A DNA stretch of 64,000 bases from Candidatus Latescibacterota bacterium (lineage in GTDB: Bacteria > Latescibacterota > UBA2968 > GCA-2709665). The translations under genes were made by a program, and so were the position numbers. The DNA lies in NCBI GenBank assembly GCA_965219455.1, contig OZ244744.1, positions 1,152,001 to 1,216,000 on the forward strand. Direction: 5' to 3'. How positions within the stretch are numbered: position 1 is the first letter of the stretch; each line of letters starts with the position of its first letter. Below the pieces are notes generated by a model. The model was not told the origin of the DNA. It did no database searches and was given only the letters and a program-made list of their open reading frames with translations. Positions 1 through 64,000 of this stretch are shown here, in pieces.

Positions 1-2073
1 CTAGAACGCGACCGGTATCAGAGGCGCGTCGGCCTGGTCCACGGCGCACGGAATACGCTGAAGGAGATTATGGCCGAACCGGAAACCCGTCTGTCCGTCA
101 CCGCGTACACCCAGGGCGTCAACGCGTATATCGGCAGCCTGCACCAAAAAGACTTTCCCATCGAGTACAAGCTGCTGGGCTACGCCCCCGAGCCCTGGAC
201 GCCATTGAAATGCGCGATACTGATCAAGTCCATGGCCTGGATGTTGAGCGCGCGCACAACGGACCTCAGGATGAACAACACGCTCGACCGATTCGGAGAG
301 GGGGTTGTGAGAGACCTGTTCTCGTACGATTCAGTTGGCGACGATACGGTAATCCCTGCAGGAACACCATGGGACTTCGAGCCCCGCAAGGTTATCCGGC
401 CGGAAACTCCGTTCGGGCAGGCGTCGATCGGCACGGGACGCGGCACTGGAATGGGAAGCAACAACTGGGCGGTCTCAGGAACCAGAACCGCCAGCGGGTA
501 TCCCATACTGGCGAATGACCCCCACCTGGGCCTCTCTCTGCCGTCGCTTTGGTACGAGATTCAACTCATCAGTCCCAGGCTAAACGTGTATGGCGTATCC
601 CTTCCGGGAGGACCTGGCGTGGTCATCGGATTCAACAGGAATATCGCGTGGGGACTTACCAATGCCGGAACGGATGTATCCGACTGGTACAAGGTTACCT
701 TCAGGGACGACACGCTGCAGGAATACCGCCACGGCGACACGTGGCGTCCCGTGGAAACGGTAGTCGAAGAAATCAGAGTGCGGGGCGGCGAGACTTTTCG
801 CGACACCGTGCACTACACCCATCACGGACCCGTTGTCTGGGATTCAGATTCAGCCACAGTAGCGTCGCAAGGGATTCCCGAACGCCATGCGTTCCGATGG
901 GTGGCTCACGACGGCGGGAACGAGTGGCTGACCTGTCACCGCCTCAATTCGGCGCGTGACTACGACGACTTCGTCGAGGCGCTATCCCACCTCTACGCTC
1001 CCGCCCAGAATTTCGCATATGCCGACGTTGAAGGAAATATCGCAATCTGGCACAACGGCCGGTTCCCGGTAAGGTGGGAGGGCCAGGGCGCCTTCATTGC
1101 CGACGGCTCGGACCCGCTCCACGACTGGCAGGACTGGATCCCACACGCCCACAAGCCCCATGTCAAGAATCCGGATCGCGGCTTCGTCAGTTCCGCCAAC
1201 CAGCGTCCCACGGACCCATCCTATCCCTATTGGCTGGCCGACGTCTTTTCCTCACCGACCCGCGCGCGGCGAATCAACGAACGCCTGGCCAGGATGACAG
1301 ACGTCACGCCCGATGACTTCCGCGCCCTTCAACTCGACACGCAGAATCTGCACGCCCGGTCGGTCCTGCCCGTCCTATTGACGTTTATCGAACCAGGTTC
1401 TCTCAGACCCGACGAAGCGGCCATCTACCAGGTACTCAAGAACTGGGATTATTTCTCGGACGCCGACAAAATTGCCCCTTCGATTTTTCACGTGTGGTGG
1501 ATGGACCTTCATTGGACAATATGGAAAGATGAATTGGCCGCGTCGAATATTCAATACCCGTCCCGGGATCGAACGGTCAAGCTGATTATCGGTGAACCCG
1601 ACGCCAGGTGGTATGACAACACGCGGACGGAACCTGTGGAGACGCTAGCCGACCTTGCCCGCAGTACTTTTGAGGCAGCCTGCACGGAGTTGACTGTCAG
1701 ACTGGGACCGATGGGCGACTCCTGGCATTGGGGACGTTACAGGGGCGCGGAAATCAGGCATCTGTTGAGGATCCCCGAATTCTCGCGAATGAACCTGTTC
1801 GTCGGCGGCGGCCGCGACATCGTCAATGCAACCAACCGGGGCCATGGCCCCTGCTGGCGCATGGTCGTCGAGCTGGGCCCTGACGTGCGGGCGTGGGGAA
1901 TCTATCCGGGCGGGCAGTCCGGCAACCCGGGCAGCCGTTACTACGATAATTTCGTCGACACGTGGGTACGGGGTGAACTTGACGAACTGCTCTTCATGCG
2001 AACGTCCGAGGACGGTGGTGGGCGAATCGAGGAACGGCTGATTCTGGTCAACGATCAGTCCGGCGACAACTGA
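1..2073 (+). CDS. Penicillin acylase / Ntn-hydrolase family protein (5' partial)
   Basis: Frame is open from position 1. Contains GSNNWAV (autocatalytic beta-chain Ser), LANDPHL, WYEIQL and C-terminal PGGQSGNPGS motifs. Confidence 0.93.
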   Translation, partial: LERDRYQRRVGLVHGARNTLKEIMAEPETRLSVTAYTQGVNAYIGSLHQKDFPIEYKLLGYAPEPWTPLKCAILIKSMAWMLSARTTDLRMNNTLDRFGEGVVRDLFSYDSVGDDTVIPAGTPWDFEPRKVIRPETPFGQASIGTGRGTGMGSNNWAVSGTRTASGYPILANDPHLGLSLPSLWYEIQLISPRLNVYGVSLPGGPGVVIGFNRNIAWGLTNAGTDVSDWYKVTFRDDTLQEYRHGDTWRPVETVVEEIRVRGGETFRDTVHYTHHGPVVWDSDSATVASQGIPERHAFRWVAHDGGNEWLTCHRLNSARDYDDFVEALSHLYAPAQNFAYADVEGNIAIWHNGRFPVRWEGQGAFIADGSDPLHDWQDWIPHAHKPHVKNPDRGFVSSANQRPTDPSYPYWLADVFSSPTRARRINERLARMTDVTPDDFRALQLDTQNLHARSVLPVLLTFIEPGSLRPDEAAIYQVLKNWDYFSDADKIAPSIFHVWWMDLHWTIWKDELAASNIQYPSRDRTVKLIIGEPDARWYDNTRTEPVETLADLARSTFEAACTELTVRLGPMGDSWHWGRYRGAEIRHLLRIPEFSRMNLFVGGGRDIVNATNRGHGPCWRMVVELGPDVRAWGIYPGGQSGNPGSRYYDNFVDTWVRGELDELLFMRTSEDGGGRIEERLILVNDQSGDN

Positions 2074-2234
2074 GAGAAAGCGTTCGGGGTTTCGCCGGCG
2101 GCATGGCAAACAAAGGAAAAAGGGTAATACGTGAGAAAACGCAAGAGGGTCGTATCTTCACCCCCTGCGTCAGTAAACCAGTCCGGACTGAATTGACAGG
2201 CCGATCGAGAGGACCACCAGAGCAGAGCGCGTGG

Positions 2235-2435
2235 TTCCGTCCAGCGTAGTGGACCGATGTTCTTCCGTGGTTGGCAGGGCAGCAGGTCCTGTGCATCCCG
2301 TGGGGAAATTCGCGCTGTGCATATGGCAGGCCCCGCGCCCAGCGGCGACTTTTGGTTCCTTTTGGTCGCTTCAAAAGGAACCCGCCGGAGGCATAACAAT
2401 ATTGGGTCCTGAAAGGACCCGTCTTTGGGGGTGGG
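2235..2435 (+). repeat. Structured intergenic repeat (REPIN/MITE-like), related to the inverted copy at 33397-33579
   Basis: Shares blocks ttccgtYcagcg, gcagggca, aaattcgc, ggccccgcgccSagcggcg, a T-rich hairpin and gggggtggg with the reverse complement of 33397-33579. Also has a perfect hairpin gggtcctgaaaggaccc. Confidence 0.55.
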
Positions 2436-2577
2436 CGGGAAAAGCAATTATATTGATTCGCTCAGCATCCACCGCACCATTCGGGCAGTTCACGACCCTC
2501 CCCTGCAAAAAAAACCGTGACGGTGGTCATCGAAACCGCCTTTGAGCTGTTTGCTGACCGCTGATAGCTTTCTTTAT

Positions 2578-2922
2578 ATGATCACAACCGCGATATATGT
2601 TGTCGTATTCGGCCTGATTGCCGGCATGACGCTGCCGTGGTGGGGAATCGGCGTGGCCGGTTTCGTGGCGGGATTCTGGAGGGCTCCGTCCGCGTGGAAA
2701 GCGCTGGGCGCCGGTTTTGGTGGCGCGGGAATCCTGTGGCTGGCCGCTGCAGGCTTTATCCACCTGAAATCCGGTGGCATTCTCACCGTGAAAATCGCCG
2801 GGATCGCCGGCCTTTCGCATCCGTCCGCGCTGGTCGTACTCACGGGGTTGATCGGCGGCCTTGCCGGGGGACTCGCCACGGCGGCGGGATTCCATCTGAG
2901 ATCGCTGCTGAAGAAATCCTGA
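2578..2922 (+). CDS. Small Gly-rich multi-pass membrane protein, hypothetical
   Basis: ATG at 2578; about four hydrophobic segments; PWW motif; host-like codon usage. Confidence 0.75.
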   Translation: MITTAIYVVVFGLIAGMTLPWWGIGVAGFVAGFWRAPSAWKALGAGFGGAGILWLAAAGFIHLKSGGILTVKIAGIAGLSHPSALVVLTGLIGGLAGGLATAAGFHLRSLLKKS

Positions 2923-3072
2923 CGAGAACCGCCCCTACAAAAAGCCGTGCCCGCGGTGATCGAGGCGCGCTCCGCGCGGACATATATCAATTGATATTGC
3001 CGCTTTTAAGCTATTTGCTGTAAGCTGCACGCTGATTGCTGATGACTGATAGCTCAGATACGAAGTTTGATA

Positions 3073-3101
3073 TTGACAAATCCCCTGAGAAAATCTATCT
3101 T
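3073..3101 (+). promoter_or_regulatory. Putative sigma70 promoter upstream of ndk
   Basis: TTGACA - 17 nt - TATCTT. Confidence 0.55.
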
Positions 3102-3164
3102 CTTCACCTTCAGCGTGATACGCAATCTTGAGCTCTCGAACCCGGATGCAAAGCGCGGACGCCG

Positions 3165-3575
3165 ATGGCGGAATGCACATTGATGATTGTCAAACCGGAC
3201 GCGGTCTCCCGGAATGCCATCGGCGCCATTCTCAAACGGGTGGAAGACGAGGGGTTCAAGATCCGGCACCTGAAAATGACGCGACTCTCGCGCAAGGAGG
3301 CCACCCGGTTTTACGCGGTACACTCTGGACGACCGTTTTTTGACGGGTTGATCGATTTCATGACCTCCGGCCCTGTAGTGCCGCTCGCGCTCGAGCGGGA
3401 GAGTGCGGTCTCGTTCCTGCGAGAGGTCGTGGGCGTGACCGACTCGGCAGAAGCTGCCGAAGGGACCATTCGCAGAGATTTCGGGTCAGACGTACAGCGC
3501 AACGCAGTCCACGCGTCCGACTCACCCGAAACCGCCGCCAACGAAATCGCCTTTTTCTTCGGAGAAGGCACGTAG
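3165..3575 (+). CDS. ndk: Nucleoside diphosphate kinase
   Basis: IVKPDAV, FMTSGP, GTIR and RNAVHASDS with the catalytic His. Confidence 0.97.
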   Translation: MAECTLMIVKPDAVSRNAIGAILKRVEDEGFKIRHLKMTRLSRKEATRFYAVHSGRPFFDGLIDFMTSGPVVPLALERESAVSFLREVVGVTDSAEAAEGTIRRDFGSDVQRNAVHASDSPETAANEIAFFFGEGT

Positions 3576-3590
3576 AACGGACACGCCAGG

Positions 3591-4103
3591 ATGATCGTCA
3601 AACTCAACGAACTCGACGCGGGCACGGTCAGTCTCGACTGGGAAGAGACCCCTGAAGCGTTGCATATTCAGGATGAGGATCTGCAATTCGTCGGTCCCAT
3701 CAGAACGCGCATCGAGTTCGTCAAGGTCGGTGAATCCATTTCGGCAAGCGGCAAGACGCATGCCGACCTTCGGCTTGAGTGCGTGCGATGCCTGGAACCC
3801 GTTTCATTCTCCATATCGTCCGATTTCAAATTCGTCTTCCAGAAAAACCGCCCGGAATCCATGAATGATGATGAAGACGAAACCCTGATCTGGCTGGACA
3901 GATCCGGCGACAAGGTGGACCTGGGCAAGGAAATCAAGGACTATATCCTGCTCGAAATGCCGTTGAATCCCCTGTGCAAGACGTCGTGTGAGGGGCTTTG
4001 TCCAACGTGCGGGGAGAACCTCAACCTGACGCAGTGCAACTGCACGACAACCCGAATCGACCCCCGTTGGGAAGCCCTGAGAGCCCTTAAAGACCAATCC
4101 TGA
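3591..4103 (+). CDS. yceD: YceD/DUF177 family metal-binding protein
   Basis: CVRCL, C-x3-C-x-GLCPTCG-x-NLN and DPRW motifs; directly upstream of rpmF. Confidence 0.93.
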
Positions 4104-4117
4104 AGGAGCATGTCAAA

Positions 4118-4300
4118 ATGGCGCACCCGAAACGCAGAAGTTCCAATTCACGAAGGAACAAGCGGCGGACCCACTGGAAGCTCTCGAAACCCGCTTTCGC
4201 CGACTGTCCCAACTGCGGCCAGCCGCGCAGACCTCACCGGGTCTGCGGCAACTGTGGGCAGTACAACGGCCGTGAAGTGACCGAGGGCGAAAGCGTCTGA
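4118..4300 (+). CDS. rpmF: 50S ribosomal protein L32 (Zn-binding form)
   Basis: [18 protein letters not shown] and [12 protein letters not shown] motifs. Confidence 0.97.
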
Positions 4301-4356
4301 TTTCCGGATCCGGCAGTGCAACCCGTTCGTTACCCGATAAATCGATACCCCTGCCT

Positions 4357-5352
4357 ATGAATAAGAAAGTCAATGCTTCAGTCACCGGCGTCTCCCGCTT
4401 TCTCCCCGAACGCCGGCTGACGAATGCCGACCTGGAACAGATGGTGGATACCACGGACGAATGGATTCGAACACGAACGGGTGTTGTAGAACGCCGCATC
4501 CTCGAAGATGGCCTGGGCGCATCCCACATGGCCTCCCGGGCGATGGAGTCCCTGCTCGAACAAAAGGGCATGGATGCCAGTGAAATCGATCTGATTATTG
4601 TCGCAACCGTGACGCCGGACATGATGTACCCCGCCACGGCCTGCCTCGTACAGCACAACGTAGGGGCCGAAAACGCGTGGGGGTTCGATCTTTCCGCCGC
4701 GTGTTGCGGATTTTTGTACGCCCTGATCGTAGGCGGCCAGTTTGTCGAAAATGGAGCCCACAAGAAAGTGGTGGTCATCGGCTCCGACAAAATGAGTTCC
4801 GTCGTCGACTATACCAACCGGGAAACCTGCATCCTGTTCGGAGACGGCGCGGGGGCTGTCCTCCTGGAACCCGATGATTCCGGGGCGGGCATCCAGGACT
4901 TTATCCTGAAAGTGGACGGATCGGGCGGCCAGTACCTCTGCCAGCCTGCCGGGGGCAGCCTGCGTCCGGCCAGCCACGAGACCGTGAACGAAAAAATGCA
5001 TTACGTTCAACAGGACGGGCCCCGCGTGCTCAAGTTTGCCAGCAGCAGCATGGCCGCCGTATCGGCCGACCTGCTGGAACGCAACGGGCTCAGCGGCGAC
5101 GATATCACCCTGCTGGTGCCGCACCAGGCGAACAAACGCATCATCGATGCCACGGCCCGCCGAATGAAGCTGGCGCCGGAACGCGTGCTGATCAACATCG
5201 ACCGATACGCGAACACGACGTCCGGCACAATCCCCATCGCCCTTTCCGAAGCGGTCGAACAGAGCCGCGTCAAACGGGACGACTACATCGTACTGGCCAG
5301 CGCGGGGGCCGGCTACACCTGGGGAAGCGCCCTTCTGAAATGGGCGTACTAA
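4357..5352 (+). CDS. fabH: 3-oxoacyl-ACP synthase III
   Basis: DTTDEWI, DLSAACCGF (Cys), LFGDGAGA, PHQAN (His) and YANT (Asn). Confidence 0.96.
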   Translation: MNKKVNASVTGVSRFLPERRLTNADLEQMVDTTDEWIRTRTGVVERRILEDGLGASHMASRAMESLLEQKGMDASEIDLIIVATVTPDMMYPATACLVQHNVGAENAWGFDLSAACCGFLYALIVGGQFVENGAHKKVVVIGSDKMSSVVDYTNRETCILFGDGAGAVLLEPDDSGAGIQDFILKVDGSGGQYLCQPAGGSLRPASHETVNEKMHYVQQDGPRVLKFASSSMAAVSADLLERNGLSGDDITLLVPHQANKRIIDATARRMKLAPERVLINIDRYANTTSGTIPIALSEAVEQSRVKRDDYIVLASAGAGYTWGSALLKWAY

Positions 5353-5410
5353 AACCGTCATTCCGGAGCCGGTGGCCGGAATTCACAGGCAAAAACGTAT
5401 CCTGAACGTT

Positions 5411-6331
5411 ATGTCCTTAGCCTTCTTATTCCCCGGCCAGGGTGCGCAATACGTGGGAATGGCCAGCGATCTTTACAAAGCCTCCCCCATTGCCCAGTAC
5501 GTGTTCAATCTGACCGACCGGATCTCCGAGACCGGACTGAAAACATTCTGTTTCGACGGCCCGGAAGAATCCCTGAAACAGACGGCCATCACACAGCCGG
5601 CCATCTTCGCGCACAGCATCTCGGTGTTTGAAATCCTGAAAGACAGGGGCATCCACCCCGATTTCGTGGCCGGCCACAGCGTGGGCGAACTTTCGGCTCT
5701 GGTCGCCGCCGGGGTCATGTCCCTGGAAGACGGCGTCAGGATTGTGGGGATCCGGGGGCGGGCCATGCATGCCGCGGGAAAGATGCATCCGGGCACCATG
5801 GCGGCCATCATCGGCCTGAGCGACAGCGCGGTCGCGGACCTCTGCCAATCGCTCGGTCCCAACGGTATGGTCGTGCCGGCCAACTTCAACTGCCCGGGGC
5901 AGGTCGTTATTTCCGGCGAGCCCACCGCCATTAAACGGGCCATGCGCAAGGCATTGGAGGAAGGCGCCAGGCGGGTTGTGGAACTCCCTGTCAGCGGCGC
6001 TTTTCACTCGGGGCTTATGCGAACCGCGCTGGGCACGCTGGCAGGCGCCCTCGCAAAGGTGCCATTCTCGCCGGCGCGCATCCCGGTGGTGCCGAACACG
6101 ACGGCCGAACCCACAACCGATCCGGACCTGCTCAAAGACCTCCTTGTCAGACAGGTTGTCTCGCCCGTCCGATGGACGGATTCGATGGCGCGGCTTGTTT
6201 CGGAAGGCGTGGACCGCGCGATTGAAGCCGGTCCGGGAAGTACATTGAAAGCCCTGATGCGGCGCATTGAAAAGCGCGTCGCCGTCTCGTCGGTGGGAAC
6301 ACTCGACGACCTGGAAAGTCTTACGATATGA
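5411..6331 (+). CDS. fabD: Malonyl-CoA:ACP transacylase
   Basis: FPGQGAQ, GHSVGE and VSGAFHS motifs; ATG at 5411 preferred as start. Confidence 0.96.
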   Translation: MSLAFLFPGQGAQYVGMASDLYKASPIAQYVFNLTDRISETGLKTFCFDGPEESLKQTAITQPAIFAHSISVFEILKDRGIHPDFVAGHSVGELSALVAAGVMSLEDGVRIVGIRGRAMHAAGKMHPGTMAAIIGLSDSAVADLCQSLGPNGMVVPANFNCPGQVVISGEPTAIKRAMRKALEEGARRVVELPVSGAFHSGLMRTALGTLAGALAKVPFSPARIPVVPNTTAEPTTDPDLLKDLLVRQVVSPVRWTDSMARLVSEGVDRAIEAGPGSTLKALMRRIEKRVAVSSVGTLDDLESLTI

Positions 6332-7074
6332 TGCGCCTCAAAGACAAAACCGCAGTCGTCACGGGCGGATCCCGCGGCATCGGCGAGGCCATCGCAAACC
6401 GCCTGGCGGAAGAAGGCGCCAGGGTGGCGGTGTGCGCCAGCCGGAGCCTCGACCGCGCACAGGCAGTCGCCGACGGCATCGAAAACCGCGGCGGCAGCGG
6501 GCTTGCCCTGCAGGCGGACGTTTCGAACCCCGCCGACGTCACCGGCCTTTTCAAGACCGTCCTGGACCGCTGGGGCGGGCTGGACGTTCTGGTCAACAAC
6601 GCCGGCATTGCCCGAGACGGGTTGCTGATGCGCCTGAAGCCGGCAGATTGGGACGCCGTTCTGGACGTCAATCTCAAAGGCGCGTTCCTGTGTATGCAGG
6701 CGGCCGTGCGGCCGATGATGAGGGTGCGGTCCGGGCGGATCATCAATATCTCATCCGTAACGGGGCTGATGGGAAACCCCGGACAGGCCGCGTACACGGC
6801 GGCGAAATCGGGGCTCATCGGCCTTACAAAGACCGCAGCGAAAGAACTGGCGAGCAGGGGAATCACCGCCAACGTGGTCGCGCCGGGATATATTCCTACC
6901 GAAATGACTGAAAAACTCCCGGAAGACCTCAAAGAGAAGATTCTTGAACAGGTTCCGCTGGGTGCGCCGGGGAAACCCGAAGATATCGCGGCAGCGGTCG
7001 CGTTTCTGGCCTCGAACGACGCCGCCTATATCACCGGGCAGGTCCTGGTGGTGGACGGCGGGATGGTGATGTAG
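6328..7074 (+). CDS. fabG: 3-oxoacyl-ACP reductase
   Basis: [13 protein letters not shown] and YTAAK (YxxxK) motifs; fab cluster context. Confidence 0.96.
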
Positions 7075-7142
7075 TGTTCTGTCGCGGACAATCCCACGCC
7101 GGGACCCGCCATTCGCCATATAAGATAAGGGAGATAGTTGCC

Positions 7143-7385
7143 ATGGCTGAAAAAATTCAACAAAAAGTCATCGATCTCATCGTAGACCAGTTGGGCGTGG
7201 ATGCGGACAGCGTCACTCCGCAAGCCCATTTCATAGACGATCTGGGCGCGGATTCGCTGGACACGGTCGAACTGGTGATGGCCTTCGAAGAGGAATTCGA
7301 TATTGAAGTTCCCGACGAAGACGCCGAAAAGCTGGAGACCGTGAGCGACGTTACGAATTATCTCAAAGAACGCCTGAATGAATAG
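7143..7385 (+). CDS. acpP: Acyl carrier protein
   Basis: [12 protein letters not shown] phosphopantetheine site; SD agggag before ATG 7143. Confidence 0.97.
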
Positions 7386-7471
7386 CCGGCCGCTCCGATA
7401 GCCCCAACGTCGCAAGGCGGCGGGCGCCGACGCATCGGCATTCATTGCACGCAATACCCCGCAGCTGAGAA

Positions 7472-8749
7472 TTGACAACTCGGGGGAACGTACCCTTGAA
7501 CGGAAATCGAAGGGTTGTGGTGACGGGCCTCGGTGTCCTCGCGCCCAACGGAATGAACACCGACGCCTTCTGGGACGCGCTGCTCAACGGAGAAAGCGGC
7601 GTCGATCGCATCAGACGTTTCGATCCGACGGGGTTCCGGGTCACGTTCGGAGCCGAAGTGAAGGATTTCGACGCGGAACGGTTCGGTCTGGACCGCAGAC
7701 TGGCGCGGCGCAACGATCTGTGCACCCAGTATGCCATCTGTTGCGCGCAAATGGCCGTAGCGGACGCGAACCTGGACGTGGACGCCGGGAATCCCGACCG
7801 GATGGGCGTGATTTTCGGCTCGGGCATCGGCGGCATCCGGACCTTTGAAGAGCAGCATACCGTCCTCATGCAGAAGGGCGCCCGGCGGATCAGTCCTTTC
7901 TTCATACCCATGATGATTCCGGACATGACGTCCGGGCAGGTTTCCATCGTGCTCGGCGCCCGCGGACCGAACTATACCACGGTGTCCGCCTGCTCCTCCG
8001 CCGCGCACGCCATCGGAAGCGCCTTTCGGGAAATCCGGTACAACGAGGCCGACGTCATGGTCACAGGCGGCGCCGAAGCGGCCGTAAGCGCAATGGCGTT
8101 GGGAGGATTCGCTTCAATGAAGGCGCTGTCCACGCGTAACGAGGATCCGCAGCGGGCCAGTCGTCCCTTCGACGTGGAGCGCGACGGATTCGTACTCGGC
8201 GAGGGCTCCGGCGCTCTCATTCTGGAAGAACTGGAACACGCGCGTCGCAGGGATGCCCGGATTTACGCCGAGATCGCGGGCGCGGGGTTCACTGCCGACG
8301 CGTATCACGTCACCGACATGGCCCCGGGCGGCGAGGGGGGCGCGCGGGCCATGAGAATCGCACTGGACCGGGCCGGCCTGAACCCCGAGGACGTGGACTA
8401 TATCAATGCCCACGGCACCTCGACCCCGATTGGCGACCGGACCGAAACCGCGGCCATTAAATCCGCCCTGGGAGATCACGCGAAACACGCCGCGGTCAGT
8501 TCCACCAAATCCATGACGGGCCACCTGCTGGGCGCCTCCGGCGCAATTGAAAGCATCGCCTGCCTCCTGGCCATCCATCACGGCCGGGTACCTCCCACCA
8601 TCAATTACGAACATCCGGACCCGGAGTGCGACCTCGACTACGTTCCCAACGCGGCCCGTGAAATCCCGGTCCGGGTGGCTTTAAACAACTCCTTCGGATT
8701 CGGCGGGCACAACGCGGTCCTCGCCATGCGCGAATACGACGGTCGGTAA
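7472..8749 (+). CDS. fabF: 3-oxoacyl-ACP synthase II
   Basis: RRVVVTG, SACSS, DAYH, NAHGTST, KSMTGH and NSFGFGGHN motifs; exact start codon uncertain (TTG). Confidence 0.96.
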   Translation: MTTRGNVPLNGNRRVVVTGLGVLAPNGMNTDAFWDALLNGESGVDRIRRFDPTGFRVTFGAEVKDFDAERFGLDRRLARRNDLCTQYAICCAQMAVADANLDVDAGNPDRMGVIFGSGIGGIRTFEEQHTVLMQKGARRISPFFIPMMIPDMTSGQVSIVLGARGPNYTTVSACSSAAHAIGSAFREIRYNEADVMVTGGAEAAVSAMALGGFASMKALSTRNEDPQRASRPFDVERDGFVLGEGSGALILEELEHARRRDARIYAEIAGAGFTADAYHVTDMAPGGEGGARAMRIALDRAGLNPEDVDYINAHGTSTPIGDRTETAAIKSALGDHAKHAAVSSTKSMTGHLLGASGAIESIACLLAIHHGRVPPTINYEHPDPECDLDYVPNAAREIPVRVALNNSFGFGGHNAVLAMREYDGR

Positions 8750-8863
8750 AACAACACAACGGCCCGACCTCCGGAAGGTCCTCGCGGCGTCAAAACGAGC
8801 CTGTCCGCGCGTTCGTTGAGCTTGTTCAATCGTGGCCGCTAAAAGCTTGTTGAAGCGCCCGCT

Positions 8864-8925
8864 CTTCGCTACCCTTCGACCCTTCGACAGGCTCAGGGAC
8901 CGCAAGCTCAGGGAGCGGCTCAGGA
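8864..8925. repeat. Nested REP-like elements of the CCCTTCGACA(A/G)GCTCAGGG family
   Basis: cccttcga[cccttcgacaggctcagggaccg]caagctcagggagcgg; degenerate complementary arms lie upstream (8810-8855). Confidence 0.65.
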
Positions 8926-9066
8926 GCCAGGCTATATGAATTTCGTCACGTGCGTTGCCTTTGCCGGTCTGCCGAATTTCGGCAATCTGTTTCCGGCACG
9001 GAACCCTGGCCGAGTTCGTTTTGACACCGTTTTTGGCGATCCGGAATAGCCGGCACACCCTGGAGG

Positions 9067-9825
9067 GTGAAGCTTATCGGACTTGGCAACTTACGACATG
9101 CGGTCGTGCGCTGGCTCACGGGTGAACGAGAAGCGCACTCTCCGGAGCAACTTCAGGAAAAACTCGGATATCGTTTTTCCGATCCCGACCTCCTGGTCCA
9201 GGCGATCAAACACCGCTCCTACGTTTATTCCATGGACGAAGGGAGCATCGCCTCAAACGAACGGCTGGAGTTTCTGGGCGACGCCGTACTGGATCTGCTG
9301 GTCACCGAGAACCTGTATCGGAATTTCCAGAACAAACGAGAGGGCGACCTGACCCAAATCAAGTCGGTACTCGTCAGCAAAGTCATTCTCTCCCAGCGGG
9401 GCCGGGCTATCGGACTCGGACACTACATCCTGCTAAGCAAAGAAGAGGACCTGGCGGGAGGAAGAGAACGGACCTCCATCATCGGCGACGCATACGAGGC
9501 CATTCTCGGCGCAATCTACCTCGACGGCGGCTTAAAGGCCGCGGCCACGTTCGTGCAGCGTCATCTCCTCTGCAACATCGAGGCGATTGTCGCCAACAAC
9601 AGCTATCTCAATTTCAAAAGCGCCCTCCTGGAGCATACGCAGGGCGAAGGCCGGGGACACCCCCGCTATCTGGTCAGTTCGGAAGAGGGACCGGACCACC
9701 ACAAAATGTTCAGCGTCGAGGTCCTGATCGGCGGTGAACGCACGGGCTTCGGAAAGGGCCGCAGCAAAAAAGAAGCACAACAGATGGCGGCGAAAGAGGC
9801 GTTGGAGAAGCTGGGGGTTTCTTGA
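9067..9825 (+). CDS. rnc: Ribonuclease III
   Basis: NERLEFLGDAVL signature, DAYEAILGAIYLD and a C-terminal dsRBD (G.GRSKKEAQQ.AA); SD ggagg. Confidence 0.97.
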   Translation: MKLIGLGNLRHAVVRWLTGEREAHSPEQLQEKLGYRFSDPDLLVQAIKHRSYVYSMDEGSIASNERLEFLGDAVLDLLVTENLYRNFQNKREGDLTQIKSVLVSKVILSQRGRAIGLGHYILLSKEEDLAGGRERTSIIGDAYEAILGAIYLDGGLKAAATFVQRHLLCNIEAIVANNSYLNFKSALLEHTQGEGRGHPRYLVSSEEGPDHHKMFSVEVLIGGERTGFGKGRSKKEAQQMAAKEALEKLGVS

Positions 9826-9842
9826 ACCATGCAGGCAACGAG

Positions 9843-10003
9843 TGTTCTGTCCCGGAAATAAGTTGCCTGAATTCGGCCGTCGAGTCGCCCGGCTCGCAAG
9901 GCGCCAGAGCGCAGGCGACCTGGGCAAGGTCGGCCAGCGATGGCAACGTAGCGAGACGGGATGAATCGTCGGAAGAATGGTGAGGTATTTTTGGGACAGG
10001 ACA
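9843..10003. mobile_element. MITE (family B) with TIRs TGTYCTGTCCCRRAAATA and flanks CGAG/CTAG
   Basis: Left end tgttctgtcccggaaata, right end tatttttgggacaggaca; no transposase; inverted second copy at 20363-20485. Confidence 0.8.
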
Positions 10004-10869
10004 CTAGATCGCGTCAATGGCGTTTCCTGAACACACGGTCGGGAAACGCTTTTTTCAATATGGCGGTGGACGAAGCCATTGTGCGCGGCGTCGAGGGCGG
10101 GACCGCACCGCCCACGGTCCGGACGTTTGGCTGGACGCCGCCGGCCGTCTCGTTCGGCTATGCCCAGAGGATCGATCGTGAAATCGACGCGGATCGATGC
10201 AGGGAGCGCGGCATTCACCTTGTCCGCCGTCCGAGCGGCGGTCGCGCCGTACTCCACTGGAACGAGCTGACCTACAGCGTGCTGTGCCGGGCCGACGACC
10301 CCCTGCTGGGCGGCTCCATTCAGGAGTCCTACCGGAACATCAGCGCCTGCCTGGTTGCGGGCCTTCGACTCCTTGGCATAGCCGCCGAGTTCGAGCCACG
10401 CCGCACTCCCGTTTCGTCGCCGCGCGGCGCGGGTCTCACGTCACCCTGTTTTTCGAGCACCACGCAGTACGAGGTGACGGTTGACGGCAAGAAGATCATC
10501 GGCAGCGCACAGCGACGCCTTGGCGATATGCTGCTTCAACACGGCTCGTTGCTTCTGGGCCCGGAACACAAGCGCCTCATCGATCTCATGCCGGACCGCG
10601 GACAGCCCCTGAAAGAACGCTTTCGACGGGAATTGGACCGCCACACCATCTCCCTGGAGGAAGCCGGCCAACCCGCAGACTTCAACACCGTCGCGCGTGC
10701 CCTGCGGGACGGTGTTGAGAAAACCCTCGACGTCGCCCTGGTTGAATCGCCGTTGACTCAGGAGGAAAAGGCCGACGCCGATGGTCTCATCGCGACGAAG
10801 TATGGTACGGACGCCTGGAACTTCGGAGACAGGGCGCAGGAACCCCGGGTCGTCCGACGCATCATCTGA
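9961..10869 (+). CDS. Lipoate-protein ligase / octanoyltransferase (LplA/LipM-like)
   Basis: WRFL, NMAVDEA, VRRPSGGRAVLH, KKIIGSAQ and LQHGS motifs. The present start lies inside the MITE (see findings). Confidence 0.9.
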   Translation: MNRRKNGEVFLGQDTRSRQWRFLNTRSGNAFFNMAVDEAIVRGVEGGTAPPTVRTFGWTPPAVSFGYAQRIDREIDADRCRERGIHLVRRPSGGRAVLHWNELTYSVLCRADDPLLGGSIQESYRNISACLVAGLRLLGIAAEFEPRRTPVSSPRGAGLTSPCFSSTTQYEVTVDGKKIIGSAQRRLGDMLLQHGSLLLGPEHKRLIDLMPDRGQPLKERFRRELDRHTISLEEAGQPADFNTVARALRDGVEKTLDVALVESPLTQEEKADADGLIATKYGTDAWNFGDRAQEPRVVRRII

Positions 10870-10880
10870 AAACCAGTTAG

Positions 10881-10918
10881 CAGTCCGTTGATAAAGTTGC
10901 TCTGCAGGCGAGGCCGAG
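10881..10918. mobile_element. Half-copy of MITE family A
   Basis: cagtccgttgataaagttgctctgcaggcgaggccgag matches the left end of 13503-13560 and 34961-35147. Confidence 0.75.
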
Positions 10919-10971
10919 CCCGTGTCCCACAAGCCGGCCCCTTATCGCCTCGCCTTCGATTCTCCAAAAGC

Positions 10972-11412
10972 ATGGACAAACCCAAGACGCGCCGAACGTC
11001 CTCCGAACTCCGCTGGACCGTTCATCCCCTCCGGGACGAACCGCCTGCAAAAACGGCCTTGCTCATCTTCATCGTCCTCGGGTTCTCGGTTCTGGTTGCA
11101 ATCGCGTTCGACGCGCCGGCGTTCGGTTACCTGTCGGCCGTGCTGCTCACGGCTTCGATGTCCCGCTACTTTCTCCCCACGCGATACGCGCTCCAGGAAA
11201 GTCATATCCTGATTGCACACCTGGGCGCACGGCGGACAATTCCCTGGAACCGGATTCGCCGGCGTACCGTCGGCCCCGACGGCGTCTTTCTCAGCCCATT
11301 CGCCAGCCCACATCGGCTCGATCCGTTTCGAGGATGTTTTTTGCGGCTTCGTGACAATCGGGACGAGGTCATCCACTATGTTGAAACCCGCCTCGCGGAT
11401 GCAGCGCCTTAG
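10972..11412 (+). CDS. Hypothetical membrane protein (2 TM plus a bPH-like beta domain)
   Basis: ATG at 10972; two hydrophobic helices followed by YFLPTRY...LSPF..P.RLDPFRG. Confidence 0.75.
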   Translation: MDKPKTRRTSSELRWTVHPLRDEPPAKTALLIFIVLGFSVLVAIAFDAPAFGYLSAVLLTASMSRYFLPTRYALQESHILIAHLGARRTIPWNRIRRRTVGPDGVFLSPFASPHRLDPFRGCFLRLRDNRDEVIHYVETRLADAAP

Positions 11413-11725
11413 GACCTGGTGCGAACACGCTTTCGCCGTCAACCCGCCGGAACATCGCATCACCGGGGAAGAGCGTGTTCTTGCGGCGAAAATGGCGGAA
11501 TTCGTGGTTCGCAGGCAAATGACCACGCCCGCGTTGATGGTGCTGGAAGCCGGCCGGCCGCTCAACTTTATAGGCAGTCAGTTTTTGACTTTTCTTTCTC
11601 CCTTTGTCACCCTTATCTTCTCGAGCGTGGAGTATGATCGATTTGTGCGTTTTCTGGAGAAACGGCAGAGCGTGCAGACGCTGATCGATTCTCTCGTGGA
11701 GGCGGAAAACCGACTGAATGGATAA
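11378..11725 (+). CDS. Small conserved hypothetical protein of the GlmL-like/DUF6754 cluster
   Basis: LE..RPLNFIGSQ motif; overlaps the upstream stop and the start of the GlmL-like gene; start may instead be ATG 11399. Confidence 0.75.
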   Translation: MLKPASRMQRLRTWCEHAFAVNPPEHRITGEERVLAAKMAEFVVRRQMTTPALMVLEAGRPLNFIGSQFLTFLSPFVTLIFSSVEYDRFVRFLEKRQSVQTLIDSLVEAENRLNG

Positions 11726-13502
11726 ACCGGACGTCATCATCGCCACGGACTGCGGCAGCACGACCACCAAGGCCATCCTTATCGAGAAGAAAGGAGAGTC
11801 CTACCGGCAGACCTATCGCGGCGAGGCGCCCACCACGGTCGAAGCTCCATTTGAAGACGTCACCCGGGGCGTACTCAACGCCATACAGGAAGTCGAAGAA
11901 CTTTCCGGGCGCGCCATCCTGGACGGCGAACGTATCATCACGCCCGCCGCAGGCGGCCGCGGCGTTGACATCTATGTGTCAACAAGCAGCGCTGGAGGCG
12001 GCCTCCAGATGATGGTGGGCGGTGTTGTCCAGGCAATGACAGGGGAAAGCGCCCAGCGAGCCGCCCTCGGCGCCGGGGCCATCGTGATGGACGTCCTTGC
12101 ATCCAACGACGGCCGCCTGCCGCACCAGAAAATCGAACGCATCCGCCATTTACGACCCGACATGGTGCTTCTCTCCGGCGGAACGGACGGCGGTACCGTG
12201 AGCCACGTGGTGGAACTCGCCGAGTTCATCGCCGCAGCGGACCCCAAACCCAGGTTCGGCGCCGGTTTTCGGCTTCCGGTGATCTATGCCGGAAACAGAG
12301 ACGCCCGGGAGAACGTTCAAAAGGTCCTGGGCGAAAAAACCGCACTGGAACTCACGGACAATATCCGCCCGCGGCTCGAACGCGAAAACCTCGGACCGGC
12401 GCGCCAGGTTATCCACGACCTCTTCCTGGAACACGTGATGGCGCAGGCGCCCGGATACCGCAAACTGATGGAATGGACGGGCGCGCCCATCATGCCCACG
12501 CCCGGCGCGGTCGGCCTGCTCATTCAGACGGTGGCCCGGCGACGGAACATCAACGTCGTGGGTGTGGACATCGGCGGCGCAACCACCGATGTCTTCAGCG
12601 TCTTCGGCGATCGATTCAACCGGACCGTAAGCGCCAACCTGGGCATGTCCTACAGCATCTCCAACGTGCTGGCCGAGGCCGGCCTGCCGAACGTGATGCG
12701 CTGGGTACCCTTCGAAATCGAAGAAGCCGACCTCAGGGACCGCGTCAAAAACAAGATGATCCGTCCAACGACCGTGCCCCAGACGCTGGAGGAACTGCAA
12801 CTCGAACAGGCCATCGCCCGCGAGGCATTGCGTCTGGCGTTCGAGCAACACCGCGCCCTGGCCGTCGGCCTCAAAGGCGTGCAGACGGAACGCACACTCT
12901 CCGACGCCTTCGACCAGACCGGCGCCGGCGAGAGTCTGATTCACATGCCGGATCTGGACCTGCTGGTGGGCAGCGGAGGCGTTCTTTCCCACGCGCCCCG
13001 GCGCGCGCAGTCGGCCGCCATGCTCATCGACGCCTTCCAGCCCCAGGGCTTTACGCGACTGGCCGTTGACAGCATCTTCATGATGCCCCACCTGGGTGTC
13101 CTGACAAGTGTCAACGAACAGGCCGCGACAGAGGTATTCGACCGGGACTGCCTGGTCGATCTGGGTACCTGCGTTGCCCCTGCCGGCCAGGGGAAACCGG
13201 GCGAAGTCTGCGCCACGTACGAAATCGGCCTTTCCGACGGCACCGAGTCCGGCGAACTGAAAATCGGGGCGCTGCATATGTTCCAGGTGGGCCCGGACCA
13301 GGAGGCCGCAGTCACCCTGCATCCCGAGTCGAACTGGAATGCAGGGGCTGGGCCGGGTCAGACGATTCGCCAGACCGTGAAGGGTGGCGCGGCCGGCCTG
13401 ATTCTGGACGGGCGTGGACGGCCGATTCCATTTTCACACGCGGATCGAGCCGGGCGGATTGCCGCCTGGAACAGGGCATTGGACCTCTATCCTCACCATT
13501 AG
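11718..13502 (+). CDS. glmL: GlmL/MutL(OraF)-like ASKHA (actin-fold) ATPase, usually annotated 'glutamate mutase L'
   Basis: TDCGSTTTK (phosphate-1), SSAGGGL, LLSGGTDGG, MPTP, DIGGATTDVFS (phosphate-2) and GSGGVL motifs; no mutase subunits in the window. Confidence 0.85.
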   Translation: MDKPDVIIATDCGSTTTKAILIEKKGESYRQTYRGEAPTTVEAPFEDVTRGVLNAIQEVEELSGRAILDGERIITPAAGGRGVDIYVSTSSAGGGLQMMVGGVVQAMTGESAQRAALGAGAIVMDVLASNDGRLPHQKIERIRHLRPDMVLLSGGTDGGTVSHVVELAEFIAAADPKPRFGAGFRLPVIYAGNRDARENVQKVLGEKTALELTDNIRPRLERENLGPARQVIHDLFLEHVMAQAPGYRKLMEWTGAPIMPTPGAVGLLIQTVARRRNINVVGVDIGGATTDVFSVFGDRFNRTVSANLGMSYSISNVLAEAGLPNVMRWVPFEIEEADLRDRVKNKMIRPTTVPQTLEELQLEQAIAREALRLAFEQHRALAVGLKGVQTERTLSDAFDQTGAGESLIHMPDLDLLVGSGGVLSHAPRRAQSAAMLIDAFQPQGFTRLAVDSIFMMPHLGVLTSVNEQAATEVFDRDCLVDLGTCVAPAGQGKPGEVCATYEIGLSDGTESGELKIGALHMFQVGPDQEAAVTLHPESNWNAGAGPGQTIRQTVKGGAAGLILDGRGRPIPFSHADRAGRIAAWNRALDLYPHH

Positions 13503-13560
13503 CAGTCCGTTGAAAAAGTTGCTCTGCAGGCGAGGCCGGATGGACTTTTTCAACGGGCTG
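13503..13560. mobile_element. 58-bp minimal MITE (family A)
   Basis: TIRs cagtccgttgaaaaagt / actttttcaacgggctg; flanks TTAG/TCAG, and the left flank includes the glmL stop codon. Confidence 0.8.
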
Positions 13561-13584
13561 TCAGGCGTCATAGGGAGACAAACC

Positions 13585-15426
13585 ATGGCTATAGGGCGCA
13601 GGTTGGCAATCCTCGGGCTTTTATGCTTCATTGGGGTCGCATGCAAGGACGAACCCCCGTGGCAGAAGGTTCAGCGCACGCTGATGGAAACGCGGGAAGC
13701 CGCAGCGATCGTTCTGGAGGGAACGGAAAGAGTGTCCGCCATGTACGCCGGCGTCGCGGAACCGGAATTCGGCGACTGGATGGTCCTCCACTTCCTGTCG
13801 GATCCGGAAAATTTCAACCCGTACGTCTCGAACGACTCCGGCGCCTCCGCGGTTCAAAAGTACATCTTCGAATCGCTCCTCGACATCGAGAACAAATCAC
13901 CCTATAAACTCAGAGGGTTGGTTGCAAAAGCACCTCCCACGGTATCCGAAGACAAGCTCACCTATACCTTCGACCTGCGCGACGACGTCCATTTCGCCGA
14001 CGGCAAGCCTCTTTCGGCGGACGACGTCCTCTTCAGCATCAAGGTCATCAAGAACCCCAAAGTTCTGGCCGCCTCGCTCCGCAATTATTACGCGGCCGTC
14101 AGTGACGTCGAGCAGGACGGCAAATACAGAATCAGCTTCGTCTGCCAGGAACCCTACTTCCGGAACAACATCTCCCTGGGCAGCATGCAGATTCTCCCCA
14201 AACACTTCTACGACCCCGACGGCCTGCTGGATCCCGTCGACATACAAAGCCTGATCGACGGCTCCTGGGAAAGCGGTCCGCACGCCGAGCGCGTGCAGCA
14301 GTTTGCCGAGAAATTCAACACCGGATACCACCGGAACATGCTGGGCTCCGGGCCCTATCTCGTGGAAAACTGGGAAGACGACGTGGTCACGGGGCAGAGG
14401 GTTATACTGACCCGCAATCCCAACTACTGGGGAAGGGACCGCGCCGATCTGATGCACAAGGGATACGTGGAGAAAATCGTCTTCAAGATCGTGAACGACC
14501 AGGAGGCCGCGTTTATCGAACTCACGAACGGAAACATCGACTACTTCGGGCTCAGACCCCTGCAATTCAAGGACAAGAGCTGGTCTCCGGACTTTATGGA
14601 CCGGTTCAAGAAGAGCGTGGTTTATTCTTCGGGTTACGTGTACATCGGCTGGAACAACGCACACCCCATCTTCCGCGACAAACGGGTACGCAAAGCCATG
14701 ACGTACCTCACCGACCGGGAAAGCATGGTACTGAACCTTATGTTCGGCCTGGCGGAAACCGTTGAGGGGCCCATTCACAAATTCCGTCCCGAATACAACC
14801 ACGGTCTCGAACCTCACGCCTACGATCCCGACAGAGCGCTCGCACTGCTGGAGGAGGCCGGCTGGGCCGATACCGACAACGACGGCATCCTGGATAAGGA
14901 CATCGACGGCGAGAAACAGCCCTTCAAATTTGAATTCCTCGTCAATTCCGGCAACCAGCTCCGCAAAGACATCGCCCTGGCTCTGCAATATGAACTTCAG
15001 GACATTGGAATCGCCTGCGAGGTGCGTGAACTCGACTGGACCATATTTCTGGACCGGGTCGTTCGAAAAAAGGAATTCGCCGCCTGCACCCTCGGGTGGA
15101 CCGGCAGCCTGCGTCTGCCGCCGGATTCCTACCAGATCTGGCACTCCTCGCAGGCAGACGGCCAGGGTTCAAATTACATCGGTTTCAAAAACGACGAAGT
15201 CGACGGCATCCTGGAAGCCTACCGCAGAGAATTCGATATGGACAAACGCATTGAACTCTACCGGCGGTTTCAGAAAATCCTGTACGACGAACAACCCTAT
15301 ACGTTCCTCTGGAAGTCCCGCAACGCCATATCCTACAGCAGGCGTTTCGCAGGTGACAACTGGTATGCCATTGGCGCGGACACCCAGGAATGGTGGGTAG
15401 GCGCCGGCAACCGGTTGTATCAGTAA
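13585..15426 (+). CDS. oppA: Peptide/nickel ABC transporter substrate-binding lipoprotein (SBP family 5)
   Basis: Signal peptide with lipobox IGVAC; YTFDLRDDVHFADGKPLSADDVLFS, GSGPY and D.RVRKAM motifs. Confidence 0.9.
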   Translation: MAIGRRLAILGLLCFIGVACKDEPPWQKVQRTLMETREAAAIVLEGTERVSAMYAGVAEPEFGDWMVLHFLSDPENFNPYVSNDSGASAVQKYIFESLLDIENKSPYKLRGLVAKAPPTVSEDKLTYTFDLRDDVHFADGKPLSADDVLFSIKVIKNPKVLAASLRNYYAAVSDVEQDGKYRISFVCQEPYFRNNISLGSMQILPKHFYDPDGLLDPVDIQSLIDGSWESGPHAERVQQFAEKFNTGYHRNMLGSGPYLVENWEDDVVTGQRVILTRNPNYWGRDRADLMHKGYVEKIVFKIVNDQEAAFIELTNGNIDYFGLRPLQFKDKSWSPDFMDRFKKSVVYSSGYVYIGWNNAHPIFRDKRVRKAMTYLTDRESMVLNLMFGLAETVEGPIHKFRPEYNHGLEPHAYDPDRALALLEEAGWADTDNDGILDKDIDGEKQPFKFEFLVNSGNQLRKDIALALQYELQDIGIACEVRELDWTIFLDRVVRKKEFAACTLGWTGSLRLPPDSYQIWHSSQADGQGSNYIGFKNDEVDGILEAYRREFDMDKRIELYRRFQKILYDEQPYTFLWKSRNAISYSRRFAGDNWYAIGADTQEWWVGAGNRLYQ

Positions 15427-15505
15427 CCCCGATGCCGACGGACGGAAACGCATCTTTTCCGGATCTCCAATGCACCGAAGTCCGGACGGCGAGGCCTGAA
15501 GCCAG

Positions 15506-16807
15506 ATGATTCAATACATCGTGCATCGCAGTCTGCTGATGATCCCGACGATGATCGGCATCACCCTCATCTCTTTCCTTATCATGCACCTCGCGCCGGG
15601 AGACCCGGTGGACTTTTTTCTCGGGGGCATGGCGGGAGACGAGGGCATCTCGACGGATCGGAAGTCCGATTTCGAAAAAACGCGGGAGGAACTGCGCCGC
15701 CAACTCGGCCTGGACAGGCCGCTGCACATCCAGTACCTGAACTGGTTATCGAGCCTGGTACTACACGTGGAGCCACTGAACAACTTCGAACGCGCGGGCA
15801 GGCGCGTCGACGACTTTCTCGCGGGACTGGGTCCGGAGGAACGACGTGAGTTGGCCGCACTGGAAAACGAGGCGCGGAAAGCGCGGTTCCTTCGCCGTTT
15901 CGAGAAATATCAACCGGACGAGGCGCAGGCGCTCGTCCATTCGTCTTTCTGGGAGAGCAAAACCGTCAAGCTCGAGAACAACTACGAATATACCGGCGCC
16001 GGCCTGCTGCTCTTCCATCTCTTCGATCGGCGCTTTGTCACACTCAATTTCGGTCGTTCTTTCAAAGATCAGCAACCGGTCATCGCCCATATCCTCGCCC
16101 GGGTGCCCATCACCATTGAAATCAACATTATCAGCCTGATCATCGCCTATCTCATCGGACTCCCGCTCGGTATCTGGCTGGCTGTCAAACAGGATACGCG
16201 GACCGATCGCACACTCACCACCGGAACCTTCATCCTGTGGTCCATGCCTTCGTTCTGGGTTGGCATGCTGCTCATCGTGTTTTTCTGCAACAGGGAATTC
16301 CTCTACTGGTTTCCGGCCTCGGGCATCCAATCCCTGGACGCCTCCTCCGACTGGGGCTTCTGGCGGCTGTTAACCGACCACGCCCATCACATGGCCATGC
16401 CGGTACTGGCCTCCAGCTATGCCAGCTTCGCGGGCCTCTCCCGTTTCATGCGAACCAGCATGCTGGAAAATCTAAGACTGGACTACGTGCGCACCGCCCG
16501 GGCGAAGGGCCTGCCTGAGAAGATCGTGATTCTCAGGCACGTCTTCCGCAACTCCCTGATCCCCATCGTGACCATCCTGGCGAATCTGCTTCCGGCCATC
16601 ATTGCCGGCTCGGTCTTCATCGAGACCATCTTCACCATTCCGGGTCTGGGCTTTCTGGGCGTTCAATCCGTGCTCGTTCGCGACTATCCCATGGTAATGG
16701 CCATTCTGACCATCGGTTCGGTCCTCTCGTTGCTGGGCATTCTGCTTGCGGACATCCTCCTGAAAGTCGTGGATCCGCGCATCGAGTTTTCTCGTTCGCA
16801 GGGATAA
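15506..16807 (+). CDS. oppB: Peptide ABC transporter permease (OppB/DppB) with an extra periplasmic insertion
   Basis: LAPGDP, GLDRPL..QY, DYVRTARAKGL (EAA loop), RDYP and DPRI motifs. Confidence 0.92.
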   Translation: MIQYIVHRSLLMIPTMIGITLISFLIMHLAPGDPVDFFLGGMAGDEGISTDRKSDFEKTREELRRQLGLDRPLHIQYLNWLSSLVLHVEPLNNFERAGRRVDDFLAGLGPEERRELAALENEARKARFLRRFEKYQPDEAQALVHSSFWESKTVKLENNYEYTGAGLLLFHLFDRRFVTLNFGRSFKDQQPVIAHILARVPITIEINIISLIIAYLIGLPLGIWLAVKQDTRTDRTLTTGTFILWSMPSFWVGMLLIVFFCNREFLYWFPASGIQSLDASSDWGFWRLLTDHAHHMAMPVLASSYASFAGLSRFMRTSMLENLRLDYVRTARAKGLPEKIVILRHVFRNSLIPIVTILANLLPAIIAGSVFIETIFTIPGLGFLGVQSVLVRDYPMVMAILTIGSVLSLLGILLADILLKVVDPRIEFSRSQG

Positions 16808-16811
16808 ATCT

Positions 16812-17882
16812 ATGGCCGACGGTCCCACGCGCGATCACCCCGAAGCGGACCCTGGAACGCCCGAACCCGAGGCTGTCCAGGAGAGCCAGACCTATTCGAA
16901 GCTGGTCTGGCGGCAGTTCAAAAAAAATCGCCCGGCCCTCTTCAGCCTGGCGGCGATCGGCGTTCTCGCGCTGACGGCGGTGTTCGCGGATTTTCTCGCG
17001 GGCAACAAACCCTACTATATGAAATACCGGGGAAAGACTTATTTCCCGGCCTTTCGCCAGTACGCCGTCTATCTCGGACTGGCCGATTGGCCGGCGCCGC
17101 TCAGGAGAAAAAGAAACTTCAAACGCCTCAGGTCCGAATACGCTATTTTTCCGCCCGTTCCCTATGGTCCAAGCGACGTCAATCTCGGCGAAAAGTACCA
17201 GCCGCCCGGCACGACGCATTTTCTGGGTACGGATCGGCTGGGCCGCGACGTACTTTCCGGATTGATTCACGGATCCCGATACGCGCTCACCATTGGCCTG
17301 GTCTCGGTAACGATCTCGATGATCATCGGCGTCTCCCTGGGCGCGGTGGCTGGCTATTTCGGGGGTTGGCCCGATCTGATTCTATCCCGTCTGTTCGAAC
17401 TCTGGGCCGCCATCCCCGCCCTCTTTCTGATCATCACGGTAGCCGCGTTTTTTCCGCCCAGCCTCTTCTTCGTGATGATCATTCTCGGCTTCACGGGTTG
17501 GGTCGGAATCGCCCGGCTCACCCGGTCGCAATTCCTGCAGGTGAGAAGCTACGACTTTGTTTCCGCGGCCAAGAGCCTGGGATATTCCAGCGGCCGGATC
17601 ATGTTCATCCACATTTTGCCCAACGCAATTGCGCCAGTGCTGATCCCGGCGGCCTTCGGGGTGGCGGGCGCCATTCTGGCGGAATCCGGCCTCAGCTTTC
17701 TCGGCATTGGCGTACCCGCGGAGGCCATCACGTGGGGTGCGATCCTCGCCGGCGCCCGAAGCAATTTCTCGGCATGGTGGCTGGTCATCGTACCCGGTTT
17801 CGCCATCTTTATCACCGTAACCCTCTACAACCTGCTTGGTGACGGCCTTCGAGACGCCCTGGATCCCAAGATGAAAGTCTGA
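16812..17882 (+). CDS. oppC: Peptide ABC transporter permease (OppC/DppC)
   Basis: WRQFKKNR, HFLGTDRLGRD, HILPN, LSFLGIG and NLLGDGLRDALDP motifs. Confidence 0.93.
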   Translation: MADGPTRDHPEADPGTPEPEAVQESQTYSKLVWRQFKKNRPALFSLAAIGVLALTAVFADFLAGNKPYYMKYRGKTYFPAFRQYAVYLGLADWPAPLRRKRNFKRLRSEYAIFPPVPYGPSDVNLGEKYQPPGTTHFLGTDRLGRDVLSGLIHGSRYALTIGLVSVTISMIIGVSLGAVAGYFGGWPDLILSRLFELWAAIPALFLIITVAAFFPPSLFFVMIILGFTGWVGIARLTRSQFLQVRSYDFVSAAKSLGYSSGRIMFIHILPNAIAPVLIPAAFGVAGAILAESGLSFLGIGVPAEAITWGAILAGARSNFSAWWLVIVPGFAIFITVTLYNLLGDGLRDALDPKMKV

Positions 17883-17946
17883 GACCGGAGCTGCCCGCCG
17901 ATTGACGGCACCGGCGGGTCGATGCACCTCACGGAATCCTTAACCC

Positions 17947-19068
17947 ATGGCGCATACGTACACCCCCGGCCTGCGCGTCACCCGCAGGGCGACCATACGG
18001 AAGAGACGCCAGTTGCCGCTCACCGGAGAGGTGCTGGTTTCGGAGGGCGAATCCGTACAGCGCGACCGGGTCGTGGCCCGGACCGATCTGCCCGGTAACG
18101 TGACCACCCTGAACCTGGTCAACAGGCTGGGCGTCACCCCCGACGAACTCCCGACCTTCATGCTCAAGGAGGAGGGTGAGCCGGTCGAGGCCGGGGAACC
18201 CATTGCCGAAACCAGGCCATTCATCAGATGGTTCAAAAACACGGTGGCGTCGCCGGTCACAGGCACCGTGGAAAGCGTATCGCCCATTACCGGCCAGGTC
18301 ATCCTGCGCGGTCCGCCCTGTCCCGTGCAGGTAAGGGCCTACGTGGACGGCGCCGTTGTGGAAATCATTCCCGGCGAAGGGGTCGTAATTGAAACCGCCG
18401 GCGCCTTTCTTCAGGGCATTTTTGGAATTGGCGGCGAGAGCTGGGGCCCGATCCGTACGCTTGCCGCAACCCCCGAAGAGCGGCTCTCGGAGGAGCGGAT
18501 CGACGCCTCCTGTGCCGGGAAAATTCTCATTGCCGGGGGCCTCGTTACCCTCGATCTCATCCGGACGGCGCGGACAATCGGAGCAGCCGGCCTCATTGGC
18601 GGGGGCATTCGTGACGACGACCTGCGGAGCCTGCTCGGGTACGACCTCGGCGTGGCCATTACCGGCGCCGAGGAAATTGGCCTCACCGTCGTGGTCACGG
18701 AAGGATTCGGCGACATCGCCATGGCGCGTAAGACATTCGATATCCTGAACGAAAGGAACGGCGACGAGGCCTCTATCTCGGGCGCAACCCAGATCCGGGC
18801 CGGCGTCCTTCGTCCCGAAATCATCGTTCCGGATCCGGAAGGTTCGTCCATCGCCGAGGATATCGTCGACCGGGAAGGCCTTTCCATTGGAGATCCGATC
18901 CGTACAATACGGGCGCCCTATTTCGGAAAAACCGGCGTGATCACCGGCCTGCCATCCGAACTGGCGGCCGTCGAATCGGAAATCCGTGTACGCGTCCTGG
19001 AAGTTCAGTTCGAGAACGGACAACAGGCCGTGATCCCCCGAGTAAACGCCGAAAGGATTGAAGCGTAA
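17947..19068 (+). CDS. Conserved hypothetical soluble protein with repeated barrel-sandwich-hybrid motifs and a KOW-like C-terminus
   Basis: MAHTYTPGL; V..GE.V/EGE.V.AGE.IA...SPVTG.V repeats; QGIFGIGGE; TQIRAGV.RPEI; L.IGD.IR.IRAPYFG. Confidence 0.85.
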   Translation: MAHTYTPGLRVTRRATIRKRRQLPLTGEVLVSEGESVQRDRVVARTDLPGNVTTLNLVNRLGVTPDELPTFMLKEEGEPVEAGEPIAETRPFIRWFKNTVASPVTGTVESVSPITGQVILRGPPCPVQVRAYVDGAVVEIIPGEGVVIETAGAFLQGIFGIGGESWGPIRTLAATPEERLSEERIDASCAGKILIAGGLVTLDLIRTARTIGAAGLIGGGIRDDDLRSLLGYDLGVAITGAEEIGLTVVVTEGFGDIAMARKTFDILNERNGDEASISGATQIRAGVLRPEIIVPDPEGSSIAEDIVDREGLSIGDPIRTIRAPYFGKTGVITGLPSELAAVESEIRVRVLEVQFENGQQAVIPRVNAERIEA

Positions 19069-19149
19069 TGTACCCGGCGCCCGACCGCCACTTCCGTCCT
19101 CGCCCCAACAGATCCGGCGCGCCTGAATAGGACCGCCAGGAGACCCGCA

Positions 19150-20334
19150 ATGGCGCATCTATCCCTCTTCTTCGCTCTAGTCATCGCCGCCGCGCCCGCC
19201 CTCGCGGCAGACATGGGACCCAACGACGTTCGGGCTTTCGACACGCCCAACGACCAGGGATACAGCATCACGCTCACCTGGCGGCGGATTGACTTCCTGC
19301 CGGACAGCGCGCGCTATCGCATCAGCGTCTCCGAATCGGTGGACGGCCCCTTCTATGACGTCGCGGAACTGGATCCGAAAACGGCTCCGACGATGGCCGA
19401 AGAGCCGGCCACGTTCGGCAGGGGGAAAGAGAGCCGCAATCGTCACTTCGTCCATATCGATTCCTACCTCGTTCCGGACAGACTCGACCGGATCAGGCTC
19501 GAAAACAACCGGCCCTACTTCATTCGCCTCGAAATCCACGGTGTGGGCCATACCGTTGTCGAGGTGCAGGCCCACGGCAACTATTTCAACTGGACCAAGC
19601 TCAATAATTTCGTATTGGCCGCGCTCTTCTCCATTATGATCCTCTTCTATATCCGAGTTGCCCGCCGCAAGAAACTCTACATCCGGCGGCTGGCCGGCCT
19701 GGACGCCCTGGACGAAGCTCTCGGCCGGGCAACCGAAATGGGAAAACCGGTGCTTTTCATCCACGGCCTGCAGGATATGGGCAGCCCCTCCACCATTGCC
19801 GCCGTGAACATTCTCGGCCAGGTGGCAAAAAGAACCGCCGAATACGATACCCAGCTCAAGGTGGGCAACCGGGATCCGATTGTTATGTCCGTGAGCCAGG
19901 AAGTGGTCAAGGAATCCTGCATCGAAGCCGGGCGGCCGGACGCGTTCAACCCGGACAATGTCTTTCTGGCGGCTGCGGATCAGTTCAGCTACGCGGCCGC
20001 GCTGGACGGCCTGATGGTGCGGGAGAAGCCGGCGGCCAATCTTCTGATAGGTTATTTCTACGCCGAAGCTCTGCTCCTGGCGGAAACCGGCTCCACGACC
20101 GGCGCCATTCAGATCGCCGCGACCGATGCCTATACGCAGCTTCCGTTCTTTATCACGACCTGCGACTATACCCTGATGGGGGAGGAACTCTACGCCGCCA
20201 GCGCCTATCTTTCCAGAGATCCCAAACTTCTGGGAAGCCTGAAGGGACAGGACCTGGGGAAAGGCATCCTGATCCTTATTCTGGCGCTCGGTTCTTTACT
20301 GGCGAGCATCGGCTTTTGGCCGATCCTGGGCTGA
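19150..20334 (+). CDS. DUF6754-like membrane protein with signal peptide and FN3-like extracytoplasmic N-domain
   Basis: Signal peptide; DTPND.G.SITLTW; TM helix; IRRLAGLDALDEALGRATEMGKPV; QLPFFITTCDYTLMGEELYAASAYLS; C-terminal TM. The DUF number is from recall. Confidence 0.82.
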   Translation: MAHLSLFFALVIAAAPALAADMGPNDVRAFDTPNDQGYSITLTWRRIDFLPDSARYRISVSESVDGPFYDVAELDPKTAPTMAEEPATFGRGKESRNRHFVHIDSYLVPDRLDRIRLENNRPYFIRLEIHGVGHTVVEVQAHGNYFNWTKLNNFVLAALFSIMILFYIRVARRKKLYIRRLAGLDALDEALGRATEMGKPVLFIHGLQDMGSPSTIAAVNILGQVAKRTAEYDTQLKVGNRDPIVMSVSQEVVKESCIEAGRPDAFNPDNVFLAAADQFSYAAALDGLMVREKPAANLLIGYFYAEALLLAETGSTTGAIQIAATDAYTQLPFFITTCDYTLMGEELYAASAYLSRDPKLLGSLKGQDLGKGILILILALGSLLASIGFWPILG

Positions 20335-20362
20335 CGACGTTGGTAAAGCGTCGACGTCTCAG

Positions 20363-20485
20363 TGTTCTTTCCAAAAAATACGTCACCAATCATCCGCCTG
20401 TGTGCGTGCAGGTCTTCCGCACAGGCAGGCCGGTTCATCCCGTCTCGGCGGCCGAATTCAGGCAATCCATTTCCGGGACAGAACA
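20363..20485. mobile_element. MITE family B (inverted relative to 9843-10003) carrying an internal REP
   Basis: Ends tgttctttccaaaaaata / atttccgggacagaaca; flanks TCAG/CCAG; internal ggccgaattcaggcaa shared with the other copy. Confidence 0.78.
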
Positions 20486-20515
20486 CCAGCCGCCATTTCG
20501 CACGGAGAAAACCGA

Positions 20516-21172
20516 ATGTATTTCCTGCAACGCACCCTGCCTCTGCTCGTGGCCTTTGTAGCAGGTGTCATCGGCATTTTCACCTACTATATTCCGGTTG
20601 CCCAGCCGGTTGAGATCACAACCTCCACCTGGTACCGGATCATCGCAGCCTTCGCCCTGTTCCTGGGCATCCACAGCCTGTTGCAGATGCATTGGAACCG
20701 GGTCAAACGCAAACAGGCCGGGTGGGCCTTCAGCGCAGTTGTTTACATAGGTTTTATCGTCACAGCCATCCTGGCCCTCTACAACAATGGTCGGGGACCC
20801 CTGCAGCCATTGGCGCAGGGCGACGGCCTGGATCTGAACTGGATGTATACCCACATCCACGTGGCCGGCGGGGCCACGATGTTCTCTCTCCTCGCCTTCT
20901 TTATCGCTTCCGCCGCCTACCGCACGTTTCGCGCCCGGTCGGCCGAGGCCGCTGTACTCCTTGTTGCAGCCGTGCTCGTCATGCTGGGCCGGGTACCCAT
21001 CGGCGCGCTCATCTCGGAACACCTCCCGACCGTCTCCCAATGGCTGATGGCCACACCCAACCTGGCCGCCCGCCGCGGCATCCTGCTGGGCGTGAGCCTC
21101 GGCGCCATCGCCACGGCCCTGCGCATCATCTTCGGCATCGAACGATCCTATCTCGGAGAGGAAGGAAAATGA
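20516..21172 (+). CDS. Conserved multi-pass membrane protein of the DUF6754 cluster
   Basis: ATG 20516 with SD ggag; about six TM; ATMFSLLAFFIASAAYRTFR and R.IFGIERSYLG motifs. Confidence 0.85.
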   Translation: MYFLQRTLPLLVAFVAGVIGIFTYYIPVAQPVEITTSTWYRIIAAFALFLGIHSLLQMHWNRVKRKQAGWAFSAVVYIGFIVTAILALYNNGRGPLQPLAQGDGLDLNWMYTHIHVAGGATMFSLLAFFIASAAYRTFRARSAEAAVLLVAAVLVMLGRVPIGALISEHLPTVSQWLMATPNLAARRGILLGVSLGAIATALRIIFGIERSYLGEEGK

Positions 21173-21996
21173 TCGAGCGCCTTCTGAACATCGACCGCCG
21201 CATCGTCTACCTTGCCGTCTTTCTGGCTGTATGCATTCCTCTGCTTATTGGCTTCGAACTGCCGATCAAAGCAACACCCAACGTCCGCGCCGTCTACGAC
21301 ACCGTGGATAGCCTGGCCGGAAAACCGGATGCCGTCGTACTCATCTCCTTCGACTACGGCCCCAGCTCACAGCCGGAACTCCAGCCCATGGCCCTGGCCA
21401 TTCTGCGCCACTGCTTCAGCCGGAATATCCGGGTGGTGGGCGTGACCCTTATCACCGAAGCCGTGGGGCTGGCGATGCAGGCTTTTGAGACGGCGGCGGC
21501 GGAATACGGCCGGGTTAACGGTACGGACTATGCATTTCTCGGTTTCAAGGCCGGCGGTCCGATCCTGATCCTGAGCATGGGGCAGGATCTGCACGGCGCA
21601 TTTCCCGAAGACATCCGGGGTGTTGCCGCCACCGAAATGCCCCTCACCCGCAATCTGCGCTCGCTGAAGGATTTTGATTACGTGATTGACCTGGCCGCCG
21701 GGTTTCCCGGCGTCGACGAATGGATCGCGTACGGGCAGGAACGATACCGGTTCCCCCTCGGCGCCGGATGTACCGCCGTGATGGCGCCGGATTTCTTTCC
21801 CTTTCTTCAGTCCCGGCAGCTCAACGGTCTCATCGGCGGGCTCGCGGGCGCCGCGGAATACGAAGCCCTGGTGGGCAAGCGAGCGCTGGCTGTCAGCGGC
21901 ATGCGCCCCCAATCCGTCGCCCATATGGTCATCATCGGGTTTATCCTGCTCGGCAACGTCGTCTACTTTTTGCATCGCGGCGCCTCACGCTCGTAA
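21169..21996 (+). CDS. Membrane-anchored alpha/beta protein, probable distant paralog of the DUF6754-like gene
   Basis: ATGA overlap at 21169; IDRRIVYL TM; SFDYGPSSQPEL; GLIGGLAGAAEYE; C-terminal TM ending LLGN. Confidence 0.85.
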   Translation: MIERLLNIDRRIVYLAVFLAVCIPLLIGFELPIKATPNVRAVYDTVDSLAGKPDAVVLISFDYGPSSQPELQPMALAILRHCFSRNIRVVGVTLITEAVGLAMQAFETAAAEYGRVNGTDYAFLGFKAGGPILILSMGQDLHGAFPEDIRGVAATEMPLTRNLRSLKDFDYVIDLAAGFPGVDEWIAYGQERYRFPLGAGCTAVMAPDFFPFLQSRQLNGLIGGLAGAAEYEALVGKRALAVSGMRPQSVAHMVIIGFILLGNVVYFLHRGASRS

Positions 21997-22209
21997 GAAG
22001 CTGTTTTAAAATTTCCGGTGAGTTCCCGCCGAGCGCGAGCGAAAAAGTGGCGGTTATGAGGCGCGAGGGGCGCGCAGCGCCGGCGGGAGAATCCGGCTAT
22101 GAGAGGCGAGCGAGCGCAGCCTCGACCTCGTAGGACGGGTGGGTTTGACCAACGCCGACCGGCGCTTTTGCAGCCGCGCGAAGACCGCTGGGGATTTTAA
22201 AACAACTTC
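21997..22209. mobile_element. MITE (family C) with IS5-family-like ends and a TAA target duplication
   Basis: TIRs gaagctgttttaaaat / attttaaaacaacttc; TAA on both sides, the left one being the upstream stop codon. Confidence 0.82.
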
Positions 22210-22224
22210 TAAAGGGACACCGGC

Positions 22225-22968
22225 ATGGACAGAGAACGCATCGTCTTCCCGATCTTCATTCTGCTTTTTGCGGCGGTAAACGGGTATCTGCTGGCCGTCG
22301 GCGACCTGGATCAAAGCTGGTCGGGGTTCGGGATTATCCTTGCCGCAGGTGTCACGCTCGCCCTTTACAGTTTTTTGTATAGGGACAATCCGCTCTTTAA
22401 GCTGGCCGAGCATCTCTACGTCGGCGTTGTTGCCGCGTACGAACTCGCTCTGGTCTGGTATCAGAGCATCCTGTTGGACGTCATCAACCCCCTCTTCCGT
22501 CCGCCTCCCGGGGCAGGCGTCAAATGGTGGGTGATCGTTCCCACCTGCCTCGGTCTATTTCTGATGACCCGTTTATTCGGCCGGGCGGTCTGGCTCAGCC
22601 GCATCTCCTTTGCCTTTTTCGTTGGGCTCGGCGCCGGCCTGGCCATCCCCCGGCGCGTCGCCTCCTTCGTCATCGAGCAGATCGAACCCACAATCCTTCC
22701 GTTTTCGAAGGCATCGACGGACTTCGGATGGGCTGTACTGAACCCGGCGATCATCCTGATCGGCGTGTTGAGTGTACTCATTTACTTCTATTTCTCCGTC
22801 GAGCATAAGGGTGTTGTGGGCGGAATCTCCAGAGTAGGCATCTGGTTCCTCATGGTCTCATTCGGCGCTTCTTTCGGTTATACCGTGATGGCGCGCATTT
22901 CTCTGCTCATCGGCCGCGTGAATTTTCTCCTGGAAGACTGGCTGAACCTGAATCCGCCGCTTTTCTGA
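22225..22968 (+). CDS. Conserved multi-pass membrane protein of the DUF6754 cluster
   Basis: [20 protein letters not shown] and [22 protein letters not shown] motifs; about seven TM. Confidence 0.85.
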
Positions 22969-23071
22969 TCCGGCGGAACCAGTTGATTTCCCATCAGATG
23001 CGTCCCATTCGGATCCGCGCATTTGCCCGGTTCGCGGCGCATTTGGAAACATTCAACATAGGGTCGGCACT

Positions 23072-24070
23072 ATGTCGGAACCTATTTTGACCGTTGAAGA
23101 TCTAAGAACGTACTTCCATACGGACGGCGGGGTCGCCAAAGCCGTGGATGGGGTCTCCTTCACTCTGAACAAAGGGGAAACCCTGGGCCTGGTGGGAGAG
23201 TCCGGATGCGGCAAGAGCGTCACGTCTCTGTCGATTATGCGTCTGATACCCGAACCACCGGGTGAAATCGTCTCCGGTCAGATCCGGTTCAACGGACGGA
23301 ATCTTCTGAGTCTGGAAGAAAGGGCGCTCCAGGGGGTAAGAGGCAACGACATCGCGATGATTTTCCAGGAGCCGATGACCAGCCTCAACCCTGTCTTCAC
23401 CTGCGGAGACCAGATTGACGAAGCCGTTATGCTCCACCAGCGTCTTGGCAGGCGCGCCGCCCGGGCCAAGACCGTGGACATGCTCGATCTGGTCGGCATT
23501 CCGGATCCCGGGCAACGGGCAAACGAGTATCCTCACCAGCTTTCCGGCGGCATGCGCCAGCGGATAATGATTGCCATGGCCCTCTCCTGCAATCCGGAAC
23601 TGCTCATTGCCGACGAGCCCACCACGGCGCTGGACGTGACCATTCAGGCCCAGATTCTGGAACTTCTGGACCGGCTTCAGAGAGAATTGGGGATGGCCGT
23701 CCTGATGATTACCCACGACCTCGGCGTCATCGCGGAAGTTGCCGACCGCGTGGCGGTCATGTACGCCGGAAAGATCGTGGAAACCGGAACGGTGGATGAA
23801 ATCTTCGCCGACCCCCGGCATCCCTACACGAGAGGATTGCTGGAATCCATTCCCACACTCAACGAAGAGAAAAGCCGGCTATCCGTTATCCCGGGCACCG
23901 TGCCCGACGCGACTCGTTTTCCCGCCGGATGCCGATTTGCACCCCGGTGTTCGCTGGCGGAGAACATATGTGAAGCGAACGAGCCGCTCCTGGAACCGAC
24001 CGCCTGCAACCGCCACGTGGCCTGCTGGATGGTCGAAGATTATCCTTCTTCGATGACGCGATCGGATTGA
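23072..24070 (+). CDS. oppD: Peptide ABC transporter ATP-binding protein
   Basis: [32 protein letters not shown] and a Cys-rich C-terminus. Confidence 0.95.
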
Positions 24071-24071
24071 C

Positions 24072-25061
24072 ATGTCCAAACCACTGCTCGAAGTCCACGG
24101 GCTTAAAAAACACTTCCCCATCACCCGCGGGATTTTCTCCCGGACGGTCGGCTACGTAAAGGCCGTAGACGGGGTTTCGTTCACCGTTCGCCGGGGCGAA
24201 ACCCTGGGTCTGGTGGGAGAATCCGGATGCGGCAAAACCACCGCCGGAAGAACGATCCTCCGGCTCATCGAGGCCACCGAGGGTCGCGTACTGTTCAATG
24301 GCGTTGACGTCTTCGGCCTTAACGGCTCCGAACTTCGCGCCGTACGGCGCCGTATGCAGATCATATTCCAGGACCCCTACAGTTCGCTGAACCCCCGTAT
24401 GACCGTGGGGGGAATGCTGGCCGAAGCGCTGAAAATCCACAAACTCACCGATGGAAGCGATACGCGGGAGAGGGTTTCCGAACTCCTCGACACCGTGGGC
24501 CTCCGACCGGACTATGCCCGCCGGTATCCCCACGAATTCAGCGGGGGCCAGCGTCAACGCATCGGCATTGCGCGGGCGCTGGCGGTGAATCCGGAATTTA
24601 TCGTTGCGGACGAACCCGTTTCCGCCCTGGACGTTTCGATTCAAGCCCAGATCATCAATCTTCTCCAGGATCTTCAGGGCCGGTTCGGCCTCACCTTCCT
24701 CTTCGTCGCGCACGATCTGAGCGTTGTCAAACACATTTCCAACCGAATCGCGGTGATGTACCTCGGGCGTATCGTGGAAATCGCCGACAGCCGTACCCTC
24801 TGCAGCGATCCGCAACATCCGTATACCCGGGCGCTGCTCTCGGCCGTTCCCGAGCCGAATCCGCGTGTCAAGAAGCAACGCACGGTACTCACCGGCGACG
24901 TACCCAGCCCGGCCAATGTTCCTTCCGGCTGCCCCTTTCATCCGCGCTGCCCCGAGCGTGAAGACGCATGCACAAAGATCGTGCCGGAACTGCTTGAAAT
25001 TAATGGGAACCACAGCGTCGCGTGCATTCTGCGGACACGGCAACACCTCCCAACCGCCTGA
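24072..25061 (+). CDS. oppF: Peptide ABC transporter ATP-binding protein
   Basis: [28 protein letters not shown] and GCPFHPRC motifs. Confidence 0.95.
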
Positions 25062-25220
25062 TTTTGGAACTGTTCGTTGTCTTTGGACGTCTATTTATAT
25101 ATTTTATAGCCGAACCGCGACCGGCGTGCGCACGACGAGGTTGTTCACCCGCGCCCAGGCGCAACGTCCAGCTTCCCGACGGCCGTCCAATCCAACCACC
25201 GAAGTCCAGGAGAAGCAATT

Positions 25221-28200
25221 GTGACCCGATCCACGATCCTTTCCATCAGCATTTTCAGCGCGGTTTTAATCACTGTTTCGTCCGGTGTGCCATTCCCTAC
25301 CGACGCCCAGCAGATCCCCAGAAGGTTCAAACAGGGTCCAAACGTGGACATTGCCGACGTGCCTTTGAACCGCACCATGCCCGATTACACATGGGAAAGG
25401 CACGAGCGTCATTTCTTCCCGGCCCTGCTCGGCCTTCACGTGCCAGGCGCCCGTGCAATCCGCACCAGGTACTTCTCCATCTACTACGCGGAGGCGGAGA
25501 ATACGGCCCGTCGCATCGCGGAAATTGCGGACGATACCTTTGAGAAGATTTCCCGCCACTACCCGGGTTCCATAGAACGCTACGCCCCGATTCACGTGGT
25601 CGTTTCCGATATAGACATTCTGGGCAACGCCTCTTCCTTCTACCTGGGCAATATCATTTCGTTCGGGGCCACGCCCCTCAACTGGGACTCGCGAGGTACC
25701 CACGATTGGGTGCGCGACGTCTTCACCCACGAACTCACCCACCACATCACGCTCAAATCCTCGCACAACAGCCTTCCCTTTGTATTCGGCCTGCTGGGGA
25801 GCAGCCGTTCCAACCAGAATCCGGACTTCGGCTTCTTTCTGCCCCTTTACCACTCCGCGATGCCGAACTGGTACGCCGAGGGCATCGCCCAGTTCGAATC
25901 CAGAAAGTACGGGGGAGACCTCTGGGATACCCACCGGGATATGCTCCTGCGGATGGCCACGCTTGAAGACGACCTGCTTTCCTATACGAACATGGGCGTG
26001 TTCGGAAAGGACGGCTTCAAGTCGGAACAGGTCTACAACCAGGGCTATGCCTTCCTGAATTACCTGGCCGACACCTACGGTCCGGACTCGGTACGCGCCA
26101 TGTCCCGTGACCGGCCCATTTTCAACTTCAAATCCGCCGTCAAGAAGAGTACCGGGATTTCCGCACCCACGTTGTACGACGAATGGACCGAACATCTCGA
26201 TACCAAATACGGCGCCCTGGCCGATTCCATCCGTGCTTCGGGAGAGCGGGAGGGCGAACTGCTCTCCGACCGGGGCGACGTGGAACACTTCCCCACGTAC
26301 TCACCCGACGGCACGAAAATGGCATTCATCAGCAACGAGGGTAGCGACTACGCGATTATGGAAATGCTGGTGTTGGATCTGACCACGCGAAAATTGACGA
26401 AGGTGGCCAGAAGCCGAAAATACGGGAAATACGTCAACCTGCCCTTCTCCTGGACACCCGACGGAAACAGCCTTGTATATAGCAAATCCACAGGGGGCAA
26501 CTGGGACATCTTCATATACGATCTCATCACGCGAAAGGAGCGTCGGCTCACCGTCGGCCTGAGAGGAAGAGACCCCGCGGTGTCTCCCGACGGCACGAAG
26601 ATCGCCTTCGTGGGCAATCGGGACGGGACCTCCAACCTGGGCATTGTGAACATCGATGGCACAGAGGTTCGCTATCTGACCAACAACAACAACGGCACGC
26701 AATATTACACGCCCCGGTGGTCGGAGGACGGCAGCAGACTCCTTTTCAGCATCTTCCGCGGGGAAGACCGGGACATTGCCGTCATCAATACGGATGCCAC
26801 GCCGCGACCGAAAAAAACCGATAAGAAGAAGACCGAGAGAGCCGAGTTGGCCGAGCGCATCGCCGCAAGGAAGAAAGCCGAAACCGGGGTGGACAGCGCC
26901 CGGGCGGAGGCGGACAGCCTCGCGCTGGCCGAAGCCGCCAGTCGGGACAGCATGGTCGCCTTTCCCGACAGCCTGGCCTATGCCAACAACGCGGGCTTCG
27001 AGGTGATCGTCAATACCCAAGCCGATGAACGCGACGCGGTCTGGCGGCCCGGCGGCGGAGGTATCGTGTACGCATCCGACCGGACGGGCATCTTCAACGT
27101 CTACGCCCGTGACCTCGCGACGGGCAGGCAGGAACAGCTCACGAATGTCATCGGCGGCGCCTTTTCGCCCTCGGTCTCGCCCAGTGGCGACGAGATCCTT
27201 TACTCCGGCTACCACGCCGCGAATTACAACATCTACCGCGTCCGGAAATCCAGTGCCGTGGCGGCTGCGCCGGCAGATTCTCTGGTGCGGGACTATCGCA
27301 GTATATACAAAGGCAAAAAAATCGGTGACCTGTTCAAAACCGGCCGGTACGTCCCTCGTCTGGCCTCCATCGGCGTCGTGCCCATCGTCGTGCTGGGACC
27401 GACCTTTATTGGCAACCGGTTCGGCCTGGATCAGCTCAGTATGGGCGCCGAAGCCGCATGGGGAGACCTCCTGGGGAGCGACAATATCTACGCCGGCTTC
27501 ACGGTGGGCAAGAATCTGAAGAAAGGCGTGGATCTCAACTCGAATTTCTCCGCGTTCTATACAAAAGGCCTGCCCGCCGTCCACACCGAAGACCGGACAT
27601 ACGCACCGAGGTTTTTCATTGGCGCCAGCCAACAGACCATCAACAGCGAGATCAATCGAGGTATCGTGAACTCCCGCCGGGACACCACCTCGGGCACGTT
27701 GCAGATGGTGATCGACGACACACTCCGGCTGGTGCCGGGGGTCACCAGTTTTACCAACCTCTCGCTCACCCAGGAAGACAGGTACAAGAACCTGTTCAGC
27801 GATTTTGTGGTCGGCGTTGAAACGAGCATCGGCAGGCGACAGGTGCTTTCCATGACCTACGGCCGTCGGCAGTACAAGGAGAGCACCCACACGAGACAGG
27901 TCATCCTGGACAGCACGAGGCTGGTTCAGAACAGAAGCGGCGTCATTACCGATATTACCGACCAGATTCCCGGCCTGGGCGAAGATGAGGTTGTATTCGA
28001 CGATTTCCTCTACCGGGATCTCAGCTTTTTCAAAAGCAACGACCTCACCGTCGGATGGCGATACTTCAATTTCCTGCCCGCAAAAGATATGTTCGTGAAC
28101 CCGTCCCGGGGCAGGGCGATCACGTTGAGATACCGGCGTATCAACGCCTCCATTGCCGACTCGCTCTACCAGACCCAGTTGAATCAGGACGGCGTTGCCG

Positions 28201-28787
28201 CACCGACTTACCGGTCCGATCAGGCCAAACTGGGTATCAACGAATACGTTGTGTCCTGGAATGAATTCATCGGCCTCCCCGGTCGAGCCACACTCGCCCT
28301 ACAGGCTTTCCTCGCCTACAAAGACAAACCCATTAAGGACGTCCAGGAGAACACCACGGCCGCGGAAGGCGTATTCTATTATCCCCTGCGGTACTATCTG
28401 GGCGGAATTGGCACGCTCAGAGGATATCCGTATTTTTCCACGTCCGGCGGCAAAGCCCTGCTTGCGAGGGCCAGCCTGACTTTCCCGATATTCAAGAATG
28501 CGGCGAAAGAACTGCCGCCCTTCCATTTCGATAAAATCTACGGCACGCTCTTCGTGGAAACCGGCGCCACCGGCAATTTCAAAAGCCTGCGCGCGTTTCT
28601 CGATTCCGACGACAGGTTCAAACGCTCCGCCTTCCTGACCGACTGGGGTTTCGAGCTACGTATGCAGGTGTTCAACAACTACAGACTTCCCATGTACGGC
28701 TATTTCCAGATTGCCTTTCCCACCCGCCACCGCATTCAGGGCGTCGACATAGACAAGAGCCGCATCTACTTCGGGTTGACAATCTGA
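25221..28787 (+). CDS. Exported protein: gluzincin (HELTH) peptidase domain, TolB/PD40 beta-propeller and C-terminal Omp85/BamA-like barrel
   Basis: Signal peptide; HELTH...WYAEGIA; repeated P.(W/V)SPDG; YLGGIGTLRGY loop; terminal strand IYFGLTI. Confidence 0.8.
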   Translation: MTRSTILSISIFSAVLITVSSGVPFPTDAQQIPRRFKQGPNVDIADVPLNRTMPDYTWERHERHFFPALLGLHVPGARAIRTRYFSIYYAEAENTARRIAEIADDTFEKISRHYPGSIERYAPIHVVVSDIDILGNASSFYLGNIISFGATPLNWDSRGTHDWVRDVFTHELTHHITLKSSHNSLPFVFGLLGSSRSNQNPDFGFFLPLYHSAMPNWYAEGIAQFESRKYGGDLWDTHRDMLLRMATLEDDLLSYTNMGVFGKDGFKSEQVYNQGYAFLNYLADTYGPDSVRAMSRDRPIFNFKSAVKKSTGISAPTLYDEWTEHLDTKYGALADSIRASGEREGELLSDRGDVEHFPTYSPDGTKMAFISNEGSDYAIMEMLVLDLTTRKLTKVARSRKYGKYVNLPFSWTPDGNSLVYSKSTGGNWDIFIYDLITRKERRLTVGLRGRDPAVSPDGTKIAFVGNRDGTSNLGIVNIDGTEVRYLTNNNNGTQYYTPRWSEDGSRLLFSIFRGEDRDIAVINTDATPRPKKTDKKKTERAELAERIAARKKAETGVDSARAEADSLALAEAASRDSMVAFPDSLAYANNAGFEVIVNTQADERDAVWRPGGGGIVYASDRTGIFNVYARDLATGRQEQLTNVIGGAFSPSVSPSGDEILYSGYHAANYNIYRVRKSSAVAAAPADSLVRDYRSIYKGKKIGDLFKTGRYVPRLASIGVVPIVVLGPTFIGNRFGLDQLSMGAEAAWGDLLGSDNIYAGFTVGKNLKKGVDLNSNFSAFYTKGLPAVHTEDRTYAPRFFIGASQQTINSEINRGIVNSRRDTTSGTLQMVIDDTLRLVPGVTSFTNLSLTQEDRYKNLFSDFVVGVETSIGRRQVLSMTYGRRQYKESTHTRQVILDSTRLVQNRSGVITDITDQIPGLGEDEVVFDDFLYRDLSFFKSNDLTVGWRYFNFLPAKDMFVNPSRGRAITLRYRRINASIADSLYQTQLNQDGVAAPTYRSDQAKLGINEYVVSWNEFIGLPGRATLALQAFLAYKDKPIKDVQENTTAAEGVFYYPLRYYLGGIGTLRGYPYFSTSGGKALLARASLTFPIFKNAAKELPPFHFDKIYGTLFVETGATGNFKSLRAFLDSDDRFKRSAFLTDWGFELRMQVFNNYRLPMYGYFQIAFPTRHRIQGVDIDKSRIYFGLTI

Positions 28788-28868
28788 TTTTTGTGGCGGT
28801 GCGGAAGTCCGGGATGCTTATCGCCCGGACTTTAATCCCTGCGCTCCGACCTCTGAGCCCTCACCCCT

Positions 28869-29738
28869 ATGCGTCCACTCATACAGTCCCTGCGACCGCA
28901 CCAGTGGATAAAGAGCGTGTTCGTGCTGGCCCCGCTGGTCTTTTCGGAACACTTGCTCGACGGGCGCTACCTCTTGCGCAGCGGGGGCGCATTTGTCCTC
29001 TTCTGCCTCATTTCGAGCGCCGTATACCTTCTGAACGACATTCGGGACCTCGAATCCGATCGTCGACACCCCGAAAAACGTAACCGGCCGGTTGCGGCAG
29101 GTCGGTTGGGCACCGGAGCGGCGGGGATTGCGTCCGCAGTTATCGCCCTGACGGTTCTACCGTTGGCTTTTCTGCTCAGCATCCCCTTCGGATGGATCCT
29201 GCTGGCCTATGGGCTGATGAACGTCGCCTATTCATTGTATCTGAAACACGTCGTCATCCTGGACGTGATGATCATCGCTTCGGGATACCTGTTGCGAGCC
29301 ATCGCCGGCGCCCTGGCCATCAACGTGGAGATTTCCTCGTGGCTTATCCTTTGCACCGTGTTACTGGCGCTTTTTATGGGGTTTGTCAAACGCCGTCAGG
29401 AATTGATCCTCCTGGAGTCCGGAGCGGCCGGACATCGCCGCAATCTGGATGAATACACGCCGCGGTTCCTGGACCAGATAATCGCCGTCGTGACCGCCGG
29501 CGCACTCGTTTCATACGCGCTGTACACCATGTCGCCCGACGTCGTACAGAAACTCGGAACACCGCATCTCAATCTCACCATACCCTTCGTGATCTACGGG
29601 CTTCTGCGCTACCTCTATCTGGTCTACGCGAAGAACCAGGGCGGCAATCCATCCTCAACCATTCTGGGCGATCCATCGCTGCTGATCAACGGCGGCCTCT
29701 GGTTTCTTGCCGTTTTCGCCCTGCTCTATTTCAAATAA
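28869..29738 (+). CDS. UbiA-family prenyltransferase (decaprenyl-phosphate phosphoribosyltransferase-like)
   Basis: LRPHQWIK, YLLNDIRDLESDRRHPEKRNRPVAAG, YS..LK and KRRQE motifs. Confidence 0.9.
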   Translation: MRPLIQSLRPHQWIKSVFVLAPLVFSEHLLDGRYLLRSGGAFVLFCLISSAVYLLNDIRDLESDRRHPEKRNRPVAAGRLGTGAAGIASAVIALTVLPLAFLLSIPFGWILLAYGLMNVAYSLYLKHVVILDVMIIASGYLLRAIAGALAINVEISSWLILCTVLLALFMGFVKRRQELILLESGAAGHRRNLDEYTPRFLDQIIAVVTAGALVSYALYTMSPDVVQKLGTPHLNLTIPFVIYGLLRYLYLVYAKNQGGNPSSTILGDPSLLINGGLWFLAVFALLYFK

Positions 29739-29800
29739 CCGGGACCGTTCGACCGTAACCGGTCTCACCCCCTCATCACCACCGCTCGAAAGCATTCTCT

Positions 29801-31072
29801 ATGCAGAGCCGGGTTGCGGTTTTAAAAACCAGACCAGGAACCGTCCTGAGAGATTATCACAGGCTTATGAACCTGGCAGGATACCAGGACGTCCTGGACA
29901 GGAAGCTCGACACCGCCCTGAAGGTCAATATTTCCTGGCATTTCTTTTACCCCGGCAGTTCCACGACGCCATGGCAACTCGAAGGCGTGATCCGCGCCAT
30001 GGCAAAAGACGGCTATCACAAGGACTTGATGCATGCATGCCACAACCGGACAGTCGTGATTGACGCCCGTCTGGGCGAGCGTGAGAACAAACAGGTCCAC
30101 GTCGTAAACACCCACGGCCTTCGGAATATCCACCTCTACGAAGGCGAAGAATGGATCCACATCCGGGATGCGGTGGGCAATCTCACCGACGAGTTCCTGT
30201 GCCTGAACCAGGTCTACCCCGAGGGCTTTCACATTCCCAGGCGCCTGATAGGGGAGAACATCGTCCACCTGCCCACCGTAAAGACCCACGTATTTACCAC
30301 CACAACCGGGGCCATGAAAAACGCCTTCGGCGGTCTCCTCAACGAACGGCGCCACTGGACCCATCCGGTCATCCACGAGACCCTGGTGGACCTGTTGATG
30401 ATCCAAAAGAGAATCCACCCCGGCGTATTCGCCGTAATGGACGGCACCTTTGCCGGAGACGGACCCGGCCCCAGATGTATGATACCCTATGCCAAAAATG
30501 TCATCCTGGCGGGCGCGGACCAGGTGGCCATCGATGCGGTGGCCGCTAAGATGATGGGGATGGATCCGCTTTCAATCAAATACATCCGGCTCGCGCACGA
30601 CCGCGGTCTGGGTTGCGGCGACCCGCGCCGGATTCAGATTGTGGGAGATCCGGCCGCGGCCGAAGAAAACTGGCAATTCGCAGGCCCCTTCCGTAAGATG
30701 ACCTTTGCCTCCCGAATGCAGCATAAAATCTACTGGGGGCCTCTCAAAAAGCCCGTCGAGTGGTCGCTCAAGACCTTCCTGGCGCCCTGGTCCTATCTCG
30801 CCAGCGTTCTCTACCACGACAGCTTCTGGTATCCGTTTTTCGCCAGGAAACGAATGCGGGAAGTTCTGGAAAGCGACTGGGGCCGGCTCTTCAGAAACTG
30901 GGAGGGCCTGGCCCCCTCGGAAGACGGATTCGAGAGCGTGGGAGATGCCGCCGCCGAGATCCGCCGCACCGGGTTCACCGCCTTCAGGCGTTCCCTTGGC
31001 ATCCTTGTTTCCTGTGTTCGAGAAGCGCCGGAATTTCTCACCCTGCGAAAGAGGCAGACCAGGCAGAAGTGA
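29801..31072 (+). CDS. DUF362 domain protein
   Basis: LKVNISW, LPTVKTH..T..TGAMKN.FG, DG...G.GP and DQVAIDAVAA..MG.DP motifs. Confidence 0.85.
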   Translation: MQSRVAVLKTRPGTVLRDYHRLMNLAGYQDVLDRKLDTALKVNISWHFFYPGSSTTPWQLEGVIRAMAKDGYHKDLMHACHNRTVVIDARLGERENKQVHVVNTHGLRNIHLYEGEEWIHIRDAVGNLTDEFLCLNQVYPEGFHIPRRLIGENIVHLPTVKTHVFTTTTGAMKNAFGGLLNERRHWTHPVIHETLVDLLMIQKRIHPGVFAVMDGTFAGDGPGPRCMIPYAKNVILAGADQVAIDAVAAKMMGMDPLSIKYIRLAHDRGLGCGDPRRIQIVGDPAAAEENWQFAGPFRKMTFASRMQHKIYWGPLKKPVEWSLKTFLAPWSYLASVLYHDSFWYPFFARKRMREVLESDWGRLFRNWEGLAPSEDGFESVGDAAAEIRRTGFTAFRRSLGILVSCVREAPEFLTLRKRQTRQK

Positions 31073-32190
31073 GGCGTCGTCCACGTTCCATGCGTGTTCC
31101 TTCCACCGATCCGTTGGTCGCCGCCATCCGGCGCATCGCTCCCACCGCCGTTCCCGGTGCGTTCTCGGTTACGGAGATCCAGCCCGTTCCCCGGCATCCC
31201 AACGTCTGGAAAGTCGAACTCGGGAACGGATCACTCCTCGTCGCCAAACACCACGTATTCGCTCCCCTGGCACGCGGCAAACCCCACGACCTGCTGGCCG
31301 TTGAGCAACTTGCCCACGCGCGCCTTTTCGGGGCGCCCGTCCCCAGGCTCTATGCCGCCGATAATGACCACGACCTGGTCTTTTTTGAATGGTGCGGCGA
31401 CCACACGCTCGACGACGTCTGTCAGGATGGCGTCGCGGAAGTCTACGGCAGTCTCGCCGTGGAGGGTTTTTCCCGAATTCAATCCGTCTTTCACGCACAG
31501 GGCGACGTTTTCGCCCCGCGAACCGTTCCCGGCTGCCACCGGCCGGATCTGCGGCGGACCTGGCGCCGCGCCACCCAGCCGCTGATCCGGGACGTGCCAC
31601 GCCTTGCGGAGCGACTTTCAGGGCCCGTGGCCATCCACCGTATAGCGCGATTCCGAAAGGCGCTCTCCGACCTTCTCGAAAACCTCGACCGCGCCGCGCC
31701 GCTGCCCGGTCCTACCGACTATCACGCCCGCAATATCGTCATTAATCCAGCCGACCGGACTCTCCGATTTATTGAATTCTCCAAGATCGGCTGGGATTGG
31801 CCCGAACGTCGGCTGACCCAGTACACAACCTCGCACGGCGCCGGACGACCGGACGGCAGAACTTACAGCGCGCTTACGCCTGCTCTTAACACGCGATATG
31901 CCGCCCTGACAACCGAATACCGTGCAGAGTCGGAGACGGAGATTGCGGCCCTGCTGGACGGGCACCACTTTATCTTCCACCTCCTCGCCGCCCGGTCTCT
32001 CCTCGATGCCCTGCGGAATCCCCACCACCCGCTGCTGAACAGCTGGCGCAATCCGGAAGCCCGCCTGGAGCAGCTTCGGCGAATTCTCACTTTGTCCCTC
32101 AGCGCCGATCCCCGCACCACGGAACTCCGATCCTTTTTCGAACGTCGACTCAATCGCCCGTCCCGTACGGGGGCGGCGGGCTTACCTTGA
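31069..32190 (+). CDS. APH/choline-kinase-like phosphotransferase-fold protein
   Basis: VAK, PVPRLY, FEWCG, TDYHARNI (Brenner-like) and FIEF motifs; start is GTG 31069 (overlapping the upstream stop) or ATG 31090. Confidence 0.7.
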   Translation: MRRRPRSMRVPSTDPLVAAIRRIAPTAVPGAFSVTEIQPVPRHPNVWKVELGNGSLLVAKHHVFAPLARGKPHDLLAVEQLAHARLFGAPVPRLYAADNDHDLVFFEWCGDHTLDDVCQDGVAEVYGSLAVEGFSRIQSVFHAQGDVFAPRTVPGCHRPDLRRTWRRATQPLIRDVPRLAERLSGPVAIHRIARFRKALSDLLENLDRAAPLPGPTDYHARNIVINPADRTLRFIEFSKIGWDWPERRLTQYTTSHGAGRPDGRTYSALTPALNTRYAALTTEYRAESETEIAALLDGHHFIFHLLAARSLLDALRNPHHPLLNSWRNPEARLEQLRRILTLSLSADPRTTELRSFFERRLNRPSRTGAAGLP

Positions 32191-32262
32191 AGAAGAATCC
32201 GTTCGGCGTGTTTGCTCCCAACGCCCGACCGGGGTGGATCGCGACATGAACGCGCAAAATGG

Positions 32263-32291
32263 TTGACAACCCACCGGAATTGGCATATCGT
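32263..32291 (+). promoter_or_regulatory. Putative sigma70 promoter
   Basis: TTGACA - 17 nt - TATCGT, upstream of the gene at 32353. Confidence 0.5.
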
Positions 32292-32352
32292 AAATTCAGG
32301 GGGCAGTGCGCACCCCTAACCCTTTTTCCGTCTCGTAAATCATCTCACAATT

Positions 32353-33366
32353 ATGTGTTCATTCCTGCCGCCGGGCAAACTCCCGCTCGAAATGCTCTCC
32401 GGCCTGCTGCGCGATTGCACAGCAGAGGACGAACGCGTTCTGGTGGGTCCGGAGGTGGGCGAGGACGCCGCCGTCATCGACTTCGGCAAGACCTGCCTGG
32501 TGGTCAAGACGGACCCGATAACCTTCGCAACGGACGAAATCGGCCACTACGCGGTCCACGTCAACGCCAACGACGTCGCCACAATGGGCGCCGTTCCCCG
32601 CTGGTTCCTGGCCACGCTGCTGCTGCCCGAAAACCAGACGCACGAAACGCTGGTTCGAACCATCTTCGACTCGCTCCGCCGCGCAACACGTGAGATCGGC
32701 GTTACTCTCTGCGGCGGCCATACCGAAATCACAGCAGGTCTGGACCGGCCGATTGTCGTTGGTCAGATGCTGGGCGAAGTCTCGCGCGATAACCTCGTTC
32801 GGTCGAGCGGACTTCAGGTGGGCGACGGCATTCTGCTGACCAAGGGGCTGGGGATCGAAGCCACCGCCATCCTGGCCAGGGAGAAAGAAGCAGAACTGCG
32901 TGACCGGGGATTCGATCCCGACCTGCTTGAGAAGGCACGCGGATACCTTCGCGACCCGGGAATCAGTATTCTTAAAGAGGCTCGCATCGCCTGCGAAACC
33001 GCTTCGGTACACGCGATGCACGACCCCACCGAAGGCGGCGTTGCCACTGCGCTGCGGGAGCTCGCGGCCGCTTCGAACCGCGGACTTTCCGTGGACGCAG
33101 AGGCGCTTTTCGCCTCGGAAGAAACGCGCCTCCTCTGCGACGCCTTCCAGCTCGATCCGCTGGGCGTCATCTCCTCGGGCGCGCTGCTCCTCGGACTGGC
33201 GCCGGAAGACGCCGGCCCGGTTCGCAATGCGATCCGGGCAGCGGACATCCCCTGCGAGATCATCGGCCGCGTGGAATCACGCGAATTCGGACTCAGACTA
33301 CGCGAAGACGACCGCTGGAACGACCTCCCCGAATTCGACCGGGATGAAATCGGCAAGATCTTCTGA
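32353..33366 (+). CDS. AIR synthase-related (PurM/HypE/ThiL superfamily) protein
   Basis: GEDAAV, TDPIT, NANDVA..GA.P, GGHTE, MHDPTEGG and ISSGALL motifs. Confidence 0.9.
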   Translation: MCSFLPPGKLPLEMLSGLLRDCTAEDERVLVGPEVGEDAAVIDFGKTCLVVKTDPITFATDEIGHYAVHVNANDVATMGAVPRWFLATLLLPENQTHETLVRTIFDSLRRATREIGVTLCGGHTEITAGLDRPIVVGQMLGEVSRDNLVRSSGLQVGDGILLTKGLGIEATAILAREKEAELRDRGFDPDLLEKARGYLRDPGISILKEARIACETASVHAMHDPTEGGVATALRELAAASNRGLSVDAEALFASEETRLLCDAFQLDPLGVISSGALLLGLAPEDAGPVRNAIRAADIPCEIIGRVESREFGLRLREDDRWNDLPEFDRDEIGKIF

Positions 33367-33396
33367 TCCGGGTCGGTTGTCTTGTCCTGGAAACTC

Positions 33397-33579
33397 CCCA
33401 CCCCCATTACGTCCCCTATTCCCTTGCCCTTTTTCTTGCTTCGCCCAAGAAAAAGGGCGAAAAAGAAGGGCGCCGCTCGGCGCGGGGCCGGTTTTTCCAC
33501 GAATCTCGGCAGTGGCGTAGACTTGCGAATTTGCCCTGCATACCCATACGGTCCCACGGTGTTTCAGCGCTGAACGGAA
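33397..33579 (-). repeat. Structured intergenic repeat, inverted relative of 2235-2435
   Basis: Hairpin gccctttttcttg...caagaaaaagggc followed by cgccgctcggcgcggggcc. Confidence 0.55.
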
Positions 33580-33771
33580 TAACGTGGAAAAACCCCCCAC
33601 TCAGCCACCGGACGGTCGTGAGTCTTCGAGGCAAGGACCTCCGATTGAATTTGCGCCTGTCCCGGCTTTTGCTGAACGCTGATAGCTGAATCTGCTTGTG
33701 CGTATTTGACTTAACGCATAAATTGTGAATCGACATCCCCGTTTCTTATCGTCATTACAGGAGCAGGCATT

Positions 33772-34929
33772 GTGACGGATCAAGACCGCTTCACCTTCCA
33801 TTCCCCCACCCGTCTTTTTGTCGGCCGCGGCAGCGTCTCGGAAATCCCGCAGCTTCTCTCCGAACGCCCCGAGAAAAAGGCCCTCGTCGTCACCGACAAG
33901 GGCCTCGTCAAAGCCGGCGTGGCGCAACAGTCCATCCGTGTACTGGAGACCGCCGGCATTCCGTTTGTGGTCTACGACGGCGTGGAGGAAAACCCGCCGG
34001 CCCACGTCGTTCATGCCTGTTTCGACCTTTACGAGTCAGCAGGCTGCGACTGGTTGCTGGCCATCGGCGGGGGTTCGTCGATGGACACCGCCAAGTGCGC
34101 GGGAGTGCTGGCTGCCAACGGGGGAAGGATCGAAGACCACTTCGGGTTGCTTCGGGATCGGAAACGGGTGCCCTACCTGCTGTGCGTGCCCACCACCTAC
34201 GGCACCGCCAGCGAAGTCACCCCGTTCGCCGTCGTCACGGACAACAACCACTTCAAAGCGACTGTGGGCGGCCCTCACGTGATTCCCGACGTCGGTATAC
34301 TCGACGCCAATGCGGCCGTCGCCCTGCCCATGCCCATCGCCGCCGCCACCGGGATGGACGCGCTCACCCATGCAGTGGAATCCTACGTGGCCCTTGCGTC
34401 CAACCCCATATCCGACGGCCTGGCCCTGCATGCCATCCGGCTTGTTGCGCGAAACCTGCGGCAGGCAGCGGCAAGCCACCACAATTACAGGGCCACCGAA
34501 CAGATGTTGCTCGCCAGCAATATGGCGGGCATCGCCTTCTCCCAGACGCGCCTTGGCAATGTCCACGCGATGTCGCATGCCGTAGGCGGCCACTACGGGG
34601 TCCCTCACGGCGTCGCCAACGCCATCCTTCTCACACGGGTCATGGATTTCAACAAAGTCGCATGCCCCGAACGTTTCGCCGATATCGCCGTTGCAATGGG
34701 TGAGAATATCGAAGGCCTGTCGCCCGTGGAAGCCGCCGACGTCGCCGTGGAAGCCGTGAAATCGCTGGCGGCGGAAGTCGGCATACCAGAATCCCTTACC
34801 GAAGTCGGCGTCGCGCCGCAGGGTATTTCCGTCCTGGCGGAAGATGCGATGAAAAGCGGAAATATCCAGATCAACCCGCGCCACACCACCCTCAAGGACA
34901 TCATTGCGTTGTACGAAGCCGCCATGTGA
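33772..34929 (+). CDS. Iron-containing alcohol dehydrogenase
   Basis: GGGSSMDTAK, PTTYGTASEVT, DALTHAVE and HAMSH...PHG motifs. Confidence 0.93.
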   Translation: MTDQDRFTFHSPTRLFVGRGSVSEIPQLLSERPEKKALVVTDKGLVKAGVAQQSIRVLETAGIPFVVYDGVEENPPAHVVHACFDLYESAGCDWLLAIGGGSSMDTAKCAGVLAANGGRIEDHFGLLRDRKRVPYLLCVPTTYGTASEVTPFAVVTDNNHFKATVGGPHVIPDVGILDANAAVALPMPIAAATGMDALTHAVESYVALASNPISDGLALHAIRLVARNLRQAAASHHNYRATEQMLLASNMAGIAFSQTRLGNVHAMSHAVGGHYGVPHGVANAILLTRVMDFNKVACPERFADIAVAMGENIEGLSPVEAADVAVEAVKSLAAEVGIPESLTEVGVAPQGISVLAEDAMKSGNIQINPRHTTLKDIIALYEAAM

Positions 34930-34960
34930 ATTTTCGTCGCGTCCGATCGCGAGCGGCTAA

Positions 34961-35147
34961 CAGTCCGTTGAAAAAGTCGCTCTGCAGGCGAGGCCGAGTC
35001 ATTGTGGCCGAAGACAAGGCGTGCGACCGCGTCGAATCGGGGATTCGGGGAGGGAGCGCAACGCAGTAATTCGGCCACAAGGGCCGGACGCCTGTCTGCG
35101 TGCGTACGCACAGGCAGGCAGCCCGGATGGACTTTTTCAACGGGCTG
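34961..35147. mobile_element. Full-length MITE family A with CTAA target duplication
   Basis: TIRs cagtccgttgaaaaagtc / gactttttcaacgggctg; CTAA at 34957-34960 and 35148-35151; internal REP at 35090-35119. Confidence 0.85.
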
Positions 35148-35207
35148 CTAAGGCATTAACGCGGGACTCAATTCCAGACTTTCGTCATCTAACACCGGAG
35201 GCTCCAC

Positions 35208-36506
35208 ATGCAATACCCCCACATGTTTCGGATTCGCCAGCGCTTCGACGCGCCGTGCGTTGACGATATTCCGGGCGCCACGCGGCACGAAATCCGGAAT
35301 CTCAACCCCGGCGAAACCATCAGGCCCGGGCACACCGTAGCGATTGCCGCGGGATCCCGGGGCATCGCCAACCTCGACACGGTTATCGCTACGCTCGTCG
35401 AAGAGATGGTCGCGCTTGGCGCCAGGCCCTTTATCGTTCCGGCGATGGGCAGCCACGGCGGCGGCACAGCCGAGGGCCAGGCGGAGATTCTGGCGGGGTA
35501 CGGCATCACAGAAGAAACCGTCGGCGCCCCCGTCAAATCCTCTATGGACGTTATTGAAATCGGCGTTACCGATTTCGGCATGCCGGTCTATTTCGACAAA
35601 TGTGCCTCGGAAGCCGATCACGTGGTCGTTGTCAACCGCGTCAAACCCCACACCGGCTTCGTCGGCGAGATCGAAAGCGGCCTGATGAAAATGATGCTCA
35701 TCGGCCTGGGCAAGCACAAAGGCGCCACCATTTACCACCGGGCAATCATCCACCATTCCTTCGACAAGATCGTACGCGTTGTGGGGAAGACGGTCAGGGA
35801 AAAAATGCCGATCACATTCGGCATCGCCCTGCTCGAAAACGGCTACGACGAAACGGCGCATGTTGCCGCCATTCCCGCGCCGGATTTTGAAAACGTGGAA
35901 AAGGAGCTTCTGGTCAAAGCCAAGGCCTGGTGTCCCCGACTGCCCTTCGACGACGTGGACCTGCTGATCATCGACGAGATGGGTAAAGACATCAGCGGCT
36001 CCGGCATCGATACCAACGTGGTGGGGCGTAAACGCAACGAACGCAGAGCGCTGGACGGAGACACCCCCCACGTCCTGCGGCTCTTCGTCCGGGATCTCAC
36101 GGAAAAAACCCACGGCAACGCCGTGGGAGTTGGTATGGCCGAATTTACCACAGACCGCCTGGTCGAGAAAATCGACTACCACGCGACGAACATCAACGCC
36201 ATTACCGGACAGCACCCCCCGGCGGCCTCCATCCCCATGCATTTCCCCACCGACGAGGAAGTCCTCCATATCGCGCTCGAATCCGTCGGGCTCATCGAGG
36301 CGTCGGACGCCCGTGTGCTCTGGATCAAGAACACGCTGGACCTGGGCGAAGTGGAAGCCTCCACCGCCTACCTGGAGATGGCCGAAATGCGGGACAACCT
36401 GGACATCCTGGTTGGCCCCCGCCAACTCGAACTCGGCCCCGACCGCAACCTCCCTCCCATCGAGGTCTTCGCGCGCAAGGCGCCGGAATTGGTCGCCGCG
36501 GATTGA
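35208..36506 (+). CDS. LarA-superfamily (lactate racemase domain) protein
   Basis: GSRGI, PAMGSHGG, NRVKPHT, ESGL.KM..IGLGK..GA and GKDISGSGID.NV motifs. Confidence 0.82.
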   Translation: MQYPHMFRIRQRFDAPCVDDIPGATRHEIRNLNPGETIRPGHTVAIAAGSRGIANLDTVIATLVEEMVALGARPFIVPAMGSHGGGTAEGQAEILAGYGITEETVGAPVKSSMDVIEIGVTDFGMPVYFDKCASEADHVVVVNRVKPHTGFVGEIESGLMKMMLIGLGKHKGATIYHRAIIHHSFDKIVRVVGKTVREKMPITFGIALLENGYDETAHVAAIPAPDFENVEKELLVKAKAWCPRLPFDDVDLLIIDEMGKDISGSGIDTNVVGRKRNERRALDGDTPHVLRLFVRDLTEKTHGNAVGVGMAEFTTDRLVEKIDYHATNINAITGQHPPAASIPMHFPTDEEVLHIALESVGLIEASDARVLWIKNTLDLGEVEASTAYLEMAEMRDNLDILVGPRQLELGPDRNLPPIEVFARKAPELVAAD

Positions 36507-36548
36507 TGGCGGCGGCTGGTGATTCGGTGTGGCGTGCCGTGTTTTGAG

Positions 36549-36604
36549 CCTGGGTGCGCGGGCATCTTGCCCGCACGGGTGGGCGGAATGCCAACGTTCC
36601 AGGG
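36549..36604. repeat. REP doublet (CTGGGxGCGCGGGCATCTTGCCCGC family), degenerate
   Basis: cctgggtgcgcgggcatcttgcccgc with a degenerate inverted partner gggcggaatgccaacgttccagg. Confidence 0.6.
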
Positions 36605-36883
36605 TTCACTCGCAATTGGGCTAAAGAGGCGTGGCCGGTCCGCCGCGACATCCGGTAAGTTGGGTCTCTCTGCGGTGCGGCGGCCTGCATGCGTAGCGTA
36701 CTGCGCTGCAAGCACGTTACGGATTTCTGACGAATCGACGCTGGATTCCAAAACGATAGTCGAGCCCACCCACCAGAGCGTTGCTTCGGTATCATAATGC
36801 CTTTGGTAGGTTTCGCATGAGGCACGACAAATTTCGCGTGCGGAGATTTCCAGCACGTGTGACTCACGATAGGGACAAACACT

Positions 36884-37093
36884 ATGGATTGGCGCGATCA
36901 TATCACAGGGGATCCCGAGATTTTCCATGGTAAGGCGTGTATCGCCGGTACGCGGGTCCTCGTGACCACGGTTTAGGATAATCTTGCGTCGGGCCTGAAT
37001 ACCGAAGAAATTTCGAAGAGTTACACGTCGGTTTCGCGCGAAGCCGTCCTGGCGGCGATCGCCTATGCCGCGGCACTGGCCAACGAACAGTAG
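36884..37093 (+). pseudogene. DUF433-family antitoxin-like pseudogene
   Basis: Translates MDWRDHITGDPEIFHGKACIAGTRVLVTTV*DNLASGLNTEEISKSYTSVSREAVLAAIAYAAALANEQ, with an in-frame TAG at 36974. Absent from the ORF track. Confidence 0.8.
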
Positions 37094-37160
37094 TCACCAT
37101 AGGTAGATGAACAGCGAATGGTACCTGGAATCAAGATTCATTAGACATTGAGGGTTTTAT

Positions 37161-40100
37161 ATGAGCGATCCGAATAGACGTAATAGCGAAAACCTCAAGG
37201 ATACACGGTGGGCTAGTGTTATCGAGGATTTGCGCCAATGGCCATCCGATGCTTCGGAATGGGAATCAGACCAGGTCGGAGGATTCGTCGAACAGGTACG
37301 GCTACTTGCCGAGCAGAAGTGCGACGAACAGAAGAAAGCGGGGCGGCTCCATCTCCAACAGGCGTTGGACCAATTGCGAGAAGTCTACGCCAGAGAAATA
37401 GCGTTTTTTGGATTCGAAAGCCTAGGCATAGCCAATTGGCAAGCGGCCAATTGCCCTGCTGATCATGTTTCAGAACGTGCGAAAACGGTCGGAAGTCTGC
37501 AGGAGCAGCTAAATGGGCTTCGCTTGTTAAAGCAACAATCGCCTGAAAACTTCCAAGAAACCCGCAAGCATCGGACGGACTTGAACGACACGGAAGATCG
37601 GATAAACTCACTTGCGATGCAACTCGACCAGGAGTTTGCGGTGGCCGAACCGGAGCCACAACAGACTCTGGATGAGGAAGTTGAAGACGAAGACGATCCC
37701 GGCACGGAACCCCCTAAGCCCGGAAAAGGCACGTCTGGTGACCGCCCAGATTCTGACGAACAACAGGAGGCCAAAAAAGAATCTCGTCAAACCGAAGACG
37801 AATCCAAAAAGGAAACCAGTTTAAAAGAACAAGGTGCCGAAGCTGAACTTTCAGACAAGCAAGAAGTGTCCGAACCAAAGCATTCCCAGCCGGCCGCGCC
37901 TGAACCTCAACCCAAAGATGGAACGCCAACGAAGTTGCGATCGGTTAGGGATGCGGCCGTCCGATTACAGGAAGACAAATCAGATGAGAACTGGGAATCG
38001 TTGGGCTGGAGCCTATTGGCTGAAGAGGATTGGACCGGAGCCTATTGGCTTGCTCATTCTCTGAAAGCAGCAGGCCGCGACGTACCTGTCGCGCCTGAAT
38101 TGCTTTCTGTGCTTCAGGGATCGCGCTGGTTGAAAAATGATACCGACAGTCTAGTCCGCGGCATCTTGGAAATCGCTTCGGATTGGGCTCCTCAAACGAC
38201 TGCGGAAAAGCTACTTGGGTTGGCTGCGGCATTGCGCCCGAGCTTAATTGCCCCATACGCGGGACTCGTCGGTTGGCTCCCTCAAAGGGAGGAAATCAAT
38301 CCTGCGTTGGGCGAATTCGCTGACGCCATCCGCACTTTTGCCCGCGCTGGCTATCCTTTGCAAAGCGAAAATCTGCAGGGAGTTGAAAATCAGGCCGATA
38401 TCGCGGAGAGAATTGCAAATATCGGAAAGCAGGCCCAAAGCCTCCTAGCGAACAATCGAGGCCGTAAATTAAAGATGCTAAGGGCGACAAACGTCCTGCG
38501 TCGTTTGGTGGACCGAGGAGGTGATTTAAACCTCCTATTAACCCCGGTTGTCGAAAATCGCGCCGACGAAATCGATCAGGTGCGGCAGCGCATAAAAGAC
38601 TTCGAAGGGCGCAGGATTGAAGAACGCATCCATCAGATCGACCGAGAGCGAGCGACTGCCCGACCATCCAGACCGATCACTGGCGTTCCTCGCGATCAAT
38701 TGGCACGAAGCATCGAAGAGGCTGTGACGGTAGCGGACCACTGGAGTTCCTTGATTGAGCGGGAAGAGCTAATCAGTACCAAGGGCGACTGGTGGACCGA
38801 TCACGTGAAGGAGCTGCGTGACCGAGCAAGAGATATCCTGCCGGACGTTGAAGCCGAACTTGAGCGAATGCAACGACAGGATCAAAACCCAAAGGAGGCC
38901 GCTTGTGGCCGCGTATTGCAAAAGGCCACAGGGGAAGTTACAGCTATGCTGGGTCTAGATGAACAACACGACAATGAAGACCCGCAAGCCTGGATGTGTA
39001 CCCAAAGCGGCTCATTGAATCGGGCGTTGGCGCGACGTCTGCTGTCGATCCCAGAAGTGTCCCTTGACGACGACGGCTATCCTAGTGAGGATCATATGGC
39101 CGAAATCGCCACGTTCTTGCGCCAATCGCTAGCTGAGGAACGTGTGTTAATTACGGCCTGTAACATTCGCATTGAAAGACAGGATTTTCGCTTCACCGAT
39201 GTATTGCGGAATGCATTGAAGGACGACGAGGAACGCAGGGTATTTGAGGATCGAAACGAAGAGGCTCTCAATGGATCCCGGACGGCTCTATTGGAAAGGG
39301 TCGCCAAAGTGAGGGGCGTGATCGAACAGGGTATGGTGGACGGGCTGCTGGTTGAACAAGAACGTACCACTATGAGTGCCGAGTTGGAAACGGCGGCCAT
39401 TGAAGAGCCTTTGTGTTTCGGACCCCTGTTCCGACGGTTAGCTGATATTGAGCGGCAATTGAACCAAAAGCGCGCCGACCGACTGCAAGAGTTGGAGAGT
39501 AAATGGGCACACATTCGGCAAGTGCTAGAGCAAAAGATTCAAGTTGAGCAGCTAAAAGCAGTAGAGGCATTTATCCATAGAGCTTTTCAACAGAGCGATA
39601 CCAGAGTCGTAGACGAAGGCTTAGCCCACCTACGCGAAGTCCTCCAAGGTGAGGTTGAATGGGAGAGTGGGTGGTTTGCCCCACCGGACGAGCGTGACAT
39701 CTTAAAGGAGTTCCTAGATGCTAGTTCGGGTATCGAATCCGGGCTTTCCAGTTTGGGGAGTGTCAATCAATTGGCCAGTGTGATCGAGAAAGGCAAAACT
39801 TGGGGAAAGGTGGCGTTCGGTGAGTTACCCAAGACCCGCAGAGATGAAGCCGTCAGGGCACTTAAATCCTGGCACGTACTCAAACGCCATCAGGACCAGC
39901 CAACAGTTGCCCATCGGCATGTACCGGTCTTGTTGGCATATCTTGGTTTTCATCTACAGGAGAAAGAATCGGCCGTCAGTGTGAAGAATCGCGGCCGGGA
40001 TTGGCTCCACTGCGAGGTAGATGCGTCGGCCAGCGATCTCGCACGGCCGATCCCTCAGCTGGGCTCGCAAGCCATTGGCTGCTACAATGTGGTATGTCTC

Positions 40101-42452
40101 TGGGAACGTCCTGGAGCCGCCTCGATCGGAGCTTTCTTGCGTGACATAGGACTGGAAACCAAGACGGTCATAGTTTTTTTTCTTGGGCGATTGACTGAGC
40201 GGCGTCGACGCGACATAGCCGCCCGCGCCGGAGAACGGGAGTTGGCTCTGGTGGTTCTAGATGAAGTCCTGCTCGCATTTTTGGCCAGGTTTGACGATAC
40301 CCGCCTTCCAGCTTTCCTGCGAAGTAGCTTGCCCTACGCTGCTCTCAATCCATATACGCCGTTCCAGGCTGGAAATGTACCGCCCGAAATGTACTACGGC
40401 CGCGACAAGATGGTCCGTCAGCTACAAAACGAGGGTAGCTGCATCGTATTCGGTGGGCGACAGTTGGGCAAGTCCGCTCTATTGCGCCAGGTAGAACGCA
40501 CATTTCACCAGCCGGATCGCGAGCGATTTGCATGGGTCGAGGACATCAAGCTAGTGGGAGATGCCCTGGCAGGAGAACAGCCCGACCAGCTATGGATCAA
40601 GTTGCGCGATGGCTTTAAGAAACAATTACTAATTAGAGACAGCATAACGGCGACGCAGCCTGAAAATATCATCAAACACATCCAGAACGCAATGGATAAG
40701 TCTCCTCAACGGCGTGTTCTCGTCCTGTTTGATGAAGCCGATTCCTTCTTGGGTGCCGATGCTCAGAATAACTTTCAAGTCGTCGAAAGACTGAGATCCC
40801 TTATTCAGGAGACACATTCTCGCTTCAAGGTGGTCTTTGCCGGTCTGCATAACGTCCAGCGGTTTAATGATATCCCCAACCAGCCGCTCGCGCACTTCGG
40901 AGAAAACTTACTGGTAGGACCTCTCGAAGCCAATTCCGCGCGGCAGTTGGTGCGGGAACCCTTGGAGACGCTAGGATATCGGTTCGTTGATGAGACCACG
41001 GTGCTCAAAGTCCTTTCCTACACCAATTACCATCCGGGTTTAATACAGTATTTCTGCCATGAACTCGTACGTCGCCTACAAGCCAAAAGGTCCACAGCAG
41101 GGCCGCCTTACAAAGTGCGCTCAGAGGATGTCGAGGCGGTGTATAGATCTTCTCAGGCTCGACAAGTCATTCGTGAACGGCTCGATTGGACCCTGGCACT
41201 GGATTCTCGGTACCAGTGCATCGCTTGGTCCATGATCTATGAGCAAAAAGAGACGCGAGACAGCTATGTCCGTTCATTCAGCGTGAACGAGCTTCTCCAA
41301 CTGACGCGAGAGTGGTGGCCTCAAGGTTTCGATAAGGTGGACAGCGTAGCCTTGCGTGGATTGCTCGGAGAAATGGTCGGCTTGGGCATATTGGTACACA
41401 ACGTGGACGAAAATCTATTCTTGTTACGCAGTCCCAATCTGGTCCGCCTTATGGGTACCGAGGAGGATATAGAAAGCCGTCTGCTGGAGTTATCTGACAA
41501 ATCTCAGCCGACCCAGTTTCAGCCCGATAGTCAGCACCTATTATTAGATGACCAAGGCCGTAGATACAGTCCCTTGACGCTCGTGGAGGAAGGCCGTCTG
41601 CAACATACGCGGCGGTCCGGCGTGAGGCTAGTCTTCGGTTCCCCGGCATTGGGGTTGGACGTGTTGGAACAAGCCTTAAACCGTATGGGAGGCAGTGAGA
41701 TCCCCGCCCAAGAATTGATTCAAGCCAACCGAACCTGTGCTTGGTTGAATTCCCACGCCCGGAAGCAACGAGGGGTCGAGCAATTATTGACCTATGGCCA
41801 GCTCAGGGGCACAGGGGGGTATATGGCCCAATGCGTCTGGGATGTACGGCAGATGTGCGAAGGTTTTAACCAAAGGGCAAGGCGACCTCTGCAAGTAGTT
41901 TTCATCCTCAAACCGGAGGCTGCCTGGACATGGCTGAGGTTGCCAGCGGATCAGCGCACTAGTCTGGAAGACCGGGCTATTTACCTGCGACGCTGGAACG
42001 AAGTTGGAATTCAGCAGCGGTTGAGGCAAGCCGATAAATTGGATTCGCCTGAGGTCTGTCAGTATGTGTTGGAAGCCACCGGGGGATGGCCATACCTCCT
42101 GAATGATCTTCTGCGCAGATGCAGCGACAATGACGATCCCCGTTCCTATGCGGAAGCTCTGGCCAAGGAAATCGCTTGTCCGAGGTCGAAGGTAGGCGGA
42201 GGGTTGTTACAGCAGATTGGATTGGCTTCGCAGGCGGAGTCTCTGCTGGTGTTACAGACTATAGTGAATTGCGGTAAATTCTCAGACGAAGATATAGAGA
42301 CATTGGGTGATCTGGTTGATGGTACCCCTACCCTCAGTATTGAGGACTGCACGTCGGCTGTGGAGTTCTTGAGCCGTTTGGGATGCCTCGAAAAAGGTAA
42401 TGGAGAGTACCGCGTAGAGCCTGTCCTGGGTCGAATAGTTGGACATCTATGA
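37161..42452 (+). CDS. Large STAND-class ATPase (one active and one degenerate STAND module)
   Basis: NPYTPF.AG.VPPEMYYGR, Walker A GGRQLGKS, Walker B VLFDEAD, NYHPGLIQ and a wHTH-like LGEMVGLGIL. Second module shows LVFGSPALG, TGGWPYLL and FLSRLGCL. Confidence 0.8.
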   Translation: MSDPNRRNSENLKDTRWASVIEDLRQWPSDASEWESDQVGGFVEQVRLLAEQKCDEQKKAGRLHLQQALDQLREVYAREIAFFGFESLGIANWQAANCPADHVSERAKTVGSLQEQLNGLRLLKQQSPENFQETRKHRTDLNDTEDRINSLAMQLDQEFAVAEPEPQQTLDEEVEDEDDPGTEPPKPGKGTSGDRPDSDEQQEAKKESRQTEDESKKETSLKEQGAEAELSDKQEVSEPKHSQPAAPEPQPKDGTPTKLRSVRDAAVRLQEDKSDENWESLGWSLLAEEDWTGAYWLAHSLKAAGRDVPVAPELLSVLQGSRWLKNDTDSLVRGILEIASDWAPQTTAEKLLGLAAALRPSLIAPYAGLVGWLPQREEINPALGEFADAIRTFARAGYPLQSENLQGVENQADIAERIANIGKQAQSLLANNRGRKLKMLRATNVLRRLVDRGGDLNLLLTPVVENRADEIDQVRQRIKDFEGRRIEERIHQIDRERATARPSRPITGVPRDQLARSIEEAVTVADHWSSLIEREELISTKGDWWTDHVKELRDRARDILPDVEAELERMQRQDQNPKEAACGRVLQKATGEVTAMLGLDEQHDNEDPQAWMCTQSGSLNRALARRLLSIPEVSLDDDGYPSEDHMAEIATFLRQSLAEERVLITACNIRIERQDFRFTDVLRNALKDDEERRVFEDRNEEALNGSRTALLERVAKVRGVIEQGMVDGLLVEQERTTMSAELETAAIEEPLCFGPLFRRLADIERQLNQKRADRLQELESKWAHIRQVLEQKIQVEQLKAVEAFIHRAFQQSDTRVVDEGLAHLREVLQGEVEWESGWFAPPDERDILKEFLDASSGIESGLSSLGSVNQLASVIEKGKTWGKVAFGELPKTRRDEAVRALKSWHVLKRHQDQPTVAHRHVPVLLAYLGFHLQEKESAVSVKNRGRDWLHCEVDASASDLARPIPQLGSQAIGCYNVVCLWERPGAASIGAFLRDIGLETKTVIVFFLGRLTERRRRDIAARAGERELALVVLDEVLLAFLARFDDTRLPAFLRSSLPYAALNPYTPFQAGNVPPEMYYGRDKMVRQLQNEGSCIVFGGRQLGKSALLRQVERTFHQPDRERFAWVEDIKLVGDALAGEQPDQLWIKLRDGFKKQLLIRDSITATQPENIIKHIQNAMDKSPQRRVLVLFDEADSFLGADAQNNFQVVERLRSLIQETHSRFKVVFAGLHNVQRFNDIPNQPLAHFGENLLVGPLEANSARQLVREPLETLGYRFVDETTVLKVLSYTNYHPGLIQYFCHELVRRLQAKRSTAGPPYKVRSEDVEAVYRSSQARQVIRERLDWTLALDSRYQCIAWSMIYEQKETRDSYVRSFSVNELLQLTREWWPQGFDKVDSVALRGLLGEMVGLGILVHNVDENLFLLRSPNLVRLMGTEEDIESRLLELSDKSQPTQFQPDSQHLLLDDQGRRYSPLTLVEEGRLQHTRRSGVRLVFGSPALGLDVLEQALNRMGGSEIPAQELIQANRTCAWLNSHARKQRGVEQLLTYGQLRGTGGYMAQCVWDVRQMCEGFNQRARRPLQVVFILKPEAAWTWLRLPADQRTSLEDRAIYLRRWNEVGIQQRLRQADKLDSPEVCQYVLEATGGWPYLLNDLLRRCSDNDDPRSYAEALAKEIACPRSKVGGGLLQQIGLASQAESLLVLQTIVNCGKFSDEDIETLGDLVDGTPTLSIEDCTSAVEFLSRLGCLEKGNGEYRVEPVLGRIVGHL

Positions 42453-43747
42453 ACTTGGAATTGACCAGCTTCTTGATGCAGATGCCGACGGCGCAACGAT
42501 TGTTGGATCTAATAAAGGACGACTTGCGGTGCGGTCGTAGTGTGTTGGGCTTGTTTCCCGAGGGAATCGATTCAAGTCGGCTGCGATCAGCATTATGGGA
42601 TGGGCTCGCATATTGGCACCTGCAAATCCAGGAGATATTTATACCCCAGCTGGATGTCCAAACGCCAGCGGGAGCTTTGGCTCAAGCTCTAGGAGTAGAT
42701 TGGGGTGCCTCCAACGCGCCCCGCACGGTAGAGAATCTTCTGAGGCAAACAAGCTTGCCCGAAATCATGTTTCTAGACGGATTTGATGAACTACCTAAAA
42801 AGGATCAAATCCAGTGGCTTCAATTTGTGGCCCAATGGGCCCAGGTTTGTCAAGGCAAGAACTTCACGGACGACGGTGGCTCCGAGACTCCCCCGGCACT
42901 GTGTCTGCTTGCCCAGGCGTCACAGGTGCCCTATCCACTTCCTCAGACGAATGTATTGCTGTCAATCCGGGTCTGGAGAGGGATCCCCACGACCCTGGAG
43001 ATGCGCCTATTGTGCCGATTGGCATCCGAGCAGGATTCCGGTCCGTTAAGCCGATGGAAAGAGCACACTATTCCAGCCATTGCGGGCTCTGATATAGATC
43101 TGGCCGATTATCTGTGGGCTCAGGAATATCGCGATTGTGTCGAATTGGCGGATCTCCTACGGGCTTTTGGTCAGAGACGCGGCTGGGATCAGACTGAATT
43201 GGAGGATTGGCCTTTACATAACCATCCCCGAAATACCACACTTTTGCAAGAGGATTGGGCGTTACCAAATGCGTTGTATCAGACTTGGGCCCGGGGAATG
43301 GTTCATTGGACCCCGGAATATGGGTTGGAACGCCATAGTGCAGTCTTAGCACTTTTGGATCAAAAAGAATCGTTAGATCATCGATTGTGGCGAGGCCAGG
43401 CGGGATTTCTTTTGCCTGAGATTGACGAAATTCGATTGGGATTGTGTAATCATCTGAACCGTTCGTACGGATTGAACTGGCCTTACAAGTGGCGGGAGCC
43501 GGAGACAGCAATAGAATGCCAGGAAGTTAGGGAGACGCCCTTTGCCTGTCAGTGGGGACATCTGGAATACCTGCTACAGAAATGTCCTAATATACAGGTA
43601 GAACAGCGGTGGCTTCCACTGGTGCGTCAATCGCGACAACTCCGCAATGCAGTGGCACACTATAGGCCGATAACCCTACGGGATTACGAAAGGTTCTGCT
43701 CAGCGGTAAAGAAAGCAACTGCGGCAGGTTTGAAGATAGGTTTGTGA
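42449..43747 (+). CDS. Degenerate P-loop/STAND-like protein with C-terminal HEPN-type motif (RNAVAH)
   Basis: ATGA coupling to the ATPase gene; GRSVLGLFP and IMFLDGFDEL; Rx4H motif at 43643-43660. Confidence 0.7.
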   Translation: MNLELTSFLMQMPTAQRLLDLIKDDLRCGRSVLGLFPEGIDSSRLRSALWDGLAYWHLQIQEIFIPQLDVQTPAGALAQALGVDWGASNAPRTVENLLRQTSLPEIMFLDGFDELPKKDQIQWLQFVAQWAQVCQGKNFTDDGGSETPPALCLLAQASQVPYPLPQTNVLLSIRVWRGIPTTLEMRLLCRLASEQDSGPLSRWKEHTIPAIAGSDIDLADYLWAQEYRDCVELADLLRAFGQRRGWDQTELEDWPLHNHPRNTTLLQEDWALPNALYQTWARGMVHWTPEYGLERHSAVLALLDQKESLDHRLWRGQAGFLLPEIDEIRLGLCNHLNRSYGLNWPYKWREPETAIECQEVRETPFACQWGHLEYLLQKCPNIQVEQRWLPLVRQSRQLRNAVAHYRPITLRDYERFCSAVKKATAAGLKIGL

Positions 43748-44026
43748 CTGGATAGACGTGTTTGTCCCATTTAATTCAATGACTGAGACCGAACTCTATT
43801 GAAGATCCATCAAGTCGCCCACACGGGCGAATGCGACATGGCAACCCAAGAAATCGGCGGCGATACGGCGAAAATATGTACGATAACCTAGTTAGCCAAT
43901 CACTTACGGAGAGAGCACCGCGCCACGACAGCCTACAGGTATTGCGGCCAACAAAACGTTCGGACATCTGGCAATCGATTGCCGACGTTGTCTTTCTCGC
44001 ACTCTTCGGGTTGAGAATGATCACTC

Positions 44027-46012
44027 ATGCCTGACCACAGCTATTTCACTAACCTGATCTGGCAGATCGCCGATCTTCTACGTGGGCCATACCGGCCTCC
44101 GCAGTACGAGCGCGTTATGTTGCCCATGACCGTGCTTAGGCGATTCGACTGCGTACTTGCCCCCACCAAATCCGGCGTGCTCGCTGAATACGAACGCTCC
44201 CGTGGCAAGTTTGAAGGTCGTGCGCTCGAGGCCAGGTTGAACACCGCCGCAAAGCAGCACTTCCACAACCACTCGCCGCTCGACTTCGAGAAACTCAAGG
44301 GCGACCCAGATAACATCGCCCAGCACCTCGTCAGCTACATCCAGGGCTTTTCGTCCAACGTGCGCCGCATTTTCGAGTATTTCGAGTTTGAGACTGAGAT
44401 CGAGAAGATGCAAGAGTCCAACATCCTCTACCTCGTCGTCTCAAAGTTCTGCGACGTGGACCTCCATCCCGACCGTGTCCCCAACGAGCAAATGGGACTC
44501 CTCTTCGAGAATCTGATCCGTCGATTCAATGAATTGGCAAACGAGACGGCGGGCGACCACTTCACGCCACGAGACGCCATCCGGCTGATGGTGAGCATAT
44601 TGTTCATAAACGACGATAAACTTCTCGCTACGCCGGGTGTAGTGCGCAAGCTTCTCGACCCCGCCTGCGGTACTGGTGGAATGTTGGCCGAAGCACAAAA
44701 TTACCTGCGAGAACACCATAGTGCTGCCCGTCTTTACGTTTACGGACAGGATTACAATCAGCGGGCATTTGCCACTGCCGCTTCTGACATGCTGATGAAA
44801 CAGGTCAACCATAACGGTGGCGGGGATAATGTGCGCTTTGGAGACAGCTTTACGGAGGACCAATTCGAGGGCGACACCTTTGACTACTTTCTTACCAATC
44901 CACCCTTCGGCGTAGACTGGAAAAAACAACGCAATGACGTACGAAATGAGCACGAAAAGCTTGGTTTCGCGGGCCGTTTCGGCGCAGGACTGCCCCGGAT
45001 AAACGACGGATCGATGCTTTTCCTGCAGCACATGGTCCGAAAGTTTGAACCCTTACGTCCGGACGAGCATAAGCATGGTTCTCGCCTTGCCATTGTGTTC
45101 AGCGGCTCGCCCCTCTTCACTGGCGGCGCCGGGTCCGGCGAAAGCGACATTCGCAAGTGGATCATCGAAAACGACTGGCTGGAGGCCATTATCGCCCTGC
45201 CGGAGCAAATGTTTTACAATACAGGCATCGGCACCTATATCTGGATTGTCACCAACCGCAAAGAAGATTTCCGGAAAGGGCGGATTCAGCTAATCGACGC
45301 CCGCGAAATGTGGACGGCTGGGGGAAGTAACGACAACAGGCGCAGTCTGGGCGATAAACGCCGGCACATCAGCGCGGAACATACCGATGAGATTGTGCGA
45401 CTTTACGGTCGGTTCGAGGAATGCGATCGCTCGAAGATTTTCGCAAACGACGACTTCGGCTATACCCGGGTGACCGTGGAGCGCCCCCTGCGTTTGCGCT
45501 ATCAGATGACCTTTGAAGACAAAGCGCGTTTCCTGGACGCATGTCCGTACTTGCTGGATGACGTCCAGGACATAGATAAGGTGTTGGGACGCGAGCCCCA
45601 GCGCGACTGGAATGCCGCATGGGAAAATATCAGCGCTCTCCTGCATAAGCGCCAATCGCGCTGGAAGAAAGTAGAACAGAGGCTCTTCCGAGACGTCTTC
45701 ACTGAGAAAAATTCGGACGCCGAGCCGGTCAGGAAGGATGGCCGAGAGAAAGGATACGAGTCCGACGCCGAGCTGCGAGACTTCGAAAATGTACCGCTCG
45801 CTGAGGACGTCGACGCCTACTTCGAGCGTGAGGTCCGCCCTCACGTCCCCGACGCCTGGATGGACCGCCGAAAGGACAAGGTCGGCTACGAGATCAACTT
45901 CAATCGGCACTTCTACAAGTACACGCCACCGCGCCCGCTGGAGGAAATCGACGCGGATCTGAAGAAAGCGGAAGAGAAGATCGTGCGGTTGTTGAGGGAG
46001 GTGACGGCGTGA
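44027..46012 (+). CDS. hsdM: Type I R-M methyltransferase subunit M
   Basis: IWQIADLLRG, GDHFTPRD, DPACGTGGML, NPPF and FYNTGI motifs. Confidence 0.95.
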   Translation: MPDHSYFTNLIWQIADLLRGPYRPPQYERVMLPMTVLRRFDCVLAPTKSGVLAEYERSRGKFEGRALEARLNTAAKQHFHNHSPLDFEKLKGDPDNIAQHLVSYIQGFSSNVRRIFEYFEFETEIEKMQESNILYLVVSKFCDVDLHPDRVPNEQMGLLFENLIRRFNELANETAGDHFTPRDAIRLMVSILFINDDKLLATPGVVRKLLDPACGTGGMLAEAQNYLREHHSAARLYVYGQDYNQRAFATAASDMLMKQVNHNGGGDNVRFGDSFTEDQFEGDTFDYFLTNPPFGVDWKKQRNDVRNEHEKLGFAGRFGAGLPRINDGSMLFLQHMVRKFEPLRPDEHKHGSRLAIVFSGSPLFTGGAGSGESDIRKWIIENDWLEAIIALPEQMFYNTGIGTYIWIVTNRKEDFRKGRIQLIDAREMWTAGGSNDNRRSLGDKRRHISAEHTDEIVRLYGRFEECDRSKIFANDDFGYTRVTVERPLRLRYQMTFEDKARFLDACPYLLDDVQDIDKVLGREPQRDWNAAWENISALLHKRQSRWKKVEQRLFRDVFTEKNSDAEPVRKDGREKGYESDAELRDFENVPLAEDVDAYFEREVRPHVPDAWMDRRKDKVGYEINFNRHFYKYTPPRPLEEIDADLKKAEEKIVRLLREVTA

Positions 46013-47250
46013 GGAAGGACAGTGCGACCCAACTCCGACGTGGATTCTCGGTCACGAGTGGAGCCACTCCACCAAGCGATAATCCTGAATTCTGGAATGG
46101 AGAGATCCTTTGGGTTACACCGGAAGACCTAAGTGCTAAGAAGAGCTATTGGCTTGAGGATACTCGCCGAAAAATCTCACACGCTGGTTATAAGTCTTGC
46201 GGCACGAATTTGGTTCCAAGCCGCTCAATTATTCTGTCGAAGAGAGCACCAATCGGACTGCTTGCGGTGCTTAAGCGAACCGCATGCTCAAACCAAGGCT
46301 GTTTTCTGTTGACGCCGACAGATGACGCCGATACACGGTTCTATTATTACTGGCTTTTTAGTAAAATTGAATTCCTTCGAGCCCTTGGCCGCGGCTCCAC
46401 CTTTATGGAGATTAGTGCTGATGACCTGAAGTCGATTCGCTTACCCACTCCTTTACCGCACGTACAAAGCAGCATCGCCGACTATCTCGACCGAGAGACA
46501 GCGCGGATCGACGAACTGGTGGCGGAAAAGAAGCGGTTGCTAGACCTGCTAGCCGAAAAGCGCCGTGCGCTCATCGCCCGCGTCGTCACACGTGGCCTCG
46601 ACCCAAACGTAACGTTGAGCGATTCTGGAATCCCCTGGCTGGGTAAGATTCCAGCGCACTGGAAGACTGAACGTGCTAGATGGTTGTTCAAAGAACGTGA
46701 TGAACGATCCGAAACGGGAGAAGAGGATCTCCTTACCGTCTCTCACCTCACGGGCGTAACTCTTCGTTCCGAGAAGGACGTCAATATGTTCGAGGCTGAG
46801 ACAAAAGAGGGATACAAGATGTGTTTCTCGGGAGACCTTGTAATCAATACACTTTGGGCGTGGATGGGCGCATTGGGTGTCTCGTCTAAGGACGGTATCG
46901 TAAGTCCTGCCTACAACGTATACGAACCCGGTGTGCATCTGAACCCTCGATACGTCGACGCTCTGGTGCGTTTGACGACCTTTGCGCAGGAGGTAACGCG
47001 ATATTCGAAGGGTGTGTGGTCATCCCGGTTGCGACTCTATCCTGAAGGATTCTTCGCTGTCTCACTTCCTGTACCACCGCTTGGAGAACAGCGAGAAATC
47101 GTCGGCTATATAGCGAAGACGATTTGCAAATTGAACGTACTGCAAGCATCGACAGAGCGGGCCGTGTCGTTGCTTAATGAGCGTCGCTCGACATTGATTG
47201 CCGCCGCGGTAACCGGAAAGACTGTCATCAAATCGTCACAACCAGTATAA
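46009..47250 (+). CDS. hsdS: Type I R-M specificity subunit S
   Basis: GATP, NQG, IADYLDRETARIDEL, DSGIPWLGKIPAHW, VPPLGEQ and LIAAAVTGK motifs; two TRDs. Confidence 0.92.
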   Translation: MRKDSATQLRRGFSVTSGATPPSDNPEFWNGEILWVTPEDLSAKKSYWLEDTRRKISHAGYKSCGTNLVPSRSIILSKRAPIGLLAVLKRTACSNQGCFLLTPTDDADTRFYYYWLFSKIEFLRALGRGSTFMEISADDLKSIRLPTPLPHVQSSIADYLDRETARIDELVAEKKRLLDLLAEKRRALIARVVTRGLDPNVTLSDSGIPWLGKIPAHWKTERARWLFKERDERSETGEEDLLTVSHLTGVTLRSEKDVNMFEAETKEGYKMCFSGDLVINTLWAWMGALGVSSKDGIVSPAYNVYEPGVHLNPRYVDALVRLTTFAQEVTRYSKGVWSSRLRLYPEGFFAVSLPVPPLGEQREIVGYIAKTICKLNVLQASTERAVSLLNERRSTLIAAAVTGKTVIKSSQPV

Positions 47251-47352
47251 TTCGCGGAATTCGCGGACAATCACAGGAGAATGGGACCCCGCCATGGAGT
47301 TTCAGGCGGCGCACAATAACCATAGCGGTTAATCCGTTTTTCGGTTTACCTG

Positions 47353-47763
47353 ATGGCAGATATATACGACCAAAAGAAGCGCAGTGAGATAATGGGGCGA
47401 GTTCGCGACAAGGACACAAAGCCTGAAAATCGAGTCCGCAAGATCGCCCACGGTCTCGGCTATCGCTTTCGGTTATACGACGATGGTCTGCCTGGAAAGC
47501 CTGACCTGGTATTTCCCCGGCACCGGAAAGTGATCTTTGTTCACGGCTGCTTCTGGCACGGACACAAGGACTGTCCGAAGGCGAGACGTCCTGCGACGAA
47601 CAGAATCTTCTGGGACGAAAAACTATCACGAAATATCGAACGTGATCGGCGCAATGTAGTTGCGCTGGAGGAAGCTGGTTGGAAGACATTAATCATCTGG
47701 GAGTGTAAGACAGGGGATCGGGACTACGTTGAGCAAATGATGAGCCGGTTTTTTGATATTTGA
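47353..47763 (+). CDS. vsr: Very short patch repair endonuclease
   Basis: RSEIM...KDTKPE, LPGKPD, FVHGCFWHGH, FW..KL.RN.ERD and WEC motifs. Confidence 0.95.
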   Translation: MADIYDQKKRSEIMGRVRDKDTKPENRVRKIAHGLGYRFRLYDDGLPGKPDLVFPRHRKVIFVHGCFWHGHKDCPKARRPATNRIFWDEKLSRNIERDRRNVVALEEAGWKTLIIWECKTGDRDYVEQMMSRFFDI

Positions 47764-47785
47764 TTTGCTGGGTAAGGGTGACCAC

Positions 47786-48850
47786 GTGAGCGTAAAGGTA
47801 TTTGATTTTTTCTCAGGTTGCGGTGGTGCGAGTTGTGGTTTCCGGGATGCGGGAATGGAGATCGTCTTTGCGCTCGATTTCGATCCTGACTCTCAACGGA
47901 CCTATCAAACGAACTTCCCTTCGACTCATTTCGTATTCAAGAATATACGCGAGACACCAATCTCTGAAGTTAGTTCAATTGTTGATGCGCAAAAACCTGA
48001 TCCCGTGTTATTTTGCGGATGCGCGCCATGCCAGCCATTCACTAAGCATAACAGGAAGCTAGTCGAACAAGAAGATGACGACCGGAAATCACTATTGTCC
48101 CGGTTCGCCGAATTTGTCGAAGCCTGCAAACCAAACATAGTATTTATCGAGAATGTGGCCGGTCTTGAGGAAGAGAAATCGAGTACTGAGCCGTTCGGAG
48201 GATTCCTTGAAATTCTCCAGACAGCGGGTTACCGACATGTCAAGTACAGCAAAGTGCGGGCCATGAAATATGGAATCCCGCAGTGCCGTTGTCGCCTTGT
48301 ACTTCTGGCAAGCCGTCACGGTCCAATCGAACTCCCATCGGAGACTAACGGGCCTGGAACGGACAACCCCGATTACGAAACGGTCAGGAATTGGATCGGT
48401 GAACTTCCACCGATCGACGCCGGCGAGGAACACGCGACCACGCTAAATCATCGTGCTGCGGGACTGTCAGAACTTAATCTGGAGCGTATTCGCGCGACAC
48501 CGGAGGGCGGAGGCCGCAAAGATTGGCCAGAGCGACTTCAACTCGACTGCCACAAGAAAACAACGGGATACAGCGACGTCTACGGACGTATGGCGTGGGA
48601 CAGACCGGCGACAGCATTGACGACAAGATGCAATAGTTATTCCAATGGTCGATTCGGGCACCCGGATCAGGATCGAGCAATAAGTATCCGTGAAGCAGCC
48701 TGTTTACAAACCTTCCCACTCGACTTCCGATTCGAAGGCAGCCTCGCCTCGATGGCTCGACAGATCGGCAATGCTGTTCCAGTTAAATTGGCAGCAACAA
48801 TCGGACGACAAATCAACAAACATTTGAAGGAAGTGGGAGTACTCCGCTAA
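47786..48850 (+). CDS. dcm: DNA cytosine-5 methyltransferase
   Basis: DFFSGCGG, PCQPF, ENV, YGIPQ.R.R, REAA.LQTFP and QIGNAVP motifs; GTG start assumed. Confidence 0.93.
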   Translation: MSVKVFDFFSGCGGASCGFRDAGMEIVFALDFDPDSQRTYQTNFPSTHFVFKNIRETPISEVSSIVDAQKPDPVLFCGCAPCQPFTKHNRKLVEQEDDDRKSLLSRFAEFVEACKPNIVFIENVAGLEEEKSSTEPFGGFLEILQTAGYRHVKYSKVRAMKYGIPQCRCRLVLLASRHGPIELPSETNGPGTDNPDYETVRNWIGELPPIDAGEEHATTLNHRAAGLSELNLERIRATPEGGGRKDWPERLQLDCHKKTTGYSDVYGRMAWDRPATALTTRCNSYSNGRFGHPDQDRAISIREAACLQTFPLDFRFEGSLASMARQIGNAVPVKLAATIGRQINKHLKEVGVLR

Positions 48851-48851
48851 A

Positions 48852-51812
48852 ATGGCTACATTTAAGACACGAGCTCGAACGCTTGACATGCTTGGGCGAC
48901 AGCAGATAGCCGGAATTCCGACTGCGATCAGTGAGTTGTTCAAAAATGCACACGATGCGTATGCCGACCACGTCGAGATCGACTATTTCCGTAGCGACGG
49001 GCTGTTCGTATTGCGTGACGATGGCGTTGGGATGAGTCGGGAGGAATTCGCCCAGCGGTGGCTGACAATTGGAACAGAGAGTAAGCTCAATTCCGGTGGT
49101 ATCGAACCAATTCGGCATGATCCGAACAAACCAATACGACCTATGCTGGGTGAGAAGGGTATCGGTCGTCTGGCTATTTCAACAATTGGTCCTCAAGTTC
49201 TGGTGCTCACCCGCGCCCGGCGCGGAGATACATTGTCCGATCTCACTGCTGCGTTCGTAAACTGGACCCTGTTTGAATGTCCGGGCATCGACCTTGAAGA
49301 CATACAGATTCCCATTCAGACTTTTCCCGGTGGCGACTTACCTTCGTATAAAGAAATACAACAATTGATATCGGCCTTCTCCGAAAATACCCGGCATCTG
49401 AGAGCCAGAATTGGAGACCAATTCTATGACCGAATATCCAGAGACCTTGGTATGTTTCGAGTCAATCCTCAGGACATCGACCGATATCTCGGTGAGCCTA
49501 CATTGAATGGCGCCGGAAGCGGTACTCATTTTATTATTATGCCCGCTTCGGACCTACTCATTGCAGATATCGACGGCGAGCCCCAAGTTGAAACGGCAAC
49601 ACCACTTACAAAGGCCCTGCTGGGATTCACAAATACCATGACGCCGAGACATTCGCCTCCGCCGATTCGAACCGCATTCAGGGACCACAAGACAGAGGAC
49701 CTCGTGAATGATCTTATCGCTGACGGCGAGTTCTTCACGCCAGAGGAGTTCGAAAATGCAGATCATCAAGTCGAGGGCCACTTTGATGAATATGGTCAAT
49801 TCCGTGGAGATGTATTGATATATGGAGAGATAATCAAACAACACGTGATTCCGTGGACCGGTGCTGGTGGTAGTCCGACCCTTTGTGGTCCCTTCTCGGT
49901 AAATTTCGCCGCCATCGAAGGAGTTGCAACATACTCGACACTCCCACGAGAAGATCATGCTCGTATGGCTCAGAAAATGGAAAAAATCGGAGGCTTGTAC
50001 ATCTTCCGGGATGGTGTAAGGATCTTGCCATATGGAAACACGGATTATGATTGGCTCGACATCGAATTCCATCGAACAAAGAGCGCTTATTATTATTACT
50101 TCTCACACCGCAAGATGTTTGGAGCTATCGAAATTGACAGTACAAATAATCCGCGGCTCAACGAAAAGGCTGGAAGAGAGGGATTTAGGGAAAACAAGGC
50201 TTACCGTCAATTCAAGAGTATATTGAAACACTTTATTGTACAAGTCGCCGCGGACTTTTTCCGAAAAGAAGGTGTGCACAGCGAGAGATTCGAAGAACGG
50301 AAGGAGGAGCTTAGTAAGATTGAGTTGGATAGGAGACGAAGAGAAAAATCCGTATCCATAAAGAAGCAGAAAATGAGCAAAGATCTTGCCTGGTTCTTTG
50401 AAAAGTTATCGGCCAATTCTCCGCAGGAAGAAGCCGTGAAGCTCAGCCAGAAATTTGCGCAGGAACTAAAAGTGGCATGCCTAATCTCCGATCCGCAGCA
50501 CGCGGCACAAGAGATTGTCCGGATTGAGCAGGAAGCACATGCGGAACTTAGAAAGATCGAATCCCAATATAAGATTTCGCGACCTCGTATCGGTCTCAGC
50601 AAAGCCATGCAAAAAGAGTGGAATGAGTACACCGCTGCTTTTTCGGATCTTTCGGACGATGTGTTCATTCCCACGCGAGAGTTGATCGGAGAGACCGTTC
50701 GAGAGGAGGCCGAAAGAGCTCGCGTGCAAATTGACCGAAGCCTTCAGGTGAAAACTACCCTTGAAGAGCTTGCGGCGCAGGCCAAGAAGCAGACCAGAGA
50801 CAGTGGAAACATCGTGAAACAGGAAGCACATAGGGTAGCTTCTGGTGTTCGAGACGTGGCGAGTACCTGCCTTAGCGAGGTTGAAGACGAACTACGATCG
50901 GTTGTGAGCGAGTTCCAACGTATAGACGTTTCCAAACTTCAGGACGCCGATTTTGTAGAAACACGAAATACTTTGGAAGCACGCATTCTGGGTGTTGCGG
51001 AAAATAAGTCGAGCTTGCTTGGCTCACTTATTGACCAGTTGAAAGCTGTCGAATTGACCGGGGAGACATCCGCTCTCGATCAACTTGTGGCTATCGAGCA
51101 GCGCAATGTCGCATTGGAAGAGGAAGTTGAAGCCGACCTGCAACTGGCCCAACTCGGAATGGCGGTAGAGATTATCAATCACGAATTTCATGCGACAATC
51201 CGTTCCATTCGTAACAATCTGCGCAGGCTAAAAGCGTGGGCCGATATCAACAAGGACCTCGAAGTACTGTACCACAACATCCGGGCGAGTTTCGATCATC
51301 TGGATGGATACTTGACGCTTTTCACACCGCTTCAACGTAGGCTTTATCGCAGGGCTGTGGATATTCGAGGTTCCGATATTTACACGTTTCTAAGCGATCT
51401 TTTCAGGGAGAGATTCTCACGTCTCGACATCGAATTCCGAAAGACAAGAGCGTTTTCAGAAATGAAAATAAACGGTTACCCTTCATCCTTCTATCCGGTA
51501 TTCGTCAATGTTATTGACAATGCAGTGTACTGGGTTTCCCAGAATAATCCCTCGGAGGAACGCCGGATTGTTCTTGATGCAACAGATGACTTTTTTTTGG
51601 TTGCCGATTCCGGCCCTGGTGTTAACGCAGGGGATAGAGAGGCGATCTTTGAATTCGGCTTCACAAGAAAACCGGGAGGAAGGGGAATGGGGCTGCATAT
51701 TGCCCGAGAGGTACTTCGTCGCGTTGGCTACGATTTGTCTCTACGAGATTCCGAAGATCATAAGGGCGCTACCTTTGCCATCGGCCCCGCGACTCCAACA
51801 TCAGAAGAGTAG
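48852..51812 (+). CDS. MORC-like GHKL ATPase fused via a coiled coil to a histidine-kinase module
   Basis: N-terminal ELFKNAHDA, DDGVGM and GEKGIGR; LNEKAGREGF; H-box IINHEF, N-box NVIDNAVYW, DSGPG, FTRK and GRGMGL. Confidence 0.87.
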   Translation: MATFKTRARTLDMLGRQQIAGIPTAISELFKNAHDAYADHVEIDYFRSDGLFVLRDDGVGMSREEFAQRWLTIGTESKLNSGGIEPIRHDPNKPIRPMLGEKGIGRLAISTIGPQVLVLTRARRGDTLSDLTAAFVNWTLFECPGIDLEDIQIPIQTFPGGDLPSYKEIQQLISAFSENTRHLRARIGDQFYDRISRDLGMFRVNPQDIDRYLGEPTLNGAGSGTHFIIMPASDLLIADIDGEPQVETATPLTKALLGFTNTMTPRHSPPPIRTAFRDHKTEDLVNDLIADGEFFTPEEFENADHQVEGHFDEYGQFRGDVLIYGEIIKQHVIPWTGAGGSPTLCGPFSVNFAAIEGVATYSTLPREDHARMAQKMEKIGGLYIFRDGVRILPYGNTDYDWLDIEFHRTKSAYYYYFSHRKMFGAIEIDSTNNPRLNEKAGREGFRENKAYRQFKSILKHFIVQVAADFFRKEGVHSERFEERKEELSKIELDRRRREKSVSIKKQKMSKDLAWFFEKLSANSPQEEAVKLSQKFAQELKVACLISDPQHAAQEIVRIEQEAHAELRKIESQYKISRPRIGLSKAMQKEWNEYTAAFSDLSDDVFIPTRELIGETVREEAERARVQIDRSLQVKTTLEELAAQAKKQTRDSGNIVKQEAHRVASGVRDVASTCLSEVEDELRSVVSEFQRIDVSKLQDADFVETRNTLEARILGVAENKSSLLGSLIDQLKAVELTGETSALDQLVAIEQRNVALEEEVEADLQLAQLGMAVEIINHEFHATIRSIRNNLRRLKAWADINKDLEVLYHNIRASFDHLDGYLTLFTPLQRRLYRRAVDIRGSDIYTFLSDLFRERFSRLDIEFRKTRAFSEMKINGYPSSFYPVFVNVIDNAVYWVSQNNPSEERRIVLDATDDFFLVADSGPGVNAGDREAIFEFGFTRKPGGRGMGLHIAREVLRRVGYDLSLRDSEDHKGATFAIGPATPTSEE

Positions 51813-51828
51813 ATTGGGAAAAAACCAA

Positions 51829-53412
51829 ATGGATGAATTTAACAAGCGCTGTGCGAAAATTGCAGAGCGTTTTCTCTTAACTGCTGTCATCGTCGATGAT
51901 CAGGCGCAGATATCCGAGTCGCCCACGCCAACTGAGTTGTTAGTGAAACCGGATCGGCATACAATTGGTACTGCACCTGACGAAACGCCTGGGAATAATG
52001 AAGTAACTGCCAACAGCCTAGACGCCAGAACATTGGTAGACTCATTCGCGAAACAAGGATTGATCTGCGCCGTGATAGCCCCGTCAGAAAATGATCCATC
52101 AACCGCCGACACGGTGATGCCAGTTGCGAGGCGGGCTGATATGGTCATTTTGGATTGGCGATTGCATCAAGACGATGGTGAAAAGACTATTGGATTGTTG
52201 ACGCATTTGTTAAGAGACGGGGAAGCCACTCGATTGCGTCTGATCGCGATTTACACTGGACAATACAATCTCATCGAAATAGGAGCAACCCTCAAGGAAA
52301 AACTCGCGCAACAAGGATGGGATTTTCAATCGGACGGCCAGGGCGTCCAGTTATCCTACGGACATTGTCGTATCGTTATTTACGCGAAGTCCCGGACTCC
52401 ACTGGGACCGGAGTTGAGAGACAGGGCAATTTCGGAGGGTGATATTCCGAATCGTCTCATTGGAGATTTCGCTGACATGACACACGGTCTGCTACCCAGT
52501 ATTGCCCTGACCTCGCTTGCAGCGGTGCGCAAGAATGCTCACAAGGTACTCGATAGCTTCTCATCGGAGCTTGACCCTGCGTTCCTCGCACACCGTGCTT
52601 GTCTTCCCGTCCCCGACAATTCCCAGCAACACATTGTCAATCTGCTTGTTAGCGAGCTACACGCAATCATGGACGACGCTTCGACACAAGAGTGTCCGGC
52701 GAGTATTGAGGCCATTAGGGAATGGCTATTATCAAGATTCGGACAAGAAATGATATTTGAATTTGGGCCGAAAAAGAAGCTATCTTTCGACAAAACTGTT
52801 TCACTTATCCAATGTGGGCTGGACAAGAGTGATATATTGAGTCGTAAAGACTTCGAAATCTTATCGTCTCGATTTCAGATAAATGGTGAGGCTTCAGTAG
52901 AGCTCGACCAACAGCTGGCATGGATGTTTAATTTTCGGACAGTGAGTAATTCTCCACCTCCAATTCTTCAATTGGGTACTGCTCTCGAGAAACGGAATCG
53001 AGAAGATGGAAACGCCCTGTATCTATGTATGAGGCCAAGATGCGACAGCCTGCGGTTGCAGAATGCGGAGACATTCCTCTTATTGCCATTAATCGATCCA
53101 GTCAGAGATACGATTCAGCTAGTTCTGAAAACAGAAAAGGGCGAATATTCGCGCCGAAGTCTTTGCACGAGTCCGTCCCAATGGCTGTTGGTAGAATTCG
53201 CACCGGACGATTCGAAAAAGTGTGTGGTTGCAGGAAAAGGCGCGGACGGGCAGTTTTCCTTCACGAGCACGAACGGAACCAGATTCAATTGGATCGGAGA
53301 ACTCAAGGCGGAATTCGCTCAGCGCGTGGCCCAACATTTCGCTTCAGGATTGTCACGAGTAGCTACGGACAACTCCGAATGGCTTAGAAGACATGAAGGG
53401 TCAGGTCGTTGA
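51829..53412 (+). CDS. Atypical response-regulator receiver-domain protein with uncharacterised C-terminus
   Basis: ATG 51829; VIVDD, ILDWRL (phospho-Asp), IYTG and LCMRPRCD motifs. Confidence 0.82.
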   Translation: MDEFNKRCAKIAERFLLTAVIVDDQAQISESPTPTELLVKPDRHTIGTAPDETPGNNEVTANSLDARTLVDSFAKQGLICAVIAPSENDPSTADTVMPVARRADMVILDWRLHQDDGEKTIGLLTHLLRDGEATRLRLIAIYTGQYNLIEIGATLKEKLAQQGWDFQSDGQGVQLSYGHCRIVIYAKSRTPLGPELRDRAISEGDIPNRLIGDFADMTHGLLPSIALTSLAAVRKNAHKVLDSFSSELDPAFLAHRACLPVPDNSQQHIVNLLVSELHAIMDDASTQECPASIEAIREWLLSRFGQEMIFEFGPKKKLSFDKTVSLIQCGLDKSDILSRKDFEILSSRFQINGEASVELDQQLAWMFNFRTVSNSPPPILQLGTALEKRNREDGNALYLCMRPRCDSLRLQNAETFLLLPLIDPVRDTIQLVLKTEKGEYSRRSLCTSPSQWLLVEFAPDDSKKCVVAGKGADGQFSFTSTNGTRFNWIGELKAEFAQRVAQHFASGLSRVATDNSEWLRRHEGSGR

Positions 53413-53473
53413 TGCGATCAAAATTGAGACGCATCGACACAGACCTGCACGATTCGCAAGGGGGACGAAACGC

Positions 53474-53722
53474 ATGATACAAACCAGCGAATCCGCCTTC
53501 GAGACCGTCATCGAAGCGCACCTGCTTCAGAACGGATACGTTCCCGTTGCCCGCAAATGCTTCGACAGCGACCGTGCGATTTTCCCCGACGTCGTAATTG
53601 CGTTTATCCGTGACACTCAACCCAAAGAATGGGCCAGGTTGGAGACGCTGCACGGTGATAGAACGGGAGAGCAGGTTCTCACGGACCTTTGTAAGTGGAT
53701 GGACACGAACGGTTCGCTCGCT
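53474..53722 (+). pseudogene. hsdR: Truncated hsdR 5' fragment
   Basis: [18 protein letters not shown]...WMDTNGSLA parallels the first ~83 aa of the HsdR at 55497. Confidence 0.88.
53626..53722 (+). repeat. 97-bp direct repeat, second copy at 55649-55745
   Basis: agaatgggccag...ggttcgctcgct; three mismatches counted by eye. Confidence 0.9.
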
Positions 53723-53846
53723 CAGAGCCATCGCCAACAATACCATTTCACTGATCAAAGAACGCCGCTCCGCGCTCATAACTGCCTCGGTCACCGGAGA
53801 AATCGACGTCCAGGGCGGCGTTGCCTTGAACGCCCAAGCTAAGTAA
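53723..53846 (+). pseudogene. hsdS: Orphan hsdS 3' fragment
   Basis: RAIANNTISLIKERRSALITASVTGEIDV matches the HsdS terminal conserved helix (compare LLNERRSTLIAAAVTGK). Confidence 0.85.
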
Positions 53847-53859
53847 TCTCTGTCAGCCT

Positions 53860-54237
53860 ATGAGTTACCGAGAGCCGTTACCTGAAGGATGCCCACCTGA
53901 TGCCGCAGAAGACATTATAGCATCGCGAGAGGTTTTTCGGTTGGTGCGAACTAGCCCACCGACGGAGGAGGACTTCACATCCCAGCGAGCTGAAAATCCG
54001 GACCGTGACTTCGGTAAGATCCCCGAGTGCCAAGCCAGGGGACTATCTGTTTTTGCTGAACGAGGCGATTCCCAAAAGGCATTGAAGCTCCCGAGACTAC
54101 GCGGGCGTCTAATTTGCCGAGTAGTGCTCGAAAAGGGTGCGGGCTCCATTCAACAGACAGGTCAGCGCTCACATCATACTTGGTGGCCGCTAGCAGATTT
54201 CGATATTTTGGCGTACTGTATAGTGGAAACCCCATGA
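53860..54237 (+). CDS. Small protein with RES/Tse2-like ADP-ribosyltransferase-fold motifs
   Basis: LPEGCPP, VFRLV, DF, GLSVF and SHHTWW motifs. Confidence 0.6.
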   Translation: MSYREPLPEGCPPDAAEDIIASREVFRLVRTSPPTEEDFTSQRAENPDRDFGKIPECQARGLSVFAERGDSQKALKLPRLRGRLICRVVLEKGAGSIQQTGQRSHHTWWPLADFDILAYCIVETP

Positions 54238-55367
54238 AAAAGATCCGACACACCAAGACGCTTTTCTATTACGATGGCCCTCAGGTCTTCGAGGCCCACG
54301 ATGCGATCGGTGGACACTATGTTGCGGTCATGGTGGAGTCTGATAATCAAGATGAACGTTATCTCGTAGCCGGTGTCCCTCCCGAGCAATTGCGTGAATT
54401 CCGTTCAGGCGCACTCGATCTGCGGTCATTGCTGATAGAATCGGACGAAGAGGAACGGTATCTGGCGACAGTAGATACCGACTTGGATCATCCACTAGTG
54501 CTTAATAATCTGTCTACTACCCTCATGGATAGTGGATTTCTTCCAGATGCTGGTTTTGTGTTACACGACCGCTCTTCAGACGATTCTGTGCTCAGGGAAG
54601 CCCGGGAACGCAACAACCTCGTACTTGAGGTCGTTGCAGAGCCACCAGAGGCGACGATGCAACATCGTATCCGTGCGAATACGCTCGCAGAGATGTTGAA
54701 TCTCGTTCAGGGCATGGTCAAATACGCTTACAGAACAGAAATGAAGGGAGATGATCCTCGCTATCGGCAGCCGGATGAAGACATGATGGATGTCGTTGTT
54801 CCAGCGGCAGCCGGATCATTTCAGATTGTTCTTGAAGCAGCGAGTATGCCGGATTTTTTCGGAGGCAGTAAACTTGCTAGAGCACTACGACGAATCGATG
54901 TGCTATTTGAGGATACTGCGAACCCTGAGAAAACACTTCTCACCGTAAAGGAACAACGTGGGCACCTGGCAGGGACATATCTGAAGCTCTTGCGTTTTTT
55001 GGTTGAACGAGAAACGGGGCTGCGCTACTCGTGGGCCGAACCGAAATCAGAACGCCCAAGCAACCGCGCAGTATCGCAGTCCGAGGCAGGCCTGCTAATA
55101 GAAGCACTTTCGAGTGTTACGAATCTGGGAAGCGAATCAATGACGCTGGAGGGAACCTTCGAGAGATTTAACCGTGGAAGCGGCTCTTGGGGATTGCTCA
55201 CGAACGAAGGAAAACGTTGGGGCAAGGTTAAGGGAGGGGGGCCAAGTCTAGATGGTTTGGAGGTCGGCGGGCGTTACAGATTTTACTGTGATGAAGAAGT
55301 AGAGGAAGTCGCTATCACGGGCCGCGAGTTACGGGTTCTCTATCTGAAAAACCATGAACCAGCCTGA
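54234..55367 (+). CDS. DUF6575-like N-domain protein with an OB-like C-terminus
   Basis: ATGA-coupled start at 54234; LFYYDGPQVF, F.SG.LDLR, FLPDAGF, AAGSF and LEGTF motifs. The DUF number is from recall. Confidence 0.7.
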   Translation: MKKIRHTKTLFYYDGPQVFEAHDAIGGHYVAVMVESDNQDERYLVAGVPPEQLREFRSGALDLRSLLIESDEEERYLATVDTDLDHPLVLNNLSTTLMDSGFLPDAGFVLHDRSSDDSVLREARERNNLVLEVVAEPPEATMQHRIRANTLAEMLNLVQGMVKYAYRTEMKGDDPRYRQPDEDMMDVVVPAAAGSFQIVLEAASMPDFFGGSKLARALRRIDVLFEDTANPEKTLLTVKEQRGHLAGTYLKLLRFLVERETGLRYSWAEPKSERPSNRAVSQSEAGLLIEALSSVTNLGSESMTLEGTFERFNRGSGSWGLLTNEGKRWGKVKGGGPSLDGLEVGGRYRFYCDEEVEEVAITGRELRVLYLKNHEPA

Positions 55368-55496
55368 GTTGTAAAGGAGCTACTGACGATCATCAATTCG
55401 CACCAATGCTATGGCTTTCCAAAAGCTCCGCCTCAGTTTCTCTGCAAGATGGAAATCGAAGATCACGAATGACCAAAGTGGTGCTTATAAGAAGAC

Positions 55497-58400
55497 ATGA
55501 GCCAAACCACTGAAACAGCCTTCGAGACCGTCATCGAAGCGCATCTACTGGCGAGTGGTTACGTTCGGGTCGCGGGAGATGAGTTCGACCGCGACCGCGC
55601 CATCTTCCCCGACACCGTCCTCGCCTTCATCCGAAAAACCCAGCCCGTAGAATGGGCCAGATTGGAGGCGCTGCACGGTGATAGAACGGGAGAGCAGGTT
55701 CTCACGGACCTTTGCAAGTGGATGGACACGAACGGTTCGCTCGCTACGTTGCGACACGGCTTCAAATGCTACGGGCGCACACTCTATCCCGCATTCTTCA
55801 AGGCCGCTCATGAGTTGAACCCGGAACTCGAAGCCCGCTATGCGGCAAACCGGCTTGGAATCACCCGCCAACTTCGTTACTCACCTCGATCAGAGAAGTC
55901 CCTCGACGTTACGCTAAGTCTGAACGGTATACCTGTCGGTACGGTTGAACTCAAAAATCCCCTTACCGGGCAAACAGTTGACGACGCATTGCGCCAGTAT
56001 CGTCGGGATCGTGATCCCAGAGAACCGATTTTCGAGTTCAAACGGCGTTCGCTCGTTCATTTCGCTGTCGACACCGAGTGCGTACGCATGACCACTCGAC
56101 TGGCCGGGGGCGCGACCCAGTTTCTACCGTTCGACAAAGGGAATGATGGCGGGGCGGGAAACCCGCCCGATCCGAACGGGCGGAACTATCGGACGTCATA
56201 CCTCTGGGAGGAAGTGTTCGAACGCGACAGCCTGCTCGACATTCTCGCACGCTATATCCATCTGCAGACCGAGGAAAAACGCGACGACCAGGGCCGAATG
56301 GTGAAGGTCGAGTCGATGATCTTCCCGAGATATCACCAACTCGATGCCGTCCGGCTGTTGGTGAAAACGGCTCGCGAAGAGGAGGTCGGAAATAACTACC
56401 TTATCGAACACTCGGCGGGCAGCGGCAAGAGCAACACCATCGGCTGGCTTGCGCACCGCCTCGCTTGCCTGCACAACAAGTCAAATGAGCGCGTTTTCGA
56501 TAGCGTGATCGTCGTGACTGACCGCGTCGTCCTGGACCAGCAACTGCAAGACACCATCTACCAATTTGAACACAAGCATGGCGTGGTCCAGAAGATCGAC
56601 GAACGGTCTCGGCAGCTCGCCGAAGCCCTTGAGACGGCAGTCCCGATCATCATCACCACACTTCAGAAATTTCCTTTCGTCTCACAACATTTGCTTAAGA
56701 TGACCGAGGAAAGAGGCGAAAACGGGTCCGGTACGCTTCCTTCACGGCGCTGTGCAGTCATCGTCGATGAGGCGCACAGTTCGCAGGGCGGGGAGACCTC
56801 GACGCATCTCAGGGAGATCCTCGGGGGAGAAGATCTTCGGGAGGAGGCACGCCGACGCGCGGAGGAGGAGGGGAGCGAAGAACTCGAAGAATTATTCCGC
56901 AGTATGGCCAAGCGCGGCAGGCAGGCAAATCTGAGTTTCTTTGCGTTCACGGCGACGCCCAAACACAGGACACTTGCCGTGTTTGGCCGCGACGGTGAGC
57001 AATTCCATAAATACACGATGCGGCAGGCAATCGAGGAAGGATTCATCCTCGACGTTCTTGAGCACTACACGACCTATTCGACATACTACAAGCTCCTGAA
57101 AGACTGCGAGGAAGATCCGAACGTCGAGCGTAAGCCGGCTGCGCGCGCACTGGTGCAATTTATGCGGCTGCACCCATACAACATCGCGCAAAAAACCCAA
57201 GTAATGGTTGAACATTTCCAGACCGTTACACGGCACAAGATCGGCGGCAGAGCCAAGGCTATGGTGGTGACAGGCTCGCGCCTGGAAGCTGTGCGTTACA
57301 AGCTGAGTTTTGATGATTACATTGAAAAGAAGCGATATCCGATCAAAACGCTGGTCGCGTTCTCGGGTACCGTACAAGACGACAAATTTCCGGGCGTCGA
57401 GTTCACCGAAGTAAAGATGAACGAAGGTATTCGCGAGACGGAACTTCCGGAGAAGTTCGCTACACAGCATTATCAGGTGCTGCTGGTGGCGGAAAAGTAC
57501 CAGACCGGTTTCGATCAGCCGCTACTTCACACGATGTACGTCGACAAGCGACTCGCGGGCATCCAGGCCGTACAGACGCTTTCGCGCCTGAACCGCACCC
57601 ATCCTCTCAAAGAGGACACGTTTGTGCTGGACTTCGTCAATGACCGGGAAGAGATCCGGGAGGCGTTTAAGGTCTATTACGAAGGCGCGGAGATGGGCGA
57701 GGAAGTCGATCCCGCCAGAATGTACGAGGTAAAAGGGGACCTCGACGCGTCAGGGATCTATCTCGATGAGGAAATCAAAAGGTTTTGTGCAGTATATTTT
57801 AAACCCAGGCAGCGGCAGAGCGTCCAAGACCACAAGGAAATGAACGCCGCGCTTGATCCCGCAGTCACACGCTTTAGCGAAATGTGGGAAGAAAATGAAG
57901 ACGGGGCGGAACTCCTTCGCGGACAGATCCAGGCGTTCCGCAACCTCTATGGGTTCTTGAGCCAGATCATTCCGTACCAGGACTCGGACCTGGAACGCCT
58001 GCATGTGTTCCTTCGACATCTGGCGCCGAAACTGCGAAAACGCAGGAGCGGCCCGGCCTATCATTTTGACGACGACGTGCGACTTGAATACTACCGGCTG
58101 CAGAAGATCAGCGAAGGCTCGATTTCCCTGGCTGAGGGGGACGCGCATGCCCTGGACGGACCAAAAGAGGTCGGCAGCGGCGAATTACACGAAGAGTCGG
58201 TGGCGCTATCCCAACTGATCGACATCGTTAACGAGCGCTTTGGGACCGACTTCAACCAGGCCGACCAACTCTTCTTTGATCACATCGTCGAGGCCGCAAT
58301 TGCCGACGATGGAATGCGTCAGGCGGCAGCGGTAAACCCCGAGGACAAATTCGAACTGGTGTTCAGAAGTCTACTGGATCAAATCTTCGTCGAACGCATG

Positions 58401-59033
58401 GATCAGAACGAGGCGATCTTTCAGCGATATATGAACGACGACTCATTCCAGAATACTGTCCGCAATTGGATGACTGCCGAAGCCTATCGACGGCTGCGTT
58501 CCGACTTGGCTGTAACAGAAGAAACAGCGACAGATCCCGGGTTCCCGGCCGCACTTCGACTGGTTGAAGGCCAGCCAGAGGAACGATACGTTACATGTGT
58601 GCCGTTTGTTCCGCTCAAAGCGGCCGCTGGCGCATTCGGCGATCCACAGCACATCGAGGACGGCGAATTCGAATGGGCATCCGTGGATTCTCGCCATCGT
58701 CTCCGGCCGGGTATGTTTGTCGCGCAGATCGTCGGACGATCAATGGAACCCGCGATCCCCAATGGAGCGTATGGCTTATTTCGTGCTCCGGTCGAAGGTA
58801 CACGTCAGGGAAAGACCGTCCTGGTGCAACTCAGCGACGCAACCGATCCCGAAACAGGCCAGCGCTACACCATCAAGCGTTATCACAGCGAGAAGATCCA
58901 ATATGGCGAATCCTGGCGGCACGACGTCATTACCCTCCGGCCCAACAATCCCGAATTCGAACCCATCGTCCTGAACGAGAGGGATGAAGGGGAGCTTCAG
59001 GTCTTGGCGGAGTTGTTGGAAGTTATAAGTTAA
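55497..59033 (+). CDS. hsdR: Type I R-M restriction subunit R with C-terminal S24/LexA-like domain
   Basis: D...NGIP.GTVELKN nuclease motif, [18 protein letters not shown] and TGFDQP; C-terminal AAAG...GRSMEP...TIKR...NPEFEPI. Confidence 0.93.
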
Positions 59034-59174
59034 TCTCCGTTACCGTCTTTATTACCTCACACATGGAAATAGATGGACAGCGGGTCGCTGCTTTTCCTGC
59101 GGCACTGCATCTAGTCGGACAAGATATTTCGGAACAAAATGACCTTCACGTGACGTCTTTGCAGGAAAAATCCG

Positions 59175-59591
59175 ATGAATGAAACTCCGAATCCAAGATC
59201 GTTTATCGTTAGTGGAATGCTTGACGGGATCGAACACGGCAACGGCCGTTTTCGCCTTGTGGTGGGACAGCGAGCGGTGCTTTTCGGACGCGTAGACCCG
59301 AGGTCATTGGACTTGGAGGCATTGCGTCCTTTGTGGGGCAAACACACGACCGTCGAGGGCATTGTGCACTTCAAGGTTAACGGGCAGCCACGACTCATCG
59401 AAGCTCGCCGGATTAGTAGTCATCAAAGAGGGGATGTGGTCTTCGAAGAAATGCCAACGGTCGACGCAGAGGATTCGCACGCCTTGTTTCCTGTTACACG
59501 GAAGGAAGCAAAAGTGTTCGACCCGATTCAGCTTGCCGGAGCCTGGCCTGGAGATGAACCGATCGAGCAACTCCTCGCCCAACTCGATTGA
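59175..59591 (+). CDS. Hypothetical OB-like protein, probable antitoxin partner of a PIN gene
   Basis: Intact ORF ending GAWPGDEPIEQLLAQLD; followed by a PIN remnant; partially duplicated at 60211-60445. Confidence 0.6.
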   Translation: MNETPNPRSFIVSGMLDGIEHGNGRFRLVVGQRAVLFGRVDPRSLDLEALRPLWGKHTTVEGIVHFKVNGQPRLIEARRISSHQRGDVVFEEMPTVDAEDSHALFPVTRKEAKVFDPIQLAGAWPGDEPIEQLLAQLD

Positions 59592-59598
59592 AAAAAAC

Positions 59599-59691
59599 GC
59601 CCGCGCAAGCGAAGCGAAGCTTCTATCAACGGATACTGACTTTCAACACCTGGACGGAATCTGGTTTCATTTCATCTGTAATAATCAGTAA
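59599..59691 (+). pseudogene. PIN/VapC toxin C-terminal remnant
   Basis: ARASEAKLLSTDTDFQHLDGIW matches the PIN T-x-D-x-DF motif; no N-terminus. Confidence 0.65.
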
Positions 59692-59750
59692 CACTACTTT
59701 TTTCACACCAAATCTGTCAGTGTGGATGTCGACAGAGTCAGATCGAGCCT

Positions 59751-60122
59751 ATGGAACCTCTTCACGTCGGTGCCCAACTCGATGATCTTCGGTACCTGCG
59801 GGACGGTTGGCTTGATGGCGAAGGTAAAACGCCGCCAGCTGATGGCCTCGATTGGTTAAGAGGCGCATTCGAGTGCAATTACCCCGATAAATTACCTCTG
59901 CCGCACCTTTATCCCACAGAGACGGGTGGAGTTCACGCCGAGTGGTCCCTCGACCCGAACGAGATCACCCTTGATGTGAACCTCGGAACCCGTTTGGGCG
60001 AATGGCATATCCTCAATATGACGTCCGACGACGCCACCAAGCGCACATTGAATTTTAATGATGCCGCCGATTGGCAATGGCTGATTGATCGGATTAAGGG
60101 TATGTTTGGTGGCGGCGTATGA
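59751..60122 (+). CDS. Hypothetical protein, possibly a C-terminal fragment
   Basis: LDDL..LRDGWLDGEG..P and P.LYPT..GGV.AEW motifs. Confidence 0.55.
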   Translation: MEPLHVGAQLDDLRYLRDGWLDGEGKTPPADGLDWLRGAFECNYPDKLPLPHLYPTETGGVHAEWSLDPNEITLDVNLGTRLGEWHILNMTSDDATKRTLNFNDAADWQWLIDRIKGMFGGGV

Positions 60123-60210
60123 CCTGCAGAAATAAACGTCTACGGAAGGTGAACCTCCGCCGGTATCGCGAAAAACCTCAATTGTACACGATAAGTACCG
60201 CGCGACACAT

Positions 60211-60525
60211 GGGCATTGTGCATTTCAAGAAAAATGGGTAGCCACGACTCATTGAAGCGCGCAGGATATTTACTCATCAAAGAGGAGAAAACGTCTTCAA
60301 AAAAATGCCGACGGTCGACGTAGAGAATTCGCAGGACCTGTTTCCTGTTTCATGGAAGGAAGCGAAATTGTTCGACCCGATTCAGCTTGCCGGGGCCTGG
60401 CCTGGCAATGAACCGATCGAGCAACTCCTCGCCGAGCTTGATTGAATCTACCGATCATGTCCCGATTTCTCCTGGATACCAGCATGAACGAGATCTGGCT
60501 CGAATCTGTCCACATAGGTCATTAA
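60211..60525 (+). pseudogene. Second decayed antitoxin plus internally deleted PIN gene
   Basis: 235-bp paralog of 59357-59591 with CAG changed to TAG; then MSRFLLDTS-MNEIWLESVHIGH* at 60457-60525. Confidence 0.7.
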
Positions 60526-60987
60526 TATTATTGGTTTTGGCGACGGATTTGTTAGAGCAGGATTGAACGATGGTAGGCGAACGTCGCGAAGGGTGCGGCG
60601 TTTCTGGTGAGGGAAATTCAGATGGCGAACGCGCGGTTCTGGAAGAGATTCTCGGCGGCGTGGATCGATAGTCTCGTCACCGCCGGATTAGAGACGATGC
60701 TAATAATCCCGTTGCTAGTTTATGTTGGTGTTACCCCGGTTTAGACCGCTCGATTTTAATACAACACTTGGAATGGATTATTGATGAAGAATTGTTATTC
60801 GCTTCTGGACCGGTACAAACTTGGGATGGAATGACTGATCCGATTATTCAACGATTAACCTCGCGTGGGCAACTATGGCTATTAGATAATTATGATTAAT
60901 AGTATAAAAATGAAACATAATCATTAAGAAGAGTATCCAAGTTACGAATCCACAAGAATCGAGGATCGTAACGCAAGGAGGTCGAAG

Positions 60988-61167
60988 ATGGCAAAAGGTG
61001 CACGTGGTGGTGGAGGTGGTAAAGGTGGAGGCAGCAGTAGGGGCGGAGGAGGTAGTAAGGGTGGATCTGACAGCAAGGGCAGTGGTGGTTGGCCGTCCAC
61101 TAAGGCCGGACAAGAGAGTGGGAGCGGAAGGACCAATAACCCACCGGGAACGGGTGGCAGAAAGTAA
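60988..61167 (+). CDS. 59-aa Gly/Ser/Lys-rich microprotein with GWPST...SG.GR.NNPP motif
   Basis: Strong SD aaggaggt, ATG 60988, TAA 61165 and a downstream terminator. Below the ORF-track length cutoff. Confidence 0.65.
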   Translation: MAKGARGGGGGKGGGSSRGGGGSKGGSDSKGSGGWPSTKAGQESGSGRTNNPPGTGGRK

Positions 61168-61190
61168 CTGATTCCATAACCGCCAAGACG

Positions 61191-61228
61191 AAGCCCCTGG
61201 GCAATATTTCCCAAGGGCTTTTTGTTTT
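61191..61228 (+). terminator. Rho-independent terminator
   Basis: aagcccctggg-caatattt-cccaagggctt stem-loop followed by a T-tract. Confidence 0.65.
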
Positions 61229-61540
61229 GGGGTTGTCTGGACTTGACAAAACCTCCACGGGATGCTGATTCGACGCCTGATTCGAACGAGACTCAAGGGG
61301 CATCCAGATTCAGATAAAATATGGCTCGTACGTGACAACAGATGCGATGTCCCGGTTCAGTATTCAGATTCGACATCGACCCGCCGATTCCAACTCCCAC
61401 CCGTTTAACCTATCCCTCCGCCACTCCCCGGCTCGAAGCCCTTGTCCGTGACAATCTACTCGCAATAGCCATCAATTTCCAATCGTATTGGCAGCACGTC
61501 GCCAGGAAAGCAGCCACCCTACCGTCGCTTTCTTGCAAGA

Positions 61541-64000
61541 TTACGCGCTCTCAGGCTCGAACACCATTTCCGGCACCACAACTTCCCAGGTATCGCATTT
61601 TGCGTGTTCGCGGTACTCCGGTTCCGATGCTTCGCGGCTCCAGGTTACGACCGCGTAGACCGTGGCGGACGTGCACCGCGTTTCCGCCGGCGGTTCAAAC
61701 GCCTGTGCAAGACGCCCCACGAACGTACCCGACCGGTCCAGCAATTCCCAGGTTCCCGTATCGGTAATCCGCGTCCACAGCCGATCGCCTGGTGACAGGG
61801 CGCCTATCGCACGATGTACCGGATGACTCGAGTTTTGCCGCCCGGCGAAACCCAGGTTGACCTCACTCAGACTGGGTCGACGGTATTGACGTGCGAGTTC
61901 CATGTCATTCTTCGGGACGGCTACGGGCTCGCGGTGCAAAATCGTACCGTTATTGGGAAACTTATAGGGCAGCGAATGGAGTCGCTCCCCGTACGCCGGG
62001 GGTGCGGGCTCTCTAACCAGGCCCGACCGTGTGGAACCTTCAGACCGGTGCGAACCCTGAAAACGGACAAGTGCGAGCGTTTGCCTGGCGCGTGTCATGG
62101 CCACGTAGTAGAGCCTGCGCGGCGCGTCGGGGTCTTCGCCCCGGTCAACCCTGTCCCAGCCGCCGTCGAGCACCACAATGTGATCGAACTCAAGTCCCTT
62201 GGCGCGGTGCGCGGTCGACAGCAATAGCCGGCGCTGGCGGCGACGTACATCCCGCCCCCATTCTGCCAGCCACTCGATGAAGTGGTCCACAGGCACTTCC
62301 GCGCCCCCGGTTTCCAGCGCGTGTTCGTCGAGCGCCTGCCGGAGCATTTCAATCCATGGCCCTGGGGGACGAGTATCCATCCAGCCATTCAGAGCCGCAC
62401 CATCAACAAGACGGGTATCCGGTCCCCTCAGCCATTCAACGAATGCGCGGGTCTCCCGCAGGTGCCAGAAACTCGGGATTCCCTCATTCGCCATTTGTGC
62501 CGGGATACCATTGACTTCGCAAAACGCACGCACCGGATCCAGGTATTTCCACTCGCGAGCGATCACCGCACACGTAGACCAATCCCAATTGGGCGAGAAT
62601 GCGGCGAGACGCTGCAACTCTGTCATCGCGATCTGTGCTTGCCAAATCGGATCGGGCATGGCAGGCAGAATCTGGACCCGACCTCGGGCGACCGGGTCCA
62701 GCGTCTCCCAGTCGCCACCGGGCGGATTTTTCGAACGCGCACGGTCGATCCGGATGGGGTGTTCGATCTTCAACCGTTCTCGCGCCGTCTTGATCAGTGC
62801 GTTGGCGGCCGCGATAACGTGGCCGGTGGAGCGGTAATTGTCAACCAGGTGGCTGGGTCTTGGCCCGTAATCCGTTTCGAAACGCCGGATGAACTCCACC
62901 GAGGCGCCGTTGAAGGCGTAGATGTTCTGATCGTCGTCGCCAACAGCGAAGAGGGTGAGTTTTCGATCTTCATCCTCAAGGGTTCGTCCGGCCAGCGCCG
63001 ATATCAATTCATATTGTTCCGCACCGATGTCCTGGTATTCGTCCACAAGGATCCAGCGGAAACCCCTGAGAAGCCGTTCCCGCTGATCGTCGGCTTCCTC
63101 CGGCTCCAGACCCTCGCCGCGCAGCAGCGCCACCGCCTGGCGCAACACCTCCCGAAATGCATCTTCGTCGAGCGGCCGCTTCTCTCGCTCCTGAAAGCTC
63201 ACCCCGACAAGACGCATGGCCAGGGCGTGGCAAGTTAGCACGGTGACCCCACGTGCGTCGTCGCCGATCAAATCCATCAGCCGTCGCCGGATCTCTACCG
63301 CAGCATGCCTGTTGTAGGCCAGCGCCAGTATGCCGCGTGGATTCTCGCGCCTTGCACGGACAAGGTAGGCGATGCGATGCACCAACACGCGCGTCTTGCC
63401 GGACCCGGGTCCCGCAAGTACCAGTACACTTGTCTGCTCCCGGTCATCCGCGACGATACGTTGTTGGATGGGATTCTTCAGGCTCTCGACGATGGCTCGC
63501 CACGACTCTGGCGTGGTTTCGCGCTCGAGCTCCTTATTTCGATCCGGCAGCCATCGGCGTAGGAAATCCTGCTGTGAAAGGTTGAAGTAATCCAGTGCCA
63601 ATCGCAGAGCGTCGGCCATATTGTCGAGCCCACGTTGAGCGAATTCGGCCATCACGTGGATCTGCACCGCCTGTCCCTTATAGTGGAGCCTGAGCGGTTC
63701 GAAGTCGGTCTTGGCAAAGCCTCGCCTCTCATCTTCCAATTTGATGGTCATCGCAGGACGGAATACCGCGAGGCCCTTGTTGAGGCGGATAACCTCCTGC
63801 TCGTGCAGCCACAGGAGGGCACGGTCCAGGAGTTTTTCGGGGTTCTTACTCTTCAGGACAATATCGGACGTGATCGCATTCAACAGCTTACCGAGGGTTG
63901 TCTCGGCGAGCAGGTCCGTGCCGCGAGTGTTGGGCGGCAGACATGACAGCAGGTGGTCAAGCAGAAGTTTCGCCCCCTCCCGCCTGCGCGACGCGAGTTC
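61541..64000 (-). CDS. UvrD/SF1 helicase module of a larger, probably RecQ-UvrD fusion, helicase (5' part outside the window)
   Basis: Frame is open to the window edge. Contains LAGPGSGKT, VDEYQD, VGDDDQNIY, NYRS, TAHRAKGLEF and RRLYYVAMTRA. Confidence 0.85.
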   Translation of the reverse strand, partial: ELASRRREGAKLLLDHLLSCLPPNTRGTDLLAETTLGKLLNAITSDIVLKSKNPEKLLDRALLWLHEQEVIRLNKGLAVFRPAMTIKLEDERRGFAKTDFEPLRLHYKGQAVQIHVMAEFAQRGLDNMADALRLALDYFNLSQQDFLRRWLPDRNKELERETTPESWRAIVESLKNPIQQRIVADDREQTSVLVLAGPGSGKTRVLVHRIAYLVRARRENPRGILALAYNRHAAVEIRRRLMDLIGDDARGVTVLTCHALAMRLVGVSFQEREKRPLDEDAFREVLRQAVALLRGEGLEPEEADDQRERLLRGFRWILVDEYQDIGAEQYELISALAGRTLEDEDRKLTLFAVGDDDQNIYAFNGASVEFIRRFETDYGPRPSHLVDNYRSTGHVIAAANALIKTARERLKIEHPIRIDRARSKNPPGGDWETLDPVARGRVQILPAMPDPIWQAQIAMTELQRLAAFSPNWDWSTCAVIAREWKYLDPVRAFCEVNGIPAQMANEGIPSFWHLRETRAFVEWLRGPDTRLVDGAALNGWMDTRPPGPWIEMLRQALDEHALETGGAEVPVDHFIEWLAEWGRDVRRRQRRLLLSTAHRAKGLEFDHIVVLDGGWDRVDRGEDPDAPRRLYYVAMTRARQTLALVRFQGSHRSEGSTRSGLVREPAPPAYGERLHSLPYKFPNNGTILHREPVAVPKNDMELARQYRRPSLSEVNLGFAGRQNSSHPVHRAIGALSPGDRLWTRITDTGTWELLDRSGTFVGRLAQAFEPPAETRCTSATVYAVVTWSREASEPEYREHAKCDTWEVVVPEMVFEPESA

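Follow-up and report, generated by a model that had tools for sequence, protein, structure and literature searches.

Gene content and layout of the locus

The window, that is, the whole stretch of 64,000 nucleotides of Latescibacterota DNA that was analysed, contains a cluster of co-oriented genes in which seven, those encoding g115, the ATPase (MutL594), KOW373, the DUF6754 protein, TM218, ab275 and TM247, were defined as the core system. The eight genes claimed by the first-pass annotation, these seven and g147, are all present on the + strand with the starts it had assigned, and the overlaps it described were also recovered, with 35 nt common to g147 and g115, 8 nt to g115 and the ATPase gene, and 4 nt to TM218 and ab275. 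Promoter and terminator scans gave results at chance level, and a single operon is putative. None of the eight proteins matched a PADLOC defence model at E 0.01 or better. A set of 80 loci was retrieved by DUF6754, and gene presence in each locus was evaluated by tblastn.

The first gene, g147 (10972..11412), is an ORF whose product, according to hydropathy, would have a soluble tail in addition to two hydrophobic helices. It behaves as a lineage-limited accessory gene, being detected in 46 of the 80 loci, all of the Latescibacterota type, and its product has no match in Pfam, NCBIfam or PADLOC. The following g115 (11378..11725) encodes a small conserved protein, helical by composition, and lies directly 5' of the ATPase gene in 66 of the 80 loci. 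Its alignment (A11) contains 13 invariant positions and a central hydrophobic stretch, TPAxMxLExxRPLNFIGSQ; no segment exceeds the hydropathy threshold and no family match was obtained in Pfam or NCBIfam. g115 is a possible membrane-surface adaptor.

Four further core genes encode membrane proteins. The DUF6754 protein (19150..20334), present as a single copy in the genome, matches PF20539 over residues 142-388 with 379.7 bits, well over the gathering cut-off of 27. From its N-terminus it presents a hydrophobic leader, an FN3 domain, a membrane helix, the conserved DUF6754 domain and a C-terminal membrane helix. The FN3 fold is predicted at about residues 20-144 with pLDDT values of 76-92, and nearly all of the top 50 fold matches to this N-terminal part are FN3 domains (Z 8.6-9.8, 81-93 residues aligned), even though the Pfam fn3 model has no match on the window's protein. 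The predicted structure of the DUF6754 domain itself has pLDDT under 50. Because Lys and Arg are enriched just after helix 1 (mean of 4.8 in the next 15 residues), this domain is placed in the cytoplasm. Many of its polar residues are invariant, as is a TTCDYT motif. Searches gave 775 longer DUF6754 proteins, and some of the 120 listed contain an FN3, a PQQ-type propeller or a HEAT domain. High conservation of the DUF6754 domain in the cytoplasm contrasts with a variable outer part, which is FN3 here and a beta-propeller or HEAT repeats elsewhere.

TM218 (20516..21172) and TM247 (22225..22968) are polytopic by hydropathy, the former with about six hydrophobic segments and the latter with about six that would correspond to six or seven helices. 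TM218 has no Pfam family, its only matches being weak ones to DUF373 and Acyl_transf_3 in 7 of 26 members each, and no consistent Pfam match was found among 62 members of the TM247 family. ab275 (21169..21996), without family or PDB matches, shows by hydropathy a membrane helix near either terminus, with a middle domain of 210 aa between the two. Both of its tails bear Lys/Arg, and this weak charge bias suggests that the middle domain is probably periplasmic. The alpha/beta nature that the first-pass annotation gave to the DUF6754 protein and to ab275 is putative.

The ATPase and its partner protein

MutL594 (11718..13502, 594 aa) belongs to the GlmL/MutL-family ASKHA ATPases, in the hydantoinase-A branch, as PF13941 'MutL' covers residues 7-478 with 432 bits against a gathering cut-off of 27. 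Its motifs DCGSTTTK, GGTDGG, DIGGATTD and GSGGVLSHAP, which we take to be the phosphate-1, phosphate-2 and adenosine motifs, vary little or not at all among 23 aligned sequences, all of which share D11, G13, T15, K18, G154-G159, D284-D291 and G418-G421. On this sequence evidence the protein would hydrolyse ATP. A further conserved feature is its C-terminal extension of about 115 aa. This is missing from the true GlmL of the same genome, to which the window ATPase is 34% identical, as compared with 65-80% identity between ATPases of this type from different phyla. No PDB chain was matched at E 0.01 or better in a profile search.

Assignment of the protein as a GlmL/Or-4 accessory protein was rejected, since it scores under all three NCBIfam cut-offs (NF040745, NF040744 and TIGR01319; 232.3 vs 475, 213.4 vs 600 and 166.9 vs 204.05 bits). 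On the contrary, the other paralogue of the genome clears two of them (568.5 vs 475 and 395.6 vs 204) and forms a true GlmS-GlmL pair elsewhere in the genome. Both observations support the earlier view that the window ATPase is mis-annotated as 'glutamate mutase L'. The two paralogues share the PF13941 family and nucleotide-binding motifs, which are also conserved in the true GlmL. They differ in that the window ATPase is always accompanied by KOW373 and by four membrane proteins encoded in its genome, and in that none of the loci inspected places an ATPase of its type beside GlmS, GlmE or OraE.

KOW373 (17947..19068, 373 aa) was modelled with AlphaFold2 (pLDDT 86.3) as three domains: an N-terminal barrel-sandwich, a swivelling beta/beta/alpha domain (152-297) and a C-terminal KOW/SH3 barrel (310-373). 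Its fold matches include PTS enzyme I (2wqd_A; Z 9.4, rmsd 2.6, 104 residues), RraA (Z 8.8) and the KOW domains of NusG/Spt5 (Z 8-9), and the 70-residue N-terminal barrel resembles the N-domain of NqrA/RnfC (Z 7.4-7.6, 64-65 residues). An Rnf or Na+-NQR complex was discarded, as no membrane protein of the system matches an Rnf or Nqr family and the likeness is limited to this barrel. Likewise discarded was a phosphohistidine swivel of the PEP-utilising/PTS enzyme I kind: the fold matches, but the conserved phospho-accepting His is missing. Of the His residues in a 24-sequence alignment only H3 is invariant and none within 152-297, which makes phosphohistidine transfer unlikely.

The family of KOW373 comprises 3358 representatives at E 0.001 or better. 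Among 60 longer homologues, PF13375 was recorded in 2, and 59 carry PF13941, so that in these database clusters ATPase and KOW373 are fused into proteins of about 1000 aa. In four closely related fusions that were aligned (P0161, P0146, P0123 and P0169), a complete ATPase, C-terminal extension included, precedes a complete KOW373, the two being joined by a linker of about 25 aa.

This arrangement may be comparable to that of the diol/glycerol dehydratase reactivases (DdrAB/GdrAB; 1nbw), in which a swivelling beta/beta/alpha domain cooperates with an ASKHA ATPase. ATPase and swivel-bearing protein form one chain in the natural fusions. The likeness spans one common domain with a weak Foldseek E-value (0.011; probability 0.92, 193 columns, swivel against 1nbw_A), and 1nbw_A falls outside the top 50 of a VIA-align structure search with KOW373. 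Differences also include the lack of a sequence relation in PDB profile searches, the additional barrel-sandwich and KOW domains, and the partners, which are membrane proteins instead of a B12 enzyme.

Two alternative roles can be weighed on these data. The ATPase might polymerise, as MreB, FtsA or PilM, into a membrane-anchored scaffold organising an envelope process without mechanical work. Its ASKHA fold family, its inter-phylum identity, at about the level of cytoskeletal or Hsp70-type proteins, and the position just 5' of it of g115, a candidate adaptor with a hydrophobic stretch, are all consistent with this possibility. Nonetheless, a one-to-one fusion with KOW373 better fits an enzyme-like pair than a filament, and PMC5597319 lists glutamate mutase with the actin-superfamily enzymes that form no polymers, so we regard a scaffold as very improbable. 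Alternatively, the proteins could build a membrane-bound metabolic enzyme complex. The ATPase, as a hydantoinase-A-like kinase or carboxylase subunit, would then activate a small substrate, with the membrane proteins serving to anchor or channel it. Weak Pfam matches of the ATPase to Hydantoinase_A and Hydant_A_N, the enzyme-like look that invariant polar residues and TTCDYT give to the DUF6754 domain, and the occurrence of swivel domains in aconitase X, pyruvate kinase and PEP-utilising enzymes speak for it; but the swivel here has no invariant His, a catalytic family match is missing for every subunit, and the variable FN3 or propeller outer domains better fit an envelope-facing machine. Such a complex is therefore considered unlikely.

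Distribution, cobalamin enzymes and the peptide importer

The 80 loci include Latescibacterota, anammox Planctomycetota and Methylomirabilis, and in most of them the seven genes occur together. In addition to the DUF6754 gene used for retrieval, tblastn detected g115 in 66, the ATPase in 69, KOW373 in 71, TM218 in 79, ab275 in 78 and TM247 in 76 loci. The order and strand of these genes are the same, and no further gene is common to different lineages. In Brocadia-type genomes whose DUF6754 locus is devoid of the ATPase, KOW373 is encoded elsewhere in the genome in 5 out of 5 cases, and the ATPase adjoins this distant KOW373 in 4 of the 5. Across a phylum sample of 151 genomes, DUF6754 and KOW373 were each found in 126, jointly in 124, and either one alone in 4, with completeness of 60, 61, 75 and 87%; both went unfound in 23, among them one family with 0/13. 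Searches also returned further Planctomycetota and, by name, Marinimicrobia, WOR-3, Eremiobacterota and Armatimonadota. The L097 genome possesses a second, divergent membrane module with neither ATPase nor partner nearby, so that the ATPase may be dispensable for the working of the membrane part.

In several phyla, gene presence and order show the seven genes to be kept together or at least within one genome. The first-pass annotation had proposed that the gene set recurs and that its parts co-occur, which agrees with the synteny of the 80 loci, the split loci and the joint presence in 124 of 151 genomes. The range it gave, anaerobic peptide-degrading bacteria and archaea, differs from the bacterial taxa that the searches returned, namely Latescibacterota, Planctomycetota of the anammox and other groups, Methylomirabilis and further phyla.

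Its statement that the window lacks a B12 mutase subunit is also confirmed: the genome contains five B12-binding matches, every one outside the window. GlmE was not found in this genome, and an ATPase that tracked B12 mutases, the check then suggested, is hard to reconcile with the phylum sample, where 3 of 151 genomes have GlmE and none has OraE above its cut-off, against 126 that carry the system. The genome's own GlmS used as tblastn query gave no match in the 80 loci, and the membrane proteins showed no match to a B12 family of Pfam. An Rfam search of the window was equally negative, indicating that no cobalamin riboswitch is located there. By gene content, this is a seven-gene system without the link to B12 enzymes implied by its database name.

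These observations bear on the possibility of a cobalamin-related chaperone, namely a GlmL-type reactivase for a membrane corrinoid protein, or for corrinoid salvage or transport, with DUF6754 as cofactor-binding partner. All relatives of the ATPase that bear a name are connected with a B12 enzyme: according to a figure legend in PMC4682846, GlmL/MutL acts as a chaperone when glutamate mutase is reactivated, and by its NCBIfam name the Or-4 relative is a protein of ornithine degradation. The KOW373 swivel domain moreover resembles that of glycerol dehydratase reactivase. However, the absence of B12-binding domains from the window and, by the GlmS query, from the 80 loci, the lack of Rfam and Pfam B12 matches, the rarity of GlmE and OraE relative to the system, and the separate true GlmL make this role most improbable.

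A complete Opp-type peptide ABC importer is interleaved with the seven-gene system in the window. Between the ATPase and KOW373 genes lie, all on the + strand, an Opp/Dpp-type (family 5) solute-binding lipoprotein (13540..15426; PF00496, 264 bits; NCBIfam Opp4A/NikA-like matches, all under cut-offs), a 433-aa OppB-type permease (15506..16807), named from its sequence and gene position, and a 356-aa OppC-type permease (16812..17882), an ORF with orthologues in the phylum. OppD-type (23072..24070), recognised by reading its Walker and signature motifs, and OppF-type (24072..25061) ABC ATPase genes follow TM247, also on the + strand. The importer genes inside 13540-17882 and after TM247 were absent from the first-pass account, and its contrast of an actin-fold ATPase "rather than an ABC ATPase" does not suit a window with two interleaved ABC ATPases. 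A secreted PD40/HEXXH protein also adjoins the system/Opp cluster in Latescibacterota.

The insertion of the binding protein between ATPase and KOW373 is found in this clade only, an orthologue with 59-67% identity being placed upstream of g147 in 19 other loci. OppB-type orthologues occupy the same position in L005-L009, L072 and L075, and OppC-type orthologues with 72-78% identity exist in two other genomes of the phylum. Within about 10 kb, some Opp part was found in 39 of 76 loci surveyed (38 Latescibacterota-type and one Brocadiales MAG), in three arrangements; in 19 of the 76, including one Brocadiales MAG, OppD and OppF are co-oriented 59-188 nt 3' of TM247. The other 37 loci lack any Opp gene, and on this ground the system was rejected as an integral part of an Opp/Dpp importer.

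An accessory role, in which the module assists or regulates peptide uptake or acts as membrane partner of the OppD/OppF ATPases, would agree with the interleaved genes and the recurring arrangements. It is further favoured by a genome with OppD/OppF (69-70% identity) beside the system in which the best OppC match anywhere is just 45%; in two genomes having OppDF-like genes beside the system, the best OppC matches are 45% and 34%. On the other hand, ABC ATPases can serve permeases encoded elsewhere, the Opp-free loci include all those of Planctomycetota and Methylomirabilis but one, and the range of the system far exceeds that of the association. The arrangements lie within one phylum and perhaps derive from one ancestral insertion; because related genomes are not independent, the association may reflect inherited gene order without functional meaning. 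An Opp accessory module is thus decidedly unlikely.

A putative ATP-coupled envelope machine and its relation to known systems

The explanation we tentatively prefer, at a little short of an even chance, is an undescribed ATP-coupled inner-membrane or envelope machine, tied to peptide uptake in this phylum and not an accessory of B12 mutases. The set is widespread, very conserved and unstudied; literature searches found no paper on it, in line with the earlier remark that no functional description was known. The ATPase, proposed as the cytoplasmic motor, would form with KOW373 a nucleotide-driven unit resembling the diol/glycerol dehydratase reactivases, able to dock, perhaps via g115, onto the cytoplasmic DUF6754 domain of a predicted four-subunit inner-membrane complex. 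ATP-dependent movements might then be relayed through the membrane and reach the FN3 and ab275 domains on its periplasmic side; these would act on an envelope or periplasmic substrate, by mechanotransmission and not by channel-type transport. Since the system lies in the Opp cluster next to the PD40/HEXXH protein, its substrate in Latescibacterota probably has to do with the capture or uptake of peptides. Transport by the system and the driving of its membrane part by ATP hydrolysis are both putative.

The proposed machine can be compared with mechanotransmission (type VII) ABC systems such as FtsEX, MacB and LolCDE, in which an ATPase in the cytoplasm operates through membrane proteins that expose their main functional domains to the periplasm. 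The comparison refers to a similar way of working only. As in those systems, the outer domains differ between lineages, here in the DUF6754 proteins; on the contrary, the motor is of the ASKHA type, and ABC ATPase, FtsX and MacB folds were undetected in the system's proteins. The PilM-PilN-PilO inner-membrane platform of type IV pili attaches a cytoplasmic actin-fold protein to few-helix membrane proteins with periplasmic domains. It thus shares with the present system the association of an actin-fold protein with membrane proteins, but differs from it in gene set and bears no sequence or family relation to it, pilus genes being absent from the loci.

Gene organization and distribution

The system comprises seven genes, all read from the forward strand of the window: g115 (11378-11725), an ATPase of 594 residues (11718-13502; Pfam PF13941 'MutL', 432 bits), its 373-residue barrel/swivel/KOW partner KOW373 (17947-19068), the DUF6754 protein (19150-20334; Pfam PF20539, 380 bits), the polytopic membrane proteins TM218 (20516-21172) and TM247 (22225-22968), and ab275 (21169-21996), placed between these last two. 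The small accessory gene g147 (10972-11412) precedes them on the same strand, and g147, g115, KOW373, TM218, ab275 and TM247 receive no name from Pfam, NCBIfam or PADLOC; all parts are annotated 'hypothetical' or misnamed 'glutamate mutase L'. The eight genes named in the first-pass annotation exist as open reading frames, correctly placed. A complete Opp-type importer, which that annotation did not mention, is interleaved with them, also on the forward strand: a family-5 solute-binding lipoprotein (13540-15426; Pfam PF00496, 264 bits), an OppB-type permease (15506-16807), an OppC-type permease (16812-17882), and the ABC ATPases of OppD type (23072-24070) and OppF type (24072-25061). The earlier picture of an undescribed, widespread system with a mislabelled ATPase stands, while that of a machine powered by an actin-fold rather than an ABC ATPase has to be amended, a classical ABC importer being entangled with the system here.

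Upstream, FabG-like, FabF-like, RNase III and lipoate-protein ligase genes were recognized from their translations at 6328-10869, with Pfam support for the ligase only (9961-10869, forward strand); the ligase gene stands before g147 in many Latescibacterota loci. Scanning the window against Rfam gave no match, and between 9800 and 29000 the promoter-like sites (9 vs 5.0 ± 2.6 expected) and terminator-like sites (20 vs 18.4 ± 5.0 expected) are uninformative on operon structure. Farther downstream, at 36000-62000, GC content falls from ~0.60 to 0.48-0.56 and GC skew becomes positive over ~26 kb, before GC content returns to 0.61, which may reflect foreign DNA or a change in strand bias.

Two DUF6754 peptide patterns, applied to one genome per species, recovered at least 599 stretches, of which 590 could be confirmed; the analysis continued with the 80 best loci, which derive from Latescibacterota, MAGs labelled Gemmatimonadota, Brocadiales, Scalindua, other Planctomycetota and Methylomirabilis. 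With one Scalindua locus serving as query, the DUF6754 protein was found in all 80, TM218 in 79, ab275 in 78, TM247 in 76, KOW373 in 71, the ATPase in 69 and g115 in 66, and no further gene is common to these best 80 loci beyond one lineage. The ATPase gene abuts that of KOW373 in most loci, the insertion of Opp genes between them occurring only in close relatives of the window (L005-L009, L072, L075). Seven Brocadia-type loci carry only the four membrane genes; in the genomes of such loci KOW373 is encoded elsewhere (five out of five tested), with the ATPase beside it in four.

A sample of 151 genomes from the window's phylum, related and not independent, contains DUF6754 in 126, KOW373 in 126 and both in 124. 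DUF6754 occurs alone in G035 (75% complete) and G039 (60% complete), KOW373 alone in G151 (87% complete) and G040 (61% complete), and neither was found in 23 genomes, including one family at 0/13 whose genomes are 88-97% complete. KOW373 was also present in 40 of 151 sampled Planctomycetota genomes; the system reaches most genomes sampled of one phylum and about a quarter of another. Searched against 1.84 billion cluster representatives, the KOW373 profile matched 3358 at E 0.001 or better, 1054 of them reaching 1e-30, this family alone having thousands of members. One genome of the window's phylum also holds a second, divergent membrane-only module (L097 1228-6813; G050:C16), 49% (DUF6754), 37% (TM218), 35% (ab275) and 40% (TM247) identical to the system; its DUF6754 domain ends a 991-residue open frame, an alpha-L-fucosidase gene adjoins the module, and neither ATPase nor KOW373 was found in the 9-kb stretch examined around it.

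In the main-text literature searched, no paper was retrieved for DUF6754, and only a single, unrelated one for PF13941, TIGR01319, PF20539 or 'glutamate mutase L'. The system is undescribed as well as widely distributed, and its ATPase is mislabelled. Near-identical pieces (0-2 differences over 150-400 nt) of the genes for g147, the ATPase, KOW373, DUF6754, TM218, ab275 and TM247 are found in RNA-library contigs of four metatranscriptome runs from a single study, labelled sponge metagenome. An organism near-identical to the source of the window occurs in these samples; contigs of this kind are no proof of transcription, and no meaning attaches to stretches that they leave uncovered.

The ATPase and its KOW373 partner

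The ATPase scores below all three relevant NCBIfam thresholds, with 232 bits vs the GlmL equivalog cut-off of 475, 213 vs 600 for Or-4, and 167 vs 204 for the GlmL subfamily. The same genome, a single 5.84-Mb contig, encodes a second PF13941 protein of 470 residues that reaches 568.5 bits vs the GlmL cut-off of 475, and whose gene comes right after one passing the methylaspartate mutase S cut-offs (GlmS, 197.6 bits vs 110). Both ATPases keep their nucleotide-binding loops invariant, share 34% identity and differ in a C-terminal extension of ~115 residues found only in the window copy. Judged by these profile scores, the window ATPase is distinct from GlmL. Its conservation is on the level of housekeeping proteins, and a PDB profile search with its family returned no solved structure at E 0.01 or better.

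The absence of a B12 mutase, emphasized in the first-pass annotation, was also followed across genomes. GlmE has no match in the window's genome and occurs in three of the 151 genomes of the phylum sample, OraE exceeds its cut-off in none of these 151, and the five B12-binding matches in the genome all lie outside the window; on the GlmE and OraE counts, the ATPase clade does not follow B12 mutases. Similarly, the genome's own GlmS gave no tblastn match to the 80 loci. Its GlmS-GlmL pair is located at L004 9435-11293 (G000:C1:3453455-3455247), preceded by a DegT-like aminotransferase gene, and GlmE is present in two congeneric genomes, in one of them as fragments; the locus lacking GlmE may represent a glutamate mutase locus in decay. 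A passage in one publication names glutamate mutase as one of the enzymes of the actin superfamily that do not polymerize (PMC5597319).

The AlphaFold2 model of KOW373 (pLDDT 86, 24 input sequences) was resolved by fold search into three domains. The N-terminal barrel-sandwich resembles the NqrA/RnfC N-domain (Z 7.4-7.6 over 64-65 residues), and residues 310-373 form a KOW/SH3-type barrel akin to those of NusG and Spt5 (Z 8-9). Between them, a swivelling beta/beta/alpha domain (residues 152-297) matches PTS enzyme I (Z 9.4), rifampin phosphotransferase (Z 9.0) and RraA (Z 8.8), as well as glycerol dehydratase reactivase (Foldseek probability 0.92). A phosphohistidine carrier role of this domain is unlikely, because it contains no histidine that is invariant across the 24 aligned sequences.

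The relation between both proteins is illustrated by natural fusions. Sixty proteins of 654-2000 residues match KOW373, and all but one of them (59/60) also contain PF13941, most being 950-1020 residues long; named sources are Marinimicrobia, Planctomycetota, Aegiribacteria and Fermentibacteria, and some fusion clusters hold 70-223 member sequences. Alignment of four close fusions with the two window proteins revealed the whole ATPase including its C-terminal extension, a linker of ~25 residues, and the whole of KOW373, whose part begins at a conserved 'AHxYTPGL'. Such fusions provide good evidence that ATPase and KOW373 work as a single unit. Other fusions, suspected from long open frames in the phylum scan, proved to be artefacts of stop-free frames in GC-rich DNA.

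Association with the Opp importer

Some part of Opp is present in 39 of the 76 loci having both DUF6754 and TM247, the remaining 37 being without an Opp gene. OppD and OppF follow TM247 in the same orientation after 59-188 nt in 19 loci, which include a Brocadiales MAG, and in 19 loci an orthologous binding protein is encoded just upstream of g147. Window-type loci place the binding protein and both permeases between ATPase and KOW373, and the locus L046 has its permeases after TM247. The L015-type genome carries an OppC orthologue (78% identity) ~13 kb downstream, and in the L012-type genome OppD and OppF (69-70% identity) lie beside the system, with a best genome-wide OppC match of 45%. These arrangements thus amount to several permutations of an opp operon with the system nested inside it. 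This nesting could represent a functional tie to peptide uptake, but it could equally come from one ancestral insertion reshuffled within one phylum. Through the Opp wiring, peptide uptake offers a concrete first handle on the system.

Several features accompany the importer genes. The OppB-type permease, at 433 residues, is longer than usual OppB/DppB proteins and carries a hydrophilic insertion of ~120-150 residues after its first helix. Directly after OppF, on the forward strand, a protein of 1188 residues with PD40 repeats of beta-propeller type (25221-28787) displays a weak Peptidase_MA_2 match and a HELTH (HEXXH-type) motif. By tblastn it follows the system in 22 of the 80 loci, and it could act as a secreted peptidase that supplies the importer. 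In one genus, OppF/OppD-like genes (56-57% identical) come right after TM247 on the opposite strand, in convergent orientation (L095 7698-9662; G138:C6).

Membrane proteins and the proposed machine

The DUF6754 protein starts with a hydrophobic leader, followed by an FN3 fold (residues 20-144; Z 8.6-9.8) and a helix (152-170). After a strongly basic stretch, averaging 4.8 Lys/Arg per 15 residues across 62 sequences, come the conserved DUF6754 domain and a last helix (371-389). This layout assigns the FN3 part to the outer side of the membrane and the DUF6754 domain to the cytoplasm. The FN3 part of its model is usable, the DUF6754 domain having pLDDT below 50, and ESM Atlas matches were DUF6754 clusters only. 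The one longer KOW373 match outside the 59 ATPase fusions, P0121 (707 residues), in which whole KOW373 is joined to the leader, FN3 and first half of a DUF6754 protein, fits the proposed topology in the order of its parts, although as a single truncated read-through it is only a curiosity.

ab275 has one helix per end and basic tails, which weakly suggests a middle domain facing the periplasm; its consideration as a DUF6754 paralogue was dropped at a profile-profile probability of 0.9%. TM218 and TM247 contain about six hydrophobic segments each. PDB profile searches and member-wise Pfam scans assigned TM218, ab275, TM247 and DUF6754 to no known family, and PDB profiles of DUF6754, KOW373, ab275 and the ATPase gave nothing significant (best E 0.03-0.3, unrelated chains). 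Weak Pfam matches appeared to DUF373 and Acyl_transf_3, each in 7 of 26 TM218 members, and to DUF3704 in 11 of 62 TM247 members.

The DUF6754 domain is also contained in 775 proteins of 691-2000 residues. In the 120 of these that were listed, its identity to that of the window is 53-66%; some have additional FN3 domains, beta-propellers of PQQ type or HEAT repeats, and the named sources are Planctomycetota, Phycisphaerae, Brocadiia, WOR-3, Edwardsbacteria, Eremiobacterota and Armatimonadetes. A constant cytoplasmic domain with exchangeable outer domains would fit an envelope-facing machine better than a small-molecule channel.

In such a machine, the ATPase/swivel-protein unit would remodel the four-subunit membrane complex, and this remodelling would pass movement on to periplasmic domains. 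The anatomy of the parts makes this mechanism a serious possibility, though somewhat short of an even chance. If the system is indeed an ATP-coupled envelope machine, its type of motor would be new for membrane complexes, and a systematic annotation error would be corrected by which metabolic reconstructions wrongly arrive at glutamate fermentation for Latescibacterota, Marinimicrobia and anammox bacteria. More tentatively, we envisage a trans-membrane machine of a new class, in which an actin/Hsp70-fold ATPase, fused to or paired with a swivel-domain protein, would drive a four-subunit inner-membrane complex, in the motor role that ABC or AAA+ proteins have in known envelope systems. Such a machine would be common among uncultured bacteria, anammox bacteria and sponge symbionts included, and its exchangeable outer domains would serve different periplasmic tasks, here the capture of peptides for the Opp importer.
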